This document shows, one piece after another, positions 1-64,000 of a stretch of DNA of 64,000 bases. Positions within the stretch are counted from its first letter, which is position 1; every line of letters starts with the position of its first letter. Source of the DNA: Perna viridis. Taxonomy: Eukaryota. The position numbers and the translations under genes were made by a program. A model generated the notes under the pieces. It saw only the letters and a list, made by a program, of their open reading frames with translations. It was not told the origin of the DNA and did no database searches. Location of the stretch: the NCBI GenBank assembly GCA_037379345.1, contig CM074512.1:58859597-58923596 (forward strand), given 5' to 3'.

Positions 1-139
1 ATTACCTTTTTCTTTGTGCAGGTAATTTTGGCTGTTTCATATTCTTTGTTATGTGTGTCTATTTTCCCTGTCTAGTCTTTATTCTTGGAATATATTCTTT
101 AGATTATGGCTTGAATCTTGGTTCCCTTGATTGCTCTTG
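1..139 (+). repeat. Solo 3'-end fragment related to the Penelope-like element tail
   Basis: Aligns by eye with the reverse complement of 4649-4790 and ends in cttggttcccttgattgctctt; further copies at ~21150-21170 and ~50085-50160. Confidence 0.65.
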
Positions 140-149
140 CCCATAGAAA

Positions 150-940
150 CTTGGATTTTAATCAATAACTTAGGTATGAATTAGTTGTTTGATCTTTATA
201 AAACTTTATAACACGGTTCCAAACCATAAAGGGAAGGTGGTTACCTTCATAGAGTTTAATTATATATCTTCATAAAAGCATGTGGAAATGTATGATATTG
301 TTCCACAATATTCTATACCTCAAAGGTCAGCCCTGGATTTAATTTTTAGGGTTAAGACTTAAACTGTTTAGAAATGAGTGGCCAGAAACAAGCATTGTCC
401 TGTTCTCCAGACAATAACTTGACTATTTATGATTGGATCTCTTTAGAATTGTAGCCATATGAAGTTTGGGATAAATTTTAGTGGTTATGACTTGAACCAA
501 TCAGGAATTAGTAGCCAAAAAGGGGCCAGAAACAACTTTTTCCTTATTTCCTGACAATGACTTGAGTAAAAGTTAATGAAAGTATTAAATTGTACTACAA
601 GGTGCCAAACCACAGAGGAAACTTGGGTTAATTAAAAGCCAATTCACAAAGGGACCAGAAAACAAGCATGTTTCCAAAGTTTTGGTTATACTTGAGTAAA
701 AGGAAAATGATCTCTTTGAAATTGTACCAGAAAGTGTCACATCACCAAGAAAGATTTAGGATTTAGGGGCCAAAAAGGGACCACTTTGATTCTGATCAAA
801 TTTTTATCCTGTTTCAAATTTCTAAATGCTATTAGAATTTAAAGCTGTGTCAAGTTTAAATGATGTGTTCATACTGTTCCTTAGTGTTAAGGTTTGACCT
901 CTGGGGTTGTATCAAGCTGTATCCTGTGAAGCATTTTATT
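150..940 (-). mobile_element. Dispersed non-autonomous repeat (Helentron/HINE-like) with degenerate internal subrepeats
   Basis: 840-940 is the reverse complement of the start of the copies at ~41920 and ~44850 (e.g. aaagctgtgtcaagttt vs aagcttgatacagcttt); recurring gggccaaaaa/ccagaaaca blocks; boundaries approximate. Confidence 0.5.
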
Positions 941-1123
941 AACGTACAGTTGAAAAATTCTTCTGTACAACTGAAACCTTTCTGACTACAAAAAACTGAG
1001 TTCATCATTTAACATAAGAAGAAACTAAAAGTTAATCTTCAGTAGATGTAGTAGTTCTTTCACAGCACATGTATTGAAAAGTCATTGAAATAGATTATGG
1101 CATTTGTAAAATCTTGTTTACAG

Positions 1124-1174
1124 ACCCCTGTCTTTTTCCATCAACAATAAGTACTTCAGCTGCCACATCGCCAG
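1124..1174 (+). CDS. Receptor exon, Ser/Thr-rich stalk (17 codons)
   Basis: ttgtttacag|ACCCCTGT...CGCCAG|gtaggt; 51 nt, phase 1-1. Confidence 0.55.
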
Positions 1175-4100
1175 GTAGGTGGTTATCTCCCTTTGTTAAG
1201 CACCAGTACACAGCTGTAAAGGTATACACATATACACTGTATATTATCATAGTAATTAGACATATGCCTACAATACATATACCTCCAGTTATTATTACTG
1301 TACTCATTTCCAAATACATGGTCATCAGTAATTAGCAAAATGTGTTGGTCAATGACCAGCATTTTTAACCGTTTCCGGAGCCTTGATGTCCACGTGTATT
1401 TGGTATTAAAGAGTCCAACATCTTACAAAGATATCTTTAACACAAAATTTTCAAATTTTCTATCTTACACATTAAATAATACGAGTACTATTCTCTTTAG
1501 TGATACATGATCCTTGTATCTTATTAAAGGAACAAAAGTGTAAGGTGCTGTAATTCTTTTATTATGCTTTATTAAAAACTGAGTATTTTTGTCTCTCCTC
1601 TCATGTGAAGTTAAGAAAAATCTATCTTTGTTTATAAGCAGATTATTTGCCGTAAGGTCGCCAAAATGAGTCAGTGAACCTTTTAGGTTTCATTTCATGT
1701 GATGAGAGTTTTCACCAGCCAGACACCCAGACTATGACAAACTTTACAGTTAAATCATTTTGAAATATTAAGTTAGGTCAAAGTTTTATTTTAAATCACA
1801 AGATACCTATTTATCATTGTAGTAACAAAAATATCATTTTGTAAAGGGAGGATGAACATAAGTTGTATCTTTATCCAATTTGAAGCAAAACTGCTGTTTA
1901 GTCATGCAATGAAAACTGTTATTTCAATTTATTGTTGGGTTGATAAATTTTATGACAAGCAAACATGAGTTTTATTTTGACATTATTAATTTGCTTAGGG
2001 AAATGACATGGTCCATGTACTTTTTATTAGAAGTTTTTTTTTATAATTTTTTATTTTTTTCCAAAATTTTCAACATACAATATACATACAATACATTACA
2101 CAATTATACATCATAATCATCTTTTAACACAATATGTATATATAAATGTTCAAAAATTGGTGTTTTTCAATTTATAGAAAAAGAATGAGCTACAGAAAGA
2201 TAAAAAAGGAGCTAGGGATAGCATATAGAAAAGATTTAGAAAAGAAGAGAAAAAAAAAAAATTAAATGAATAAGTTGTTGTCCTGTTTACAATATTGACA
2301 CAATTATGTTAAAACATTTTGGAATTGTTGCCATTTCTTGTTAAATAGTTCAACTCTTTTGTTTTTTACAGATAACATTTTTTCTATTTTATACATGTAT
2401 TTAAGTTTTTCTTTCAGAGCAGTTAAAGATAACATTTGTTTAAAACAGCGTGTGTTATAAATATATTGTTTGATATTTAAAATTATAATATTATATGGTT
2501 CTCCCTTGGAAGTATATGATGTGTTTCCAAAAATGAAATTTAACTTAGTTAATGGTATGCTTATGCCATGTATCAAAAACCAATTATCAATTTCACTAAT
2601 AACATTTTGTACAAACTCACAATTCCAAAATAAATGCTCAATAGTTTCTGGTTCTACATTGCAGAATGTACAAGCAGAATCATTGATAACATTTATTTTA
2701 AATAAAAATTTGTTTGTGGCTATTATACGATGGTTTATTCTGTATTGTAACCATTGCAATTTCGTATTATTTGTGACTGTAAATGGTAGCACAAAAATCT
2801 TTTTCCAATTCAAAGAATCGTTATCAAGTACTTCAGTCCACTTAAGTTGTCCTTTTGGAGTAGAATCATTTTGGTTTAGTACTTTATACATATCTCTTGA
2901 GCCCTTTTTGCTTCTTAAAATAGTTTGCAAAAAAGATGGAATAAATGGACGCTGTAATTTACAGTTTCCTACATAGAAAGCTTTAGCAGCATGTTTTACT
3001 GCCGACATTATACTATTATACTTCATAAAATTAATATTGATTCCATATTTGTGTTGTAACTGTTCCAAAGAAAGATATGATCCATCATCATTTATTAAAT
3101 CATTTATATAATGAACACCATTGACAAACCAATCTTTGTAAAAAACAGTTTCACCACCAATCTTAATTAATTTATTATACCAAACTGGATTGGCAAGAAA
3201 GAACTCCCAATCTACATGTTTTTCTTTCTCCAAGACCATTGCCCAGGAATTTAGAACATCTTTCCAAAATTTATTTTTTAAGTTTTTTTGAACATTTTGT
3301 ACATATCCATCCCCACAATTAAACAGTTTTTCAGAATCTAAAGATGACATAAAGATACTTAGCCACTTTGAATTATTTTGAAAAGCTCGTCTTATCCAAG
3401 TAGTTTTTAAAGCTGTAATGAATGAAAACAGATTAATCATTTTAAGACCCCCATCTTGATACTCTTTTTGCAACACATCTTTCTTTACTCTACTGATAGG
3501 AGAATTCCATATGAATGTAAAAATCATGTCATTAATTTTTTTGATAATATCGCTGCTTGGGTTAGGTAATGAAATAATAAGATGATTTAACACAGGCAAT
3601 ATAAGTGTTTTTACAACTGTTATTTTACCAATGACTGTAAGGTTTCTTTTTGACCATTGATTTATTAAGTTTTTAATTTGTACAAGTCTTTCGTCATAGT
3701 TCAGTTTAATCATTCTATCTAGATCAACATCAAAATTCAGACCAAGGAGCTTAAATGATGTTTCCCCCCAAGTAAGATTCTTGTTTTTGCACAAGATATC
3801 TTCACAATATCTTTTACTTCCAATCCAAATTACTTGGGTTTTGGAGAAATTAATATTCAAACCTGAGATTCCAGCAAACCAATCTAATTCTAACAATGAT
3901 TCTTGTAAAGATTTTTCAGTTCCGTCTAAAATTAATGAAGTGTCATCTGCGAATTGTGACAGTTTATGTTCAATTTGTGTAATGTGAAGTCCATTAATGC
4001 TTTTTATTAGAAGTTATTTGAGCATGATGACCAAGTCATGTGCAGTCAAGATCTGTCAAATACTGACAGGTTCCACAAGGAAAGATTGATTCATTGGAAG

Positions 4101-7100
4101 AAAAGTTATTTATAGATAAGAGAAAAATGAACTTTGAATTAAATCATTGTTCCTATTCTATCTGTACCCATCAGTCTGAACTGAACTTTAGTTTTGTGGA
4201 AAATTAGTGAGGACATTTCTTTTTATTACAAATAGACTGTAAAACAATTCAGACATGCTTACCCCTCAGGAGCACCACATGTCACTCCGGTTTTTATAGC
4301 TCATCTGGCCATAGGCCATGTGAGCTATTGCCATCACGTCTGTCATCGTCAGTTGTCCTCATTAACAATTTTTCAAAACCTTCTACTCTGAAACTACTGG
4401 ACCAAAAAGAAACCAATTTGGTTTGAATGTTCCCTGGGGTATCCTGCGTAGAACTGGTGTGGGGATTTTTGATCCGTCAAAAAACATGGCTGCCATTACT
4501 AAAAATAGAACATAGGGGTTATAGAGTAGTTTTTGGTATATATCTCCAGAACAGTTAGGTTTAGCCAAATTCTGACTTGGGGGTAATAGTGTTTAACATG
4601 ATAATCTATCTGTGGTTAAATTTTCATTTTAATCTGGTAAGCCATGTTGAAGAGTAATCAAGGGAACCAAGGCCATAGTGGCAATCAAAAGAATGTAATC
4701 CAGGGACAAAGACCAGACATGGAAAACAGACATTCACAACAAAGAACATAAAGTAACTAAAATCATACATACAAAGTATCAAAAGTAAATGAGCAACTCA
4801 GACTCCACTAAAAACTGGGAGCATGGACCAGGTGCACCGGTAGGGTAAGAGTCCTCTGCTTTTCTAGAAACACCCGCCGAGTTGCTCATAAAAAGTCAAG
4901 TCCGGGGTAGACAAACGAGGAAAGGAAAACCATGACCCGTTGAATACATCAGTTTTCATGATTCTGATGGATACACCATAACGATCCACGAGTTCATTAT
5001 GATGACCATAAAACTTCTGTAGTGATGACTTCAATCTTGTAGCAACATAACCCTGTTCCAGAAGCCTATTTGTTAGAGTTCTAGCGCGATACAAAAAGTC
5101 TGCATAGTTTCGGCAAGCTCTGGCATAACATATGAGTTGTGATATGAACACTCCATACGCAGGAGCCGAAGGGATGTTGCCACAGATGAAAGGAAAGTTA
5201 ACAATTCTGAATGAAAAGTCATCACGTTTGTTGTAAAGTTTGGTCAATAGTTTTCCTTTACCATTGATTTCTAAGTGTAGGTCAAGATATGAGGCTGACC
5301 TCACAGTGTCTGTAGTATCCTTTATCTCAAGTTCTTTTGGGTAGATGCGATGTATCAAATCCCCCAAATTAGGATTGTTTAAAGATAATACGTCATCTAT
5401 ATAGCGGAAACTGAGATTGAAGGATCTAGCCAAACAATATTCTTTCTTTCTGATCAGATCAGCTATAAAGTCAGCCTCATAAGAGTGAAGGAATAGGTCA
5501 GCAAGTAAAGGAGCACAATTTGTTCCCATTGGAATGCCGACTGTTTGTTGAAAAACACGTCCACCACACTGGACAAATATGTTGTCGATTAAAAATTCCA
5601 GCATTTTGTAAACATCTTCCTCTGTATATTTGGAAGATGATTTGGAATTATTTCTTACAAAGTATGAGGAATCTCTACCAAGAACTATATATTTGTATCT
5701 AGGTGTACCATCTTTTTTGGAAAAACAACGATGTATAATGTTTTTAAGTCGGGATTTTAACTGAGTATGGAGAATAGAAGTATACAGTGTTGAAAAATCA
5801 TAGGTTTTAATGCTATTATATTCAGATAATAGTCTTGAACTGATTGTCTCCAAAAGATCTTTCGAATTTTTCAGGATCCACATTGAATTAATACCACTAC
5901 GGGAGTAACAAGTGTTGTGGTAGGACTGTAGACCCTCTTTGACAGTTGTGAGTATAGAAGTTAAAAGTTTTGAAAGAGGTTTGGTGGTACATTTTGCAGA
6001 TCCAGCTATGAAACATTGTTTGTATGGATTCTTGTGAAGTTTAGGAATCCAGTACATAGACGGTAAATCACGATCACCGTCCTTGGCAGAGAGACTAAAA
6101 GACGATAGCACAGATTTATGGTTTTCCACAATCTCTTCTTTGGAGAGAGTGGTAGCAGTGTAGGTCATATCACTGCTATTATTTTCTACGTCTGCCTCTG
6201 ATAATAAATATTGGATATAAAACGTTTTGCAGACAAAAACAATGTTATTGCCCTTTTTCAAGGTTTTTTTTATGCTATTTTTAATGTTATTTCTTTTAAA
6301 AATCTTCTCCTCTGACACTACTCGACCAATTGGAACCAAACTTGGTATGAATGTCTTTTGGGGTATTGTGCATAGAACTGATATGGGGATTTTTGATCTG
6401 TCTAAAAACATGGCTAAAAATAGAGGTCAGACAGTAGTTTTTCACATATATCTCCAAAACCGTTAGGTTTCTCAAAATTATTTCTGCAGCTGAGATGACC
6501 ATAATGATAATCCTACATTGTGAATGCAGGTTGTCTTTGTTTCCAGTTTTCACTTACATGTACTTGGACCTTGACATATTCAAATTGTCCCATTCTTGAC
6601 GCTTCGGGATTGTATTGCCAATTTATTTTGCCCACAGTGTTTTAATCTAATATATTTTATTTACTCAGTAAGGTTGCTCGTTAGTTCATTTTACCATCTG
6701 TTTTCAGTAATGTAAAGAAGGATGTTCTCTTTCCTAAGTCTTCCTGCTAAGCCTTGATTTATTGTGGAATAACAATGGTATTTTCCAGTTCTGTTCAAAT
6801 AAATCCTTATCCCTTAGACTTTGTAATCCAAACTGATTAATCAAAACTTAATCCTTTAAGGGAAACTATACATGTTGATATATATGAGATATATATGAAG
6901 GATGACATTGATCATCAAAGGTTTATCTTTATTCAGGATGGTAATGGGACATCATTCAAATTTTTATAAGAAAGATAAATGAAAAGTACTTAAAATTGCT
7001 AATGTGAAATGGGTATATCAAAGACAGTAAATTTTGGGGAAAAAACATGTTCAAGAACATGTAAATTGACAAGGATGAATATCAAGAATGATTAAAAAAA

Positions 7101-10100
7101 AAATACCGGTACACGCAGAGATGAAAAGCATAAACCTCTATAAAAAGGGGGATTGATCTCAGGTGCTCAGGAAGGGAGGGCAGTTCCTGCATCTTGCAAG
7201 ACACTTGCCATGCTGTCTGATGATGGTCATATCATGTAAAGATTAGAGGAAGACAATATACATGTATGAGAAATTTACTTCATTCAATAAAATGTTTTTA
7301 AAAAGATCTATTGACAAGCAGTCATAATGTTTTTTTTTTCTAACCTTACAAAGGAGCCAAGTTTGCATTATCTTAGTAGTTATAATTTAATAAGATAATG
7401 TAATATGTTAGTGTTTAAGATAAAACCAGCTGCAGAAATATACCCAGTGGCCAGGATAAACAAATACATACTGAGATGCCAAACTTTTATCCTTTAATCA
7501 ACCATTAGATTAATTTAACATTGAAGCTTTTCTAGTGTGAAGTAGGATTATCTCTCTGGAAAAGTCTTGGCTGATTAATCTAATTAAGCTGAACATTCAT
7601 TACCACATGTGAAAAAGTAATGGAAGTAAAATATGAGTTCAACTCTCAGTGGTACAGATGTATACTTGTTTGATCATCATACTTCATTTTCAAAAATATA
7701 GATCTTTATTTTTAATATGGTAATAGTATTTGGTGACTCTTTTATACGATAAAATATGATTTTTGCCCTGAAAATAGGAAAACTGCAGCCTTGATTAAGA
7801 AAGACAAATCTGTTATTTTATTTGAATGCTCATACAGTTTAAAAGATATTTTATACAATTATGGCATCTTAATTAAGTACTTTTTGTATTACAATTGTTG
7901 TACTGATTGATGATCTATATTGTTTACTATGAGACTAGTATTACCTAGAATGGTCTCAAAGGAGCCTGCTCATTAGGGAAGTCTGAGAAAATTCACCTGT
8001 CTGAAACTCCCTTTTTTCTCACCTTACAGTATTTTGGGAGACCTACAATATATTAATTCTTTCATTTTTATTTTACTATTTTTGGAGCTTGTATGAAAGA
8101 TTTTTTTTTCATTTTTTACTTGTCATATATTTTGCAGATATTTTTACGCTGGTTTTATACAATATAAATCACTCATCATCGATTACTTTCCATATACATG
8201 GTTTTACTTGTAAAGAATTTCCATTTAAATTCTCAGGCATGATCACATATTGCTTTTCTTCCAGAACTCTTGTCTACAACCAGTGAAAAAATCAAGCTAG
8301 TTACTTCTACGTTTACTTCATTGATTACTGGAGTCTCTCTGGATTTTACCACCTCTACTGACAATTCTATTCTGAATGTCACCAAATCTACTCAATTTCT
8401 TCTTAGTAAGGCAGGAATGTTGGAATGGTCTTTTTGTTTCAACTAATGACTAATATCTTCTTTCATATAAATGCTGCTTTCTACTATAACATGTTTTCAT
8501 CATTCATGAGTTTTATTTAAGTCCATTCAAGTGAAGTTTTCCACAAGTTACTTACTTCTTAAGTAAAAGTCTGAATTTGACAGTCTTTGAATTTTACCAC
8601 AAACTTAACAAGCCATGGCAAAAAAATTATAGGCTTGTGAGTTTTGCCTGAAATGAGGATCAACAGGCAACATAAAACAAGATTTCCAAGTTTAATATTT
8701 TCTAGCAGTGTTCGATTCTTTTACTCATTTCTAAAGTTAGTTTTATGATAGGTATGCAAATTTAGAACACTCTGCTTGCCCAAATTCCTTTGTTTTTAGA
8801 GGATACCATGTAACTTTTTATTGGGACATCACAAATATGACACATTTTATATCTCACCTGGCTAAAAAAGGAATATCTTTTTCTCTTTAGTGAGAAAATA
8901 GTGTCTTGTAAACAAAAATTGAAAATTTCAGAACTTGAGTTTTTTCACAATCAGTTACTATACTACCCTTCCTTGTAGTTAAATCATTTAATCACTTCAT
9001 TGAAACTTTCTGGAAATATTTTAGTTCAGTAAAAAAAAACAATTATTAAGCATCAAACTTGTTAATAGCAGTGAGCAGCATATAACATATGGGGTTTTAA
9101 TCTAACATCATCAGCACAACCAGATTTCATCACTATGTCTAATCAAAAGTAATTCTTATGTAATTAACAGTGTTTTCTTTGGACATGGCTGTAGACTTTT
9201 TTGCATGACTAACATGTTTTTTTTTTTTTTTTGGTTTTTAGAATTTCAGGATTTTGTTGATTAAAGACCAACAATCCTTGAAGCTGCTATTTTTTTTTAA
9301 TTTGCACACTTTTATTTATAACCAAACTAATTTCTTCTTTGATTATGGCTGAAATATTGAGTACATTTTATATATGTATTTTTCATGTTTACTACAGGGC
9401 TTTGTTAAGTGAATGTTTTCAGTTTTTTAATTTTATTTTTCATGAACCAATCCACCCTAGTGAACATTACTTTAACAAATCTTGTTACTCATGCACTTAC
9501 ATATAGGAGAAATAATTGAAACATATAAGATAAATGTTTAGTTGAGAATCTTGATTTATTATTAATGTTTTATACAATTGTTCCTCTTACTACTTAGTAT
9601 GTCTATTTTGAACATTTGCCACTTTTTTTTTTAAATAAAAACATTTCATGAAATAATAAAATGGTTATTCAGAGTGCATTCTTTCATTTTTTTCTCAAAA
9701 TGTTAACTTAAGATTTCAATAATTGATCCTCAAACTCAAATTTCTGTCAATTTAATATTTTTCATTACAGATGCTGGCTTCCCTGCATGGTTGATAGGTG
9801 TCATTGCTGTAGTTGTTATTGCTATCATCATCATCATCGTGGTTGTTATTACCTGTATTGTGAGGTCCACAAAGGGAGAAAGGTGGGTTGTATTTACACG
9901 GTTTACTTGTTCTTGTTCAGATTCCAATATACAGGATTGAGAGGAGAAAGATGAATGAACTTTTGTGATTGAAACTAGTAAAATGATAAGGTTGCCCATA
10001 AGCATAAAATGTAAGACTCATAATAAGAATATGTAGTACTTGATGAAAAATGATAGTTCTGGTAAAAAAATCACTAGTTTGCTCTTCAATGTAGGATGAA

Positions 10101-13100
10101 TACAAATTTTGAACACAGGAATTTACATGTTGAAATTCAACATTGCCTAACAGTTCAGGGGTAGTTTAAGAGTTGATGCCACCCCATAAAAGGTTTGTCA
10201 AAAAAATTAGCAGTGTACCAAGATTGCCATAACAGTAGTCTGATCATTTTAAACCTTCAAATCCACTAAAAAGATTTTTAAAGATAGCATTCCTTTGAAG
10301 GTTGTTGCTGGAACTGCTATTGCTTTGGTAAGAAATATGATCTTTTGAGTTTATCATGAATAAAGGCAAGAAAAAAATAATTTTAGTCAAACATTGTCTA
10401 GTTCTGGCTTTCCTTGAAACATTCAGAAATGATTCAACTGGGAAACATCTTTTTTCATCAATTTTATAGCATTAAATACCAGTCAAGTCTAGTTTCAGAA
10501 ATTGTAATTATATAATGAGAATAGCTATGGTGAATATGTCAAAGAGACAACAACTTCACCAGGAAGAAAATGTCGCCCCAAGGCCACCCATTGGTCTTAA
10601 ATGAGCCACAAGGAAACCCTCACACCAGAGGTCAGACTGCAGTTGGCCCCAAAACATCAATATACACAGTTACAGCAAAAGAGTTGCCCCAATGTACTCA
10701 AGTAACATATAAATAAACTTAAAGTGAAAACCAAACAAGATTTACAAAGGCCAGAAATTCCTGACTTAGGACAGGTGCAAAAAATGTGGTGGGGTTAAAG
10801 TACTTGGCATAGTCATGTTTACTTTCTCTGTGAAATCATGGAATAAACAAGTCGAAAATTAGATAGAAATAATTGCATGCTCTCTCTTTCCGAGGATTAG
10901 TCATTGCACTGGGTTTACAGGGAATGTCTGATTAAAAGGAAATTATTTACTCTTTGCTAAATAGAAATAGGGAATTGAATGAACATTACAATTATAAACT
11001 GTCACTGTATTGGAATTGTTGTGATTGTAGATATTTATCCAATATAAGGAAAGTCATTTCCAATTTCATCCAATTCATGTCTGACCAAAGGTAATGATTA
11101 CTGCCATCTGTTGTTTGTCGTAGAGTTTGTCATGTTGGGTTTGGTCTTAGAACATTTATTAGTTTTATAGAATTTAATGTATTAGACATGGTTGATGTAC
11201 TGAGTATATCAGAATGTATTATATAGATGTTAGTTTTGTATCATTAACAGCATGGTAAGAGTGCTTTTATAAAAATTATGTAATATGAAAAATTTACATG
11301 AATATCATTTCATTATCAAAAAACAACAGTTGTTTATTCAAATCATATGGCATTCTGTCAAATTTTCAGTAGAGTGAATTTTCTTACATTTGACCATGAT
11401 TTTTTTTAGTTTTTATGAAAATTTCAGTTATCTGGCAACTGTGAGACGTAAACTCTTCGAACTCACATAGATAGGAATGTTTTAAAGTTTCACCAGAAAG
11501 ATTTGTCTCTCAATAGGCCAGGGTAAGAAGGATTCACAATGGGAGGAAACCTTAATTCTGTACTTAACCCATCTTAACCTTACAATAATTATCTCAACAA
11601 TATATGGAAGGGAAATTATAATGTAAACCCTCACATATAAGTATTTACACATAGTTAGAGATTAATAAATGCCATACAAGGAGGCTATTAAATTGTCCTT
11701 AAAGCCTAATGGGGCTGGACATCGTGTCCACCTGTCACATCAAAATAAAATAACTGACAAAACATGGAGATTTAATCGTACATAGACATAGCATGGCAAT
11801 GTAAAGGTCTTATTTGTGTTTATTGAAGTTTTGATCATTTGTGTTCATTATTTATTTTTAAACCAATAAGAGATTGATATAATTAGTCAGATATACCCTG
11901 GAAACAACTTATGTATTATGTTTGTTCTTTCAATTTGCACCAAAACTGTGATTCTGTGACATTACTGTTTATTTAAGTTATTCAGCATCAAATATTTCAG
12001 TGAATAGACTACTGTATTTCTTCACTGATTTTTTTATTTTGTCTGAAAGTTCCAAAGTATTGCTCCTACTTAAAAAGCATGCAAAAGTATTCTCTGTATT
12101 GTTAAAGTCGCTTTGTCAGGCCATGAGGTATTAATCTGTTGAAGATTATTTTTTAGGTGTTTAAATTTGGCAGGATTGATACTTGTACTCAAAATTTCAT
12201 GGTACATGTATGTTCAACTTAATACTTCTGGTTCAAAACTATGTCTGTTGATTTTACTACAGATTCTGAAGCAGAATTGCATCTGTTAAAAAGATTAAAA
12301 CTTCCATGTTTGACCATGATTCTTAGTTGGAGTGATAGACAGTATCACTTAGTTACAGTCAGACCTATAAAAATATAACTGTCTCATATAATGGCAGCAT
12401 TCTTTGGTTTTATTTGTTAGTGTATGATATAAGTAATTTTTCTTTTAATTTTTAAATTATGTGAACTACCCTATTAAATTCTTCACATTGCTTGAAGTTT
12501 TGAAATATTTTAACAGACTTATTAAAAGTAGTGCACATTATATATGATACAGATGTAGGCTCTGTATATGTTAGATGTGTCTCTTATGCAGTGTCACTAA
12601 TTAGTTACATAATAGTTTTGGTATTGACAACATATGTATGCTACTAAATTAACTATGGAAAAGTATGTTAGTTACCTATATATGAAGCACTTGTATAACC
12701 ATTAGCTAACTTTTGTATTAAATATTTATAATGAGACTGCACTTCTATGTTGAGTATTGTAATTTGCTGTTTGATATTGTATGATCATATATACCACAGA
12801 ATGTATAGGGTTTTTTTTTCTTCACAAAAGTGTATCTTTTATTGTCTTGTAAATTTTTATCATTATTTTTACATAAAATGCTGTAATATTTTCTTTATGA
12901 AAAAGATTAAAACAGGGAGTGTGCTGGCAAATCATAATTTTTTTCACTAAAATGTTATATACTTTCATCAAATTGAACTTTGTTATTCAGTGTAATTTCT
13001 GCATGATGTCAGCAAAACATATACAGAAGCATTAAAAATACAGTCCTGCTTTCCTTGTGAATGTTATAGAATGTTATTTAACCAGAGTCATTTATTGCTA

Positions 13101-16100
13101 CACATTTATATTGTAGAGAAAAATTAAAGAGGTAAATATAAGCACCATATAGTCTAATCTATTGCTTTGTTTAAGTTTCTAGTTGAAATCAGATTTCTGT
13201 ATTTTAATCTGGATTGATTTTGTTTTTCTTTCCATTGACTTCATATGTAAGCTGTTTTATTAATTTTCATTCACTTCATTGGTACTTATGACTACATGTT
13301 AAAAAAGAGAATGACAAAAACTTATTTTATATTCTTCCTATTATAGAAATCTGGTATCAACAAAGCTGTGACCATCTTCTTTCATCATTCCCTCTATATT
13401 ATGTACACACTCACAACTGTATGCTTATCAAACATATCCTATGTCATGTTTTCAAGCAAAATTATTTACTTGTTATCAGCACCCACAGTTCATAAAATTT
13501 AGTTTAAGCAGCACGCCTGTGAGAATAGTTAGTAAAAAAAGTAACAAATAGTGACGGAGTTAGACAAAGAGTAGGCAATAATATATAACCCTTTCCATTT
13601 TCATATTTTTAAAGTTACCGCAACTATAGACTGAATTAAGCAATCGTCAAAGAAATTATTTTACTTGGTCCCTGCTATCAGACCAAGTATTCTTAGATTC
13701 CACTTTCCCCTCACTCGGGGCATGGTCCCTGCTATCAGACCAAGTGTCCTTAGATTCCACTTTCCCCTCACTCGGGGCATGGTCCCTGCTATCAGACCAA
13801 GTGTCCTTAGATTCCACTTTCCCATCACTCGGGGCATGGTCCCTGCTATCAGACCAAGTGTCCTAAGATTCCACTTTCCCCTCACTCGGGGCATGGTCCC
13901 TGCTATCAGACCAAGTGTCCTTAGATTCCACTTTCCCCTCACTCGGGGCATGGTCCCTGCTATCAGACCAAGTGTCCTTAGATTCCACTTTCCCCTCACT
14001 CGGGGCATGATCCCTGCTATCAGACCAAGTGTCCTTAATTCCACTTTCCCATCACTTGGGGCAAGTGTAATTTTTGTTTTAGAAAGTTATTTATTGTGTT
14101 CCACTTTCTCTTTGGCAAGTAGAAAGGTTGAATTTTTGAAGGGATTTGTTAAGTTTGGAAAGCAAAATTTAAATGTCTGTAAATTAGTCTTCATATGAGT
14201 TTTTTTTTTGGAAACCTAAAATTTTGCAAAATCCTAGAACACTATCAGAGAACTGTGGTCAAAGTAATAATATACTTACAGTGAATTCCTGGGAGATGAG
14301 CAATATGTTTGAATTACTGAAGTATATGTTTTTAAATGGTGCTATGAAAGTAATTATTTTTAGAAGTTCCACATCCTGTGGTTTATCACATCTTTTGGTT
14401 TGTGAAATGTAAAATTTGTGGATTTCAAGAAAGCAGTATGACTTTTCACGAAGAAAAATGTTTTTTTAAAAACAGTTTTAAGACATATGCATGGCAATTT
14501 ATTGTTTGCAGCACTGTTTTTGTTTGCAACCATCATTGCGTCCAATGCTTTTTGCCTATTGCTACTAACTACAAAGAATGTAGAATTTTACATGCAGAAA
14601 TAATTCCCATGTTTAAATTGAAAAGATTGCCCTTTTCAATATATGTAGAACTAGTTAAAATTTGGCTTCCCTTGGTCTAAAGGGAATGTAATTGTTTTCT
14701 GTAAAAAGTGATTAATTCCATCAATCAGTTAAAATGGAAATAAGAAATTAGACTTTTATAAATAATTCTTACAGCAATGATTTTTACTGGTTATATGTTG
14801 TATCAGCATTTTGCCTGTTTTCAAATTTTAAAGTTGAATTTAGAAGTGTTAATCACCACCCCAATGGCAGATCCTTAGCTTTACAAACAGGGATCCTAAC
14901 CCAGGGGCCAAAATTTTTCCTTAAGATTTGTTAAAAAAGAGCATTATAATTACTTAAAATTTATAGTAAAATGCTAAATAACAAGTTTGCTTGATTATTT
15001 GTTAAATTGTTTTGTTTTCTGATCATATTTTTTTATGTTTTATAGTATAGATGTATTTAATTTTATATTTGGGCTTAGGGATCTGCCCATAAAAACGTTG
15101 GCTAATTTGGTTTATCCGGATGTAAGGCAGGCAAAAATTTACATACAAAATCAAATTTCAACAAAAAGCATCAAGCCAATATACAAAATGTTGATGATTG
15201 AGATCACTTAATGAGAACTTAATTTGATTAGGTATTAACATCATTAGATCTTGTAGTGCTAATCTAATATTCTGCTTCAGTAATTTTTTGATGTAGAATA
15301 CTATATATATAATCAACAGGAAGTAGTACTGGTGATGATTAGTGTCAGGCAGAGAAACCAATCAAATTTAAATAAATGTATGTGGAGAAGGTTTGCTTTT
15401 TTCACTGGTTACCCTCAAAGTTCACAAGATTTTTTATATGATCATGAATAATTGTGATCATACAATGGTATCACACTGTTGTCGTCTGTAGGATATCATG
15501 ACAATAACTTGACTCTGCCAAGAACGCATTAAGATTTTATTCATGCGTGGAACAAGTTCCACACACTTGTTAAATGTAGGCATTCTTTGCCACTCATGAT
15601 CATATTTTGGCTATTCACAATAACCAATAGATAATCCTATTAGTACAATATTTCACTGTGAAATAAAACTTTTGATCATCATTTCTGAAAGTATATTATA
15701 TTATTTGGCCTTAAATAGGCCTTAATGACCCTACCACATTTGTTCAATCTGTCACATCTCTGCCTGACAATAATAATAACCTGTACTTAATCCAGTTTGA
15801 ACCATTATATTTATGTATGTAATTGAACTCATAAACCATACACCATGGAATATAATTATATACTATATAAATGCATGACCTCCCAATTACCTCATTATAA
15901 CCCTTGTTGTATGTCCTTCATTCCTGATTGTCTTCATTATGTTTGACTTCAGGTTATGTAAGTATAATACATCTTTTAAAATAAGATATGAATGAATTTT
16001 CTTTAGTAAGTTACATATAGTAAAACAGCCCTTCCTTTGATATAAATTTCCCATGTATATTAAATGTAATTTTATTGGGACATGTACATATGTCACAGGG

Positions 16101-19100
16101 AATTGTAACTAAAATGGAAAATTGTTTGCCTATCTGTACCTTCCTTAAAATATTTGGCTAATATTTAACTTGGCCTGTAAGTAGCAGTCTTTATAAATAT
16201 CAGACAGTAGGTGATTCGTGCATGTCAAAAAACGAAAAACAAAAATACCTTTATTATTTAAGAAACAGTTAAATACGTCATGACCAGTCCTTCTTTGTCT
16301 TTCCACTATTGCATTTTTGAGATAATAATAAACATGAAATTTTCACTTTACAAGAGTTGTCATTCTTGATTTGGGAAGGGGTGAATTTATGGTTTTATTC
16401 TTTCAGTACAGATATGAATGCAGAAAGGATTGTAGTCAAGGAAAAATATGACATATGTTACTTGTAAAAAACTTCATTTGTTCTGTGGGTATTTTGCAGG
16501 ATGAATCACCTCTACCATTGGCAGTGTATGAAATTTATATAGACTGATACTTAGATGGTTACACATGTTTTACTGATAAATATTGAAATAGTGAGAAAAA
16601 ATATTTTGAAACAATAAATTGTCAATTCTATTCATATGTACCAGAATAGGAATCTTAATCCTTTTTGTAGGTCCAAAATTTCCAAGTGGCTTTCTACACA
16701 TTTGCAAGGTCTTGGGAGATGTAGAAAATATTTCAAGTCTCCAACTAGGTCATCAACCAAAAATTGCCGAGACATTCCCAAAATATCCCTACCAGACATC
16801 ATACAGGAACCACAGACACCATGTTCTGCTGGTTCTCCACTGACAGACAGGGAACCAGTTGACTTCTGCAGGGGACCAGATGCTTGTATTAAGGAGCCTG
16901 ATGAGTTCAGTCTTAAGTTGAATCTCACAAGTGACACTTTCTCTGAGGAAATATTCAAGGAATTGAATCAAAGTTCAGGAGAGTATGAGAACACTGGAAA
17001 TTATTGTGAGCTAACAAGTAATCCATACCATTCCAATTCAAACCACTATGAAAATTATGCAGACCATAGACCCACAGTAGATAACCAGAAAGTTGTCATT
17101 TATGTTAATACTTCTGATATTCATAGTGGAAAGGGAAATAACTCTAGCACAGCAAATGGTTATCAACCAACTACTGGTCAACATAGAGTGAAAGCAAGAA
17201 CTTTAGGAAATGAAGATTTGACTATGAAATTAAGGAATTTAGATGTATCTAATGATGATATTGTACTGTTTGATAAAGACTCAGTACAAAGTCTGACAGT
17301 TGACAGTGGCTATGCATCCAGACAAGTTTCAAATGATAATTGTACTTGCTAATATATACTTACATTTAAGTGTATCGAGCAGAAGTGATTCACTGAATTT
17401 TATGCTTTAACAAATTACTATGCTATGCTATGTAAACAATTATAGAGATTGTGAAATGAGATGTTTTATTATATGACCTGCAGTGAAAAAAAATTTTAAA
17501 CTGTGCCAAGAACTGACAAGGTATTATTTTAAAGACTTCATATATTTCTTTGTTTTCCTTGGGTTCCCTGTGATATTAAATTTTTCTGATGGCAATGAAA
17601 TCCTTATAGAACAACAAAGTTTTACCAAGGAAAATTGATAGTTCTTCCAAAACAAGTCTTTCTTTGATTGAAATGATTATGCAATTTTTTTTATAGTTTA
17701 CTTTTTTTTACTTTAGTTTAAACAGACATTTGTAAAGTCGGTTGCATTGTATTCTATTGCTTTGGTATAATTAATTTTATGGAAAATAATTTTTTTTTTT
17801 TATTTCCTGCTTATTTTTATATTACCCCTTTTGAGACCATATTGTGTTTTTTTGTATTTTTTATTACCAAGTTTTTTGTAATTCTGTGTTTTTTAATCAA
17901 GCATAAAATTTGTACATTAAACAAAATTTATGTGTTAAAGACAAATTTTAATGCAGACAATTTTTTTTATTTGTAATTTCACAAAAAAGTCTTGCTAATT
18001 ATCATGTTCAATTATATGTTTATATTCCTTAAAAACTTAATTGAACTTAAAATTTCATCATACACATAGTATGGTTTGCTAATTAGTTTCTTTTTGTGTC
18101 AATGAATAGCTTTAGATGTTATCTTATGTTAGCACTTGTACAGAATGTAGTAGTTTTTGTTGGAGATTAGTAGTTGATAGAATATTTTTATTGTGACAAG
18201 TCTGTGTTAGCTGATTTACTTGTAAAAGGACAACAGATCTATGTTGAGCTACCTACCTCTATGAGTTCAAGATTTTTTTTTCATATATTATTTTATATTC
18301 CTGGTCATATTGACCCATTTATCACATTTAAGGAAACCACTTATGAATCAGATATGAAAACTAGCTTTATCATGTATTGATAGCAAAGGGAAATAACTAA
18401 AAAAATATAATTGAATTTTTTTTTTTTTTTTACTTAAGTGTAAGTGTTTGTAAGAATCAGGCAAAATGGAAAACCAGAAACATGCATGTCAAAAACCCTC
18501 AGACCTGACAACGTAATATCACTGAATGATACTTTATCTATTTGAAAATAACACTATTTAATCTCTGCATCACTGGCTTTGCTCAGAAATTTTTCAATAG
18601 AATGTTAGAAAAATGATATTTTTGACAGAGTTATCTGCCCCTGAAATGTTCATTTTCAGTGCATTTCAATGAAATTGTAACTCAATGATCCAGCATGATA
18701 TGGAAAATCTTGTCTGTTTTCCTTGATTCTGATGGTGCAAATAGTCAAATTATATTATCAAAATGATGGTTTTTTTCATACCATGTTTCACCCACTGCCT
18801 GATTCTTAGAGGGACTGACACTTAATTTTGTTTAAGCAAGGATTGTTAAGCTTCAGGATATGGGTTTCTATGTTTCTGTGGCAACCAAATAAGAAATGTT
18901 AATATTCTAATTTAATTTGCCCAGATATTTCAATTTTTGTACCAGAAACACAAATTGATACCCTCTGAAAAGTTGTGTGTTTGTCTGTCCCGTGATGATT
19001 TTCAGATGACTTGAAAAGATATAGAAGGATCTTTATCAAACTTTGTATAGTTATTAGAATCATAAAATACAAATCAAGTTAAAATTTCAATTTGATCAGA

Positions 19101-22100
19101 TTATTTACACAAAAGGTATTGCCATTTACACTCCAAAAATTTTTTTTGCATTGTAGCAAGGCATCATTTAATGTCCCATTAGATGCCATATGTTTTTATC
19201 TTATGAAAGGTTGTGTTTGGTCATCAGTTAGTGAAATTAAATGGTATTCGGTGAAAGAATTTTTTCTTGGGTATTTTTAGTAATTGTACAACAATATGAA
19301 AAGGTATTAAAAGTGATCTAAAAAAAAATTATAATATACTTTTACAATACAGAATTTTGGGTAAAAATGTATTACTTACCATTTTAGTGCTTTATTATGT
19401 TGTGTTCAGTGTTGTATATTTTCCATTCTTTATTTATGTTGTTATTTTAAGGTTGTAAATGTCATTTTTGTCATTATTTAATTTCTTTAATGGTGCTTAT
19501 ATTTTTTGCAATATTATTTTGTAACTTGTTTTGTTTTCATTAATTATTTTTGCAACATTTTTTATAAATGAGTTACTGTATTAAGCCTTTTGATGAGCTA
19601 CCTTTATTTCTTATATAATATTTTCAACAGCTTTTTTACAAGGAGACCTGTATTTTAAATTGTCAAAGATAAATGTGTTTAGTATAAACATTTGAGTTGA
19701 CAGTAAAAACTTTTTCTTCCATTAGCTCATTTAATTGCTATTATAAATCAAGTGAAGAAATAACAACTTTTTTGTATCCAGAATTTTGATCTAGGAGCAA
19801 TCTGTAGATTTCAGTATTAATGTCTGATGAATTTGGTTGACCAGCTGGAACTGTTTATTGTATTGATATTTTTTATTCTTACCAAAGAGGACATAACACA
19901 ATTGACTGCAAGATCTTGATATTACATTTTCAGCAAAATTACATGTATAAATTTTGAAAATGGGTTATTCCCCTATATCTGAAATCACCTGTGTTATAAA
20001 AAAAACCTGAAGATTAGGCCAAGATTCTCATCCCCTCCTAACCCAATTTTTTCACCCTCCTCGAAAAAAATTATTTTAATTTTTTACCCAGTTTAGGTTA
20101 ATTTCTTTCAAATTAAGCATTTTTAACTAGAATTGATAAAAAAATAAAGAATAAAATTTGCTCGCCTACCCCTAATTCTGAAAAATGTTAGATGAGAATC
20201 TAGGAATTTGTTTATGATGGCCTTATTAAAGTAGTCTACAAGTAATGTGCTATTGGTGTTATCGAGAAGAACCTGTATAATAAAGAAAAATCTCAAAGTA
20301 ACTACGATTGTCTAAACGGAGTGAAACTCACAAGTTAAACAAATGTAGTATAGATACTCTTGTTTGCAAAACTGCCATTCCCACAATGCATTTTTTTTGG
20401 TAATGGTTCATTTACTCAAAGATGTGTTCATAATTGGTGATTCAAAGAAAGATTTTTTTAATGAAAACTTTACTTTAGAAGTTGTGATACAGTAGCTGCC
20501 TTATGTCTGAATTTTTTCATGTTGCACAAATAAATGTTATCACAGTGGAATGTGTTTCAGCTTATTTTCCTTGAATGAATTACACCATTACAATGCTGTG
20601 GATAAGGGCAATAGCATTGATTACATTTATTACAGTGGGACATTGTATACATTGGGACATGGTGTGGCCTTTTCTGGTTTTAGTTCTAGTTGCTAGTAGA
20701 GAACTGTGAAATATGCGTAGTTTACTGACAGTTACATATTTGCTGAAAAGTGATTGGCCTACTTCTAATTTGACACTAAAAATTTGTGAATAATAAACGT
20801 GCTTTTCTTTATGGGTATAATTTGTTAAGGTTAGAGAAGTTTAGAATTTGTATATGGTGGGAATATTTACATTTGGAGAGTTAATGCTCTTTTTGTAATA
20901 TGAAAATCACAACATTTAGCGGGTAGTACAGATTTTTCTTTCAAATGTATGGTACTTATTTGTCTTTCTATACAGTTCTGGTCTGCATTTATCATCAAAG
21001 CTTGTGAACTCCAAAATAAAATCATAGACTGAAGTCTTCAAAGTCGCTAATCGTTAAATATTCCCTGTCACTGATTTTGGCTTCCTTTCAACATCTGAAA
21101 TGTACAAATGTGACATGCTCTAAAATCTAAAATCTAAAACTTCCACTGAAATCTTGGTTCCCTTGATATGATTGCATACTCTTTCATAACCATGATGACC
21201 CGAATGTTTTCAATCATCAGGAACAAGATTGAACAACTGACAGTGGCTATATATAGATACCGGGGTCCTGACAATATATATGACCTTTGTATAGTCAATT
21301 GTAACGAACCCCTTTGTTTGAATTTGAAACTGGGTAATATTACATAAATTCAATGCTAACCGATCATTTTATCTTTTAATGTTAACTTTCTAATACAAGC
21401 ATGCATAGACATGTGTATGATATGTTTTAAATGAGGTACCTCGTAACAATCTTTGGGTCACTTTTGATATTGACCAGGCAACCAGTTTAGGAATCAAATT
21501 AAGCAACTGGCAATGAATGTGACTATATGACCTTTGTAGTCCAGTAACAAGCCCCAGTGCCTGAATCAGAAACTGGGTAATATACAAAGCTAACTGATCA
21601 TTTCTGTAAACTTCCATTCTCGTACAAGCAAGAAACACAGGCAGAACACAAGTGTATGATACTCAAGAGATACATTTTTATCTCATATGAAGTTAGAACT
21701 ATGACTCTCTGGTGGTAAACGCAGTGAGGATCTACAGCATTACTTGATGTATAATTACATATTTATGCAAATCATATGCCAATATTAAGTACTGAAATTA
21801 CGAGTGCATGAAGTAGTTAACAATATTAGTGACTTAGAAATGACAATGTTTAGGTTACAAGTATATACATACATTTTTGTATATGGTTAACATTAATGAA
21901 TTTTCACATTTGGATTATGGGTATTTATTGGTTCAAATCTATTGGTAGTATTTGGTCAGAGGTAATCATGTAAAAAAATCACTATTTGTAAAGAATTACC
22001 AACTCAATCTTGAAATAACTGTTAATTTTCAAAAGTTTGGACATGATTGGTATGTATAGATGTGTTCCCACACTTATACACACACCCCATTTGAGAGAAT

Positions 22101-23695
22101 AAATGGGATAACTTTATTGTCATAATTTTGAAAAGTATTTGAAAAAATATCTGCTTCAACTCTTGATCTTTTAAAACTTTGACTCATTGACCCTTTTGTC
22201 CTTTTGAAACTTTGACTCATTGACCCTTTTGTCCTTTTGAAACTTTGACTCATTGACCCTTTTAAGTCCTACCCCTGCTTACAATACTTAAAGTTGATTA
22301 TCTCACTTGGCAAAAACCTGAAATACAATGAAAATGGATATAGTGAATATTTCAAAGAGACAACAAACTTACCGGGATAAAAAAAAATGTAAAATTACTC
22401 CAGCTCATGTAAAAGTTTCATAAAAATTCATTGAATAGTTAATGATGAAGTTGCACTTACAACTTTTGCAAAACCTTTATGTTTGATTGCCTCCATTTGC
22501 AAGCATCCAACATTAATATTCTTGCTCTATGCACATTTACACTGTCATGATGCCTCATTTCATCAGCATCCATTGAATGGTTAAGGTGCTTCCAAGGTAC
22601 ATGATCTGATGGACAAACAGACCGGCATGCAAAAATTTCTATATACTACTGCACTTGTTTTGCCTAGGTGTAATAAATTTTCTTAAAACCAGGATTTAAG
22701 TTTAAAGTAACTATCAATATCATATAATCAGGTTCTGAGTTATAGATGGATTTTAAATACATTGTAAAATGAAGTTAACACCTCTTTTGAGAGAAGATCA
22801 CGACATATTTTTTGTACTTAAAATATGTTTATGTTCTGAACATTTTAGACCTGAAAGAAGAGCAGACTATGTGTTGAGTGATTACCATCGAGTGAATTAT
22901 CTCCACAACAAACTGGACAAAGGTGAAAAACACAAACGTAGAAAGAAGAAGAGGGCAAGCAATGGGAATGCAGGCAATAACAATATTGAAGATGGCATAC
23001 AAACAAATACAGAATCTAATATCTCAACTGTTGCAGGAACTTATGAAGGTCAAACAAAACCAGCAAGGTCATCAGGCTATGATGAATTATCTAAGTGTTT
23101 CTCAGGACAGTCAAATTCAGCAAGTTGTGTCACAGAATCTGAAACAAATGGACATGTTGTGACAGGTAGAGAATCAGGTGGATTTACATTTAATTCAAAA
23201 GCAGATGTCTATCCAAATCCCGAATCCACCTCATCTGATACTCGAAATTCAAGAATTTACACACCAACTATTTTGGATGGAGAACCTGATGAAAACTCGG
23301 ATGTCTTTTTCCTATCACATAAAGGCTCTGTTAAGGAAAGTCCATATGCAGTATCAAAAATACTTCCTAATGTGCCTGTAGATCAGACTGATGACATTGA
23401 TCTGCCCCCACCAGCTCCCCATGGCATGTATTTAAATCATCAGTTTGAAAAACTTGGAGGATTTCAGAACCATTCATTCATCAGTGACAATGAGCATAAG
23501 AGTAAACCCTTGCCTCCAAATCCTTTTCCTAATTTGAAATCCCACATATCCTTCCTTGGAGCTAATCTGTTTGATAATGCTGATACTATTATTGAAGGAG
23601 GATTGTATAAGAAAAATAAACAAAAACCTGTCCCTAAGAAGAGACAAAAAATTAAAGTGGAGGATGAAGATAGTGATGACACTATAGAAATTTAG
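1124..23695 (+). CDS. Single-pass type I membrane receptor-like gene, 3' part (5' exons upstream of window). Exons 1124-1174, 8265-8405, 9771-9882, then terminal exon 16671-17352 or 22849-23695
   Basis: All junctions are GT-AG and phase-compatible (1/1, 1/1, 1/2, 2). Spliced peptide: (D)PCLFPSTISTSAATSPELLSTTSEKIKLVTSTFTSLITGVSLDFTTSTDNSILNVTKSTQFLLNAGFPAWLIGVIAVVVIAIIIIIVVVITCIVRSTKGER + tail. Family not identifiable without the ectodomain. Confidence 0.65.
2036..3999 (-). mobile_element. 5'-truncated non-LTR retrotransposon (L1/Tx1-type)
   Basis: Perfect 16-bp TSD ctttttattagaagtt at 2020-2035 and 4000-4015; A-rich tail (poly-T on +, 2036-2060); RT C-terminal half plus CCHC knuckle. Confidence 0.92.
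2304..3998 (-). CDS. LINE ORF2 C-terminal fragment (RT motif QFADDT, zf-RVT CTFC-x8-HLFWNC); no native start
   Basis: ORF 2304-3896 stays open up to the truncation point: INGLHITQIEHKLSQFADDTSLILDG; also SGLNINFSKT, GGLKMINL, CTFCNVEPETIEHLFWNC. Confidence 0.88.
   Translation of the reverse strand: MNGLHITQIEHKLSQFADDTSLILDGTEKSLQESLLELDWFAGISGLNINFSKTQVIWIGSKRYCEDILCKNKNLTWGETSFKLLGLNFDVDLDRMIKLNYDERLVQIKNLINQWSKRNLTVIGKITVVKTLILPVLNHLIISLPNPSSDIIKKINDMIFTFIWNSPISRVKKDVLQKEYQDGGLKMINLFSFITALKTTWIRRAFQNNSKWLSIFMSSLDSEKLFNCGDGYVQNVQKNLKNKFWKDVLNSWAMVLEKEKHVDWEFFLANPVWYNKLIKIGGETVFYKDWFVNGVHYINDLINDDGSYLSLEQLQHKYGININFMKYNSIMSAVKHAAKAFYVGNCKLQRPFIPSFLQTILRSKKGSRDMYKVLNQNDSTPKGQLKWTEVLDNDSLNWKKIFVLPFTVTNNTKLQWLQYRINHRIIATNKFLFKINVINDSACTFCNVEPETIEHLFWNCEFVQNVISEIDNWFLIHGISIPLTKLNFIFGNTSYTSKGEPYNIIILNIKQYIYNTRCFKQMLSLTALKEKLKYMYKIEKMLSVKNKRVELFNKKWQQFQNVLT
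4292..4630 (+). mobile_element. Helentron-associated (HINE/DINE-like) non-autonomous repeat fragment
   Basis: T-run, then hairpin agctca-tctggccataggcca-tgtgagct; body 4370-4570 is homologous to 6290-6470; classification is from recalled bivalve repeats. Confidence 0.55.
4649..6250 (-). mobile_element. Penelope-like retroelement fragment (Naiad-type, RT at C-terminus), 5'-truncated, with 3' tail
   Basis: RT motifs NNIVFVCK, YWIPKLHK, TYDFSTLYT, GIPMGTNCAPLLADLFL, FRYIDD, KRDDFSFRIVNFP; no GIY-YIG after the RT; tail shared with solo copies. Confidence 0.8.
4864..6250 (-). CDS. Penelope-like reverse transcriptase (N-terminally truncated)
   Basis: Uninterrupted ~460-aa RT part of ORF 4864-6411; the first ~53 aa of that ORF come from the neighbouring repeat. 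Confidence 0.82.
6251..6480 (+). repeat. Second partial copy of the HINE-like repeat, abutting the truncated RT
   Basis: tcttctcctctgacactactcgaccaa...ggggatttttgatc...aaaaacatggct matches 4380-4500. Confidence 0.6.
7125..7215 (-). repeat. Solo copy of the structured Penelope-like 3' motif
   Basis: aggtgctcaggaagggagggcagttcctgc aligns with 4830-4859; a partial, oppositely oriented copy lies at 4256-4296. Confidence 0.65.
8265..8405 (+). CDS. Receptor exon, mucin-like Ser/Thr-rich stalk with N-glycosylation sequon NVT
   Basis: ttttcttccag|AACTC...CTTCTTA|gtaagg; 141 nt, phase 1-1, open frame. Confidence 0.65.
9771..9882 (+). CDS. Receptor transmembrane exon
   Basis: ttcattacag|ATGCTGGC...GGAGAAAG|gtgggt; encodes WLIGVIAVVVIAIIIIIVVVITCIV followed by basic RSTK. 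Confidence 0.8.
10515..10800. repeat. Dispersed repeat beginning tgaatatgtcaaagagacaacaac
   Basis: The same motif recurs at ~22343-22368 and ~48400-48425. Confidence 0.55.
13666..14062. repeat. Minisatellite, 57-bp unit x ~7, highly homogeneous
   Basis: Unit ggtccctgctatcagaccaagtgtccttagattccactttcccctcactcggggcat; it explains ORFs 13661-14044 and 13665-14198. Confidence 0.97.
14864..15090. mobile_element. Degenerate MITE-like element
   Basis: Inverted ends ggcagatcc ... ggatctgcc; related remnant at ~25650-25802. Confidence 0.4.
16671..17352 (+). CDS. Receptor terminal exon A (226-aa cytoplasmic tail)
   Basis: ctttttgtag|G TCC AAA; AG|G=Arg joins the TM exon in frame; inside ORF 16636-17352; YENT, YENY, YVNT and DSGYAS motifs. 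Confidence 0.7.
18440..18825. mobile_element. Non-autonomous element with subterminal inverted repeats (taagaatcaggca/tgcctgattctta), copy 1
   Basis: Both ends match, in reverse orientation, the ends of 40078-40348. Confidence 0.6.
20014..20225. mobile_element. MITE-like remnant
   Basis: taggcc...ggcctta ends plus internal inverted pair agattctcatc / gatgagaatct. Confidence 0.45.
22174..22263. repeat. Tandem repeat, 33-bp unit x ~2.7
   Basis: aactttgactcattgacccttttgtccttttga. Confidence 0.9.
22849..23695 (+). CDS. Receptor terminal exon B (281-aa alternative cytoplasmic tail)
   Basis: cattttag|A CCT GAA; AG|A=Arg joins the TM exon in frame; inside ORF 22769-23695; polybasic patch, SGYDEL, KPLPPNP, C-terminal IEI. 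Confidence 0.65.
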
Positions 23696-26600
23696 TCATC
23701 AATTTTCCATGGTTAAATCAGTGACATATTCCAAACAAGGCTTACAACACTTAAATTGGTGTACATGTCTCCAATATATTCTATGACAAAATGGAAAACA
23801 ATCATAGAATCTTTTTAACCAACTGCTTATTTCAATGATATTTTACTGGCAGCAGTCATATTGATGGTTTTATCTACTAAGTTCTGAATTGTTGATATGT
23901 TTACTATTATGTTTTCAGCATCAAGATGAACAGCTGATCTGTTATTTGATGTCACTTTGTTGAGGTTTTTTGTTTATTTTACCTGAAAATTAACCATACA
24001 TTGCCCAGGAAATGGGTTGAAAATATGTCTATCACAAAACTAAAAAGAATTAAATGTATGTTACACTTTAAAGTTAGAAATACCATTTACATAAAATTAC
24101 TCATTAATTTGAAATATTTTTTTACCTTAAACTTGATATAACATGAAGAATGTTAGTTCTACTATAATATATTTGTTTTATGTTAGTAGGAAAGAACTAT
24201 GATATTTACACTTCCTTACTTTGTAACAAAGTCATTTGGTATTAGACAAGATTGTGAGTGGAAAAAATATTTTGATAATAATGATGAAACGAAATTAAAC
24301 CAATTACAATGTAATTACATTTGCACAATGTATTTTTTTTTGTGATGATGTTTTTTTTGGTTTTTTTTTAGGGGGTTGTGATCATTGCAAAATTTGTCTT
24401 ATGCAAGTATAATTGTTCAACAAAGTGAAAATACAAATGTGACTATCTAAGTGCTATTCTAGATGTAAGATTTCAGTCATTGGATGAATTATGGTGAAAA
24501 AAAAAACACACAAGTCATTCCATGAAATCTTATTCTATATGTTCAATGAAATGCAAAAATGTCAGTCATTTCTTTCTTAAGTGTCATTAATTCAAGTAAT
24601 TCAATGATATGAAATGCTTTGCAAGTCTGTCATCAAAGGGAGATAATTCACTTTTTCTCTTCCATTCTACTATAACTTTGAACTCGCTTTTCTGCATCCT
24701 TTGACACTTCTTATACAAATGAACTTTCAATGTGTCCTCAATAGACCATAAACTATGTGTCCACATTGTCAAGTTCTTGTGTTTTTTTCTGAGTAGGATT
24801 CATTGTTTTTCAATTTTGCCCGATTCTTACAGATTACAACACATAGTAATCATATAGTTTTACTAGGTTCTGGTATAGTGTTTTCACTTATTTCAATAAT
24901 GAATCTGTTCTTTGTAGTTTTTTTTTAACAATTTTGAAAAATGTCAGCTCATTCTTTTCATTCTTACTTCTCCATCTAAAGTTTCACAAAAATGGCTTTG
25001 AGAAAAGCATGAAATTGATTCTTAATTTTTTAGTACTCCTGTGCTTGGTTTCATAAAAAAATTTCCTCATACCCTTCCTCAACTGAATTTTGACTCTAAA
25101 TCAGTTAAAATTGAAGATTCTGTTTGAATGTTCATCGACAATTTTGTTAGTGCAAAGTCTCAAAATCTTTACTAAGTGCTGAACTGAAATTTTGCACAAT
25201 TATCAATATTTAAGTTTGGAGATATGCAAGTTTTGGTCAAATTTGGATAAGAATGTTTTGTTAAAATTTCTTTTAATGAAAAAATTGATTTTTTATTGCA
25301 AAATCATAAAAAAAATATACAAAATTAAGAACTGACATTCTGTACTACAATTTAAATGGAAGGAAGGCATGAAAATTACTATGAAATAATGAATATTTGA
25401 ATGGTATCTTATTGAAATAGATTTTTTATATAGAGTGGTATATTGTTCCTTTGTTAGTGCATATTGTGTTGTATACTTCTACAAATTATTACTGCAGTGG
25501 AACTTGTTTAATCTAACAGTTAAATGTTCTTGGTCTTACTTTCAGATCTAACCCTTGTTGTGATTGAAATTTACATTGTTTTTCAATCTGTGTTTTCCAG
25601 CAATATTTATTGTTAAAAGAAATATTTTCTGTTCTAAGATGCCTTTCAAAAATGGATCTCAAGTTTTTTGAAAAGGGGAGGAAGGTCTAGACCATTAATT
25701 TGCTCATTTTTTTGCCCAAATTTTTCACAATATAAACAAAAACTCAGATAAAAAAGGGGGAGGGGTTGCAACCCCCAGAACCCTTTTCTTGGATCCATCA
25801 CTTACTTGGGTCAGACATGTTCCATTGTACAAACTGTCACAAATTTCCAATTGTTTTTTTTTATTTTTTGAGGGTTGTTTTGAAGTAATGTATTGCTATT
25901 GTTATATATTGTTATATATTTATTGTAAATTAAAAGTTGAATTACATAACTGCCTATAATATCAACTACAGATAGTATATACATGTAATAAATACATGTA
26001 TTACTAGTACCCTGAACATTCCCAGCCTACAGGGAAACAAGAGTAAAATGTTAATGATTGATATAGTATTTGGGAACATACTGCTAGACATTTTTTTTTC
26101 TATTTTTGGATTATTCCACAGCATATAAACAGTAAAAGTAAACCCATTTCACCTACTAACTTAAAATAAAAGGAAAGATAACTATGAATATTCTGGTATT
26201 CTAAAGGTTAACCTTATTTCAAGCTTATTTGTCTTAATTGGAATGTTTTCAGGTCCATGTAGAACTTTGATAAGGCTCCAACCACTTCTGCCCCCCCTCC
26301 CCCCCCCCAACAGGGTAATAAAATGGTCAGTGCCTTAGAACAGTGTCAGAATTTAAACAAAAATATATCAACTTCTCGAATCAATTTAATTCCATACATT
26401 TTATCAGAATGAAACAGAATATATGACCAATCAACCTTCTCCGACTTTTATCAGAGTCATACATAAGCTTTAGTTTTTTTTTCTATTATAGCCTGCGAAA
26501 ATAGTACACAAACGCATCACATTACGGACGAAGAACATGATCAAAGCTTTGGTTTATACTTACACTACCGGAATTTCAATACAGATTTCATCACTTATAA

Positions 26601-27997
26601 TGTTGCTATAAATTATTATACTTCTTTTTCACAAAACTTCAGTACTTAACGATTCTGTTGTTTCACAGTACCTCGAATTTCAGTCACTTTTCGGTTCTGT
26701 AAATTTCTGTCAATTTTTAGAGACATTGCTGATAGTATATTTCTCAGCTCAGGCGCAAAGGGGAACTTTCTACAATTTACCCTCAATATTATTTCTTTAA
26801 ACTCTTCTGAGAGATATATACGGTGTATGAAAGAAATATAGAATCTACTACGACAACGAGTTGATCATCTAGTGAAATATATTTTATAGTTTTAGTTCTG
26901 ATCGCGAGACTTGCCGAGCTATTCAAACTATAAAATTTATTTCACGAGATGTGAGAAATAAATAATCAACAAGCTTTGAGTGTAGATTCTATTTCCCTAA
27001 TAACGTCAAAAATACCCATGAATTAAAAGCGCGAAACGTTATGATTCCGATTCGTAGGAAACATATTGACGTCACACAAACGCACACATTCCAAACAAAA
27101 GAAACCAGATGATTTCGAAGGTTTTTTCACTTCAAATCTTCCTGAGACCTTTCAAAAGTCTTATTTAAGGTAAGAAAACACCAAAATTATATTATTTAAC
27201 TGAAATATAACTACAACGGCAATCGAGGCGATTCAAGATGGAGTCCAAGACAATCGATTTCTAAGCCAATCGAACTCTTGAGAACAAAAAAAGTCACTTG
27301 TGAAGAGAAAATTTTTTCCACACCGGTCAAGCGGTGTGAAAATTGAAGAAAAAATTAGAGGAAGTTAATTTTCTTCTTAGGACAAAGTATGCAGTTCATG
27401 TTCGTGAATAAAGAAAAAAATAGATGAAAATGTAAGGAAGGTAAAATTATAGAGACAATTTAAGTCTTGTGCATGACAGTGATCTTGAACTACTCATCTA
27501 AATTTTAATATTAATTGAAGAGAAACTTACAACGGAAAGAGGTTGCTCCAGTTGTGTTCAACGCTGTTTGTTGGAGCTCGCGCAAAAACAAAAAAAAATC
27601 CGAGGCTTAGGTATATGCGTAATAAAAACCAGACTTTAAGCGACACAATCACACAAGTTGCTGGTTCAAGAACAACCTTCATTTTGTTTGTTTCTGAATG
27701 CTACTATTTAAAACTGCAAGTAACCACTAACTTTTGATATTAAAATTAAAGAAAACTTAATACTTTAAGAGGTCTAAATATGACATATAACTTCTACATG
27801 AAAATAACTCCATAATGTACTGTCCTAAAGTGAATTTCGCGAGGGGTCGAAAAAGGTTCATCGAACTATCAAAATTGTTAAGTTTGCTAAATAATGCTAG
27901 AAAACATTTTATTTGGTGGAATGAACAATCAATGACAGATCAAACGGGGTCTTTTTCTACATTTTCAGAAAATTTCAATTTTTTTTAGTAGCGTCCT

Positions 27998-28033
<36 letters not shown>

Positions 28034-28601
28034 CAACACTTACACCGCAACCTTCGTAGTTTCATGCACTTTGGTAAAGGGAATAATTATGTGCTATTAT
28101 TTATTTTTCTTACGCAAGAAACAACAGTTCGTGTATATACATCTGAAAAGAAAAACGTCAAAATACAAAATTGTTTGTAAGTTTATCTATTTTGTTGTTT
28201 TGTTTGTTGTTTGTTTGTTAGTTATTTTGTCTGTTTGTTTGTTTTTTTCCCTGTGTTTTTTGTTTTTGTTTTTGTTTTTTTTTGTTCTTGTGTTTTGTTT
28301 TTGTTTTTGCGAAACCTACAATGTAAGAGAAAACTGTAATTGCACACACGATACGCCGATACATCTGAAGAGGGGGCTACCGGAAGAGAAAGCACAGTGA
28401 CGTTGCGCACAAAAATTGGCGCATCGAAGTCATAAAGGTAAGAAACGTCACAGTTCGTTTCTATTGCCGACGTCGCCTTCAGTAGGTCATTTGCGGTTTG
28501 ATCGTCACGACGTGAAGACGCAAAACAGTGATCAGCTAATCTTTAGCATTTCACGAGTTTTTAAGGTGTTCTTGTTTATCAAAACAAGTATACTTCTTAA
28601 T

Positions 28602-31600
28602 ATGGGTGAGTTTAACATTTTTGTCTTTTCTAAAAGATCTTGCTTTGTTCTAACATACACATCAGGAAATTAGTGCAAGTAGTAGACAGAACACCGTAAT
28701 GAGGGCTTTCTTTTTCTCCTTTCTCTTGTCTTTGAAACTGAAGCTTGATATTTGTCTCGTATGCATACATGGTCTCACGGCCACAGGGTCTTCTTGTTTA
28801 CTCTTCTTTACTTCTTTCTACTACTTTTCAGATAAGCATGCTGACTGTAGACTTGCTCGGTATTTACCGGACATAGAAAGGGTTGTCGGTCCTTTTACCG
28901 ACGAGCGTAAGTCTTTCTTACTTTCTTACTTCCTCACTTTCTACTATCTTTAACTATCATTATTCCTATGATTAAGTCTACTGTTTTCCATTCTCGTTAT
29001 GAACAGTTTTCATCACTACCTCGACCTTTTCACCACGTTTAGTACTCTATTTAGAACTTCTGTCAAAGGACCTTTCTCAAAAATATTTTTATTCATGTGC
29101 CATAGTATGGTCTGTGAGCATTTAATTGGTATTGCTACATGTGTACAAGTATATTACTTGACATAACAAATTATTAACCATTACATCGGTGGTTTTTTTC
29201 CTGTTTTCCCAACTATTGTGAATGTTTGATTTGTATAATGTTACCTTTTTAATCCGACACCCGAGTTATCCAGGTTCATGTTGGTAGTTTCATTGTTAAA
29301 AAAAACTTTCCTAAACAGTCTGCCTAGTTACACGATATTTTATTTTTAATCTGTGATTCAATCTTCAGCAGTGCCTCGAAACACAAGAAAATGTACCTGT
29401 TATAAAACTTCAAGATTCAATTTCTCTGAAGTTGTATGCACCTTTAGTATTACTAGTAAGTCTTTGTGAACGTGGTAAAATGAATTCCTTAAAGTATGCG
29501 ACATCTGTTCAACTTCATGAGTTCTATGATGAGTAAAACTGGCATTATATCATTAGATAACATTTTAAAAGATAATTATGAATGTTCATTAATTTCAGAG
29601 CGTGTAGAGTTGAGGATTCTGGTGGATATTCAAAACACGAGAATATTTGTTGCTGATATCAAACGTAGAGAAAGAAAAAACAACTCTAAAGTAGGTTTCT
29701 CGAATCTTTTTGTTTTGTTGTGTTGTTTTTGCTTTTGTTTTGTTTTGATTTTGTGGTTAATTCACAAGCCTGCTTTACAAATGGACCAATATTAGTTAAA
29801 TCGAACTGACATATTAGTTTATAAGTCAGCAATAATTTTGATAAAGGTTTTACTCTTAAATTATTTTTTCTACAATCCATTGCAGGATTTAAACAACAAT
29901 TGGGGTTTCCAGCAGCCATCCTTCAAAGAATATGGAAACTATACTGATAATTCTTGGAAAATACAGAAAATATCAAATGCTGTTAACGAACTGAAGTATT
30001 TTACCCAGTCTCAATCAAATTCCATCTTCAAAACTGGAGTCGCATCAGCTCATGATACTAGTGCCAGATGTATTCTGGTAGAGCCAAAACATCACAGTCA
30101 GTATAAGTCACGTGTCACCCTTAGAGACGGAGTAACACAAACCTGTGATGCAAGAGCCCAACTGTTTGGGAGAGAATCGGAGTACTTAAGTCAGTCTAAG
30201 CCACGGGTCTTCCAGAACGATAGAGAAACCCAAACTGATCCTAGATACACCGGAGCAGATTTGAGGTACGCCAGTCAATCTCGTACTATCTTCAAGGATG
30301 GGAAGACACAGACTGATGGTTCGGATAGTACTGTTGAGGCGATCAGGCTCAAAGACTTGCTGAAGGCGACTGCTCAGAGACTTCACCGTAAGTTTTCATA
30401 CTATATTCTAGCATTACATGTTAAACTAACATAAGTAAGTTAATGTTTTAATGTTCCCATTTCAAGTTACGACACTGATAGCAAAAATAGTAATTCAACA
30501 AATCATAACCACGTGTGCTGTGTTGTTTCTTTTGGGTTGTGTATTACATTTTTGTTTCCTTCTGTTACCGTTTTGCTTTTCCCTTATATGTTTCTCCTCC
30601 TTTATTGTAGATCCTGCCATTTATGCACCAGACTACCTTAGTGCATGTATAGATGAGTTGGACAATATATATTCGGAGGTGAGTTGAGAATATCGTATAT
30701 ATATATAACAGTCTTTTATCACTAATTTTGACGAAATTCACGTGACGGCATGTAAAAAATGCATGAAGTATAATTATACTAAGCTGTGTAAAACTTGGTT
30801 CAATAAGAACCTATTAGGTGTTTTTTGTGAATAGAGATGCATTGTTTGACACACGAAATTCAAACGTAAATGACATATGTAAGTATTGATGACTTGTATA
30901 GAAATCTTAATTTTTTATATAGCATTAACATTTAACTCTATTTCAGACAACCTTTTACCGAAACGACACACATTTGGCCAACCACCGCTTTGCTGATATA
31001 GTGAGATCTATTCTCTACCCCGTTCTGAGTGTGTTTAGGACTCAGCAATTAAAACCTATCATAATAACTCACGAAATTGGCGGGAAAAGAGAAGCATCAA
31101 CTCAGTCTTATTCACCAACTTCTGCTTCCTCGCAACAGTCAAAATTATCTTACGTTCAACAACCTACGTATTCTTACTCACCTCAGCTAGCTTCTTACTC
31201 ACCACAACCAGCTGCTTCATCACCACAACCTACTTCTTACTCATCACAGTCAACTTCTTCTTACTCACAACAGTCAACATCTACAGACGAACTACATTCA
31301 AACGATCCACAAAGTGGAAATTATATTGATGAAAATTATCGTCCAGGTATTTTGTTGAAGCCTAAAACCAGTTGTAAACCAAAGAGAGTATCGTTTAAAG
31401 AAGGCTTTGATGTATATAGTTCGTCCAGAAACACGGAGCCACATCATGACAGCGATAGTGACAGGTTGTATGGGCATAGAAGAATAGTTTTCGGGATAAG
31501 CCAAGCTGCCACTGTTCCTTCAACTGATTACATCAACAACAATGTCTTCAAGAAAGATGAATTTCAGGATGCAAGCGAAGCTGAAAATACTGGCGAAGGT

Positions 31601-34600
31601 AGGAAACTAAGTCTATTATTGGGTCAAGAAATAAAATTTAGTACAAAAGTATTGGAATAAAATTAAGAAAAGCAAGGCAAATTTGATATACGTATGCTTA
31701 TTTACATTACATGTTATACGAGTATAAACCAATTACAGAACTTTTTTACTGTTATGAATAGATCAGTTAAGTTATTCAAGGTTTGTATTTTTTCTAATGC
31801 CAGGAAATCCTTATCCAATTTCATGATTAGACAATTTCCATCCTAGAAATGACATACTTGTACTAGTGTAAGTAAGACTTACAATCTTAGACAGGTATAT
31901 ATCTCAAACGTTTCTTGCTTGTTTTGCAGGTGAATATGGCAAAAAGAATTCTATCACTGATTATGTACCTGAGAATGTACAAAATACCACCACGGCCATT
32001 ACATATGGAAATTCAAGATTATATGATGCATCAAAATGCCAAGAAATCAGAGAAGAAGTTGAACAATATTTTGCATCGTCTACGGAGAATTTCAGACGTG
32101 AAAGCAAAGCAACATCTGCAAACTTGTTCAACAAAGATACGTTTTCCTACAGCGAAAACCTAGAAAACGAACCGCATGACATAAACCCTGTTTATAAAAC
32201 AGCTTCTGTTGACAGGAGCGAGGATGAACTAGACGACAATCCACCTCTATGTTATGACGATGAAGATGATTTAGAACCGTTGGATATTTCATGGCCACCA
32301 GTGCCAGACTTAGCCTCGCTTTTAGAGGAAGATACCCGAGTTCATCTCACCGATATAGATGATGATTACACTCAATATATCTCATGTAAAAGACCAGTCT
32401 ATCCTGTAGTGGAGTATCCATTGTATTACAGGATTGAAAACCACGTGGATTTTTCTTCTGAGGATTTGTTTCAAGATGAGTCTGAAAGTATTGTCATCAC
32501 TCCATTATCTTCTGAGGAAAGTGAGGTCGAGTATGACACAGAAAGTTCTACTCAATATACAGAAACTTCTGGACCCGAGGCGACTGCCAAGCATATTGGA
32601 AATAAAATAAACATTCAAAAAACAGTCTTGGGGATTCCACCAAAGAACATTGATAAACGTAAGTATAGTTTGATATACAGTACTCCAATTAGTAAGCGTA
32701 CTTAAATAGATAGTAAAGTGATTTCACAACCCACGAGGCTTATTATCTAGGTATACACATATGCTTAACGAAGAAGTCGAAGATTCGAAACAGCACTTGT
32801 TAGTAGATGCATTATGCTGGGCCAGTGATAAAAAAAAACATCGGTAATCAATGTTAAAAATAAAATAAAATAATAACAATTAATAACAATAAAGACCGGA
32901 GTATGCACAACTTCTCAGTAGCTGAATAAAACATTTTCCTCAAACAAAAACAAAAAAGTAAAAATGTCGCATCGCATGTTTTCGGTATGAAGATTTTAAT
33001 CGCCAAAATTTAAAATTTCAGAATACAGTCAATCCGGGGCGCCTGTTCGATGTCAAAATTTCTTGAAACAAGATTCTAACCAATTGGCAACTGAAATAGT
33101 CAGTACGGAAATACAACGTACTGACAAAGAGAAAATGGTGGCCAGCGAAGCAATAAACAAACCTAATTCAATCGACAGGAATTGTTTCAGCGTTGAGCGA
33201 TTCTTCAATGATACCGCTAGTGATGAATATCCAAACAGCGCAACAAGTGCATCAGAAAGCTATCTTGATCCAAAAAGTGATGAATTGTTTGGAAGTGATA
33301 GTGAATTGGAAGAGTTCGAAAGAGAAGAAATTGACAATGTCACATGTATGATTTCTTCAACAACTGGAGAAGAAATTTTCCTCGACCTCAGTGAATTAGA
33401 CGAAAACAGCGATAATCATCAAATAAAAAAATCACTAACTGCAAGCTCCCCAAGAGGATATGTTGAAAATGGCGATGAGGCATCAAACGATGAAGACTTC
33501 TGGAGCACAAATATGAAATGCACTGATGTACAAGCTAAACTGAACGATCATGTTGTTCAACCAACCAGAAAACAAGTTGAATCGAACGATCATGTTGTTC
33601 TACCAACGAAAGAACAAGTGAAACGTTACGATCAATATATGCTACAATCGGAAGAAGTAGTAAAACCGAACCATGAAAATGCACTGCCAATCGAAGAACA
33701 AATAAAACTGGACGATCAAAGACCACTATCTACTGAAGAACAAGTAAAACTGAATAGTCAAAGTTCATTACCAACTAAAGATGCAATATCGAAGCATGTC
33801 GAAAATAGAAACATTCATGATAAAATGGATGAAAAAGTCAATACTGTACAAACACAGGAAAAGCCTGATCATAAAGACACCAACAAATATGAAACTCTAG
33901 CAGCTGCAACTGTGATGGAACTATCCACTATAACTGATGACATTATGTATGACGAGGTCGCAAAAAGAATGAAAGAAATTTCAATGGATGAAATTTCAAA
34001 TAATGTTAAAGTTGTCAGTAAATCTGTCCTAAGCAAAGAAACCAACATTGGTATAATTTCTAGAGAAGACCCTCCAGATATTGTCAGCAATCCACTCATT
34101 CAAAACGACCAGAAAATTCAGCCTTGGGCATTCAATTGCGGAATAAAAGAGAGCTATGAAGAAACCTCATATGACAGTGATGATTTCTGGGAATTAAATG
34201 GTAAACATATAGCTGAACAATCAGACGATGATGGTACAGTTTCAAACAAGCACGACAATGGCGTAATTGAGCATACTGCAAGCAATAATAAATTCAATTC
34301 TGTTGCAGAACAAACCTCCGAAACTCATATGGCAGATTTGAATTTGACAACTTCTGATGTCCAGAAGAAAAAAGAAAAAAAGGAAAACTGGCCTTCATTA
34401 AATGACAATGTGAATGAAATCAATGTCGCCGATGAAAGTTCTTGTGACAGTGAAGACTTCTGGAACATGAGTGCTGAAGAAGGTGAAGAAAAAATCGAAT
34501 CAAAGGAATGCGAAATGCTGCCGGTTGAAAGTGTCGCTTGTAACAGTTACGAAGATCACAAGATTGCAAGTTATGGTCAAGTGATCCCCGCCCAAGGCAA

Positions 34601-37600
34601 TAAATCTGAGGACCTGAAACTTGACAGTTTCATTCATGATGTCATAGACAGAGCAAAATTGCCACAGGAAGCAGTTTCAAGAGAACAAACTGAATGTAAA
34701 CGGCAACTAATTGATGGCACAACTTTAAACAAATATGGAAATAGCAATATGAGGTTGGTTGCTAGTGAAAGTGGAATGAAACCTTCTGAGTCCTCTGTCA
34801 TGAAACTTAACACTTTAATTAATGATGTCCTAGAAAGAGCAAAATTACCAGAAGACACAATTTCAACAGAAGAAACTGATCGGCAATCAATTGAAAGTGC
34901 AACTGAATACAAACGCGAAGAAAGCAATGTGAAGTTTGCTGCCTGTGAAGGTCTGTCTGGGTCATCTGTCATGAAACTTGACACCTTAATCCACAATGTC
35001 ACAGAGCAAGCAATATTGCCAGAAGACACAGTTACAACAGAACAAACTCAATGCTCATATAAAGACAGTAGAGATGATAAAAACATGGATAGTCAATCAA
35101 CCAGTGGCATTAAAAATGAAAAACCATTAGTCAACCATTCACACTCCTTTGACAAAGAATACCCAAGTTCTGTTAGCAGCAGTGATTTCTGGAAGAGCCA
35201 CACATCCGATAAACACGAATCCAAAAATCAAGTAAAATTAGTTGATAACGAGAGCAAGCAGATACCATTAAGTAGCTCAGATTATTGCGTTCATATTATG
35301 TCAAGGTCTGATGATAGCCCAAGCCGTAAATCCTCCTCATGCGCAAGTCATGACAGTAAAAACAAGTATAAAACAAAACGCGATACTTCCAGTGACGAAA
35401 GCGAAAGGAGCAGCTGGACCAGCCGAAGTAGTCGCAGTTCCAGGAGCGATCGCAGAAAAAGGTATACGAAACGAAGGGGTAGTTCATCAGAATCGTATTC
35501 CAGAACAAACAGCAGTAGAAAATCGTACAGTTCAAGAAGTTGTACGAATAGTACTGAAACAACTACTGACTCTTATTCAAGTGATGACTACACCAAAAGT
35601 TCAAGCATATCGAAAATATCTGCAAGGTTCGATTATAGCAGAAGCACTGATAAATCAAAAAGTTCTGACGACAGAAGAAAAAGCAGGAACACTAATTCGT
35701 GTCTCAGCGACGCCAGTAATCAGAGTTCAATAAAATCGGAGCTGCAGTCCATCAATCATTCAGCAAAAAGCGATCGAAATGAAATTAATGAACAAAATAA
35801 ATCTCCAATAAAGGAAAAATGGCATCATTCTGATCAAACAAGAACTGATAACACAAACTGTGCCATACATTGCTCCGAAGACAAAAGTAGCACCAGTAGC
35901 ATTGCTGAAGACATAGTATCTTTCGAGAGTTCCCAGTCCAAACACTCTGATAATAAAAAGTACAATCATGTTTCTGAAAATCCATGCTTAGCTAGCGATG
36001 TATCTTGCGGCAACGAAAATAGCACAAAAGAAGCCGTGGAAGTTGGAACAACCAATAATGACCACTTTAATGATAGCGCTATAGACATAGAAGTCAAAGT
36101 GGAACCATCTCAGCAAGCTACCCAAAGAGAATCCGAAAATGATAGTAGCAGCATAAGTAGCATAGCGGAAGAAATCGAATCTATTTCAGCAAAAGACTGT
36201 CCACCACAAGAGAGTGAAAACCCGATAAATGCAAAAGCTGGAGTTGGAGCATGGGAATCTCCTACTGACAATGTTTTTAGCAGCCATGATAAAAGTGATG
36301 CCAAGCTTTCAGATCATGAGAGCAAAACTTCCTGTGATGTTCATTCCATCACTTCCCCTAAAAACGAGGGCGACAAAATCGCAAATCTAAACAGAAGTCT
36401 ACCAGAAAAAGTTTCTCATGAGTTGATCACAAGTGAACAAAGAGGATCTGAAAGCGATCAAGGCAGCACAAGTAGCACAGCAGAAGAAATTTTATCTATT
36501 TCTGACGAAAGCAGATTTTCTAAACCTTGTGATCATTCAAAATCTAAAGTCGCTGCATGGCTGTTTTCTGAGAAAGTCGCTGGGTCACAGCCTATGGCTA
36601 CCGCTAATGTATTAAGCAATGATATCACGGGCAAGATGGGCCAAGGAAAGGCCAGATATGGTCGGAGAAGCCAACTAAAAAAGTCAGATGTTGATGTGAC
36701 GAACACGGGGTCCAAAACAATGGATATCTTTGCAGACACAGATTGGCTAAAACCTCAGGAACACGAAATTAAAAGAGGTATTTAACATTTTACAGCTATG
36801 AAAAAAAATATCATGTTTGTGTGTAATTTTCCAAGATATGCTTAAAATTGTTTAAACACGATGATTAATTTTTTAAAAATATTTAAACAAATTGAGCGTC
36901 ATATTCTGCGATAACAATACTTATACTTGTGAAAAGTAACCAAAAAAAACTCATTTTAGGTAAAAAATGATGCAATTACTTTGTGATACATTTAATATCT
37001 TATAATTATATTTCAAATAGCAACAAACAGGTGAAATGGAAAGTTAGTTTTAAAGACATTAATTAATATATACTTAGAAAGTGATGGTCTTTTTTCAGGT
37101 GAGGCGAAGACAGAAATACGTGTCGATAAATCACACATTGAAAGCAGCTCTTGGAATGATAATGAAAAGACCGAAAGTAATACTAATAATTGTGATAACG
37201 GTCAAATTAATGAATATAAGAAAGGTGCAAAAGAAGTAGAGGAACAAAAAATAGACTTGGCGTGCGAAAACAAAGAAATACCCTCTATTACCAAAACGAT
37301 TGGTATTAATGGAGGAAAAAAAGAGCCAGTTGCTGAAAACAAAACACAAGGGGTATCCAAAGAGAAGAACAATGCTAAACCCAAAAAGGTGTCCAACATT
37401 TGGACAAAGATGATGGCAAAGTATGATGCCCCCAGCAAGCTAGAAAAAGAAGCAAAGAGTAAGAAATGGACAAAACAACGAGATTCAATAGCCAACATGT
37501 CAGATTCGGACAGAAGTCTGACGGATTCTGAATCTGACTCTGGCCAGAAGAAACCAGGCAGGACCCCCTTCAAAGCATTGGCGATAAACGACAGTTATGT

Positions 37601-39947
37601 TGTTGAATCTCCCAGCGAGTCAGATCCATGGGAGCTGCCGGATTACACAGGTGGTAATTTCATCATACCGTCAGAGGATGATGGTGATGAAATCGATAAG
37701 CTGTTAAATCAAATGGGGAAGCGAAAATCATCGAAAAATCAAGATCCGTCCCAGAAGTTAGAACAAAAAATACCTCTTGTGAATGAAAAAGAAATTTTCG
37801 AACCATTACCAACCAGTTCGAATATTACAAAACAGAATCTTAGCGCAGTTGGACGAACTTGCTTTGACGATATAATCGAAGAAGATATCTCTTCACATTC
37901 TGAAAAAATCGAAGTACCACAAATCGTAACCAAGCTCAAAAAGAAAGGACTGAATGTAAAATGGGCTTCAGATATCGTCAAAGTCAAATTATATGATGTT
38001 GAAACAGACGAATCCGAACAACAATATGATTATCTAGAAAACAATGATTGGGAACTATCTGATGATAATGATGATGACAATGAATATGCACTCCGGTGTG
38101 CTGTCAATGAGTTGAATGATGATGATACGGATATCGATGAAGATTTTGATGATCCGTTTGATGACAAAGCTTGCTCGATCGATCTTAATCCATGTGATGA
38201 AGCCCGGCGTGAAAGGCCCGCCAATGAATATGCACTCCAGCGTGCTGCTGTCATTAAGAAGAATGATGATGATACAGATATCGATGAAGATTTTGATGAT
38301 CCGTTTGATGATAAAGCTTGCTTGGTCAATGTTTATCCGGGTGATGAAGCCCAGCATGAAAAACCCGCCAATGAATATGCACTCCACTTTGCTGCTGTCA
38401 ATGAGAAGAATGAAGATGATACGGATATCGATGAAGATTTTGATGATCCGTTTGATGATAAAGCTTGCTCGGTCGATGTTAATCCGGGTGATGACGCCCA
38501 GGAGGAAAAACCTACCAATGAATATCCACTCCAGTATGCTGCTGTCAATGAGAAGAATGATGATGATACGGATATCGATGAAGATTTTGATGATCCATTT
38601 GATGACAAAGCTTGCTCGATCGATGTTAATCCAGGTGACGAAGCCCAGCGTGAAAAGTCCGCCACTGAAAGCGATGTAGAAGATTTAGATAATTTTGTTG
38701 ATGATAAAGCTTGTTCTATTGATGTAAACCCTGGCAATGAAGCCCAGCCACTTCAGCCTCACCAAGTTCAATGTGGTGATGAGCCTGAAAACGATATTGA
38801 AGAATATTTTAATCATCAGTCTGATGACCAAGCTTGCTCATTTGATACAAATCCCGACAAAGAAACTCAGTCTCCAAAACCTCAACGAGGTAAATTTGGC
38901 GATCAGTGCAATGACAAAGTCTGTACCGGTCAAAATGCAACACTGCCGCCTAAGCTTGACAACTGCCAGTGTGATAAAAGCTCAGATTCTGATATCGATG
39001 AAGAAATTTATGAGCAATCAGATAGAAGCGCTTGTCCGAAGCCTTTAGTTATAACTCCGAACGACAATGCAAATGAAAAAGAATCTGCAAGGCCTGATAA
39101 CGACCGTGGCAACGAAACTTCTAATGGAGAATTCAGCAGTAAGCTCGGTGAAGAGTTAGATACAATACCACATACTGGTATAGTAGAAACACATTCAAAC
39201 GTTGAAGTTCGCAAAGAGGAAGAGCATGAACATAGAGATATTTCGAAGGAAATCAGTAGGGCTGAAAGTATAAATCTATCTAAACCAAGTCACAAAATCG
39301 AACCGCGCAGCCTGATAAATGTGAGTCCACCAAATCAGGAAGAAATCGCAGATATAAAACCAATTGAGCGGGAGGTACTAATGCCTGTGGCAATAGGTGC
39401 ATCTTTAGTACACATCGGGAATAAACAAGCTACTCTGATGAACTTGAGTTCACAGAAACCGGAAGATATTCCTGAGATGAATTCTATTGAGCGACAGCTA
39501 CAAATGCCCGGAACAAATGGTATTTCTAAAGACACTGGTAGTAATGCAACTGACCTGTTGCTGGGAAATCCTTTGCAAAGGAGAGGGTCAACGCTGACAC
39601 CATTAGCTTCTGTCGAGGAATCTCCCAAGAAAAAGAAAGTTAAAAAAAAGAGAAGTGACAAAACAAAAACAACTGTTGCAGATAACGCAAATGAAAAGCC
39701 CAAAGAAAAGTCTGATAAAAAACCCAAAGAAAAGGTTTATAGAAAACCAAAAGAAAAGGTCGATAAACATCCTAAAGAAAAGGCTGATAAAAAACCCAAA
39801 GAAAAGGTTGATAAACAACCTAAAGATAGGAAGGCTCATAAGAAACCTGAAAATAAACCAAAAAAGAAAGAAGTAGTTGTCTATGAAGATTCGAGTACTG
39901 ATGGATTTGAAATGCCCTCATTTGAACTTGCTGAAGACTATATGTAG
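28602..39947 (+). CDS. Uncharacterised giant acidic low-complexity protein, ~2,908 aa, 9 coding exons
   Basis: Exons 28602-28605, 28832-28906, 29599-29690, 29886-30387, 30611-30678, 30947-31598, 31930-32658, 33022-36777, 37099-39947; all GT-AG, phases chain correctly, total 8727 nt = 2908 aa + TAG. Confidence 0.78.
28832..28906 (+). CDS. Giant protein exon 2 (after ATGG at 28602-28605)
   Basis: ttttcag|ATAAG...GAGC|gtaagt; (M)DKHADCRLARYLPDIERVVGPFTDE. Confidence 0.62.
29599..29690 (+). CDS. Giant protein exon 3
   Basis: aatttcag|AG...CTAAA|gtaggt; phase 1-0. Confidence 0.65.
29886..30387 (+). CDS. Giant protein exon 4 (three TQT motifs)
   Basis: ttgcag|GAT...CACC|gtaagt; within ORF 29838-30434. 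Confidence 0.78.
30611..30678 (+). CDS. Giant protein exon 5
   Basis: ttgtag|ATCC...GGAG|gtgagt; phase 1-0. Confidence 0.72.
30947..31598 (+). CDS. Giant protein exon 6 (S/Q/Y-rich heptad-like repeats, KRVSF)
   Basis: tttcag|ACA...GAAG|gtagga; ORF 30974-31660. Confidence 0.78.
31930..32658 (+). CDS. Giant protein exon 7
   Basis: ttttgcag|GTG...AAAC|gtaagt; ORF 32124-32705. Confidence 0.78.
33022..36777 (+). CDS. Giant protein exon 8 (3756 nt)
   Basis: tttcag|AAT...AGAG|gtattt; 1240-aa ORF 33063-36785. Confidence 0.88.
37099..39947 (+). CDS. Giant protein terminal exon 9 (2849 nt)
   Basis: tttttcag|GTG...TAG; 896-aa ORF 37257-39947 is open upstream to the acceptor. Confidence 0.88.
38079..38750 (+). 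repeat. Coding tandem repeat, 144-147-bp (48-49 aa) unit x4 plus a partial copy
   Basis: Unit starts at 38079, 38223, 38370, 38517; core DTDIDEDFDDPFDDKAC. Confidence 0.95.
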
Positions 39948-40077
39948 AAAAATTTATGATTTTATATATGTGTATCTTTTTATTTGAGAAAAATGATTTT
40001 GCTAAAATTTTAATCAGACAATAGGCAGCATTTCTCTGTGATAACTATATTTTTATTAATCACTTTTATTGTAAAAA

Positions 40078-40348
40078 TAAGTGCCAGTCCCTGTAAGAAT
40101 CAGGCAGTAAAACCCTGCCAATCTGACAGTTTAACTTTAGTTTTAATCTTCAGATTTAAGGAATGAGTACAAGAATAGCCTCCATTTTGAAGCAATAAAT
40201 ACTAGTTGTGCAATACTTATTTTTGCAATGAAATGTTCAGCAAAATATTTTTTTCATTTGTAAAGATCAGATGGTAGTGTAAAAAACATAGATGAGCAAG
40301 TTGTAAAAGGTTTGAACTTTTTGCCTGATTCTTACAATCACATGTACT
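40078..40348. mobile_element. Subterminal-inverted-repeat element, copy 2 (opposite orientation to 18440-18825)
   Basis: aagtgccagtccctgtaagaatcaggca ... tgcctgattcttacaatcac. Confidence 0.6.
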
Positions 40349-41919
40349 TTTTTATCCTTTAATCTATTGTAATAACACTTTATACACATATAACCCATAG
40401 GAGCTTTACTATAAAGGAGAAATGAAAAAATCAATGTTGAAAAAAGAATGCTATGAAATTTTACTGCTACGCTCGATCAGTGACATGCTTCCTACCTTAA
40501 TTTTTAATTGCCGAGTAACAATTAGAGTTATTCTAATTAATAGGTACACTTGTTACCTGTCTCTCTTTATAAATATATAATAAACAAACGTTTAAGTCCA
40601 CACTGTGAAGTATTCACTATCCATTGACTGCACATAACTATACCACAGATGGATAGTGAATAGAGTGTGAAGTTGTTAAAGAAAATATGAACCCCCCCCT
40701 CCAATCAATTAGAGTGGACTGGGCTATATTGCAATCACCTTATCCCTCCATCAATATGTGTTACACTATTCTGTAACATATTTCTCAGATTCTATCTGAG
40801 GGGGTGTTTGTTATTTGGTATATTTCTATTGCATGATGACTTGTACAGTGTCTACCCATTTTACGTAACGTGCAACTTCTTGTTTAACAAAGAGACTTGT
40901 AGCAAGTCTACTTATGAGAAAGTATCAGGTGCTTCCCACTATATCAGTAAAGCTCAAAATTATTACTTATTATTTAAAAGTATGTACAATAATATTTAAG
41001 GCGTTTTTATGTTCATAGATAATTTTTTGTATCATGTTATGGTGAAAAATCCTTAAATTTTGACAACTTATAAAAATGTGTACACAGCATATTATATATA
41101 CATTGTTTGAAAAAGTCACTAGCTTTCCTACATCTCATCCCTACTTGCCTCATATATTTCATTGTGAATCTATCAACTTAGTGCATTGTTTAGATTAACC
41201 CTATGAGGGGAATGAAACAATGCATAAAGAAGACGAGATTCATAAGAAAAATATCACAGTAAGTTAGAGAGGTGAGGGGCAAGCTTGATTAGGATGCACC
41301 TACCCCAAGGGCAAGTAGCTGAAAAAAACAATTCAAATACTGTCTATATTATATGCTTTTATAAAATTATTTTTTGCAGTGTTATCAGAGTAAGAGGACC
41401 TGTCTAATTTATTTTTTAATCTTAAATTGATATTTTCATTTTTTTTTAAACCATTGTATTCCATCATGTTGTCAAATCTGACATTTGGATTAGACAGGTT
41501 TCACAGTCAACAATAAACATTACTGTAAGGTTGATAGTTTCCATCACTAAGCTAAGTGATTTTGGTTCACATAAACACTAAACAGTAATTTATTCCGACC
41601 CTATTATCTGTGTTTAAATACCACAATCAGCTAGCTTACCTTAAGTTGTAAGTGTACAATAAGTTGTAAATTATGACATCATAATAGAAAGTGGTATTAT
41701 GAGGTCATTACTTACAATCCATTTTACACTTAAAACTTTTTGTGAATCTACCAATTGCTATTATTCTGTTCAATAAAGACCATTTTTGTATATACTGTAT
41801 TTGTAACATAATTTTGTTTAATTTTCGTTTTTCAATAAAATTGTTATTTTACTTTTGTTACTTTCTTAATTCCAAATTTGACATTCACATAGATTTTGTA
41901 AATTTATAACAACTGGTAA

Positions 41920-42430
41920 TTAACCGTTTCATAGGGCGCTGCTTGATACGACCACTGAGTTTGAACCCTGAAAAGTTGGGGCGAGTATGAACACACAATT
42001 CAAGCTTGATACAGCTTTGTAGTCTGATTATAAGACATTTGACACAGGATACAAGTTTGATCATCCATGTGGCCACTTTCCAAATGGTTCAGGTCACAAC
42101 CTCCAGTCCTTCCAAACCTTCCTTTGGGGTATGGCACATTCTGGTACATTTTTTCAAAGAAATCTCTTCCCTTTTACTGAAGTTATCATAAAGACATGAG
42201 GAAAACTTGTTTCTGGCCCCTTATTCCTACTACAAGTCAAGTCACCATCTCCCCAAATTTAATCCAAGCCTTCTTTAGGTGGTTTGGCACCTTGCACAAT
42301 TTCATAAAGTATCATTTTCTTATTGTTCATACTTCTGGAAAATGTTATTTGACTGGTACATCACTCAATCAGCATCACATTGTCTCCTTAATGCTGTCTT
42401 TTTTGTCACATTACCTTTCAAATTGATTAA
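41920..42430 (+). mobile_element. Dispersed non-autonomous repeat (same family as 150-940)
   Basis: ttggggcgagtatgaacac...aagcttgatacagcttt shared with ~44855-44900; boundaries approximate. Confidence 0.5.
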
Positions 42431-43573
42431 GAATTGGTCATTGGCTATTAAAGCTTGGATTTATTTCACAAAAAAATACCTTAAGGTGATTACTTTCTGG
42501 AACAATATGAAGTAGGTGGGGGATTCAATGATACTAAGGTTCTTTCATTTTTCTCTGTAATTTTTTAAGCTTTTAACTTCTGCATCCAGTTAAGATTTTC
42601 ATGTTTTTTTTATGAATTTCATACTTAAGAAATTGTCTACAGGTCATAAATAAAACAAAATAATTTTTCATACATTTTTACTGTGTAAGATCACAGATTC
42701 ATGTGAAAACAAAATTTGATATAGACCTAATTAAAACAGAACACACTGTCATCATACAAATCACCAATCACATTATTATCAAAGCACTGTTAGTGTTTAT
42801 ATAGGTATCCATGGTAATGAATTGGTAGATGATCACAAACATTACAACAAAAGGTACATTTACCATCTCAAAAAAGGACAAACTTCCCTTTACTATACCC
42901 CTCATCTTACTCTCAAAACATATCAATGCACCTATTCATGTGAAAAGGTACCCAAAATATATATTGCACAAAAATATCTTTACAAATTAAATATGAAACA
43001 GTATACTAATATAGCAAATACACAACTTGACACAAATGCAGCCCTTCAAAGCCCTGAAAACTATTTACTCCATATTAGAATAGTAAACACCACAGTACAG
43101 AGAAAAAACCAATACTTTTAATTTGGTGAATAACATATAACCAACAGAAGCAATACGATCAAAACAGTGAGCTTAAATTGATATTTAAGAAAAAACGTTA
43201 AACCAATGGAATGAATTTTATCTGCTTAAATGCCAGGGGGTGACTGTCTCTTGAAAAAGCTAAGTCCTTTCTCAATTCAAAGCAGAAAAAAGGGGAATAT
43301 AATATCTACATGAAAAGCATGATAAAATATGATAAAAAAAATCATATACCTACAAAAGTTTTTAGAAAAACAATAAATAAATAGATCAATAACAACAACT
43401 ATATTTGAAATAAAACCCAAAACAAAACAAACAAAACTAATCAACTCAATAGCTCAGTATAATTGGCTGGTAATCAGAGGAAATTCTGGAAAATATCATG
43501 AAATCATTTGTTTCAAGTCATATATAAGAGTCAATTAGAGCAACTGTAAAAGAAAGGTTTCAGTTCAATCCAC

Positions 43574-43856
43574 TCAATTCAAATGGAAACCTTTTTCAGC
43601 AGTGGCTGCTAAAAGTTTTTCCCGGAGAATATCCTCTGAGGAATATTCTGGCAGTTTGAGATAATGAACACATGTGTTGACTGAAGGAAAGCTAGTATCA
43701 TTTCCGTCAACTTTCCTCACAATCGTTAGTCTTGGATGTAAGTTTGCGAGGCCACCTGGTGGCAGAGATGAACAGCCAGTTGTGAACTGTAGGAAAGCTT
43801 TTTTCTCATCTGGACTTAAACTGGTCACCACATTTACAAACCTTTGGAACCCAGGG
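43574..43856 (-). CDS. HECTD1: HECTD1 last coding exon (catalytic Cys in NTCVHYL)
   Basis: ORF 43574-43873; AG acceptor at 43857-8. Confidence 0.93.
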
Positions 43857-46800
43857 CTAAAAATATAAAACATATTAATTTAATATCAATTGCACTCCTT
43901 GTATAACACATGGTAGATCTTCTCATGTTGGACTTATCTTCAATATTTTTTGTTTCAGTACAATTTGTAAACAATTTATTTTTGGATCTTGAACTTCCTA
44001 AATATTTCGTTCTAATTAGAGGTTACTCCTTGATATACCTCAAGTATAACGAAATTTCCATATTCATACTGGTATTATTTTGCATTACACAAGTGACATT
44101 TATAAGCTGAAATATTTCAGGAACAAAACACACATTATATGTGAAGACAAATTGAACATTGGAACCTTATTATATTCACTGTAAAATATTAAAACTAACC
44201 TTTCTTTAGAATATCCAAGTTTAGGTTCAGTGTAAGTTAGTATATCATCCCTAGACCATTCAGGGGCCTGATCACCACATAACAGTGAAGCTAACTCTGT
44301 AGGACTAAATGAATGTAACTTCTCCATAGAAAATACAGCATTGAAACCATCTGTAATGAAACAAAAAACAATATATATCAGTGTAAAATAACTATAGTGT
44401 GCACTTCTTTTTAAAATAAGAAAAAATGCTTCATATTTTCCAATACCCTATATCACTGTATATGAACAAATTGAGATCAGATTTATGAGTAGATATAAAT
44501 AAATAGAACCAACAACAACAGGGGTACTTAATCTTGATGCATTTAAAAGAGATAGAAAAAAAAATTATATAGTCTACAAATTAAATCCCATAATGTATTA
44601 GTCAAGCCCCATCAGTCTAAAAACAAAATTGTTTTTTAGTTTTACCTCTAAAAGCATCAAGCTGTCTCCTGATACCACTGTTCAGACAGAAATCAGTAAC
44701 CAGATCCACATACTCCTCAATATTCTCTAGAGTTACCTCCTCCTGGAGAAAAAAAAACATGTCAAATAAAGATCAAAAGAAAATACTGTAGGAGAACAAG
44801 TCATTTTCAGTAAAAAATCAAAAATGAAATTCTTGACAGAGTCCAGTTTTAAGGGTTGGGGCAAGTATGGACACTCCATTTGACTTGATAAAGCTTTTAA
44901 TTTTAATTGCGATTTGACATTTGCAACTTGATAAGAGTTTGACAAGAATCAAAGCGGCACCTTTTTTTACCCCTATTCCTAAATGGTTCCAGTCACAACC
45001 TCTATGATAAATCCCAGTCTTCCGTTTGTAGTATAAATCAGAGTAGCCCCTTTTTGACCCTAATTCCAAATTAGATCAACTCACAACCCCCAACGTAAAT
45101 TCCAGTCTTTCTTTTGTTGTATGACACCTTGTGATATCATTTAAAAGAGAACTGTTCAGTTTTACTCAAATTATTTATACAGGACGTCAGGAATATGCAT
45201 GTTTCTGGACTGTAATTCCCAATTAAAGTCAAAACCACCAAAATTAATCCAAGGCATTCTTTGGTGGTATGGCATCTTGTACAATTTCAAAGAGATCCAT
45301 TTACTTACAGTAGAGTTAATATTGTCTTGACATCAGGATAATGTTTTTTTCCCCCTGGCCCCCTTTGGCCCTAATTCCTTAGCGGTTCATGTCTTGCCCG
45401 CCACTATCAATCCCAGTCTGATCTTTGTAGTATGGAATATTGTGGAACAACGTCATCAATACCTGTATGCTAGTTATGTATTAAATTCAATGAAATGCTT
45501 GTTTAATAACCTTTCTTTCGTAATTTGGAACCTTGTTATAAAACTTTATCAAGATCAACAAACAATTTAGATGTTTTGCACAAAAACCATCTACGGATGA
45601 CAACACAAACAATGACAGTGCCATAAAAAGACCAGATTTTTTTTTTCAGATACAAAGTGAAGGATAATATAAATAAATTATAATGTTCCTTAAAAAATAA
45701 AACATTATTATTATATACCAGAACATCCATGAGAAGAAGGAACAGTTAAAACAAAACTTCTCATGGAACAGTTAAAACCATATCATAAGATAAACTTGTT
45801 ATTTGATTTTTCATATTTTAATATTTATAAAAAATAAAAAAAATTGCAAAAACAAATTTCAAGATACTTATTTACTCACATCTTCTCCATTTGGTTTGAG
45901 GTCATATGATGTGTAGCCATATATCTTTGAGGAAGGATTGAACTGGAAGTTTATTCTACAACAGAAATTATTTAATAATAAATACACAAGTAAAAAGAAA
46001 TTATTGGCAAAAGAGTGAGGACAAAAAAATAAATTAAAATTCCTTCATCTTTACAATATTTCAGGATTTTTTTTCCCCAAGATATCATGAACATATTGTT
46101 TTTTTTTTGTTTTTTATCTCATCTTGCAGAAATCATAATAATTTTTGACAGAAAAAAAAACTGCTCCATTAAAAGTTCCTACAAAAAATATTCTGGCACA
46201 GTTAGAGTAAATATTTTTAACTATGTATGTTCAACAACCATTTTAATTTTTGTTCATCCCAGCATGTAGGCTTTGACATTCCTTAACAAGTACAAATGTA
46301 AAAATATATTACACTCCTATAAATTGTTGTAGACTGTTTAAGTATAACAATAGAATATGGATTCTGCTATTGTATCGTTTTTATTTCCAAACTGACATCA
46401 CGACTACACACAACATTAAGTTGCATACATTGTTGTACTAGGTATACCACCACTTGTACAGGACGCTGACATAAGGCAGCAGCCAAAATCCCTTACAACC
46501 TGCCAATCTATATTTAGCCACATATCAAATTTGGAATCAATCTGGAACAGAGATTTTAGGGATGAAAACTGATGGACAAGGTGATTCACATATACCACCC
46601 ACTGTCTGAGTGAGGGTATAATACATTTTAATCTTACTTTAAGTCCTCCTGTCTATATTTATTCTCAGGATCAGCAGATACCACCCACTCACTGAGTGAG
46701 GGTATAATATATTGTAATCTTACTCTAAATCATCCCATCTATATTTATCCTCAGGATCATCAGATACCACCCACTCATTGAGTGAGGTTATAATATATTA

Positions 46801-49800
46801 TAATCTTACCCTAGATCCTCCAGTCTATATTTATCCTCAGGATCAGCAGGATTTCCAAGTCCTAACTGCTGAATCAATATGTTTTTCTGATCAGGTGTCA
46901 AAGTCTTATCTTTCAGAATTTTCTGTTTTTGATTTGAGAGATCTTTAAGCTGGCTCAAAAACACAGCTCTGTGAGTGTCAATTAATTCAAAATCCTCATC
47001 ATTTAGAATTCCAGTAAACCAAGCTGGTGTCTCTGGCTGTTTAGGTTTTGGCGGGTCAAGGATCAGTTCTTTGTCCATGTCCTCAATACTGTAGGATGTC
47101 GTATAGCTGGTCTGGTTACTACTTGGTAAATCTGAATGGTACGATTCCATGGAACTTCCAACAGAGCGATGAAGAGATTGTGTGTACTGTTGTGTAATAT
47201 GGTGACCTACTTCACCCATACACATCAGTTTCAAGAATGGCATAGATAATGGAATATCTATAATACGCTTGTCTTGTAGACATTTGGCAAGAAGTGTGCC
47301 GAGAAACTGGTACAGCTGTTCTATGTTGTGCATGTCATGGCTATCCTGTGGATATGGAGCTGGGAACAGTCCACCAATCCTCTGGATGTAGTAACCTGGT
47401 GGCTTTATACCATGACCAATGTCAACCTGTAGTTAAAATATATTGTAAGCACAAAACAATAATAATATCAGAATATTGAAAGTTTCAGATATATTGCAAA
47501 TATAGTTAATGTAAAGCAACGTTATTAAATGTATTATTAAATTTAAAACAAATTTGGCTTATTTTTATTTTGAATCAACACCCTTTTTGCCATGTACTGG
47601 TAGCCTACAGTTTTATTAATAGAGGAAAGATTCATATGAAAATCTCCATTATAGATATTCCAAATAGAAGAAAACATATGGAATTAAAAAGATATTTTCC
47701 TTAACAGAATTAAGGAGGTAAGGGACACAACTCTTACAAATCATCGAGACGTTTGTATACAACATTTTACATCAATCACATTTATGCATCAAAGTAACTT
47801 GAACTGATTTCATTCTGCTTCAAATTAAAGCTTGATAGGCTTTGTAGAAATTGAATATGATACAAACATATCACTGAATTAAAAGTTATGTCCCTTACCC
47901 TAGGTCTACCTCCTTAATTACTGTTTTTTTGAAATAGAAGAAAGGGTGTGTGTAGGTCAAGTTCAAACAATTTTATTAAATTAAATAAAATAAGTATAGT
48001 ATTACAAACCTCTCTTTCCAACTTGTTTAGAGCCTCATCATCACACAACCACAACCCTAGCTCCTTCTTCTGAATTTCAGCTGCAACAAGAGCATAAAAC
48101 TCTAAAGTGGGACCCAAACCAGTTCCTTCTTCTCCTGAGAATTCTATCTCTAGTATAGATTTCCTTTGTGAGTGGTGTTTCATTACTTGAACAGCCCATT
48201 CTAAGAAATGGTCACCTCTTGGAACTTTAACTCGTTCATGTTTTAGACGACCAATTCTGTATTCACCACCTTCATCTCTTCGTGGCAAAGCACCTCTGCT
48301 TCTTTCTAATGTGGCATCTCTTCTCTCTTGTAACCAAACTATTGACCTGACAAAAGAAATATCATGAGATTAGAATATATATTGAGAATGGATATGTGTA
48401 TATGTCAAAGAGACAACAACCCCACCAGGATGAAAATGGCTGAAAAACAATCTGTTGGAAATGATTTATTTCAGAAGTGACATCAGCAGTTAGGAAGGGA
48501 ATGTTTTAACTTTTAATGCAGAAACAGAATGTATGTTATAGGAAGTCTCACATATTTCCAATGGTGTAGATATATAACAACATAGCTGTGCATTATCAAC
48601 ATGGTCAGATAGATCTGTCCCTCATAGACAATGCCTAAACTCTTATTATACACTTGATTTCTACCATCTAAACCTACCTAGAGCAACCAAATGCAGTACA
48701 AGAGAAGTAAAGTTGTCTGGTGTCATAGGAGAACAACATGGGACACCATTTGGTTAGTTTCTCACACCAGTCTGGCAGTGCATTACTAGCTAACACTAAT
48801 GGATCCTGGATCTGTTGGACTAATTTATTGGTTATCTTCTTACTACAGAAATCACCAGGAGGAAGGTTTACCAAACCTCCTATGTCATCTGAAAGATATG
48901 AAACAAATCTTAGATTGTAGAGTGGACCTAAAAAATGCACAGAAGAGGACCACTGATAAGAATTTATTACCTTAAAATATTTTGTTTACATGAATATGAG
49001 AAGGTTAGTACTGTTTCATGATTCTAATTTTATACTGGCATCATAGTTTTAATAAAGAGAATGTAAACCATTTATCTCATTGATTTGTTTGTAAATAGAA
49101 TTATCAAATGCTATTATTTTGAGTTCATCAACATATCCAAAGAGTACAAACAGTAATGTTCAACAAGAACCATATCATATTTCCCTACCAACATACCAAA
49201 TATGGCCACTGGCAAGAATTTATTATCTTAAAATATTTCCTGTACATGAAAAGGGCTTATACTGGTTTCATAATTTTGATAAAAAGATTGTAAATCATTT
49301 ACCTCATTGATTTTTTGTGAATGCTTCACTCACTGAACTGATCAAAATGATCAAAATGCTATGATTTTTATCATCAATGTCAACTTATCAAATAAGTACA
49401 AACCATAGCATTCTTCAAGAACCAAATCATAATTACCCTACCCTACTTACCAAAGTTTTGCTTCATAGACTGTTCTACCAAATCATAATTACCCTACCCT
49501 ACTTACCAAAGTTTTGCTTCATAGACTGTTCCATACCAATAGCATACAATCTCTGTAGAAGCTGGAGTACATGGTCGATGGTACAAGCTGCCGGATCGTT
49601 GTTCTTAGGTACGTCAGACTCACTCAAAATCTGGTTTGTATCAGACTTGCTCTCAAGTTGGTTGTAAGTAGAATCCTAAAATAAAACCAAAAAATTTCAT
49701 CCTCTTCATATATTATTGTTATCGATAACACCTTGAGAACTCATCAAATAGTTTTACCTATGAACACTGTGCAACAGAAAGGTATTTACTGTAATAGCAT

Positions 49801-52800
49801 CATGTGTATGTTACCATATAGCAAGTTGTTTAGACGGGTGTAAAATTTGGAGATTTTAAGGCAAAAAGGTATACCAAAAATTTGGTGGTTGACGGATGTT
49901 TAGTGGTGCACAATGTACTGAAGCCAAGAGTAAAAATTTTGAGGAATTTATTTCGGTGTTTTTAGACTGCAAAAATACTGAAAAATTAGCATGCAGCAAA
50001 AAATTATCGCTATGTGGTATCCCATACAGTCAACTAGTAACTAAAATTTTTAACAGATTCGGCACTTATATTCTATACATATTTCATGTTCTTTGTTGTG
50101 TGTGTCTGTTTATCATTCTTTTGATTTCCACTAGAATCTTGGTTCCCTTGATTACTCTTAATTTATTTCAAACAAATTTTCAAGTGTTAAATATGATAAT
50201 AATTAACTGTAAGATGAAACTTTTTCAAACACTCACAGTCATTTTTTCTACATCTTCTTTCACTTCTCCTTCTTTCAAAGCTCTGTATACAATACTGCAA
50301 ATACATTATAGTAAATATCAATGTGTACTCCTAGATCAAACTAACAAAGTCACATATGTAACATGATTTTACAACATAAGAAAGATTCTAATAAACTACA
50401 CAATATAATTTTATTCTGCATTTCAACATGAATGAAGCAACATCATATCAAAATTTAAGAACACCTGATAAACACTTACGTATATGTAGGTTCCCAGATT
50501 CTCCTAAGCCTCTCTGACTTGCTGCCTGTGACTCCCTGTATCAGTAACTTTTGTATAAACCTGAATATACACTGTTTATCTTCTGTAAGGACTACTTCTG
50601 CATCTTCCAACTAAAAAGAATATCATATACCATTTTATCTACTAGTATGATAAGTGTACTGGATATAAGAAAACCTACACTTTGTTTTAAACAAAATGTT
50701 ACCAGCTATTACATAAAAAGAATACCCCAACTCAACCATTTCAGTCAACTTAAGTCATTTTGTAAGCAAGAAGTAGATAAGTTAGAAAACTGAAAAGAAG
50801 AGAAAAGAAGTCATCATGCAAAAGCTATATACCAAATTTCTAAGCATTCTCTCAAAAAAGGAAGAGAAATCTGTACCAGGAAAAAATAAGAAACCAATGT
50901 GATAACAATATAGCACCACTCCAATGACTGGGTATATAATATGGAACAGAACATGCTGAAGTTTACACCATGTTACAAATGGAACAGGAGGTGCTGAAGT
51001 CTACACCATGTTACAAATGGAACAAGAGGTACTGAGGTCTGCACCATGTTACAAATGAACAGGAGGTGCTGAAATTTACACCATGTTACAAATGGAACAG
51101 AAGATGCTGAAGTCTACACCATGTTGCAAATGAAACAAGACATGCTGAAGTCTACAACACGTTACATATGGAACAGGAGATGCTGAAATTTACACCATGT
51201 TAAAAATGGAACAGGATATGCTGAAGTCTACAACATGTTACAAATGGAACAGTAGGTGCTGAAGTTTACACCATGCTACAAATGGAACAGGAGGTGCTGA
51301 AGTCTATACCATGTTACAAATGGGAAAGGAGGTGATGAAGTCTACATTTTGTTACATATGGAACAGGAGGTACTGAAGTCTACACCATGTTACAAATGGA
51401 ACAGGAGGTAATGAAGTCTACACCATTTTACATATAGTACAGGAGATACTGAAGTCAACACCATGTTACATATGGAACAGGAGATTCTGAAGTCTACATC
51501 ATATTAGATATAGTACAGTAGGTGCTGAAGTCTACACCATGTTACATATGGAACAGGTAGAGCTGAAGTCTAATTCTACACTATGTCACATTATTCAACA
51601 TAAAAAAATAAAGAGTTACTTACAAGTTTTTATAAGGACAATGTATTCTCTATCAAGATGAAAAACATATGGTGGAAGTACATTTTATAAGCAGCAGGGT
51701 GGTTACAGGTAAAATTTTCTAAAAATTAAAGTGAATTAATATTTAACTAAATCTTTTAAAAGTAATTCTGTGTAAAATCTAAAGCATACATACCCCTGGC
51801 AAACATGGAGCTTTTATACAAAGGACAAGCTTAGGCTGCTGTACTGGGTAAGAGCTCTCTGGTGAAGGTAGTGGATCCTTGCCTGAAAGTATACATGTAT
51901 AAGTAAAATGATGAAGAAGAAAAAGTTTGTCAGATTTTCAAATCTTGCTGAAAGGGCATCAATATACATAAAAAAGTAGAACTGTTCCAATTTTTTTTTT
52001 CTGATTTTTGTGTGCAGTTTACCTGGTGGTGGAATTTCAAAGTCCTGAGTTTGGTTTACATTTGTTCTACCAGGTCTTGGGTCAAAAGCTGGGATAAGGG
52101 CAGAGAACTGTCTCTTCAATACATATTCATCATCCCAGGTCTTTCTCCTCTCTCCCCTCATTTCCAAATCCTCCTCCTCCTACAAGATATAATGAGTGAA
52201 ATTAGAAGAAGATAGTCCGATCTTTACATCTGGTATGAAATGAAATGGTATGTTTGAAAGACTGGTTATAACTAGTGGACAAGGTCAGGGACCCTTTGCT
52301 AATAATTGATGCAGGTAAGTACACAAAATGATGCACAAAAGTTAGGCTTGGCCCATCTGAAAGATCCTATATTTATGAACATGCAGCAAATTAGTGTATA
52401 AACTGAAAGCTCACACCTTCTTATTCAATTGTACATACTAGGACATCTTCGTATAGTTCATCATCTTCATTTTCCTCATCATTTTCATCATCATCTTCAT
52501 CAGGGACAGGTAGGTCTTCTTCATCTTCCAGCTCTGCCAATAGATTGGTTGGATGACTGGTCTCTAAGAACTCATTATCACTCTCACTGGAGGTAGAGGT
52601 CAGGCTGCGGGTCAAGGCCTGACTCAATGATGTAACATTTGTCATTGTTTGGGTCGTTGTTAATGTGTTTGAGGTGGCTGCACTAGACGATGTTAAGCTT
52701 GGGTAGCTCTGAGCAGTACTCAGAAGGTTGCCTATAAATAAAAAAAAAATACTGTCAAACAGCCAAAGCAAACAGCTAACATGATCTTTGAAGTTTAAAA

Positions 52801-55800
52801 AGATTGTCTATCAATATTCAATTTACAGTAAAACATATTAATTTTCCAAGTTGCTAATTTTTGGGGAATATGTCAAGTGAACATATTAACGGGTTTCAAT
52901 TTTTTTCTAGTTCAAGAAATTATCAGCATTGTATAGAGTTAAAAATTAATTTCTACAGGTTTTATTTTTCAAACTTTCTTGTTTACAGCAAAAATTAACA
53001 CATTTAAAGTAATTCAAGAAATAAAAAAAAATGTTGGATTATCAAAAACATTCATGCCTTACCTATTTAACTTTCCTTTTCTCTAATTAACTAGTAATAT
53101 TTAATATTAAAGTCATTAGAAGTTTGGAGAGTGCACCATCTTACTTTAAGGCAGACCAAATACTTACTGATAGCATTTTGTGAAGCCAATCTAATACTGT
53201 TACTTCTGTTATTCATTCCAACAGTCCCTAAATTTTTCTTGGCAACAGTAGCAAATGACTCCAATAAGCTGACTGTCTGCTCCATGCTGGTTGGCAGGTT
53301 TGGTACACTAACACTCATAGGATTGGTAGGAGAACTCCTAGTTGGTAATTCAGGACGTTTGTTTTCTTTGTTATGATGTGTTGTTGTCACAGAAACCACA
53401 TCTACTGGTGTTCCACCCTCAGCACCTTTGACTTCATCCTCATTATCAGCTTCTAAAAGTGTGGCAAACTCTGACACAGTTACTTCCCCTGATCGGTTGC
53501 TACGGTGAGTGAATAGAGGTATGTTTGAATTATTGTCTTCATCAACACTACCCATTAGCCTGTTAGAGCTGGCAAGATTGACTAAATTGTCACTGAGATT
53601 CTGGGCCATCTGTAAAACAGAAATAACATTTCATTTCATACATATTTACATCAGGAATACACATTTTATGTACAACTAGAAAAGACAGATGCCTCATTCA
53701 AGAAAAAAAAACAGTGAATCATACATTTTTATAGACCTTATTCTAGTAATGATATAGCCTTTATAGCTGATGCAACCTGGCATATATATATCAAAACTTC
53801 ATTTAAATACAGCCTGGATCAAGACTTGTAAACTGGACTTAAAGAACAAATTTCACACAAATTTCAAAGCTATTTCCACTTACGGTGAAACTCTGTTTTT
53901 GGGAATGATGTTAATAAATATGTCCAGCAGAATATATGGGGCTATTCCACACATGACTTACAGATTTAACTTTAGAAGTGAGGTTTTCAGCTGACGCTGC
54001 CTGTCCAGTACTAGATACAGAAGGTTTGGTCTCCTCTACATCTGTCAGACTTGGTGTAGAACTGCTTTTTCTACTAGTTAATACACTGACCTGAAAAACA
54101 CCAATTCTTACTTTAATTAAACCAATAACTCCTTAAGACAAAACAATGGCTGAGTTGTTTAAACAGTTCCTAATATTTAGCTGAGAATCAATTTTCTAAA
54201 TAAAATGGCAGTATATTACCTTGAAAACAATTTACAACTTTTTTTTACTACATGAAGTAACAACTTACTTTAATTTTATCTGAGGCAGATACTCCTGTAG
54301 ATGCTGTAGTTTTGACCTTAACACCTCCTCTGTCCTGTCTTGCAGGTATCTGTCGCAGGTTGTGAGGGTCATGATTAGGTGAAAGTTGAAGGTCATACTT
54401 TCCTTCAGCTCCCATTCTGTAAGAATTAGTACCACCAGCATCCCAGGTAACATCAATCCATCCTACAAAGAAAACATAACCCTTTCATTAATTAATTTGA
54501 GTAACTTCAGACCACATTACATGCGTATTTTAAAACTGCTACGGTATACATGTATTTATTTATTTTTCACACTGTAAGAATCAATTCATTTTTTATCTCA
54601 AATCAGATTTAATTGTTGATAAAGACATTTTGAAGATTTTCAGCATGCCTAACACATTTTTAAAAGCCTTGCCCTCTTCAGTTAGTAAATTCAGGTACTT
54701 ACCATTCCTGAGTTCACTGGTAATGGTACCTTCTCCAGGAGGATTCCCATCCTGGTCCCTCCATTTCCAGTCCATACCCCTCACAGCTCGGGCTCCAGGG
54801 ACCATCTGTTTTAACATCTGAGTCCTGATGATCCTCCTCAACCTCCTCATGTTAGCCTCAGCCTCTTTTGCTGCTTTTCCTAAATGTGAAACAATCAGGT
54901 TTAGCTTTAACAAAACATATCAGAGCTTATTATAAAGCTTTTATAATAAGCTCTGATATGATATACTTTTTTTTAAAATGACAGAAGTATTTTGAGACTT
55001 TTTATTCTGGTCAACCAGGGTCATTAAGCCAAGGAAGAAAGAGATTGACTCTTGAGTAAATAGAACAGAGCAACAAAAACAAAAAAAAAAACAAATTAAT
55101 TATTAACATTTTATGTCTATTTGTTTCACTATTGGAACAAAGCATTTAAGAATATTAAAACCCTATTTTATACCCAAGTCATCACAGACACCAGTAACAG
55201 TGCCATATATCTCCAGTCCAGACAGAGAGAGATAGTGTGTCTGTCCACTGGCATTCTTTCCTGTCTGTTGTATACGGATATGTCTCCAGCCTTGGGCTTC
55301 CTCTGGTGGGTTTAGAACAAATGAGGCTGTAGATCTAAAAATGATCATTAATGACATATGAAAAAATAACATAAAAATAAATTTTTAGGGGAACATAATA
55401 AGGTTTTGTGACACTTGTGTAAACTCTTCAAACTTCTCTCTAAAACAATTTTTCAATTTGTATCTTATTCTTTAAATGAGTTTAACAAAAGAAATTATGT
55501 ATAACCTACATTTGTTAATAACCCTGAATAATTCAAATACCTGTCTATACAAGACACTACTTAACCTCCCTTTAAACCATACCCCTGTCTATACCAAACC
55601 AGTTTTAGAGTCCAAAAGAGGTTCAGTTCAGACAGGTTTCACTGTATAACTCTGATATGAAACAAACAATAATCAATACCCAGGTTCATTCAGTGAAGTG
55701 TCATCTTTATGTTTCTTCAGAGTCAGCCATGTTGTACCATCTTTTGAAACCTGTAACTCCCAGTTTCTTAATGCTGACCTGTAATAGCGAGACATTTATG

Positions 55801-56218
55801 AAATACAAGCCTGCTTTGAAAGAAACACATACTTTCATAAGAGAAGGAGGAGCTGTTTAAATTAATCTTCCATGTTGGTGTCTCCAATTCATACATTTTG
55901 GTGCACTATTAAACACCCCAAGACAAACTTTAATAAAAAAATATATACTTTTGTCTAAAATTCTGAAGCAATTTATCCCAGTAATTGGAAATAAACATAA
56001 TTTTGTAAAAAGCACACAAGACTAACCTGCCATAGCCTCTGGCATGTCTAATGGTATACATGGATGGAATCAACCATACTCCAAGGTCTATAGCAAACCA
56101 AGCTTTCCTGAAACATAACAAATTATAATGGAAATGATCTCATATCAATTTCACAAGCACTTACTACTGAAAAAGAACAGTCAATTAATTTTAGTGACAT
56201 ATTTTATATTCTATTTCT

Positions 56219-56254
<36 letters not shown>

Positions 56255-59200
56255 CCTGTTACCAGGCAATGTTATAGAATCTCTTTACTATATGGAATAA
56301 TTTGTTTCGCAAAAATTACCTGAGATACAGTATAGTTTTGCAAAATAATTACCAACCTTACTTCAAGCTTAAACTGAATATTATTAGCTTTAGAAAATTC
56401 TATATAAACATTTAAGACTTTTTGAGTACTAACTTGTCATCATTAGTATGACAGTTGAGTGCTGCACTATCTCTGCTAAGGATATCCTCTAGTTTACCAT
56501 ACGGAAGGTTTCTACCTTCAGATGATGTAACCACAACCAACCCATAGTGTGCTGGGTTTACCCATTCATAGGCAGTTCTGAAATAAATATATAGATTTAT
56601 ACCAACAGTCAGTAAATTTTGATTCAGTATCATTGGGTAACACTGAATCTCAAAAAATCATTTAAACTATTTTAAGTACTCAGTGTCAAGAAGTTTCTTA
56701 CTTATTTCTAGATTTCTAAGATGAAAGAACTTACTTTGAGTTGGATCCTATCCAGTACATCAATCCATTCTCATCAAAATCACTCTGATATTTAAAGCTG
56801 ATATGTCCAGTACCTTCCTTCAGTTTCTTCACAAATGTAAAGGTTTGTCTGTCATAGTCATACCACTGCTTGGCAACCTAAGATGTAACATAATAATATG
56901 TACTTCTTAGATTTACAATCAAAACAAAGGACAATATAATTTAGTGGGTTTTTTTCATGTAAGAATGTACAGTAACAACATCTTACTTTCAAAATAGGCT
57001 AGATCCTTCATAATGCAGGGGAGAAAAAATAGGCTAGATCCTTCATGATGCAGGGGAGAAAAATTACAGCTTAATGTTACTTAACCATAAATTAATATAT
57101 TTAAGACGTGGTGAAGATATTTTCTAGCAAAATAAAATAAGAGTTAAAGGTGAATGTTAACATGAATTTCAAGTTGATGTGCTCTATTATGAGTAGGATT
57201 TGTACATCAGACATCTATAAAAAAAAAAAAATCATTTTTCCACTAACAAGCTAACAAATCATATAATTAACACAAGTCATAGCAAAATACATACCATTTT
57301 CAACAAATATCTTTCTAAAGCAGCAACATTGGTTAGAGGTTCCATCTTAAGATTACAACCACTTCTATCTAACAGAGTTGTGTCCCCTGATGACCTTTCC
57401 AGTCGGAATCTTATTCTTCTTGTTAAAATCTTAAAACAAAATGAAGAACATCAATCAATATTTGCATTATACTGTCAAATATGAGTCAGGTGTAATCTGT
57501 CAGGACAAAGTTGAATATAAAGATCTATTCTAAAATATTCTAGTCACTTCTTGTCACTAATTAGTGAGACCAGTATTACTTTGGCCAGAAAGTCCTACTC
57601 TTGTGTCATGTCAGAAACAAAAAAAGTTACCTCATTTTAAATATTTATTGAAGACCATTAAGTAAACATATGTTAGTGACGAAAATACAAAAATACAGAA
57701 CTTTGTATGTGAAGCTCCGAAAGATGTGACTTCCTGTCGGACTGAAATCAGGCTCTCAGTACTTGTGAGCTATTTTGCATTAAACACTGTAATGAGGACT
57801 TTGTCCTCTATTAAAATCACTCTTCCATCAACATGAGATATACTCACAAGTAATCTTCTTGTAATACTTTTTAAAAATTATCTAACTCAAGTTTCCTTTA
57901 CCTGCAATCCATAACCAGATCCAGGTAGATCATAACTGTACACAGGTAATTTCTCTACAGATTCCAGAACAGAAATAAGCTTCTTTACTAAAGCAATGGC
58001 TGGGGTCAATCTACATAAAATACAAATGGGTAATGTACAATCTTTTTGCTGCTATGATTAAAAATCATGTTTCACAAACTCTTTTGAAATTTTACTCTAA
58101 TGTTAAAACAATGCATATTACACGCATAATTCACATTTTTAAATATAACTGATTCAAAAATTATCTCACTAAAATATGTTAAAAGAACATCAATCCCAAT
58201 GTCATCATCAAATTAAAAGTATAAAGATAGTCAGGATGTTCAGAGTAAAGGGTATGTCATCCAGCATACACAATTAAAATAAACCATTGACAACTCACTT
58301 TGTTAAGATATATTTCCTGCTATACTGTTATTTCAACATTTCATTTTTTTTTCTCATAATTATGTAACTACGTCACATTAGATTGATTTATACCTCTAAT
58401 ACTAATGTTCCTCTGAATATGTTATATAACAAGTATAAAGCAAGCAGCCTGAAAATGTTAATTATCCATGTAAAAGCTATACTTGTAACTCTAAAACAAT
58501 TTCAGTTTCTCCATTTAAATATCTAAATGAACATTTTTTTTATGCATATATGTTAAAGTTAAGATTCACTGTGAAATATTTATGAAAGGAACATATCACT
58601 ATCTTTAAACAAAGAAAGAAATTCATAAACCAAACCATGCTTTGAATGACAATTAAACTGAAATCCATTTTCATAAAAAATTATCAATACATGTATTCCA
58701 AGCATTGTATGTAAAGCAAAAGCAAAATAGAGTTTTCCAAAGTAGAATAAGCAATAAGGCTTACCCTTCCTCTGACATGCTTCAATTACAAAATTTACAA
58801 ATATAGAATATGTTCCACTTTACTACTACTCAACATGTATTGACAGTTATATGGAATAATTTGATAAGGCAAATATGAGAATGATTATGTAGTGGATAGA
58901 CAGGGGTGAATCTGTGTGTTGTCTTATGGATATTTTCCCCATCATTTTGCTTACTATGATTATATACAAAATGTATATCTAAATAAAAGTATTCTTAATT
59001 CTATAAAAAAAGTCCCATTCATTCTAATGAAATATTTAGAATCTATCATATTAATAACATGTACAATATTTACATAATAAAATACTAGTTTTTCAATTCT
59101 CCTGTGGTAAACAATGTTCTTAAAATAAATATTTTAAAGAACAAAAATCCTGTGTTTTATGTACAAATTGTTAATGTGAGATATTGTCATGCTATTTTAT

Positions 59201-62200
59201 TGTTTTTATCCAACCAACAGTTATTATTATTAAGGATACATACTCTCCTTGATCCTGGAAAATTGTTCTGAAGATATTTATCCTTTCTTTAGTTCTCTTC
59301 TTACTATCTTTACTGTCAGAATCTTCTATTGTCTATAGAATTCAACAAAAAATATTTGATAGTAAAGTTTTATTGGCAACTTCATAACTTATCCAATATC
59401 CATACTGCCTAGTACTTTCTATCTCTGGCTTCTTTAGTAATAATAAAATTTTGGCAATTGCCAATGACAATATTATGCCAAATCCACTGTCTATTATTTT
59501 CTAACAAAAACTTTCAATACTAAAAATAATTGAAAACTCTAAGAGTACTTAACAGATTTGGTTGTGGCTCCTGTAACACTTACATTACTCAGTATATTGA
59601 GCAGTGTCTGTACCAGTCCACTGGAGTGTAACTCATATGAAGATACAGTATGTTCATCCTTCAGCAGGTCTACCAACGACTCTAGTGACTGCCTCATATC
59701 ATCCCTCCAAGTAATTTCACCATCTGGCGACTGAAGACATATAACTTAGTTCTTATATGGTACATATAGGAAAGTAAAAGAACTTGACTTTTTATTTTAG
59801 AAGAATTCAAAGCTAATTTTAAATCTGTCAAAAGTAATACTAAATTTTTTAATAAATCTGTGATTACTTCCTCTGTTTTCCTTATGTTTTCATTTTGTAT
59901 CGATATATGTTTCATACTTGAGTAAAAGATAAAATAACTTTTGACAGTTCTTTTTATTAAGAAGAAAAACATGTATCAAGTTTGAACTACCTTAACTTGG
60001 CTAATTTGTTTGGCACAGGCGGTCTCCAAATGTTGTACAATGACCCTGATCTTAGCTACAACACCTCTTGGCATTGCTTCTGCTGCTCTGAAATACTGCT
60101 CATATATCTCCCTAGCTTGGTTCTTCACCTGTTAATAGACAATACTTATATGAAATTTTCATCAATATGATGAAGTAAAACCAATACAAATGTACATTTA
60201 AAAACATAAACAATTGTTGGTGCTGGGTTCGGCTTCCTATTTCAATATTTTTGATTTTGAGTACTTCTTGCATACAATTTATTCTGGAAGCTTGAACTTC
60301 CTATGTAATTGATTCTAATGCTGCTGATGAGAGGTTACTCCTTGGAACATGTGTATAGCATATCAAAATGGCATGTATGATTCATTAATAAAGAGACATA
60401 GATTTGACCATAGAAATTTAAACATTGCACATAACACGTTCAGTAAACAAGGAAATGGACTGTTGAGAACACAAATGTTACTTTACAGATTATATCTAAG
60501 AGACAGGACTCCATATAAATCAAATTTTAGATGTATGTATTCATGTTATTTATACATGTTATTGCATACCTTCATTTTGACTTCCTCTGTTTTGGATTTG
60601 AATTTTTTGCTTCTCTTTCCTCCCCATCCTGTAGAGAACTCTGCCCCTAAAGAAGTCTCTGCTGTGAAAGAGTGTTTGGTTCCTCTGTTTGATTCAAATA
60701 TAAATCCTGGTACTTCTTCTTTCAAAATAGTTGACTAAAATATAAAGCACAAATTACTTTTCAAAAAACAAAGAAGCAATGTCAAATGTTATTCAACAGA
60801 CAAAGTTTTGTAAACTACTCAAAGTACTGTCAATCAAGTTCTACAATTATGACTTAAAAAAAAACAGGCAATAGATATTACATAAGTACAATACATATAA
60901 TGACAGTTGACACTGTTTGAAAAAATAATTCCATCTCCTGTAAAATGAGTTTATACCTGTTGGCCATCAGCATTATGAATATGCAACTCTCCTTCTTTCT
61001 TGCAAGAGAGTGACCAGTTTCCAATAACCACTTTAGCTGCCGCTGGGTGTGACATGATAGGCTGACTGACAGTTCCACTCTTAATCAGACTACGAGCTCG
61101 CTGGAGCTTCTCTAAGAACTCTCCACGATTCTCTGAACTGTCTGAGCCTCCTTCAGGACTACCACTGGAGTACATTGTGGCCAATTTACTGTCTAGTATG
61201 AACCTGAACCATCCATTACTACCATTGGAGAGTTCAAGAGCTGCAGCATCACTCCACAAATAGAGGCAGTCACGACCTCTGACAATACACCAATCCCTCC
61301 AATGATATGGACGACCTTGGACTATCTCTGAGGCATCTTCAAGGACTGTATCTTCCTCAACCTGTAATTTGAAGTCAAGCATTTTTATACTACTGTCCTT
61401 CTAAAGCTGATTACCTAGTATATACTTAAATACAACAGATTGACAGAAGATGCATTACAACAAGACTTTTAATAAGTTTACTTTGTGCAGGGTTCATACA
61501 CATTTTATACCACAAAATTCAAGGACTTTTTAAGGACTTTTAAGGACATTTTTTAAAGATTTTTAAGGACCCTGATTATCAAATCATCAAGGCTTCTAGG
61601 TGTATTGCTTGAGTTAGCCCTTTCAAGCCAATCACCGTATACAAGCATTTCAAGCCATCAATTTGAGAACTGGCACCTGCCAGGCATGGTTTAAAATTCT
61701 CTCCCTAAGTTCGAAGTACTTTTTTCTCAGATCTGCGAAAACAAATAATCAACACTGTCAATTCAATTTAATAATAAAATGAACAATAAATCAAAAGTGA
61801 TATCGTTCTCTACGAGTAAAATTACACATATGATTGGATTACTTCTATTTACAAAATTCTCAGAACGACCACATAACCAAAACTGCAGCACATTCATAAA
61901 ATAAAAAAAAAAAAAAAAACTAAATTACTACACGCCAGTTTCACAGAAATGGTACAATTTTTAGAACAGGGAAAAAAAAGCTGATTGCCGATATTATAAA
62001 TTTTGTACGTAAACAAAGAGTCTGATGTCCGATGGTCAGGAAATGTTCTGTTCTGCAATTAAAAACACTTTTATATTAATTTGAAAGGATATCAGATTCA
62101 CAAGGACTTTTAAGGACGCCCCGCGCAGGTCCGGGTGTTAAAAGAATAGGCCTGCAGCAGCGCTAAGCTTGTCGTATAAGGCAACTAAATAGTGCTCAGA

Positions 62201-63982
62201 AACCTAGCCGGGGGCTAGGCGCTCTGCCCACAGAGCAACTGGGATGTGTGCCCTAGGTGGTGGAATGGGGTACCCCTGGCATGTTACATGCTGGGGTTGT
62301 CAGGCTATAATACGGAAAACCTGACCGCAAACCAAAGTGGTGCACCGTGTTGGGAAAGATGCCACGTTCCTCGCACGTTAAAGAACCCTGCTGTGGTATT
62401 CGATAGTAGGAACCTTTGCGCTCCGCCACAGGAGGCTAAATTGCCCTACCTTACCCATCCCCCCTTTTTCCAGAGGCAATCAAAATTTGTCGACCCTATT
62501 ATCCTTGTGACCCATCCTTTTTTTTTTTTTTTCGTTTCATGTTCATTCTATCATCCATTTCATGTTCATTGTCTGAATATAACTGAAATATTGCTGCTCG
62601 GACGTTAAACCCCAACAAACAAACAAACAAACAAACTTTTAAGGACCTCTTTTGAAATTAAAATACTTTCAAATCCTTTAGACTTTTCATTTTGAAGTAC
62701 AGTCGAACTTCACTCGCTCGAACTCGGATGGCTCGAACACCCGGGATGTCTCAAACACAATTCAAAGTACTAAAATTTTCTCCTATATAATCAATATAAA
62801 TAACCTTGGATTTCTCAAACTGACTAGCAGGTCCGTTCGGTAATAAATTTTAGGAAATAACCCTCACTAATTCGAACTCGTCAGCAATTTTGTCAGCTTG
62901 GGTAATTAAAGGTGTGAAAAACTGAAACCCTATCATTAATCAGTGTCATTTTAGTTAATTACAGGTAAAATTTAAGTCATCACTAATTAGGTAGTTTTGA
63001 TCTTTAACATAATACTGAATGAAGTTCGAGAATGTTCGGAAGTCGGTATGATAAAAGCATGAAAGAAAATTGGATGAAAACAAATTATTGACCAAGGAAC
63101 TCCACAAACTAACACAACTTCATAGGAAGTAGGCAATTTCTAACGATAAAGTCGAACTCGGACCGGCATATTTGTAAATATACAAACTTCAATTTCGCGA
63201 ATTCCCAATAACTCGAACACATTTCAAAGGTCCTTTGGAGTTCGAGCTACCGAGGTTTGACTGTACTTTCAATGATTTTAAGCAGGTAGTCAAAATATAA
63301 AAAAAGTCTAATAAAACATCAGAGAAAAATCAAATCACTGATTTATCCTATATTACAAATAAAACCGACATCATTTGATTGTTGAGAAATTATTTCGGCA
63401 AAAATATCTGACAACATTTCTACAGTACAGTTTAAACGAAAAGAAACAATAAGAAAAGGCATTTCATCTAACAACAGTAGTAACCTTTTCATCAACAGCA
63501 ATAGCTCCTTCTGGCTCTTCATAAGGACCAACAAGTGACTGGACCCTGCCAAACAATCCAAGTCTACCAAAATGTTCCAGGAATATTTCCTGACTCTCTG
63601 TGCCTTTTTTCATCAGGTCTAATATGATATGTAGTATTATCTGATGATTCTCATCTTCATCCTGCATAATAACAACAAAGGTATGAGTTAAATGGTCAAA
63701 TAAATATTTCTCTTTCTCATTTTTAAATTAAAAGGATAATATTTTTCACACTTTACTATAAATGAGAAACTGATATTAAAAGTTCTTTGAACTTTTGAAA
63801 ATTAACAGATTCTCAAATTTCTTGTAAGAAAGCAATATACCTCATGGTCCAGGACATTGGTCATCACTTCGGTAAGACCTGCTGCAAAGCTGATAACATT
63901 TATCTCCAGATTGGAGAGTTCACATAACAAATCATTGGTAACATAATGGATCATCTTCTTCAGTAAGGACAAACAAGATTTT
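43574..63982 (-). CDS. HECTD1: E3 ubiquitin-protein ligase HECTD1 (Ufd4-like), 3' ~1,914 aa in 31 exons; 5' exons beyond the window
   Basis: Diagnostic peptides [40 protein letters not shown]-like [26 protein letters not shown]2 [62 protein letters not shown] and [15 protein letters not shown]...GFHLN*; exon lengths sum in frame (5746 nt with a 1-nt phase offset). Confidence 0.96.
44200..44350 (-). CDS. HECTD1: HECTD1 exon (HECT)
   Basis: [19 protein letters not shown]...[11 protein letters not shown]. Confidence 0.9.
44646..44742 (-). CDS. HECTD1: HECTD1 exon (HECT)
   Basis: [32 protein letters not shown]. Confidence 0.88.
44820..45630 (+). mobile_element. Dispersed non-autonomous repeat in HECTD1 intron (family of 150-940 and 41920-42430)
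   Basis: Shared 5' block and ~90-bp degenerate subrepeats (cccctaattcc...tcccagtct...ttgtagtat); boundaries approximate. Confidence 0.5.
45880..45955 (-). CDS. HECTD1: HECTD1 exon (HECT)
   Basis: [25 protein letters not shown]. Confidence 0.88.
46592..46849. repeat. 86-bp x3 tandem repeat spanning a HECTD1 exon/donor junction
   Basis: ataccacccact at 46592, 46678 and 46764. Confidence 0.9.
46810..47426 (-). CDS. HECTD1: HECTD1 exon (HECT N-lobe with insert)
   Basis: [13 protein letters not shown]...[10 protein letters not shown]...[16 protein letters not shown]...RLEDL. Confidence 0.92.
48010..48346 (-). CDS. HECTD1: HECTD1 exon
   Basis: SIVWLQ...[13 protein letters not shown]...[20 protein letters not shown]. 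Confidence 0.92.
48678..48888 (-). CDS. HECTD1: HECTD1 exon
   Basis: [28 protein letters not shown]. Confidence 0.92.
49507..49675 (-). CDS. HECTD1: HECTD1 exon
   Basis: [17 protein letters not shown]; GT-AG, phase 0-1. Confidence 0.85.
50237..50294 (-). CDS. HECTD1: HECTD1 exon
   Basis: [19 protein letters not shown]; phase 2-0. Confidence 0.8.
50480..50610 (-). CDS. HECTD1: HECTD1 exon
   Basis: IFRFIQKL...[13 protein letters not shown]. Confidence 0.88.
50941..51590. repeat. Intronic minisatellite, ~38-bp unit x ~17
   Basis: Consensus tgctgaagtctacaccatgttacaaatggaacaggagg. Confidence 0.95.
51794..51882 (-). CDS. HECTD1: HECTD1 exon
   Basis: [29 protein letters not shown]; phase 1-0. 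Confidence 0.8.
52023..52179 (-). CDS. HECTD1: HECTD1 exon
   Basis: [38 protein letters not shown]. Confidence 0.92.
52439..52731 (-). CDS. HECTD1: HECTD1 exon
   Basis: AQSYPSL...[10 protein letters not shown]...[12 protein letters not shown]. Confidence 0.88.
53168..53609 (-). CDS. HECTD1: HECTD1 exon
   Basis: PMSVSVPNL...SLLESFA; ORF 53091-53609. Confidence 0.88.
53962..54090 (-). CDS. HECTD1: HECTD1 exon
   Basis: [10 protein letters not shown]...QAASAENL. Confidence 0.85.
54269..54462 (-). CDS. HECTD1: HECTD1 exon (MIB/HERC2 second half)
   Basis: [24 protein letters not shown]. Confidence 0.9.
54703..54879 (-). CDS. HECTD1: HECTD1 exon (MIB/HERC2 first half)
   Basis: [12 protein letters not shown]...[19 protein letters not shown]. 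Confidence 0.92.
55174..55334 (-). CDS. HECTD1: HECTD1 exon (SUN-like)
   Basis: [30 protein letters not shown]. Confidence 0.92.
55680..55778 (-). CDS. HECTD1: HECTD1 exon (SUN-like)
   Basis: [14 protein letters not shown]...DDTSLNEP. Confidence 0.9.
56027..56107 (-). CDS. HECTD1: HECTD1 exon (SUN-like)
   Basis: [25 protein letters not shown]. Confidence 0.9.
56434..56577 (-). CDS. HECTD1: HECTD1 exon (SUN-like)
   Basis: [36 protein letters not shown]. Confidence 0.92.
56735..56877 (-). CDS. HECTD1: HECTD1 exon
   Basis: [10 protein letters not shown]...[14 protein letters not shown]. Confidence 0.9.
56991..57063. repeat. 35-bp tandem duplication
   Basis: aaaataggctagatccttcat(a/g)atgcaggggagaa x2. 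Confidence 0.85.
57295..57429 (-). CDS. HECTD1: HECTD1 exon
   Basis: [12 protein letters not shown]...LKMEPL...LERYLLKM. Confidence 0.9.
57902..58010 (-). CDS. HECTD1: HECTD1 exon
   Basis: [34 protein letters not shown]. Confidence 0.9.
59244..59332 (-). CDS. HECTD1: HECTD1 exon
   Basis: [11 protein letters not shown]; phase 0-2. Confidence 0.82.
59584..59730 (-). CDS. HECTD1: HECTD1 exon
   Basis: [23 protein letters not shown]. Confidence 0.88.
59991..60128 (-). CDS. HECTD1: HECTD1 exon
   Basis: [22 protein letters not shown] (the donor could be 6 nt earlier). Confidence 0.85.
60570..60734 (-). CDS. HECTD1: HECTD1 exon
   Basis: [22 protein letters not shown]. Confidence 0.9.
60957..61361 (-). 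CDS. HECTD1: HECTD1 exon
   Basis: ORF 60951-61382; [18 protein letters not shown]. Confidence 0.93.
62118..62634 (+). mobile_element. SINE-like retroposon with (CAAA)n tail
   Basis: 12-bp TSD acttttaaggac at 62106-62117 and 62635-62646; GC-rich body; 3' ctgaaatattgct...cgttaaacccc(aaca)n; no recognisable tRNA head, so probably 5'-truncated. Confidence 0.85.
62700..63263. mobile_element. Tc1/mariner (pogo/Tigger-like) MITE
   Basis: TA TSD (62698-9, 63264-5); imperfect TIRs cagtcgaacttcactcgctcgaactc / gagttcgagctaccgaggtttgactg. Confidence 0.85.
63485..63661 (-). CDS. HECTD1: HECTD1 exon
   Basis: [20 protein letters not shown]...FLEHFGRLG. Confidence 0.88.
63841..63982 (-). CDS. HECTD1: HECTD1 exon (most 5' in window)
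   Basis: [13 protein letters not shown]...[10 protein letters not shown]. Confidence 0.86.
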
Positions 63983-64000
63983 CTGAAAATAGAATTAGTT

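Follow-up and report, generated by a model that had tools for sequence, protein, structure and literature searches.

A conserved 3'-UTR motif with two covarying palindromes in a lineage of Naiad Penelope-like retrotransposons, and its possible role in symmetric RNA dimerisation

The sequence analyzed here (the window) is a stretch of 64,000 nucleotides of the Perna viridis genome. Exons of a HECT ubiquitin ligase gene occupy 46806-53630 on the minus strand (Pfam HECT on 46809-47432), and a non-LTR retrotransposon ORF with zf-RVT is represented by its C-terminal part at 2304-4013, also on the minus strand. At 33000-39947 on the plus strand there are two very long low-complexity frames (1261 and 970 aa) that contain 147-nt repeats and gave no Pfam match, and tandem arrays of 57-nt and 38-nt units are present at 13609-14121 and 50939-51648, respectively. 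The subject of this report is a 5'-truncated retroelement copy at 4650-6249 (minus strand), which comprises the C-terminal part of a reverse transcriptase (RT) and a 3' UTR and belongs to a young family, designated family A. On either side of it lies a piece of another high-copy repeat (4370-4491 and 6294-6415), the two pieces being 81% identical.

The window copy is cut at position 6249, and other family-A copies run past that point. Thirty close copies with 93-96% identity share a common end at about 4650; among 91 listed copies (from 90 of the first 100 places listed), 79 have their 3' end at 4644-4652, and the 5' ends are spread without a fixed position. The 723-Mb genome contains 15,339 exact matches to a 25-mer from the 3' end of the element, and inverted and tandem family-A pieces were found in several loci. 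The hallmarks of Naiads given in excerpts of PMC8557442 are an N-terminal GIY-YIG, Zn-finger-like motifs, CxC, DKA, 5' truncation and very high copy number. In longer family-A copies we could read DCSC (the CxC motif) and ADKA (DKA replacing DKG; L344, L348), as well as a GIY-YIG N-terminal to the RT with CCHH and an upstream CxxC (L347, L344; frames broken), which were compared by eye with rows of Fig. S2 of PMC8557442; Pfam gave no match on the downstream piece of these longer copies. As judged from these features, the host of the motif described below is a Naiad Penelope-like retrotransposon, a known kind of element, in agreement with the preliminary description of this DNA.

The motif is located at the 3' end of the minus-strand RT frame. 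The usual stop codon of the RT ORF (4930-4932, minus strand) is TAG in 15 of the 19 copies read and TGG in the window copy, which is why the frame extends into the motif here; given the usual stop, the motif is therefore part of the 3' UTR, about 40 nt past the stop. The relevant RNA is the minus (RT-sense) strand, on which all of the following parts lie. An 11-bp inverted repeat had been described as closing the motif (4789-4799/4879-4889); it is indeed present, but it represents the outer part of a 13-bp stem, P0, whose 5' strand (4877-4889) pairs with 4789-4801. P0 is followed by the near-invariant 5' strand of P1, CGGGUG (4871-4876), which is complementary to 4829-4834, and then by palindrome 1 (4861-4870), a 10-mer predicted to form an intermolecular helix, in which all 5 pairs change on both sides. 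The next segment (4851-4860) contains the AG-CAG linker and the 5' strand of a variable 5-bp helix (4851-4855), and leads to the conserved unpaired GCUYACYC (4843-4850), the first G of which is mutated in the window copy. Palindrome 2, ACCGGU (4836-4841), is a predicted second intermolecular helix and measures 4-8 nt in other families. At 4824-4834, the 3' strand of P1, CACCUG (4829-4834), directly abuts that of the 5-bp helix (4824-4828), and the motif ends at 4789-4822 with the P4 hairpin (4802-4822) and the 3' strand of P0 (4789-4801). A hairpin previously read as acc-aggtgcacc-ggt is not the conserved pairing.

A second copy of the motif, copy B (7125-7245, minus strand), is old and decayed and belongs to a sister family, family B. 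The 10-mers of the two copies, TTTCTAGAAA at 4861-4870 and TCTTGCAAGA at 7192-7201, are perfect palindromes as originally noted. Perfect 10-mer palindromes per se are common (110 in 63,991 window positions), and copies A (4789-4889) and B (7125-7215) align weakly on their own (nhmmer E 0.02). Copy B scores 52.6 bits with a covariance model that was built with copy B included. No RT remnant was detected in copy B, and its resemblance to 12 sister loci ends within 45 nt upstream; thus, it may be either a truncation or a non-autonomous element. The suggestion that 7125-7215 is a short element mobilised by family A is not supported as it stands; this copy comes from an older sister family, which has a palindrome of its own. 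Truncation at the 5' end is routine among short copies: 25 of the 91 listed family-A copies begin downstream of palindrome 1 and lack it. These counts show that the 5' end is not set by the motif and carry no information about the template. A third copy at 4252-4297 (plus strand; covariance model E 0.011) is a fragment containing the 3' half only, and it has the GACAT/ATGTC helix as in family C. Families A, B and C of this genome carry different palindromes, that of family C being self-complementary only via a central U.G, with A at position 7 in 6 of 17 copies.

The distribution of the motif was surveyed with the pattern CGGGTG-N-CAG-N5-GCTYACYC-N-CACCYG, which was derived from the copies in the window together with three published consensi and leaves the palindromes and outer helices free; P1 and the conserved letters are set by the pattern, and their conservation is only partly independent. 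The P. viridis genome contained 8,107 matches, with decayed copies being undercounted, compared with 0 for a reversed control. At least 122 metagenome loci matched the pattern, most of the 122 listed coming from a single dataset, and 37 of these 122 are preceded on the same strand by an RT profile match, in 36 cases within 345 nt. IMG/VR gave 0 matches with two motif patterns and 0 with an RT alignment. The 122 listed metagenome rows and 32 rows from the own genome were grouped into 32 clusters at 70% identity, one of which comprised 75 rows. As an independent filter that is blind to the palindromes, at least 4 of 5 pairs were required between the bases after CAG and those after CACCYG, and 25 of the 32 clusters passed. 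Among the clusters dropped with fewer than 4/5 pairs, L049, L063, L127 and L130 look like bacterial chance matches, and L064, L069 and L114 look like decayed copies (palindrome perfect in L069 and L114). GTDB served as a control: 32 loci matched the pattern, of which one (L216) had palindrome 1, and 6 of the other 31 had the palindrome-2 4-mer, by chance. L216, a 407-bp contig of a bacterial assembly, is a Naiad 3' end nearly identical to the pearl-oyster consensus Naiad_Pmar, and is therefore probably contamination.

Some of the surveyed loci differ from the typical context. L100:123-1013 contains a 796-nt unit with terminal direct repeats, and L105:1-1050 contains a 987-nt unit with direct repeats; both include all or part of the motif and showed no RT match. 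L100 may be a true non-autonomous carrier of the motif, and the short unit of L105 is a candidate non-autonomous element. In another group, the AAGACGTCTT family, the RT next to the motif is much more divergent and is encoded on the other strand (one dataset; hhalign E 7e-5), the loci being L123:816-861 and 1051-2361, L081, L153, L160, L165 and L169, and in L081 the motif lies in partial tandem repeats of about 177 nt. The motif may extend beyond Naiads.

We also inspected by eye the last ~300 nt of 38 of the 54 Naiad consensi in the supplement of PMC8557442, together with a short-substring search of the whole file. Within this material the motif was present in 12 consensi, from Clytia (two), oysters (three), ark clam, pearl oyster, hemichordates (four) and toadfish (named by file order), a range that covers a hydrozoan, bivalves, hemichordates and a fish; many of the Naiads inspected lack it, and a Chlamys stretch with similar letters was rejected since its 5' half is absent. 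All 12 motif consensi appeared self-complementary at palindrome 1 (9 perfect 10-mers and 3 via G.U), and palindrome 2 was perfect in 11 and contained one U.G in the other. The letters of GCUYACYC are identical in the published consensi. Five mussel and clam Naiads (Naiad_Mgal, Bpla, Mphi, Scon and Mmer) have an alternative 3' motif, GAGGT-palindrome-AAACC(N)GGTTY, again with a variable palindrome on a different scaffold (File S5 of PMC8557442 and L352-L363); it has 38 matches in the own genome compared with 0 in the control, and lies 240-360 nt past the RT match in 2 of 12 loci. In the Bfor, Acropora and Octopus Naiad ends of the same file, GAAAC precedes CTGATG near the 3' end, an order that resembles permuted hammerhead half-cores. 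Regarding such elements, PMC8557442 (Craig et al. 2021) describes only the absence of canonical hammerheads from Naiads, and the terms 'hairpin' and 'palindrom' are absent from its text.

Covariation of the palindrome had been proposed from two copies, and the larger sample bears this out. Among the matches listed, 21 of the 25 filtered clusters carry a fully self-complementary 8- or 10-mer (G.U allowed). Perfect versions of palindrome 1 are present in 17 of these 25 and comprise 16 distinct sequences; of the four clusters that are not self-complementary, three look decayed and L105 has an odd 9-mer. Considering the 22 distinct 10-mers among the matches listed, 98 of 110 cells were Watson-Crick, compared with a mean of 36.7 and a maximum of 56 in 20,000 shuffles, a control that, like the slid alignments mentioned below, ignores the relatedness of the sequences; the centre pair was Watson-Crick in 21 of the 22, with all four pair types, which occurred in 0 of 20,000 shuffles. 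The central 4-mer of palindrome 2 was self-complementary in 21 of 25 clusters (8 forms), and in 17 of 21 distinct spacers (shuffled mean 3.3, maximum 11), both again among the matches listed. For the motif as a whole, 95% of cells pair in an alignment of 28 sequences, compared with 36-44% for slid controls, and double changes are seen at 13 of 19 pairs; in the same alignment the variable 5-bp helix shows double changes at 5/5 pairs, with 94% of cells paired. The RTs of motif-sharing families are only 26-72% identical to each other, and the RT tree, which includes no named reference elements, is mostly unresolved.

Sense-strand constrained folds of 28 representatives place these parts in a predicted three-way junction. 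P0 continues without a gap into CGGGUG, the potential partner of CACCUG in P1. A pseudoknot is created where P1 is crossed by the variable 5-bp helix, and the P4 hairpin comes directly after, stacking on P0; in most representatives the outer stem, although of differing sequence, folds beside the core. P1 is without covariation support because it is invariant (and also fixed by the search pattern); it rests on the complementarity of its two invariant strands, and GGGUG could alternatively pair with YACYC. Plain MFE folding did not recover the pseudoknot, and copy B folded no better than shuffles. In the predicted structure both palindromes lie in the connecting strands of the pseudoknot and not in a hairpin loop, which disagrees with kissing-loop dimerisation in its classical form, an option raised in the preliminary description.

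Pairing between two RNA copies would be the simplest account of the palindromes. One alternative, to which we assign a distinctly low probability, is that the motif acts as a monomer, a protein-binding fold that does not dimerise and in which palindrome 1 is simply a tetraloop hairpin of 3 bp. The outer three pairs of palindrome 1 can close a tetraloop, and P0, P4 and the 5-bp helix are all intramolecular. However, both central pairs of palindrome 1 covary as well, and a hairpin cannot account for covariation of the centre pair because adjacent bases cannot pair within one strand; moreover, palindrome 2 is not long enough to form a hairpin. Energies also argue against a monomer: the lone hairpin of palindrome 1 is unstable (weaker than -1 kcal/mol in 23 of 26), and self-duplexes of the palindrome range from -6.8 to -19.8 kcal/mol.

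Palindromes read the same on both strands, and promoters have been placed within pLTRs in parts of PMC8557442, both of which would be compatible with a role in DNA (as promoter, endonuclease site or cDNA fold-back). This explanation, or an origin of the palindromes by template-switch mutation without selection, seems to us very improbable. The symmetry is kept while the sequence varies freely, which speaks against this explanation, and the distant 5-bp helix would be meaningless in duplex DNA; strand switching, for its part, would be expected to perfect stems, not loop centres. In addition, the non-Watson-Crick cells of palindrome 1 comprise 5 G.U, 0 A.C and 7 others on the sense strand, the ratio of G.U to A.C in the 5-bp helix is 4:1, and the sense strand folds better than the antisense in 25 of 26 representatives. 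The excess of G.U over A.C and the better sense folding point to the RNA of the element as the acting molecule. As far as comparison of sequences goes, palindrome 2, the covarying helix that would form the pseudoknot, and the G.U bias of the sense RNA are beyond what had been observed before.

Our preferred reading, which we hold with slightly better than even confidence, is that the motif is a conserved Naiad 3'-UTR element with a predicted pseudoknotted three-way junction, in which two palindromes likely bring two RNAs together as a symmetric dimer that serves retrotransposition. The partners would be either separate transcripts or tandem pLTR copies within a single transcript; joined via both palindromes, they would form a two-fold symmetric RNA dimer. 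The Naiad protein could then bind the conserved core of the motif, reverse transcription would start ~140 nt downstream of the motif, at the sharp 3' end at 4650, and the protein may jump between the two held templates to produce tandem pLTRs. Cross-pairing between families of the same genome would be prevented by family-specific palindromes; if the palindromes act as such family addresses, the different palindromes of families A, B and C are what would be expected. Work on Poseidon offers a precedent: according to PMC11167929, its reverse transcription begins at an internal position, 111-118 nt into the ORF and about 85-90 nt beyond the hammerhead site at +26; insertion is described as not needing hammerhead cleavage, and the Poseidon protein is predicted to be dimeric. 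We also considered whether UUACCCU might serve as a telomere template and discarded this idea, as the 3' end of the element is 140 nt further on and has no such repeats. Of the preliminary interpretation, the Naiad cis-element stands and palindrome covariation favours dimerisation; the kissing loop in its classical form does not stand, and the trans-mobilised solo copy is not supported.

Another explanation is that the motif represents a new self-cleaving ribozyme class, active as a dimer, that takes the place of the hammerhead in this Naiad lineage. Its size, its pseudoknot and the near-invariant unpaired CAG and GCUYACYC resemble a catalytic core, and the motif is placed like the hammerheads of Penelope-like elements (PLEs), which, as described in sections of PMC4209133 and PMC6765202, cleave as palindrome-driven dimers. 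On the other hand, the 5' ends of the 91 listed family-A copies are even from 4675 to 5075 (2-5 per 25-nt bin), and in another family, represented by 75 copies, there is a broad excess of 5' ends 7-26 nt upstream of the core without a single preferred base. Such an absent genomic cleavage footprint is weak evidence, because in Poseidon, too, RNA reads show no ends at the hammerhead site (PMC11167929). The lack of any match to Rfam ribozymes also speaks against this explanation, and overall we regard it as rather unlikely.

With regard to known RNAs, the hammerhead core reported as missing is indeed absent on either strand around copy A; more generally, CUGAnGA...GAAA occurred in 0 of 26 representatives (-100/+150 nt, both strands), and near copy B there is one loose CTGATGA..GAAA match on the antisense strand, outside the motif. 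Comparison with Rfam of window 4300-7600 and 18 loci gave weak hits far below the gathering scores and none over the motif core, and none of the Rfam 15 covariance models (twister, pistol, hatchet, SECIS and others) matched the motif. No description of it was found in the open-access literature (subscription papers being outside the scope): PMC10085705 names Penelope in its references only, and the retrozyme preprint 10.64898/2026.07.22.740005, in the part available, covers hammerheads only. Within Rfam and this literature, therefore, the motif does not correspond to an already described ribozyme or pLTR element. We regard it as a real and ancient structured RNA, undescribed in these sources, that belongs to one Naiad lineage and for which the comparative signs of symmetric dimerisation are strong.

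The tandem pLTR construction of Penelope-like elements and the success of Naiads without hammerheads are questions posed in PMC8557442, and the motif stands where other Penelope elements have dimeric hammerheads. If our preferred reading is true, specialists would be surprised to find a signal for genomic-RNA dimerisation in a retroelement that is related to telomerase and has no capsid; a new ribozyme class would be equally surprising. With an RNA of ~100 nt and natural swap variants, dimerisation, cleavage and RT binding can be addressed together.

HDV-like ribozymes have a layout with P1.1 GG, P4 and the catalytic-C J4/2 between the 3' strands of P1 and P2. They resemble the motif in size, crossing helices and a link to retrotransposons, but in the motif the two 3' strands abut (0 nt between them in 28 aligned sequences), there is no GG, P4 or J4/2 in this sense, the outer stem closes the motif, and Rfam gave no match. 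The hatchet ribozyme dimerises through a 4-nt internal palindrome; in contrast to the motif, which has no Rfam match, it is bacterial and its palindrome is not strictly conserved according to passages of PMC7357161. PLE hammerheads are similar to the motif in element position and in forming a dimer via a palindromic loop (excerpts of PMC4209133 and PMC6765202), the dimer of the motif being a prediction. They differ in that the motif has no CUGAnGA/GAAA core and a different topology in its predicted fold, and in that it has two palindromes of up to 10 nt compared with a loop of 2-4 nt. Finally, the dimer initiation site (DIS) of HIV-1 gives a palindrome-mediated homodimer of retroelement RNA, as predicted for the motif, through a 6-nt hairpin loop in the 5' leader (sections of PMC7357161), whereas the two palindromes of the motif would lie in pseudoknot loops, in the 3' UTR of an element without a known capsid. 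A self-complementary sequence with compensatory change, as in a retroviral dimer initiation site, is also what the motif sequences display. The fold of the motif fits no RNA family tested, and its likely function has known analogues.

What the first reader, a model, noticed from the sequence alone, without database searches (positions are those of the whole stretch)
9771..23695. One receptor TM exon, two unrelated alternative cytoplasmic tails (candidate signalling switch)
Seen: the TM exon ends in phase 2 (AG|gt, 9882). Two large stop-containing exons 6 kb apart both start with a phase-2 acceptor that completes Arg (16671, 22849). Because exon A carries a stop, they can only be alternative last exons. 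Tail A has three YxN motifs (YENT, YENY, YVNT), YCEL and DSGYAS. Tail B has KHKRRKKKR, SGYDEL, YPN/YLN, PPPAP, KPLPPNP, PKKRQK and C-terminal IEI. Established: pYxN binds Grb2-type SH2 domains, S/I/V/LxYxxL is the ITIM consensus, K/RxLPPxP is a class I SH3 ligand, and Phi-x-Phi-COOH is a class II PDZ ligand. Inference: one ectodomain could be wired to an activating, rapidly degraded output or to a scaffolded/inhibitory output by alternative last-exon choice.
Basis: partly seen in the sequence, partly recalled or inferred. Interest (0 to 1): 0.75.

Follow-up and report, generated by a model that had tools for sequence, protein, structure and literature searches.

The report
Mussel membrane protein with two tails
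A small membrane protein gene, found so far only in mussels, can end in either of two unrelated disordered inner tails by choosing between two last exons; this kind of switch is well known, and what this one does is unknown.

Summary
The TM exon (9771-9882) ends in phase 2. Exon A (16671-17352) and exon B (22849-23695) both open with an AG acceptor that completes Arg, and both end in a stop. All listed motifs are present.

The alternative-last-exon reading is supported, mainly by orthologues. In three Mytilus species one annotated gene gives isoforms with the same ectodomain and TM segment joined to tail A or to tail B.

In this genome, contigs of RNA-like runs cover exon A and run on for 3.2 kb to an AATAAA at 20529. 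One contig leaves the genome exactly at the exon B acceptor. No junction partner could be read.

The ectodomain is short, about 70 residues with 5 Cys and one N-x-S site, plus an optional Ser/Thr stalk exon. Both tails are predicted disordered and are single-copy. Homologues were found only in mussels.

The "activating versus inhibitory" wiring is mostly unsupported:
- Tail A's three YxN motifs are absent in Mytilus.
- Tail B's ending IEI, YPN and the ITIM −2 residue are not conserved.

Conserved motifs are DSGYAS in tail A, and [ST]DYxRV, YD[ED]L, MYxN, PPPAP and KPLPPNPF in tail B.

Verdict: a real gene, already annotated automatically in Mytilus, and a new member of a known kind.

The parts
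1124..1174 (+). Ectodomain exon 2: 51 nt, phase 1 to 1, D-PCLFPSTISTSAATSP, carrying the fifth conserved Cys. Ectodomain exon 1 lies outside the window, 747-588 nt upstream of base 1 (L003 9253-9412). It reads VMSSDFCDGYICGELLGPPPIPPVDLLPRIECHDIISECNAVSSLKGAYSNYS.
   Evidence: tblastn with Mytilus proteins: exon 1 scores E = 4.5e-16 to 7.5e-15 at 56-60% identity. Exon 2 is weak on its own (E = 0.6-3), but it has the right order, phase and canonical AG/GT sites.
8265..8405 (+). Optional Ser/Thr-rich stalk cassette: 141 nt, phase 1 to 1, with a conserved NVTKS glycosylation sequon.
   Evidence: tblastn against the Mytilus cassette EKTTRTT...NVTKSPQSLFY gives E = 0.007-0.017. Splice sites are cttttcttccag| and |gtaagg. 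It is optional in Mytilus: present in P0004, P0006, P0013, P0019 and P0020, absent in P0003, P0007, P0010, P0011 and P0012. Its use in this species was not tested.
9771..9882 (+). Transmembrane exon: 112 nt, phase 1 to 2. It has a hydrophobic core of about 25 residues, a conserved Cys at the inner border and a basic stop-transfer stretch RSTKGE(R).
   Evidence: It is 64% identical over 39 residues to Mytilus, E = 1.6e-13.
11031..11090 (+). Candidate optional juxtamembrane cassette: 60 nt, phase 2 to 2, R-YLSNIRKVISNFIQFMSDQ, ending in AG like the TM exon.
   Evidence: It is the best of 122 AG...GT/GC, stop-free, phase-compatible candidates between 9890 and 16660 when scored against the Mytilus cassette (local BLOSUM62 score 35; the next independent locus scores 23). 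Splice sites are ttgtgattgtag| and |gtaatg. No transcript evidence was seen.
13117..13131 (+). Weak candidate 15-nt micro-exon: R-EKLK, phase 2 to 2, ending in AG. It would be the counterpart of Mytilus RLQIK.
   Evidence: Good splice sites (tttatattgtag| and |gtaaat), but the similarity score is not distinctive: 10, tied among 79 candidates. Only indirect support comes from the 19-letter overhang of three contigs, which is an inference.
16671..17352 (+). Tail A coding part of the proximal terminal exon: 226 codons plus TAA.
   Evidence: Homologues appear: 8 proteins among 66 candidates, with Mytilus at 31-35% identity and a close relative, P0002, at 76%. Contigs of 4 of 4 RNA-like runs cover 17000-17399. 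It is single-copy in G000. The AlphaFold model has mean pLDDT 29.7.
17353..20545 (+). Inferred 3' UTR of the tail-A isoform, about 3.2 kb. It contains an interspersed repeat at about 18440-18820 and an AATAAA at 20529-20534.
   Evidence: Contigs of RNA-like runs tile 17000-20545 at similar depth. They end at 20543 (X1) and 20545 (X2), 9-11 nt after the AATAAA. All four runs have zero depth at 20600-20799. Contigs cannot prove an RNA end.
22849..23695 (+). Tail B coding part of the distal terminal exon: 281 codons plus TAG.
   Evidence: Homologues appear: 7 proteins among 507 candidates, with Mytilus at 54-55% identity. A 135-nt contig of X13 fits 22847-22954, and its other 27 letters do not fit the genome upstream. 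A contig of X1 lies on 22882-22999. It is single-copy in G000. The AlphaFold model has mean pLDDT 49.3.

Best explanation
This is the orthologue of an uncharacterised mussel gene (Mytilus LOC143067639, LOC127698230 and LOC134712454).

**The protein.** It is a single-pass, N-out membrane glycoprotein. Its ectodomain is about 70 residues long, with five conserved Cys, a GPPPIPP stretch and one conserved N-x-S site.

**The gene.** It is built from exons that fit together in any combination:
- an optional Ser/Thr stalk cassette (phase 1-1);
- a TM exon that ends in AG (phase 2);
- up to two optional juxtamembrane mini-exons (phase 2-2, each also ending in AG);
- two mutually exclusive terminal exons.

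**The tail choice.** Splicing to 16671 gives tail A. That exon ends after a UTR of about 3.2 kb, at a poly(A) signal near 20529. Skipping the whole exon and splicing to 22849 gives tail B. The choice is therefore a competition between splicing plus cleavage at the proximal exon and splicing to the distal one.

**The tails.** Both are unrelated, intrinsically disordered strings of short linear motifs.
- Inferred, about 0.3: tail B is the better conserved tail. It may act as a phosphotyrosine, polyproline and NPF docking or endocytic platform, in the manner of vertebrate transmembrane adaptor proteins.
- Inferred, about 0.3: tail A evolves faster. It carries an invariant C-terminal block QSLTVDSGYASRQVSxDNC[TS]C whose DSGYAS fits a beta-TrCP-type phosphodegron, which would couple that isoform to regulated turnover.

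**Shown:** the exons, their phases, orthology, the isoform models in Mytilus, and coverage of both exons by RNA-like contigs. **Not shown:** junction letters in this species, or any biochemical function.
For: - Exon anatomy and phases.
- Same gene, both tails, in three Mytilus species by the sources' own gene and isoform names. Of 11 Mytilus proteins read, 7 carry tail A and 4 carry tail B, and all 11 share the TM segment.
- Upstream exons are found in the right order and phase.
- RNA-like runs: 14 runs of 5 studies hold 0.34-0.52 of the words of 16600-23900.
- Four of four runs laid cover the 3' part of exon A and run on to 20545, beside the AATAAA at 20529. They then drop to zero. There is almost nothing in 22000-22800, with coverage again at exon B.
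- The X13 contig departs from the genome at 22847. That is the acceptor 22849 plus the 2-nt AG that every candidate upstream exon ends in.
- None of the 15 joints listed enters 22849 from inside 17000-22848.
- The tails are unrelated, single-copy and predicted disordered.
- Motif conservation.
Against: - No read or contig letters across 9882>16671 or 9882>22849 were seen in this species. The one read-laying run could not hold the donor and an acceptor together.
- 17 joints and 179 loose ends were not listed.
- The runs are labelled RNA only by a guess, and contigs cannot show RNA ends or levels.
- The only 100%-identical database proteins (P0001/P0016 and P0009/P0017) are ORFs that read through both acceptors from the intron, so they come from unspliced contigs.
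- The Mytilus isoforms are automatic predictions. I could not see the RNA support behind them.
- The functional part rests on short motifs. No Pfam family passes its cut-off, and nothing outside the query set was found with the tail-B profile.
Confidence: 0.8

Rival explanations
1. One reading: tail A is an activating, Grb2-coupled and rapidly degraded output, and tail B is an inhibitory (ITIM) and PDZ/SH3-scaffolded output.
For: - All motifs are present.
- Tail A has 3 YxN against 0.75 expected (P = 0.03), and they are kept in the close relative P0002.
- DSGYAS is invariant in 6 of 6 sequences.
- Tail B keeps [ST]DY[HN]RV in 4 of 4 sequences that cover it, and KPLPPNP in 5 of 5.
Against: - 0 of 3 tail-A YxN motifs exist in 4 Mytilus sequences.
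- IEI is not kept as Phi-x-Phi in 0 of 4 others.
- The −2 Ser of SGYDEL is P, P, A and A elsewhere.
- YPN lies in a species-specific insertion.
- The one conserved YxN, MY[LA]N, is in tail B, the supposedly inhibitory tail.
- No kinase, SH2 or PDZ partner is known.
Confidence: 0.12
2. In this species only one tail is really joined to the TM exon. The other junction exists only in automatic Mytilus models, or as rare and unproductive splicing.
For: No junction letters were seen here. The database ORFs for both exons are unspliced read-throughs.
Against: - Both ORFs are intact, single-copy and conserved from this species to Mytilus, with canonical phase-matched acceptors.
- Both are covered by RNA-like contigs.
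- One contig leaves the genome at the exon B acceptor.
- Three Mytilus annotations agree independently.
Confidence: 0.07
3. Exon A is a stop-carrying internal cassette of the CD46 exon-13 type. It would be spliced onward to exon B, which then serves as 3' UTR. Under this reading there are not two true terminal exons.
For: In CD46 a cassette exon gives CYT-1 and skipping it gives CYT-2 (abstract of PMC5064401, seen in the listing).
Against: - Contigs continue collinearly from the tail-A stop for 3.2 kb to an AATAAA and then stop.
- No listed joint runs from exon A to 22849, among the 15 of 32 joints that were shown.
- Such an mRNA would carry a stop far upstream of its last junction.
Confidence: 0.04
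4. One of the tail exons is transcribed on its own from an intronic start and is not part of the membrane protein in this species.
For: - Three contigs from three runs all begin exactly 19 letters before exon A.
- Logan contigs exist that carry at least 35 nt of intron in front of exon A and at least 81 nt in front of exon B (P0001, P0009).
Against: - Exon A has no Met before residue 184, and exon B has none before residue 193. A stand-alone transcript would therefore not encode the conserved parts.
- The Mytilus models join both exons to the TM exon.
- The X13 contig is not collinear with the genome upstream of exon B.
Confidence: 0.03

Closest known systems
Mytilus 'uncharacterized protein' genes: LOC143067639 (M. 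galloprovincialis), LOC127698230 (M. californianus), LOC134712454 (M. trossulus) and the M. edulis counterpart. All are automatic NCBI annotation.
   Same: They are orthologues. They share the ectodomain (56-60% identity), the TM exon (64%), tail A (31-35%) and tail B (54-55%). They also show the same optional stalk and juxtamembrane cassettes and the same either/or use of the two tails.
   Different: - At the junction to tail B, Mytilus has Ser where this species has Arg.
- Tail A of this species carries three YxN motifs and an extra acidic insertion.
- Tail B of this species has an insertion of about 25 residues with YPN, and a longer acidic end finishing in IEI.
- Four of five M. galloprovincialis tail-A sequences duplicate the DSGY block.
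- No paper names these genes (0 papers).
CD46 (membrane cofactor protein): BC/C and CYT-1/CYT-2 isoforms.
   Same: It is one type I membrane glycoprotein gene. Optional Ser/Thr-rich stalk exons combine with two alternative cytoplasmic tails to give a small set of functionally different isoforms (abstract of PMC5064401, seen in the listing).
   Different: - There is no sequence or domain relationship. This protein has no complement-control repeats, and Pfam finds nothing.
- CD46 switches tails by including or skipping an internal exon.
- The CD46 tails are short (recalled); here they are 226 and 281 residues.
- Here the proximal exon seems to carry its own 3' UTR and poly(A) signal.
Vertebrate transmembrane adaptor proteins (SIT, TRIM, LIME, LAT, NTAL, PAG).
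   Same: They have a short ectodomain, one TM helix and a long tail that serves only as a string of tyrosine-based docking motifs. SIT and TRIM are disulfide-linked dimers, and SIT is glycosylated (starts of the abstracts of PMC2193021, PMC2212462 and PMC2194117, seen in the listing). Here there is an odd number (5) of conserved ectodomain Cys, a conserved N-x-S site and eight conserved Tyr in tail B.
   Different: - No homology is detectable. In the ESM Atlas, LIME1 scores 0.79 and the best hit 0.87, all under the 0.9 lead level.
- No alternative-tail switch is known to me in that group (recalled).
- No tyrosine phosphorylation is shown here.
Cytokine-receptor tails with a DSGxxS beta-TrCP phosphodegron (IFNAR1, prolactin receptor, growth hormone receptor). 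Recalled, not from a call.
   Same: A DSG-Phi-x-S motif in a disordered receptor tail. Here DSGYAS is invariant in 6 of 6 sequences.
   Different: Here the motif sits 15 residues from the C-terminus, inside a 21-residue invariant block that ends in C-x-C. That suggests a larger or different binding site. Binding was not tested.

Membership tests
Alternative-last-exon gene architecture | One upstream donor and two downstream acceptors in the same phase, each opening a long ORF that ends in a stop. | tested here: met
   The donor at 9882 leaves AG. The acceptors at 16671 and 22849 both complete Arg. The ORFs are 226 and 281 codons.
Alternative-last-exon gene architecture | Each terminal exon has its own 3' UTR and poly(A) site. 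| tested here: inconclusive
   - Exon A: contigs run to 20543/20545, next to the AATAAA at 20529, and depth is then zero. Contigs cannot prove an RNA end.
- Exon B: only ATTAAA at 24049 and 24294 were seen in the sequence. No reads were laid there.
Alternative-last-exon gene architecture | Transcripts join the shared exon to either terminal exon, never to both. | tested here: inconclusive
   Met in the orthologues: 7 tail-A and 4 tail-B Mytilus proteins, none with both. In this species the exon B acceptor is used (X13 contig), but no partner letters were shown.
MAP17 / PDZK1IP1 (Pfam PF15807) | Score at or above Pfam's gathering cut-off of 29.6 bits. | tested here: not met
   P0010 scores 26.8 bits over the TM region, P0003 scores 13.6 bits, and the two window tails give no hit. 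The precomputed PF15807 label on P0010 is below the threshold.
ITIM-bearing inhibitory receptors | A conserved [S/I/V/L]xYxx[I/V/L] in the cytoplasmic tail (consensus recalled). | tested here: inconclusive
   Tail B has SDYHRV and SGYDEL.
- The first is [ST]DY[HN]RV in 4 of 4 sequences. Mytilus has Thr at −2, which is the switch-motif form.
- The second has P, P, A and A at −2 in the 4 others, so only YD[ED]L is kept.
ITIM-bearing inhibitory receptors | Tyrosine phosphorylation and recruitment of an SHP-type or SHIP-type phosphatase. | not testable with these tools
   This needs biochemistry.
Transmembrane adaptor proteins (LAT, SIT, LIME type) | A short ectodomain, a single TM helix and a tail of conserved tyrosine motifs without a folded domain. 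| tested here: met
   - The ectodomain is about 70 residues, or about 117 with the stalk.
- Tail B has eight conserved Tyr: six invariant in the rows that cover them, and two (in RIYTP and LYKK) shifted or conservatively changed in some rows.
- Tail pLDDT values are 29.7 and 49.3.

This is a likeness in build, not homology.
Transmembrane adaptor proteins (LAT, SIT, LIME type) | Detectable sequence relationship to a known member. | tested here: not met
   Pfam finds none. The Atlas gives LIME1 0.79 and a best hit of 0.87. The exhaustive profile search found 3 hits, all from the query set.
beta-TrCP phosphodegron substrates | A DSG-Phi-x-S motif in a disordered region, conserved (consensus recalled). 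| tested here: met
   DSGYAS is invariant in 6 of 6 tail-A sequences. One such motif is seen against 0.01 expected in shuffles. The region is modelled with low confidence.
beta-TrCP phosphodegron substrates | Phosphorylation-dependent binding to beta-TrCP, and ubiquitin-dependent turnover. | not testable with these tools
   This needs biochemistry.

The most novel reading that the evidence does not exclude
A gene family confined to mussels encodes a modular transmembrane adaptor. Its exons all share splice phase, so stalk, juxtamembrane and tail modules can combine into up to 16 isoforms if both mini-exons are real. Cells would toggle one small ectodomain between two outputs by poly(A)-site and last-exon choice: a turnover-coupled tail with a DSGYAS degron, and a phosphotyrosine, SH3 and EH docking tail. 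This would be an invertebrate counterpart of the CD46 CYT-1/CYT-2 rheostat that arose independently.
Probability: 0.15. Interest if true: 0.55.

Novelty: new member of a known kind. Interest (0 to 1): 0.3.

Why it matters
Alternative cytoplasmic tails on one ectodomain are a well-known way to diversify signalling, so the principle is not new. The isoforms are also already present in automatic Mytilus annotation.

What this work adds:
- a checked gene model in a second mussel lineage;
- evidence that the two-tail design and the cassette logic are conserved across that distance;
- a conservation filter that separates the few motifs worth testing from the species-specific ones on which the proposed wiring rested. 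The motifs worth testing are DSGYAS with the C-x-C end in tail A, and [ST]DYxRV, YD[ED]L, MYxN, PPPAP and KPLPPNPF in tail B.

The gene is a lineage-restricted orphan, and it could interest people who work on bivalve immunity or cell signalling. It does not open a long-standing question.

Tried and rejected
- **Pfam.** Four Mytilus isoforms and both window tails gave nothing at or above a curated cut-off. MAP17 reached 26.8 bits against the 29.6 cut-off and lies on the TM region, so I rejected it as a family.
- **ESM Atlas with P0010.** The best score was 0.87. The hits were only generic single-pass proteins, so I treat this as a likeness in build and nothing more.
- **Exhaustive profile search with tail B (A1) against 1.84 billion representatives.** It gave 3 hits, all from the query set, so no wider family was found.
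- **Ectodomain search, P0013 residues 1-135.** It gave 10 of 96 candidates, all Mytilus.
- **Two scans of JGI metagenome contigs, with A1 and with P0015.** Pattern matches numbered 594 and 85, but no relative was found. Gene order in a third lineage therefore could not be checked.
- **Signal-peptide exon.** No convincing candidate was found in L002 or L003. The first exon of this species is not located.
- **Structure models of both tails.** Mean pLDDT was 29.7 and 49.3, so I ran no fold search because it would be meaningless. The alignments held only 6 and 5 rows, so low confidence is weak evidence for disorder.
- **Rfam on 9000-24500.** No family reached its threshold.
- **Literature.** (bivalve / alternative last exon / cytoplasmic tail) listed 15 of 32 papers and none was relevant. 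One search (the three LOC names) found 0 papers. Supplements were not opened, so a gene list in a supplement could name these loci.
- **Joined model.** I did not search a joined, spliced protein model. All searches were exon by exon or used database proteins.
- **Contig overhangs.** Three exon-A contigs carry 19 letters in front of 16671. That equals the 15-nt candidate micro-exon plus the 4-nt suffix AAAG shared by the TM exon and the 60-nt cassette. The exon-B contig carries 29 letters in front of 22849. That is what a 31-letter word graph gives if the upstream exon is also followed by other exons that start with A. This is arithmetic on contig lengths. The word length of 31 is partly recalled, and the letters were never seen, so I do not count it as proof.
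Full report
**1. The observation**

The window is AT-rich (33% GC), has no N, and looks like animal DNA with introns. The exon coordinates, phases and stops are as follows.
- The exon at 9771-9882 sits between ...cattacag and gtgggt. It encodes AGFPAWLIGVIAVVVIAIIIIIVVVITCIVRSTKGE and leaves the two bases AG.
- At 16671 the site tcctttttgtag|G completes Arg and opens a 226-codon ORF. It closes with TAA at 17350-17352.
- At 22849 the site tgaacattttag|A also completes Arg and opens a 281-codon ORF. It closes with TAG at 23693-23695.

The two tails are unrelated, with a best BLASTP E-value of 14.

**2. What the gene is**

Exon-by-exon protein searches found the orthologue.
- Tail A hit 8 proteins among 66 candidates.
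- Tail B hit 7 proteins among 507 candidates.

Apart from the window's own unspliced ORFs and a few unnamed Logan or JGI fragments, all hits are "uncharacterized protein" isoforms of Mytilus. The sequences show one common N-terminal part: an optional signal peptide, an ectodomain DFCNGCTEL(V)GPPPIPPPEFLPQD.CHDIISTCQ...SNFS..CLHTVTVSTAA and the TM segment AGFPAWLIGVI...KGE. This part is followed by either tail A or tail B.

| Species and gene | Tail A isoforms | Tail B isoforms |
|---|---|---|
| M. galloprovincialis LOC143067639 | X7, X11 | X9 |
| M. californianus LOC127698230 | X2 | X3 |
| M. edulis | X12 | X2 |

The gene and isoform names are the sources' own. Of the 11 Mytilus proteins I read, 7 carry tail A and 4 carry tail B. 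None carries both, and all share the TM segment.

The proteins also differ by three optional pieces:
- a 47-residue Ser/Thr stalk;
- a 17-18-residue juxtamembrane piece, RC(K/LL)NLRKVFSIQFLTEK;
- a 5-residue piece, RLQIK.

**3. The gene model in this genome**

With the Mytilus proteins as tblastn queries against the window and 30 kb upstream, and by reading the splice sites, the model is as follows.

| Exon | Coordinates | Phase | Evidence or note |
|---|---|---|---|
| Ectodomain exon 1 | L003 9253-9412 (747-588 nt upstream of window base 1) | ends in phase 1 | 56-60% identity, E about 1e-15 |
| Ectodomain exon 2 | 1124-1174 | 1 to 1 | weak match, right order and phase |
| Optional stalk cassette | 8265-8405 | 1 to 1 | E = 0.007; conserved NVTKS |
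| TM exon | 9771-9882 | 1 to 2 | 64% identity |
| Candidate 60-nt cassette | 11031-11090 | 2 to 2 | RYLSNIRKVISNFIQFMSDQ; best of 122 candidates |
| Weak candidate 15-nt exon | 13117-13131 | 2 to 2 | REKLK |
| Exon A | from 16671 | enters in phase 2 | tail A |
| Exon B | from 22849 | enters in phase 2 | tail B |

Every cytoplasmic exon ends in AG and leaves phase 2, so any of them can be joined to any later one.

I could not locate a signal-peptide exon. Reverse-transcriptase-like ORFs on the minus strand (2307-6426) lie in the intron between ectodomain exon 2 and the stalk cassette.

Each tail is single-copy in the 723-Mb assembly at the sensitivity.

**4. Transcript evidence in this species**

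The look-up of sequencing runs listed 24 runs.
- 14 runs from 5 studies are labelled "RNA?" by a guess. They hold 0.34-0.52 of the sampled words of 16600-23900.
- Their contig totals are 62-105 million letters, against 658-934 million for the three runs that hold 0.80-0.88 and look like DNA.

I laid four runs from four studies on 17000-22999. All are Logan contigs, so depth and ends must be read with care.

*Exon A and its downstream stretch.*
- Contigs cover the 3' part of exon A in 4 of 4 runs. Together with further contigs of similar depth (about 5-15) they tile on to 20543 (X1) and 20545 (X2).
- An AATAAA lies at 20529-20534.
- All four runs have zero depth at 20600-20799 and at 22000-22199, and almost none in 22200-22800. 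The exception is one 200-nt contig of depth 2.8 in X4.
- This pattern fits a terminal exon A with a 3' UTR of about 3.2 kb. It fits less well with retention of the whole A-B interval.

*Exon B.*
- Exon B is covered again in X1 (22882-22999+) and X13.
- The X13 contig is 135 nt long. It fits 22847-22954 with 108 letters, and its remaining 27 letters do not fit the genome upstream. The contig leaves the genome at the predicted acceptor. The 2-nt shift is what one expects if the upstream exon ends in AG.

*Limits.*
- None of the 15 joints listed enters 22849 from within the stretch. All lie in repeats. 17 joints were not listed.
- The partner letters were not among the 24 of 203 loose ends shown.
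- The stretch could not hold the TM donor, because 9882 to 16671 spans 6790 nt and the limit was 6000.

In this species the use of both exons and of the exon B acceptor is therefore supported, but the junction partners are inferred from orthology.

*An inference I do not count as proof.* Three exon-A contigs from three runs all carry exactly 19 letters before 16671. The exon-B contig carries 29 letters before 22849. These are the numbers a 31-letter word graph would give under two conditions:
- exon A is mostly preceded by the 15-nt exon, which is itself preceded by either the TM exon or the 60-nt cassette; the two share the suffix AAAG, so 15 + 4 = 19;
- exon B is preceded by a long exon that is also followed by other exons starting with A.

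*Evidence against.* The only database proteins identical to the tails (P0001/P0016 and P0009/P0017) start in the intron. They come from unspliced contigs.

**5. Nature of the protein**

- No Pfam family passes its cut-off. MAP17 scores 26.8 bits against 29.6, on the TM region only.
- A profile of tail B, read against 1.84 billion representative proteins, found only the three clusters it was built from.
- The ectodomain search found only Mytilus.
- The ESM Atlas gave nothing at or above 0.9. The nearest hits are generic single-pass proteins with disordered tails, LIME1 among them at 0.79.
- AlphaFold models of the tails have mean pLDDT of 29.7 (tail A) and 49.3 (tail B). The only longer element is a juxtamembrane helix in tail B, residues 10-31. 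The alignments are shallow, so this is weak but consistent evidence for disorder.

From the sequence, the build is:
- a small glycosylated ectodomain with five conserved Cys and a conserved N-[FY]-S site;
- a TM helix with a conserved Cys at its inner border;
- a basic stop-transfer stretch;
- one of two motif-rich disordered tails.

An odd number of Cys would allow a disulfide-linked dimer. That is speculation.

**6.

*Tail A* (6 sequences: the window, a 76%-identical relative and 4 Mytilus).

| Motif | Result |
|---|---|
| YENT, YENY, YVNT | kept in the close relative (3 of 3); absent in Mytilus (0 of 3) |
| NYC[ED][LF] | N-Y-C invariant |
| QSLTVDSGYASRQVS.DNC[TS]C at the C-terminus | invariant |
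| LPDIIQEPQ[ST]P, [IV]FKE[LI], EDL..KL..L.VS..DIVL.D | conserved |

*Tail B* (5 sequences).

| Motif | Result |
|---|---|
| PERRADYVL[ST]DY[HN]RVNYLHNK | conserved in the 4 sequences that cover it |
| The basic cluster | conserved |
| YD[ED]LSKC | conserved |
| RIYTPTI | kept in 3 of 5 as aligned (shifted in Mytilus) |
| KESPYA[VI]S..LPNVP | conserved |
| PPPAPH.MY[LA]NHQFEKL | conserved |
| KPLPPNPFP.L[KR]SH (this holds an NPF as well as a +xxPxxP) | conserved |
| [LM]YKK.K.KP[VI]PKKR | conserved |
| YPN | not conserved; lies in an insertion |
| The −2 Ser of SGYDEL | not conserved |
| The last three residues (IEI here; EEC, SSL, NIF, NIF elsewhere) | not conserved |

The motif-to-partner rules are recalled textbook knowledge and were tested by no call. 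They are: pYxN with Grb2 SH2, the ITIM and ITSM consensus, +xxPxxP with SH3, NPF with EH domains, and DSG-Phi-x-S with beta-TrCP.

**7. How it most likely works**

*Shown or well supported:* one promoter-proximal part (ectodomain plus TM) is joined to tail A or to tail B. Exon A is the proximal terminal exon with its own long UTR and poly(A) signal. Using exon B requires skipping exon A's acceptor and surviving its poly(A) site. The switch is therefore a competition between splicing and cleavage at exon A and splicing to exon B.

*Inferred, about 0.3 each:*
- Tail B is the conserved "business" tail: 54-55% identity to Mytilus, against 31-35% for tail A. It would act as a docking and endocytic platform.
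- Tail A's invariant end is a regulated-turnover or trafficking signal.

"Activating versus inhibitory" is not supported.

**8. Comparison and novelty**

- The closest thing in databases is the Mytilus orthologue itself. It is annotated automatically with both tail types, and no paper in the library names it.
- The closest known system in logic is CD46, which has optional Ser/Thr stalk exons and CYT-1/CYT-2 tails (abstract of PMC5064401 in the listing). CD46 uses an internal cassette and is unrelated in sequence.
- The closest in build are the vertebrate transmembrane adaptors SIT, TRIM and LIME (abstract starts in the listing). No homology to them was found.

I rate this as a new member of a known kind and as of modest interest.

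That is the same kind of architecture in a different gene.

Noticed in passing
window 18440-18820: An interspersed repeat of about 380 bp lies inside the inferred 3' UTR of exon A. The first look at the genome gave 4385 candidates, and 40 of 40 scored copies are full-length at 89-91% identity on many contigs. Contig depth in the RNA-like runs reaches thousands there. The element type was not determined, and Rfam finds nothing.
   Followed up: partly
window 13666-14063: A tandem array of a 57-nt unit, 7.0 copies at 97% matches, lies in the intron between the TM exon and exon A. It reads as long repeat ORFs on both strands.
   Followed up: no
window 2307-4013 and 4867-6426, minus strand: Two long ORFs (569 and 520 aa) with reverse-transcriptase-like sequence lie in the intron between ectodomain exon 2 and the stalk cassette. 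This was not tested here.
   Followed up: no
window 17788: In 3 of 4 runs (X1, X4, X13) a contig fits from 17788 onward but carries the same 30 other letters before it; the loose part is 255+ letters long. It could be a structural variant, an allele with an insertion, or a repeat boundary in the UTR of exon A. It is unexplained.
   Followed up: no
P0003, P0005, P0007, P0019 (M. galloprovincialis tail A): A 17-residue tandem duplication repeats the block ...QSLTVDSGY, giving DSGYVL followed by DSGYAS. It is absent from M. edulis, M. trossulus, M. californianus and the window species.
   Followed up: no
window 30929-39944, plus strand: Four very long ORFs (243, 277, 1261 and 970 aa) rich in Ser, Asp, Glu and Lys lie downstream of exon B. 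They are the subject of another note (s1-775702). The Mytilus tail-B models end at the tail-B stop, so I treat this as a separate gene. This was not tested.
   Followed up: no
window 43577-63727, minus strand: A run of exons reads by eye like a large HECT-type ubiquitin ligase. It has a C-terminal HECT-like end at 43577-43879 and a MIB/HERC2-like piece at 54596-54919. It was not searched.
   Followed up: no
L004 5380-6762 and 7263-7481; L002 23-262 (upstream of the window): A separate upstream gene on the plus strand has a 461-aa Lys/Ser-rich ORF and a piece that looks SANT/Myb-like by eye. It bounds the region where the first exon of the tail gene must lie.
   Followed up: no

Follow-up and report, generated by a model that had tools for sequence, protein, structure and literature searches.

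AKAP11 combines PKA helices with PP1, FFAT and LIR sites in a disordered chain, according to the available part of PMC13303681. In the available part of PMC12083921, the dual-helix AKAPs (AKAP11/AKAP220 and SPHKAP) are placed at the vertebrate base and the sperm AKAPs are dated to vertebrates. The gene analysed here lies in a window of 64,000 nucleotides from Perna viridis (the whole stretch of DNA under study). Its product resembles AKAP11/AKAP220 and SPHKAP (SKIP) in being large, largely disordered and equipped with more than one candidate PKA helix, and AKAP11 also in its predicted PP1 site and its FFAT-like and LIR-like sites (same part of PMC13303681), but it shows no sequence similarity to them, and its helices, which go back to tandem duplication, lack the N-terminal FA motif. 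The protein most likely works like AKAP11 (PKA plus PP1), without being a member of that family. We propose, with a probability of about 0.4, an AKAP-type scaffold that would co-anchor PP1 and type II PKA and would likely be dimerised by LC8, a function that we infer from the sequence.

In mussel sperm, the PKA along flagellum, acrosome and mitochondria is described as mainly of type II, in a paper whose main text, as far as available, does not use the term AKAP (PMC13425070). The sperm fibrous-sheath proteins AKAP3, AKAP4 and FSIP2 are large D/D-associated scaffolds as well (PMC11276731, in part), and a restricted expression of the present gene would fit this likeness. AKAP3 and AKAP4, in contrast, are tetrapod or amniote genes (PMC11276731 and PMC12083921, both in part), and Pfam AKAP_110 was not matched by exons 2-9, scanned separately. 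A role in sperm or ciliated cells is a guess.

Gene structure, expression and search for relatives

The frame assembled from the sequence (Table 1) comprises 8,727 nt and 2,908 aa with a single terminal stop; all eight introns are GT-AG and their phases are consistent. RNA-like contigs, none of whose source runs is on record as RNA, show joints for five of the eight introns (2, 3, 6, 7 and 8), while introns 1, 4 and 5 have no joint in the RNA-like contigs of the eight runs examined among 24 listed, and no single listed contig piece spans the whole gene. The low word share of 15 further contig runs was not counted as evidence. The complete nine-exon frame recognized by the first-pass annotation is borne out. 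Stranded reads cover the gene in run X9 and hardly at all in X8, a run with equal expression of the neighbouring gene. The orphan gene is real, transcribed and spliced, and its expression differs between samples. An assembly artefact or pseudogene was rejected on the intact frame and the spliced RNA, and a transposon origin in view of the absence of a Pfam match. The gene lies between an upstream single-pass membrane gene and a HECTD1-like gene, in an AT-rich animal genome.

Table 1. Features of the gene, with positions counted from the first nucleotide of the window
Feature	Position	Strand	Basis
Exon 1 (start codon)	28602..28605	+	frame assembly
Exon 2	28832..28906	+	frame; joint 28906-29599 in run X1
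Exon 3	29599..29690	+	frame; joint to 29886 in run X1
Exon 4, three TQT sites in a loosely repeated unit	29886..30387	+	frame
TQT at aa 141/172/198	30126-30146, 30219-30239, 30297-30317		
Stretch scored as ordered, aa 210-298	30342-31099		FoldIndex
Exon 5, central part of the stretch scored as ordered	30611..30678	+	frame, FoldIndex
Exon 6, GILLK + KRVSF + RRIVF (predicted PP1 docking) and FFAT-like site	30947..31598	+	frame; joint to exon 7 in X2
GILLK, aa 381	31346-31360		
KRVSF, aa 393	31382-31396		
FFAT-like site	31556-31579		
Exon 7, acidic	31930..32658	+	frame; joint to 33022 in X1 and X3
Exon 8, 1,251 codons	33022..36777	+	frame; joint to 37099 in X1, X2, X3; stranded reads X9
Four dispersed acidic D-F-W motifs (aa 866/1095/1186/1429), one with LIR core	33483..35192	+	motif scan
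42-bp (14-aa) tandem repeat, about 5 degenerate copies	33537..33752	+	repeat search
Three ~26-aa units, each opening with an amphipathic helix (34620-34655, 34806-34841, 34977-35012)	34605..35051	+	repeat, helix prediction
Basic Arg/Ser-rich block (about aa 1468-1600)	35301..35699	+	composition
Three Ser-rich (S/T)(I/T)AE(E/D)I motifs (aa 1667/1754/1859)	35886..36491	+	motif scan
Exon 9 with stop codon	37099..39947	+	frame, RNA-like joint, stranded reads
147-bp (49-aa) tandem repeat x4, acidic core, overlapping FxDxF + DPF	38078..38669	+	repeat search
24-bp (8-aa) Lys-rich KPKEK tandem repeat x6.3	39694..39847	+	repeat search

The protein is rich in Ser (12.3%), Asp (9.7%) and Glu (9.5%), and FoldIndex scores 87% of its residues as disordered. 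The first-pass annotation recognized no globular domain, but aa 210-298 score as ordered and might form a small folded unit.

Searches for homologues were uniformly blank, which is weak evidence, in libraries not controlled for the presence of related species. Pfam scans of exons 2-9, each taken separately, matched no domain. None of the candidates was related when exon 4 was compared with proteins of 294-2000 aa (0 of 446), exon 8 with proteins of 2191-5000 aa (0 of 6593), residues 90-330 of exon 9 with proteins of 1660-4740 aa (0 of 664) or exon 6 with metagenome contigs (0 of 135); word-index searches among proteins >2000 aa covered exons 8 and 9 only. Against 1.84 billion representative proteins exon 4 recovered only itself, and the cluster of its representative has two members, both unspliced readings of this very locus. 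For the helix region the ESM Atlas gave a single uninformative match, PPP1R17 at 0.75, and for exon 4 none; PDB sequence searches gave chance matches (E 0.37-1.3) or none. Following synteny, no tblastn match to the protein at E 1 was obtained for 80 of the 123 loci that carry the last exon of the neighbouring gene, which appear to belong to other animals (identity at most 83%), and the downstream frames of 20 syntenic loci contained no homologue. No description of the protein, which has no name to search by, was found in the literature. The first-pass annotation had allowed for membership in a known family; no relative emerged from any protein, Pfam, PDB or syntenic search. Its picture of a real orphan that is mostly disordered and whose motif blocks were amplified independently of one another is supported. 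Within the genome, exons 3, 4 and 6 as well as portions of exons 8 and 9 found only themselves, and judged from these five probed parts the gene is single-copy. Our verdict is that the protein is a lineage-restricted, fast-evolving motif scaffold.

Predicted LC8 and PP1 docking sites

Chance levels of motifs were estimated against shuffled sequences (n=3000). The three TQT sites, previously likened to LC8/DYNLL ligands, hold up against this background. All have D at -4, and one of them, DRETQTD, has R in place of K but otherwise matches the motif given in the available part of PMC3078936 (19/3000 shuffles). We regard them as predicted LC8 sites, one of them near-ideal. Multivalent LC8 clients such as ASCIZ and Panoramix also carry a cluster of several TQT sites within disordered sequence, as far as the available parts of the sources go, but the present protein has three sites only and shares with them no zinc fingers or other domain detectable by Pfam.

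The best motif signal outside the repeats is the pair GILLK and KRVSF (with RRIVF at aa 425), a predicted PP1 site. Under the strict RVxF definition, [K/R][K/R][V/I]{P}[F/W], which together with the secondary motif S/GILK was taken from PMC5874294 (in part), two matches (KRVSF and RRIVF) are found vs 0.12 expected (17/3000 shuffles); the loose pattern gives two matches vs 1.98 expected. A SILK-like motif 4-30 aa before RVxF occurs in 5/3000 and 9/3000 shuffles, with the pattern widened to admit GILLK, which is one residue longer than S/GILK (extra Leu). KRVSF holds as a predicted PP1 ligand, as had been proposed, but the other proposed ligand, KKKGLNVKW, was rejected, as it fits neither RVxF definition; GILLK and RRIVF had been overlooked. 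The SILK-RVxF regulators KNL1, RIF1 and Repo-Man have in common with this protein a SILK-like motif near RVxF, and in KNL1 the x of RVxF is also Ser (PMC5874294, in part), but Pfam revealed here none of the folded domains that they carry, and GILLK remains longer than S/GILK. Since the Ser of KRVSF sits in a basophilic kinase consensus, its phosphorylation would be expected to release PP1.

The triplicated amphipathic helix

The first-pass annotation did not include the triplicated amphipathic helix, which moves the preferred interpretation towards an anchor for kinase and phosphatase. The helices supply two of the three highest hydrophobic moments among hydrophobic 14-mers. AlphaFold2 run on the alignment of the three copies predicts one helix (residues 2-19, mean pLDDT 77), and a single-sequence fold of aa 1201-1400 places helices on the three repeats at a pLDDT of 32, too weak to use. 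We consider them candidate docking helices for the D/D domain of PKA-RII, or LD-like motifs.

The AKAP hydrophobic face consists of positions 2, 5, 6, 9, 10, 13, 14 and 17 (PMC12083921, in part); six of these eight fit (6, 9, 10, 13, 14 and 17 are hydrophobic or small, position 14 being Thr in copy 3), while position 2 (E/S) and position 5 (K) are not hydrophobic. The FA motif of type I selective AKAPs is absent from helix positions 1-2, occupied by SE, SS and SS. Neither Pfam nor PDB comparison with AKAP peptides matched the helices. Scored with a 12-residue AKAP pattern, at least one match arises in 68% of shuffles in the loose form and in 5% in the strict form, which was chosen post hoc, so that a single match is weak; the three helices count once, because they derive from one duplicated unit. 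The genome encodes RII-, RI- and SPA17-like D/D domains; a genome-wide search for PF05716, run without a positive control, was blank. PKA substrate sites are not enriched (6 vs 4.3 in local shuffles).

These features also bear on a disordered scaffold that would bind PP1 and LC8 without PKA, its helices docking to another helical-bundle partner (of LD-motif type, such as FAT, vinculin or talin domains) or to nothing, a reading that we find somewhat unlikely. It is consistent with PP1 and LC8 being the strongest non-duplicated signals, with the absence of AKAP face positions 2 and 5, and with the equally good fit of two of the three helices to an LD-like pattern, one match to which arises by chance as often as one to the strict AKAP pattern (157/3000 shuffles). 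Against the LD reading, the hydrophobic face is extended in all three copies by a conserved Ala one turn past the LD core, and the core is preceded by Lys, where LD motifs usually carry an acid.

In the preferred reading, that of a scaffold co-anchoring PP1 and type II PKA, binding of LC8 dimers to the three TQT sites (aa 138-201) would zip two chains together, PP1 would dock just downstream on GILLK and KRVSF until phosphorylation of the Ser released it, and each of the helices (aa 1241-1371) would serve as a docking site for a D/D dimer, either of PKA-RII or of a different D/D protein. Location at vesicle coats or microtubules may come from the acidic FxDxF/DPF array together with the Lys-rich tail, and the remaining chain would be a freely drifting spacer, which would account for the absent homologues. 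The boldest version, in which a multi-helix AKAP arose de novo in an invertebrate lineage by internal duplication and unites three PKA-RII helices with a PP1 switch, an LC8 zipper and a microtubule tail in a single disordered protein of 2,900 aa, appears quite doubtful to us. If true, the protein would have converged on the AKAP220/SKIP/AKAP4 design, which is confined to vertebrates, and would be a candidate anchor for placing type II PKA in mollusc sperm. Such a lineage-born triple-helix anchor would represent an invertebrate answer to the same PKA-anchoring problem and would indicate that scaffolds of this kind can arise through repeat amplification of short motifs.

Acidic motifs, repeats and sequence variation

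Every motif listed in the first-pass annotation is present as stated, but two of them, DPF x4 and KPKEK, are encoded by tandem DNA repeats (the former by a single 147-bp unit in four copies with 88% DNA identity), so their shuffle P-values reflect duplication. DPF occurs at aa 2311/2360/2409/2458 and DPW at aa 2135. Each DPF lies within FDDPF and is overlapped by FxDxF, an overlap that had not been noted before; one such overlap is expected in 35/3000 shuffles. DWL (aa 1948) and DWE (aa 2276) are marginal (88-129/3000 shuffles). FFAT and LIR were rejected as enriched classes, since the FFAT-like site does not exceed chance (440-542/3000 shuffles) and acidic LIR-type sites number one vs 1.8-2.0 expected. 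The LIR/W-acidic class suggested earlier is accordingly not borne out, only one of the four FW copies having an LIR core; a good putative site lies at aa 1094.

The FxDxF and DPF/DPW motif types both bind the alpha-appendage platform, and arrays of them in an acidic disordered chain are shared with Eps15, epsin and AP180 (PMC5694535, in part); these proteins differ from ours, in which Pfam finds no EH, ENTH, ANTH or BAR domain exon by exon and a single young tandem repeat makes up the array. It is very unlikely, in our estimate, that the main job of the protein is that of an endocytic or trafficking accessory engaged in multivalent binding of the AP-2 alpha appendage. The four overlapping FxDxF/DPF sites with DPW, the rarity of the overlap and the strongest constraint among copies (below) argue for such a job, and the recent origin of the array, the absence of any membrane- or cargo-binding domain by Pfam, and the near-absence of the transcript from run X8, unlike core endocytic machinery, against it. 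The (K/H)PKEK motif has five matches. MAP1B and MAP2 combine an acidic projection region with a Lys-rich repeat, and MAP2 has a PKA helix in addition; the likeness is compositional only, no tubulin-binding or MAP1 domain being matched by Pfam.

Comparison of internal copies gave pN/pS values, biased downward by picking motif cores after the alignments were seen, of 0.05 for the DPF core (10 synonymous vs 3 non-synonymous pairwise differences), 0.29 for AEEI, 0.43 for TQT, 0.44 for FW and 0.67 for the helix, the entire helix unit being near neutral (0.85). The dispersed FW, AEEI and TQT copies keep their cores despite many synonymous differences, while their flanks are unrelated. Several motif cores are thus conserved among internal copies; the protein as a whole has no constraint signal. 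Among coding SNPs, 15 of 17 are non-synonymous, including all seven present in at least two runs (pN/pS 1.9, not different from neutral), and run X1 has a 9-bp in-frame deletion.

Together with the three tandem DNA repeats within the coding region, the small share of residues in significant repeats (407 of 2,908) and the lack of homologues, this variation suits a lineage-specific protein of low complexity that evolves fast and has a bulk structural role, as an acidic spacer or a condensate; its motifs would then mostly be partnerless by-products of DNA slippage. We regard this as unlikely in view of the retained FW, AEEI and TQT cores, the excess of synonymous differences in the DPF core and the pairing of GILLK with KRVSF, rare by chance. 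If binding of RII, PP1 and LC8 all failed, the protein would be another large, fast-evolving disordered orphan, of a kind common in animal genomes. In exon 3, an allele is located just before the donor.

Gene model and expression

The gene comprises nine exons with GT-AG junctions at all ends and compatible phases, encoding 2,908 residues followed by a single terminal stop, just as the first-pass annotation had drawn it. The host genome (723 Mb in 46 contigs), which these analyses identify as that of an animal and the first-pass annotation as that of a bivalve, has spliceosomal introns, and GC content within the window is about 25-42% per kb. Comparison of the locus with 8 of the 24 listed runs revealed exact skips of introns 2 and 3 (X1), 6 (X2), 7 (X1, X3) and 8 (X1, X2, X3) in contigs whose RNA nature is our guess; introns 1, 4 and 5 showed no spliced joint in these 8 runs, and no single listed piece covers the whole gene. 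In the stranded raw reads of X9, plus-strand signal occurs in all bins from exon 3 to exon 9 (depth 0.08-7.4), whereas in X8, from the same study, the depth is at most 0.11, and the five main joints of the downstream neighbour are read in both (12-25 reads in X8 versus 6-26 in X9); expression is therefore low and sample-dependent. In X7, where this neighbour control is absent, depth over coding bins is at most 0.04. P0002, an allele from the protein collection, runs on past the intron 3 stop; its 312-aa unspliced frame is probably a gene-calling by-product.

FoldIndex assigns 87% of the residues to disorder. Pfam gave no match for exons 2-9 except three chance ones (E 0.02-0.07), and the homologue searches (three word-index searches, the full representative library, a metagenome scan, Atlas and PDB) returned nothing or the protein itself. 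Such blanks are weak evidence for a fast-evolving disordered protein, and the presence of close relatives in the libraries was uncontrolled; "orphan" thus means that none was detected. Each of five probed gene parts is single-copy in the source genome, and 80 loci carrying the neighbour's last exon showed no trace of the gene. The observation of a real gene for a disordered protein built as an array of motifs is borne out, and the protein appears lineage-restricted.

Features of the gene, its protein (N- to C-terminal motif order) and the rest of the window
Feature	Residues	Window position	Strand	Remarks
Gene studied		28602-39947	+	nine exons
P0002		29493-30434		exons 3-4
TQT sites (three)	138-201			predicted LC8 sites; N-terminal to first ordered stretch
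Ordered stretches (FoldIndex)	210-298, 1016-1064, 2214-2240, 2697-2752			first: possible small helical unit
Amphipathic segment	258-271	30947-31099		single copy; chance level
GILLK, KRVSF, RRIVF	381, 393, 425			C-terminal to possible helical unit
Acidic region				14-aa repeat and four D-F-W motifs; between RRIVF and 26-aa units
Amphipathic segment	726-737	33075-33110		fits loose AKAP pattern; single copy; chance level
26-aa units (three)	1236-1384			copies at 1241, 1303, 1360
Basic R/S block				between 26-aa units and AEEI motifs
AEEI motifs (three)				between R/S block and 49-aa repeat
49-aa repeat (four)				with FDDPF; between AEEI motifs and KPKEK repeat
KPKEK repeat				last motif
Non-LTR retroelement		2304-6426	-	two long frames; Pfam zf-RVT, weak RVT_1
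Likely membrane protein parts		9707-9940, 16618-17352, 22757-23695	+	
Tandem repeat, ~57 bp		13630-14090		
Short repeated elements		40078-40110, 40812-40851, 47806-47919		
HECT E3 ligase gene		43574-61400	-	multi-exon; Pfam HECT

Motifs against chance and among repeat copies

Since copies of a duplicated motif cannot be counted as independent, we judged motifs by single-occurrence rates in 3000 shuffles. Above chance were the SILK-like and RVxF pair (5 and 9 of 3000), a strict RVxF occurring twice (17/3000), a near-ideal LC8 site (19/3000) and an FxDPF overlap (35/3000), rates that are upper bounds on significance because several patterns were set post hoc and the number tried was uncorrected. 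Loose RVxF, acidic LIR and FFAT-like motifs stayed at chance level. When the shuffles were local, PKA sites and RS dipeptides were at chance too. The first-pass annotation's interpretation as a multi-motif scaffold is supported in part and sharpened: its LC8 and PP1 motifs stand, its acidic LIR (Atg8) does not, and KKKGLNVKW, offered as a PP1 site, does not match the RVxF pattern in the available part of PMC5874294.

For want of an orthologue, selection was measured between internal copies; pairwise, uncorrected pN/pS, with cores picked post hoc, was 0.05 for the DPF core, 0.29 for AEEI, 0.43 for TQT, 0.44 for FW, 0.62 for KPKEK, 0.67 for the helix, 0.81 for the DPF tail and 1.18 for the post-helix part. 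Dispersed copies kept their core residues (FW 23/42 versus 15/162 in the flanks; AEEI 25/36 versus 10/108). An accessory protein of AP-2 would suit the FxDPF overlap and the DPF core; we regard it as improbable. Over the whole protein, 15 of 17 coding SNPs are non-synonymous (pN/pS 1.9, consistent with neutrality), including all seven seen in at least two runs; the other ten, known from one run, may include errors, and an intronic SNP and an allele at the joint of exon 3 are not counted. None of the 17 lies in the TQT, KRVSF, helix, FW, AEEI or DPF cores, while one falls in a KPKEK copy and one in the post-helix part of unit 2. A near-neutral structural orphan agrees with the SNP ratio and poorly with the conserved cores, and seems rather unlikely to us. 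This picture fits islands of kept motifs within a chain that drifts freely, although cores this short should hold few SNPs in any case.

The repeat with a predicted amphipathic helix and a candidate scaffold

Each copy of the 26-aa unit, a repeat missed by the first-pass annotation, opens with an amphipathic stretch, and two copies rank within the top three hydrophobic moments among hydrophobic 14-mers. From the three-copy alignment AlphaFold2 predicted a single 18-residue helix (mean pLDDT 77). In the AKAP numbering of the available part of PMC12083921, positions 6, 9, 10, 13, 14 and 17 fit, and 2 and 5 do not. The unit lacks the FA motif, so the partner, if any, would be type II PKA. The source genome encodes two RII-type docking/dimerisation domains, plus RI- and SPA17-like ones. 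One RII-type locus is a gene with introns (L003); the other (L006, contig C3, near 35441099-35441206) is a 399-codon PKA-RII-like frame that lacks introns and may be a retrocopy restricted in role.

Our preferred reading, at a probability of roughly 0.4, is a scaffold whose chains would be dimerised by LC8 and which would recruit PP1 through GILLK/KRVSF and type II PKA through the three helices. Release of PP1 might follow phosphorylation of the serine in the RVxF motif, and the scaffold's location might be set by the FxDxF/DPF array or by the basic tail. In KNL1, Aurora B phosphorylation of the RVxF serine releases PP1, according to the accessible text of PMC5874294. Against PKA docking, a loose AKAP pattern matches at least once in 68% of shuffles and a strict one, set post hoc, in 5%, and an LD-like pattern fits two helix copies equally well. 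A scaffold for PP1 and LC8 without PKA we hold to be somewhat unlikely. The proposed LC8-PP1-PKA scaffold would work like AKAP11 as described in PMC13303681. The protein falls outside the AKAP110 family, matching it neither by profile nor by sequence. In PMC12083921, dual-helix AKAPs and AKAP3/4 belong to vertebrates; any resemblance would therefore be convergent, and a convergent triple-helix AKAP as such is unlikely. Because PKA of mussel sperm is mainly type II (in the part of PMC13425070 available), a role in sperm is attractive, if speculative.

Other features of the window

The HECT ligase gene, which we take to be HECTD1, lies downstream of the gene studied, the two facing tail to tail; five CT..AC joints are confirmed in X8, X9, X19 and X20. 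The short, highly repeated elements draw numerous unrelated reads from each run compared with them, and the first two probably lie within the long 3' UTR of the gene studied. The plus-strand parts upstream probably belong to a single-pass membrane protein whose long tail is rich in Tyr motifs and which likely resembles a signalling or immune receptor; Pfam found no match in its two long frames. The tandem repeat keeps several frames open on both strands.
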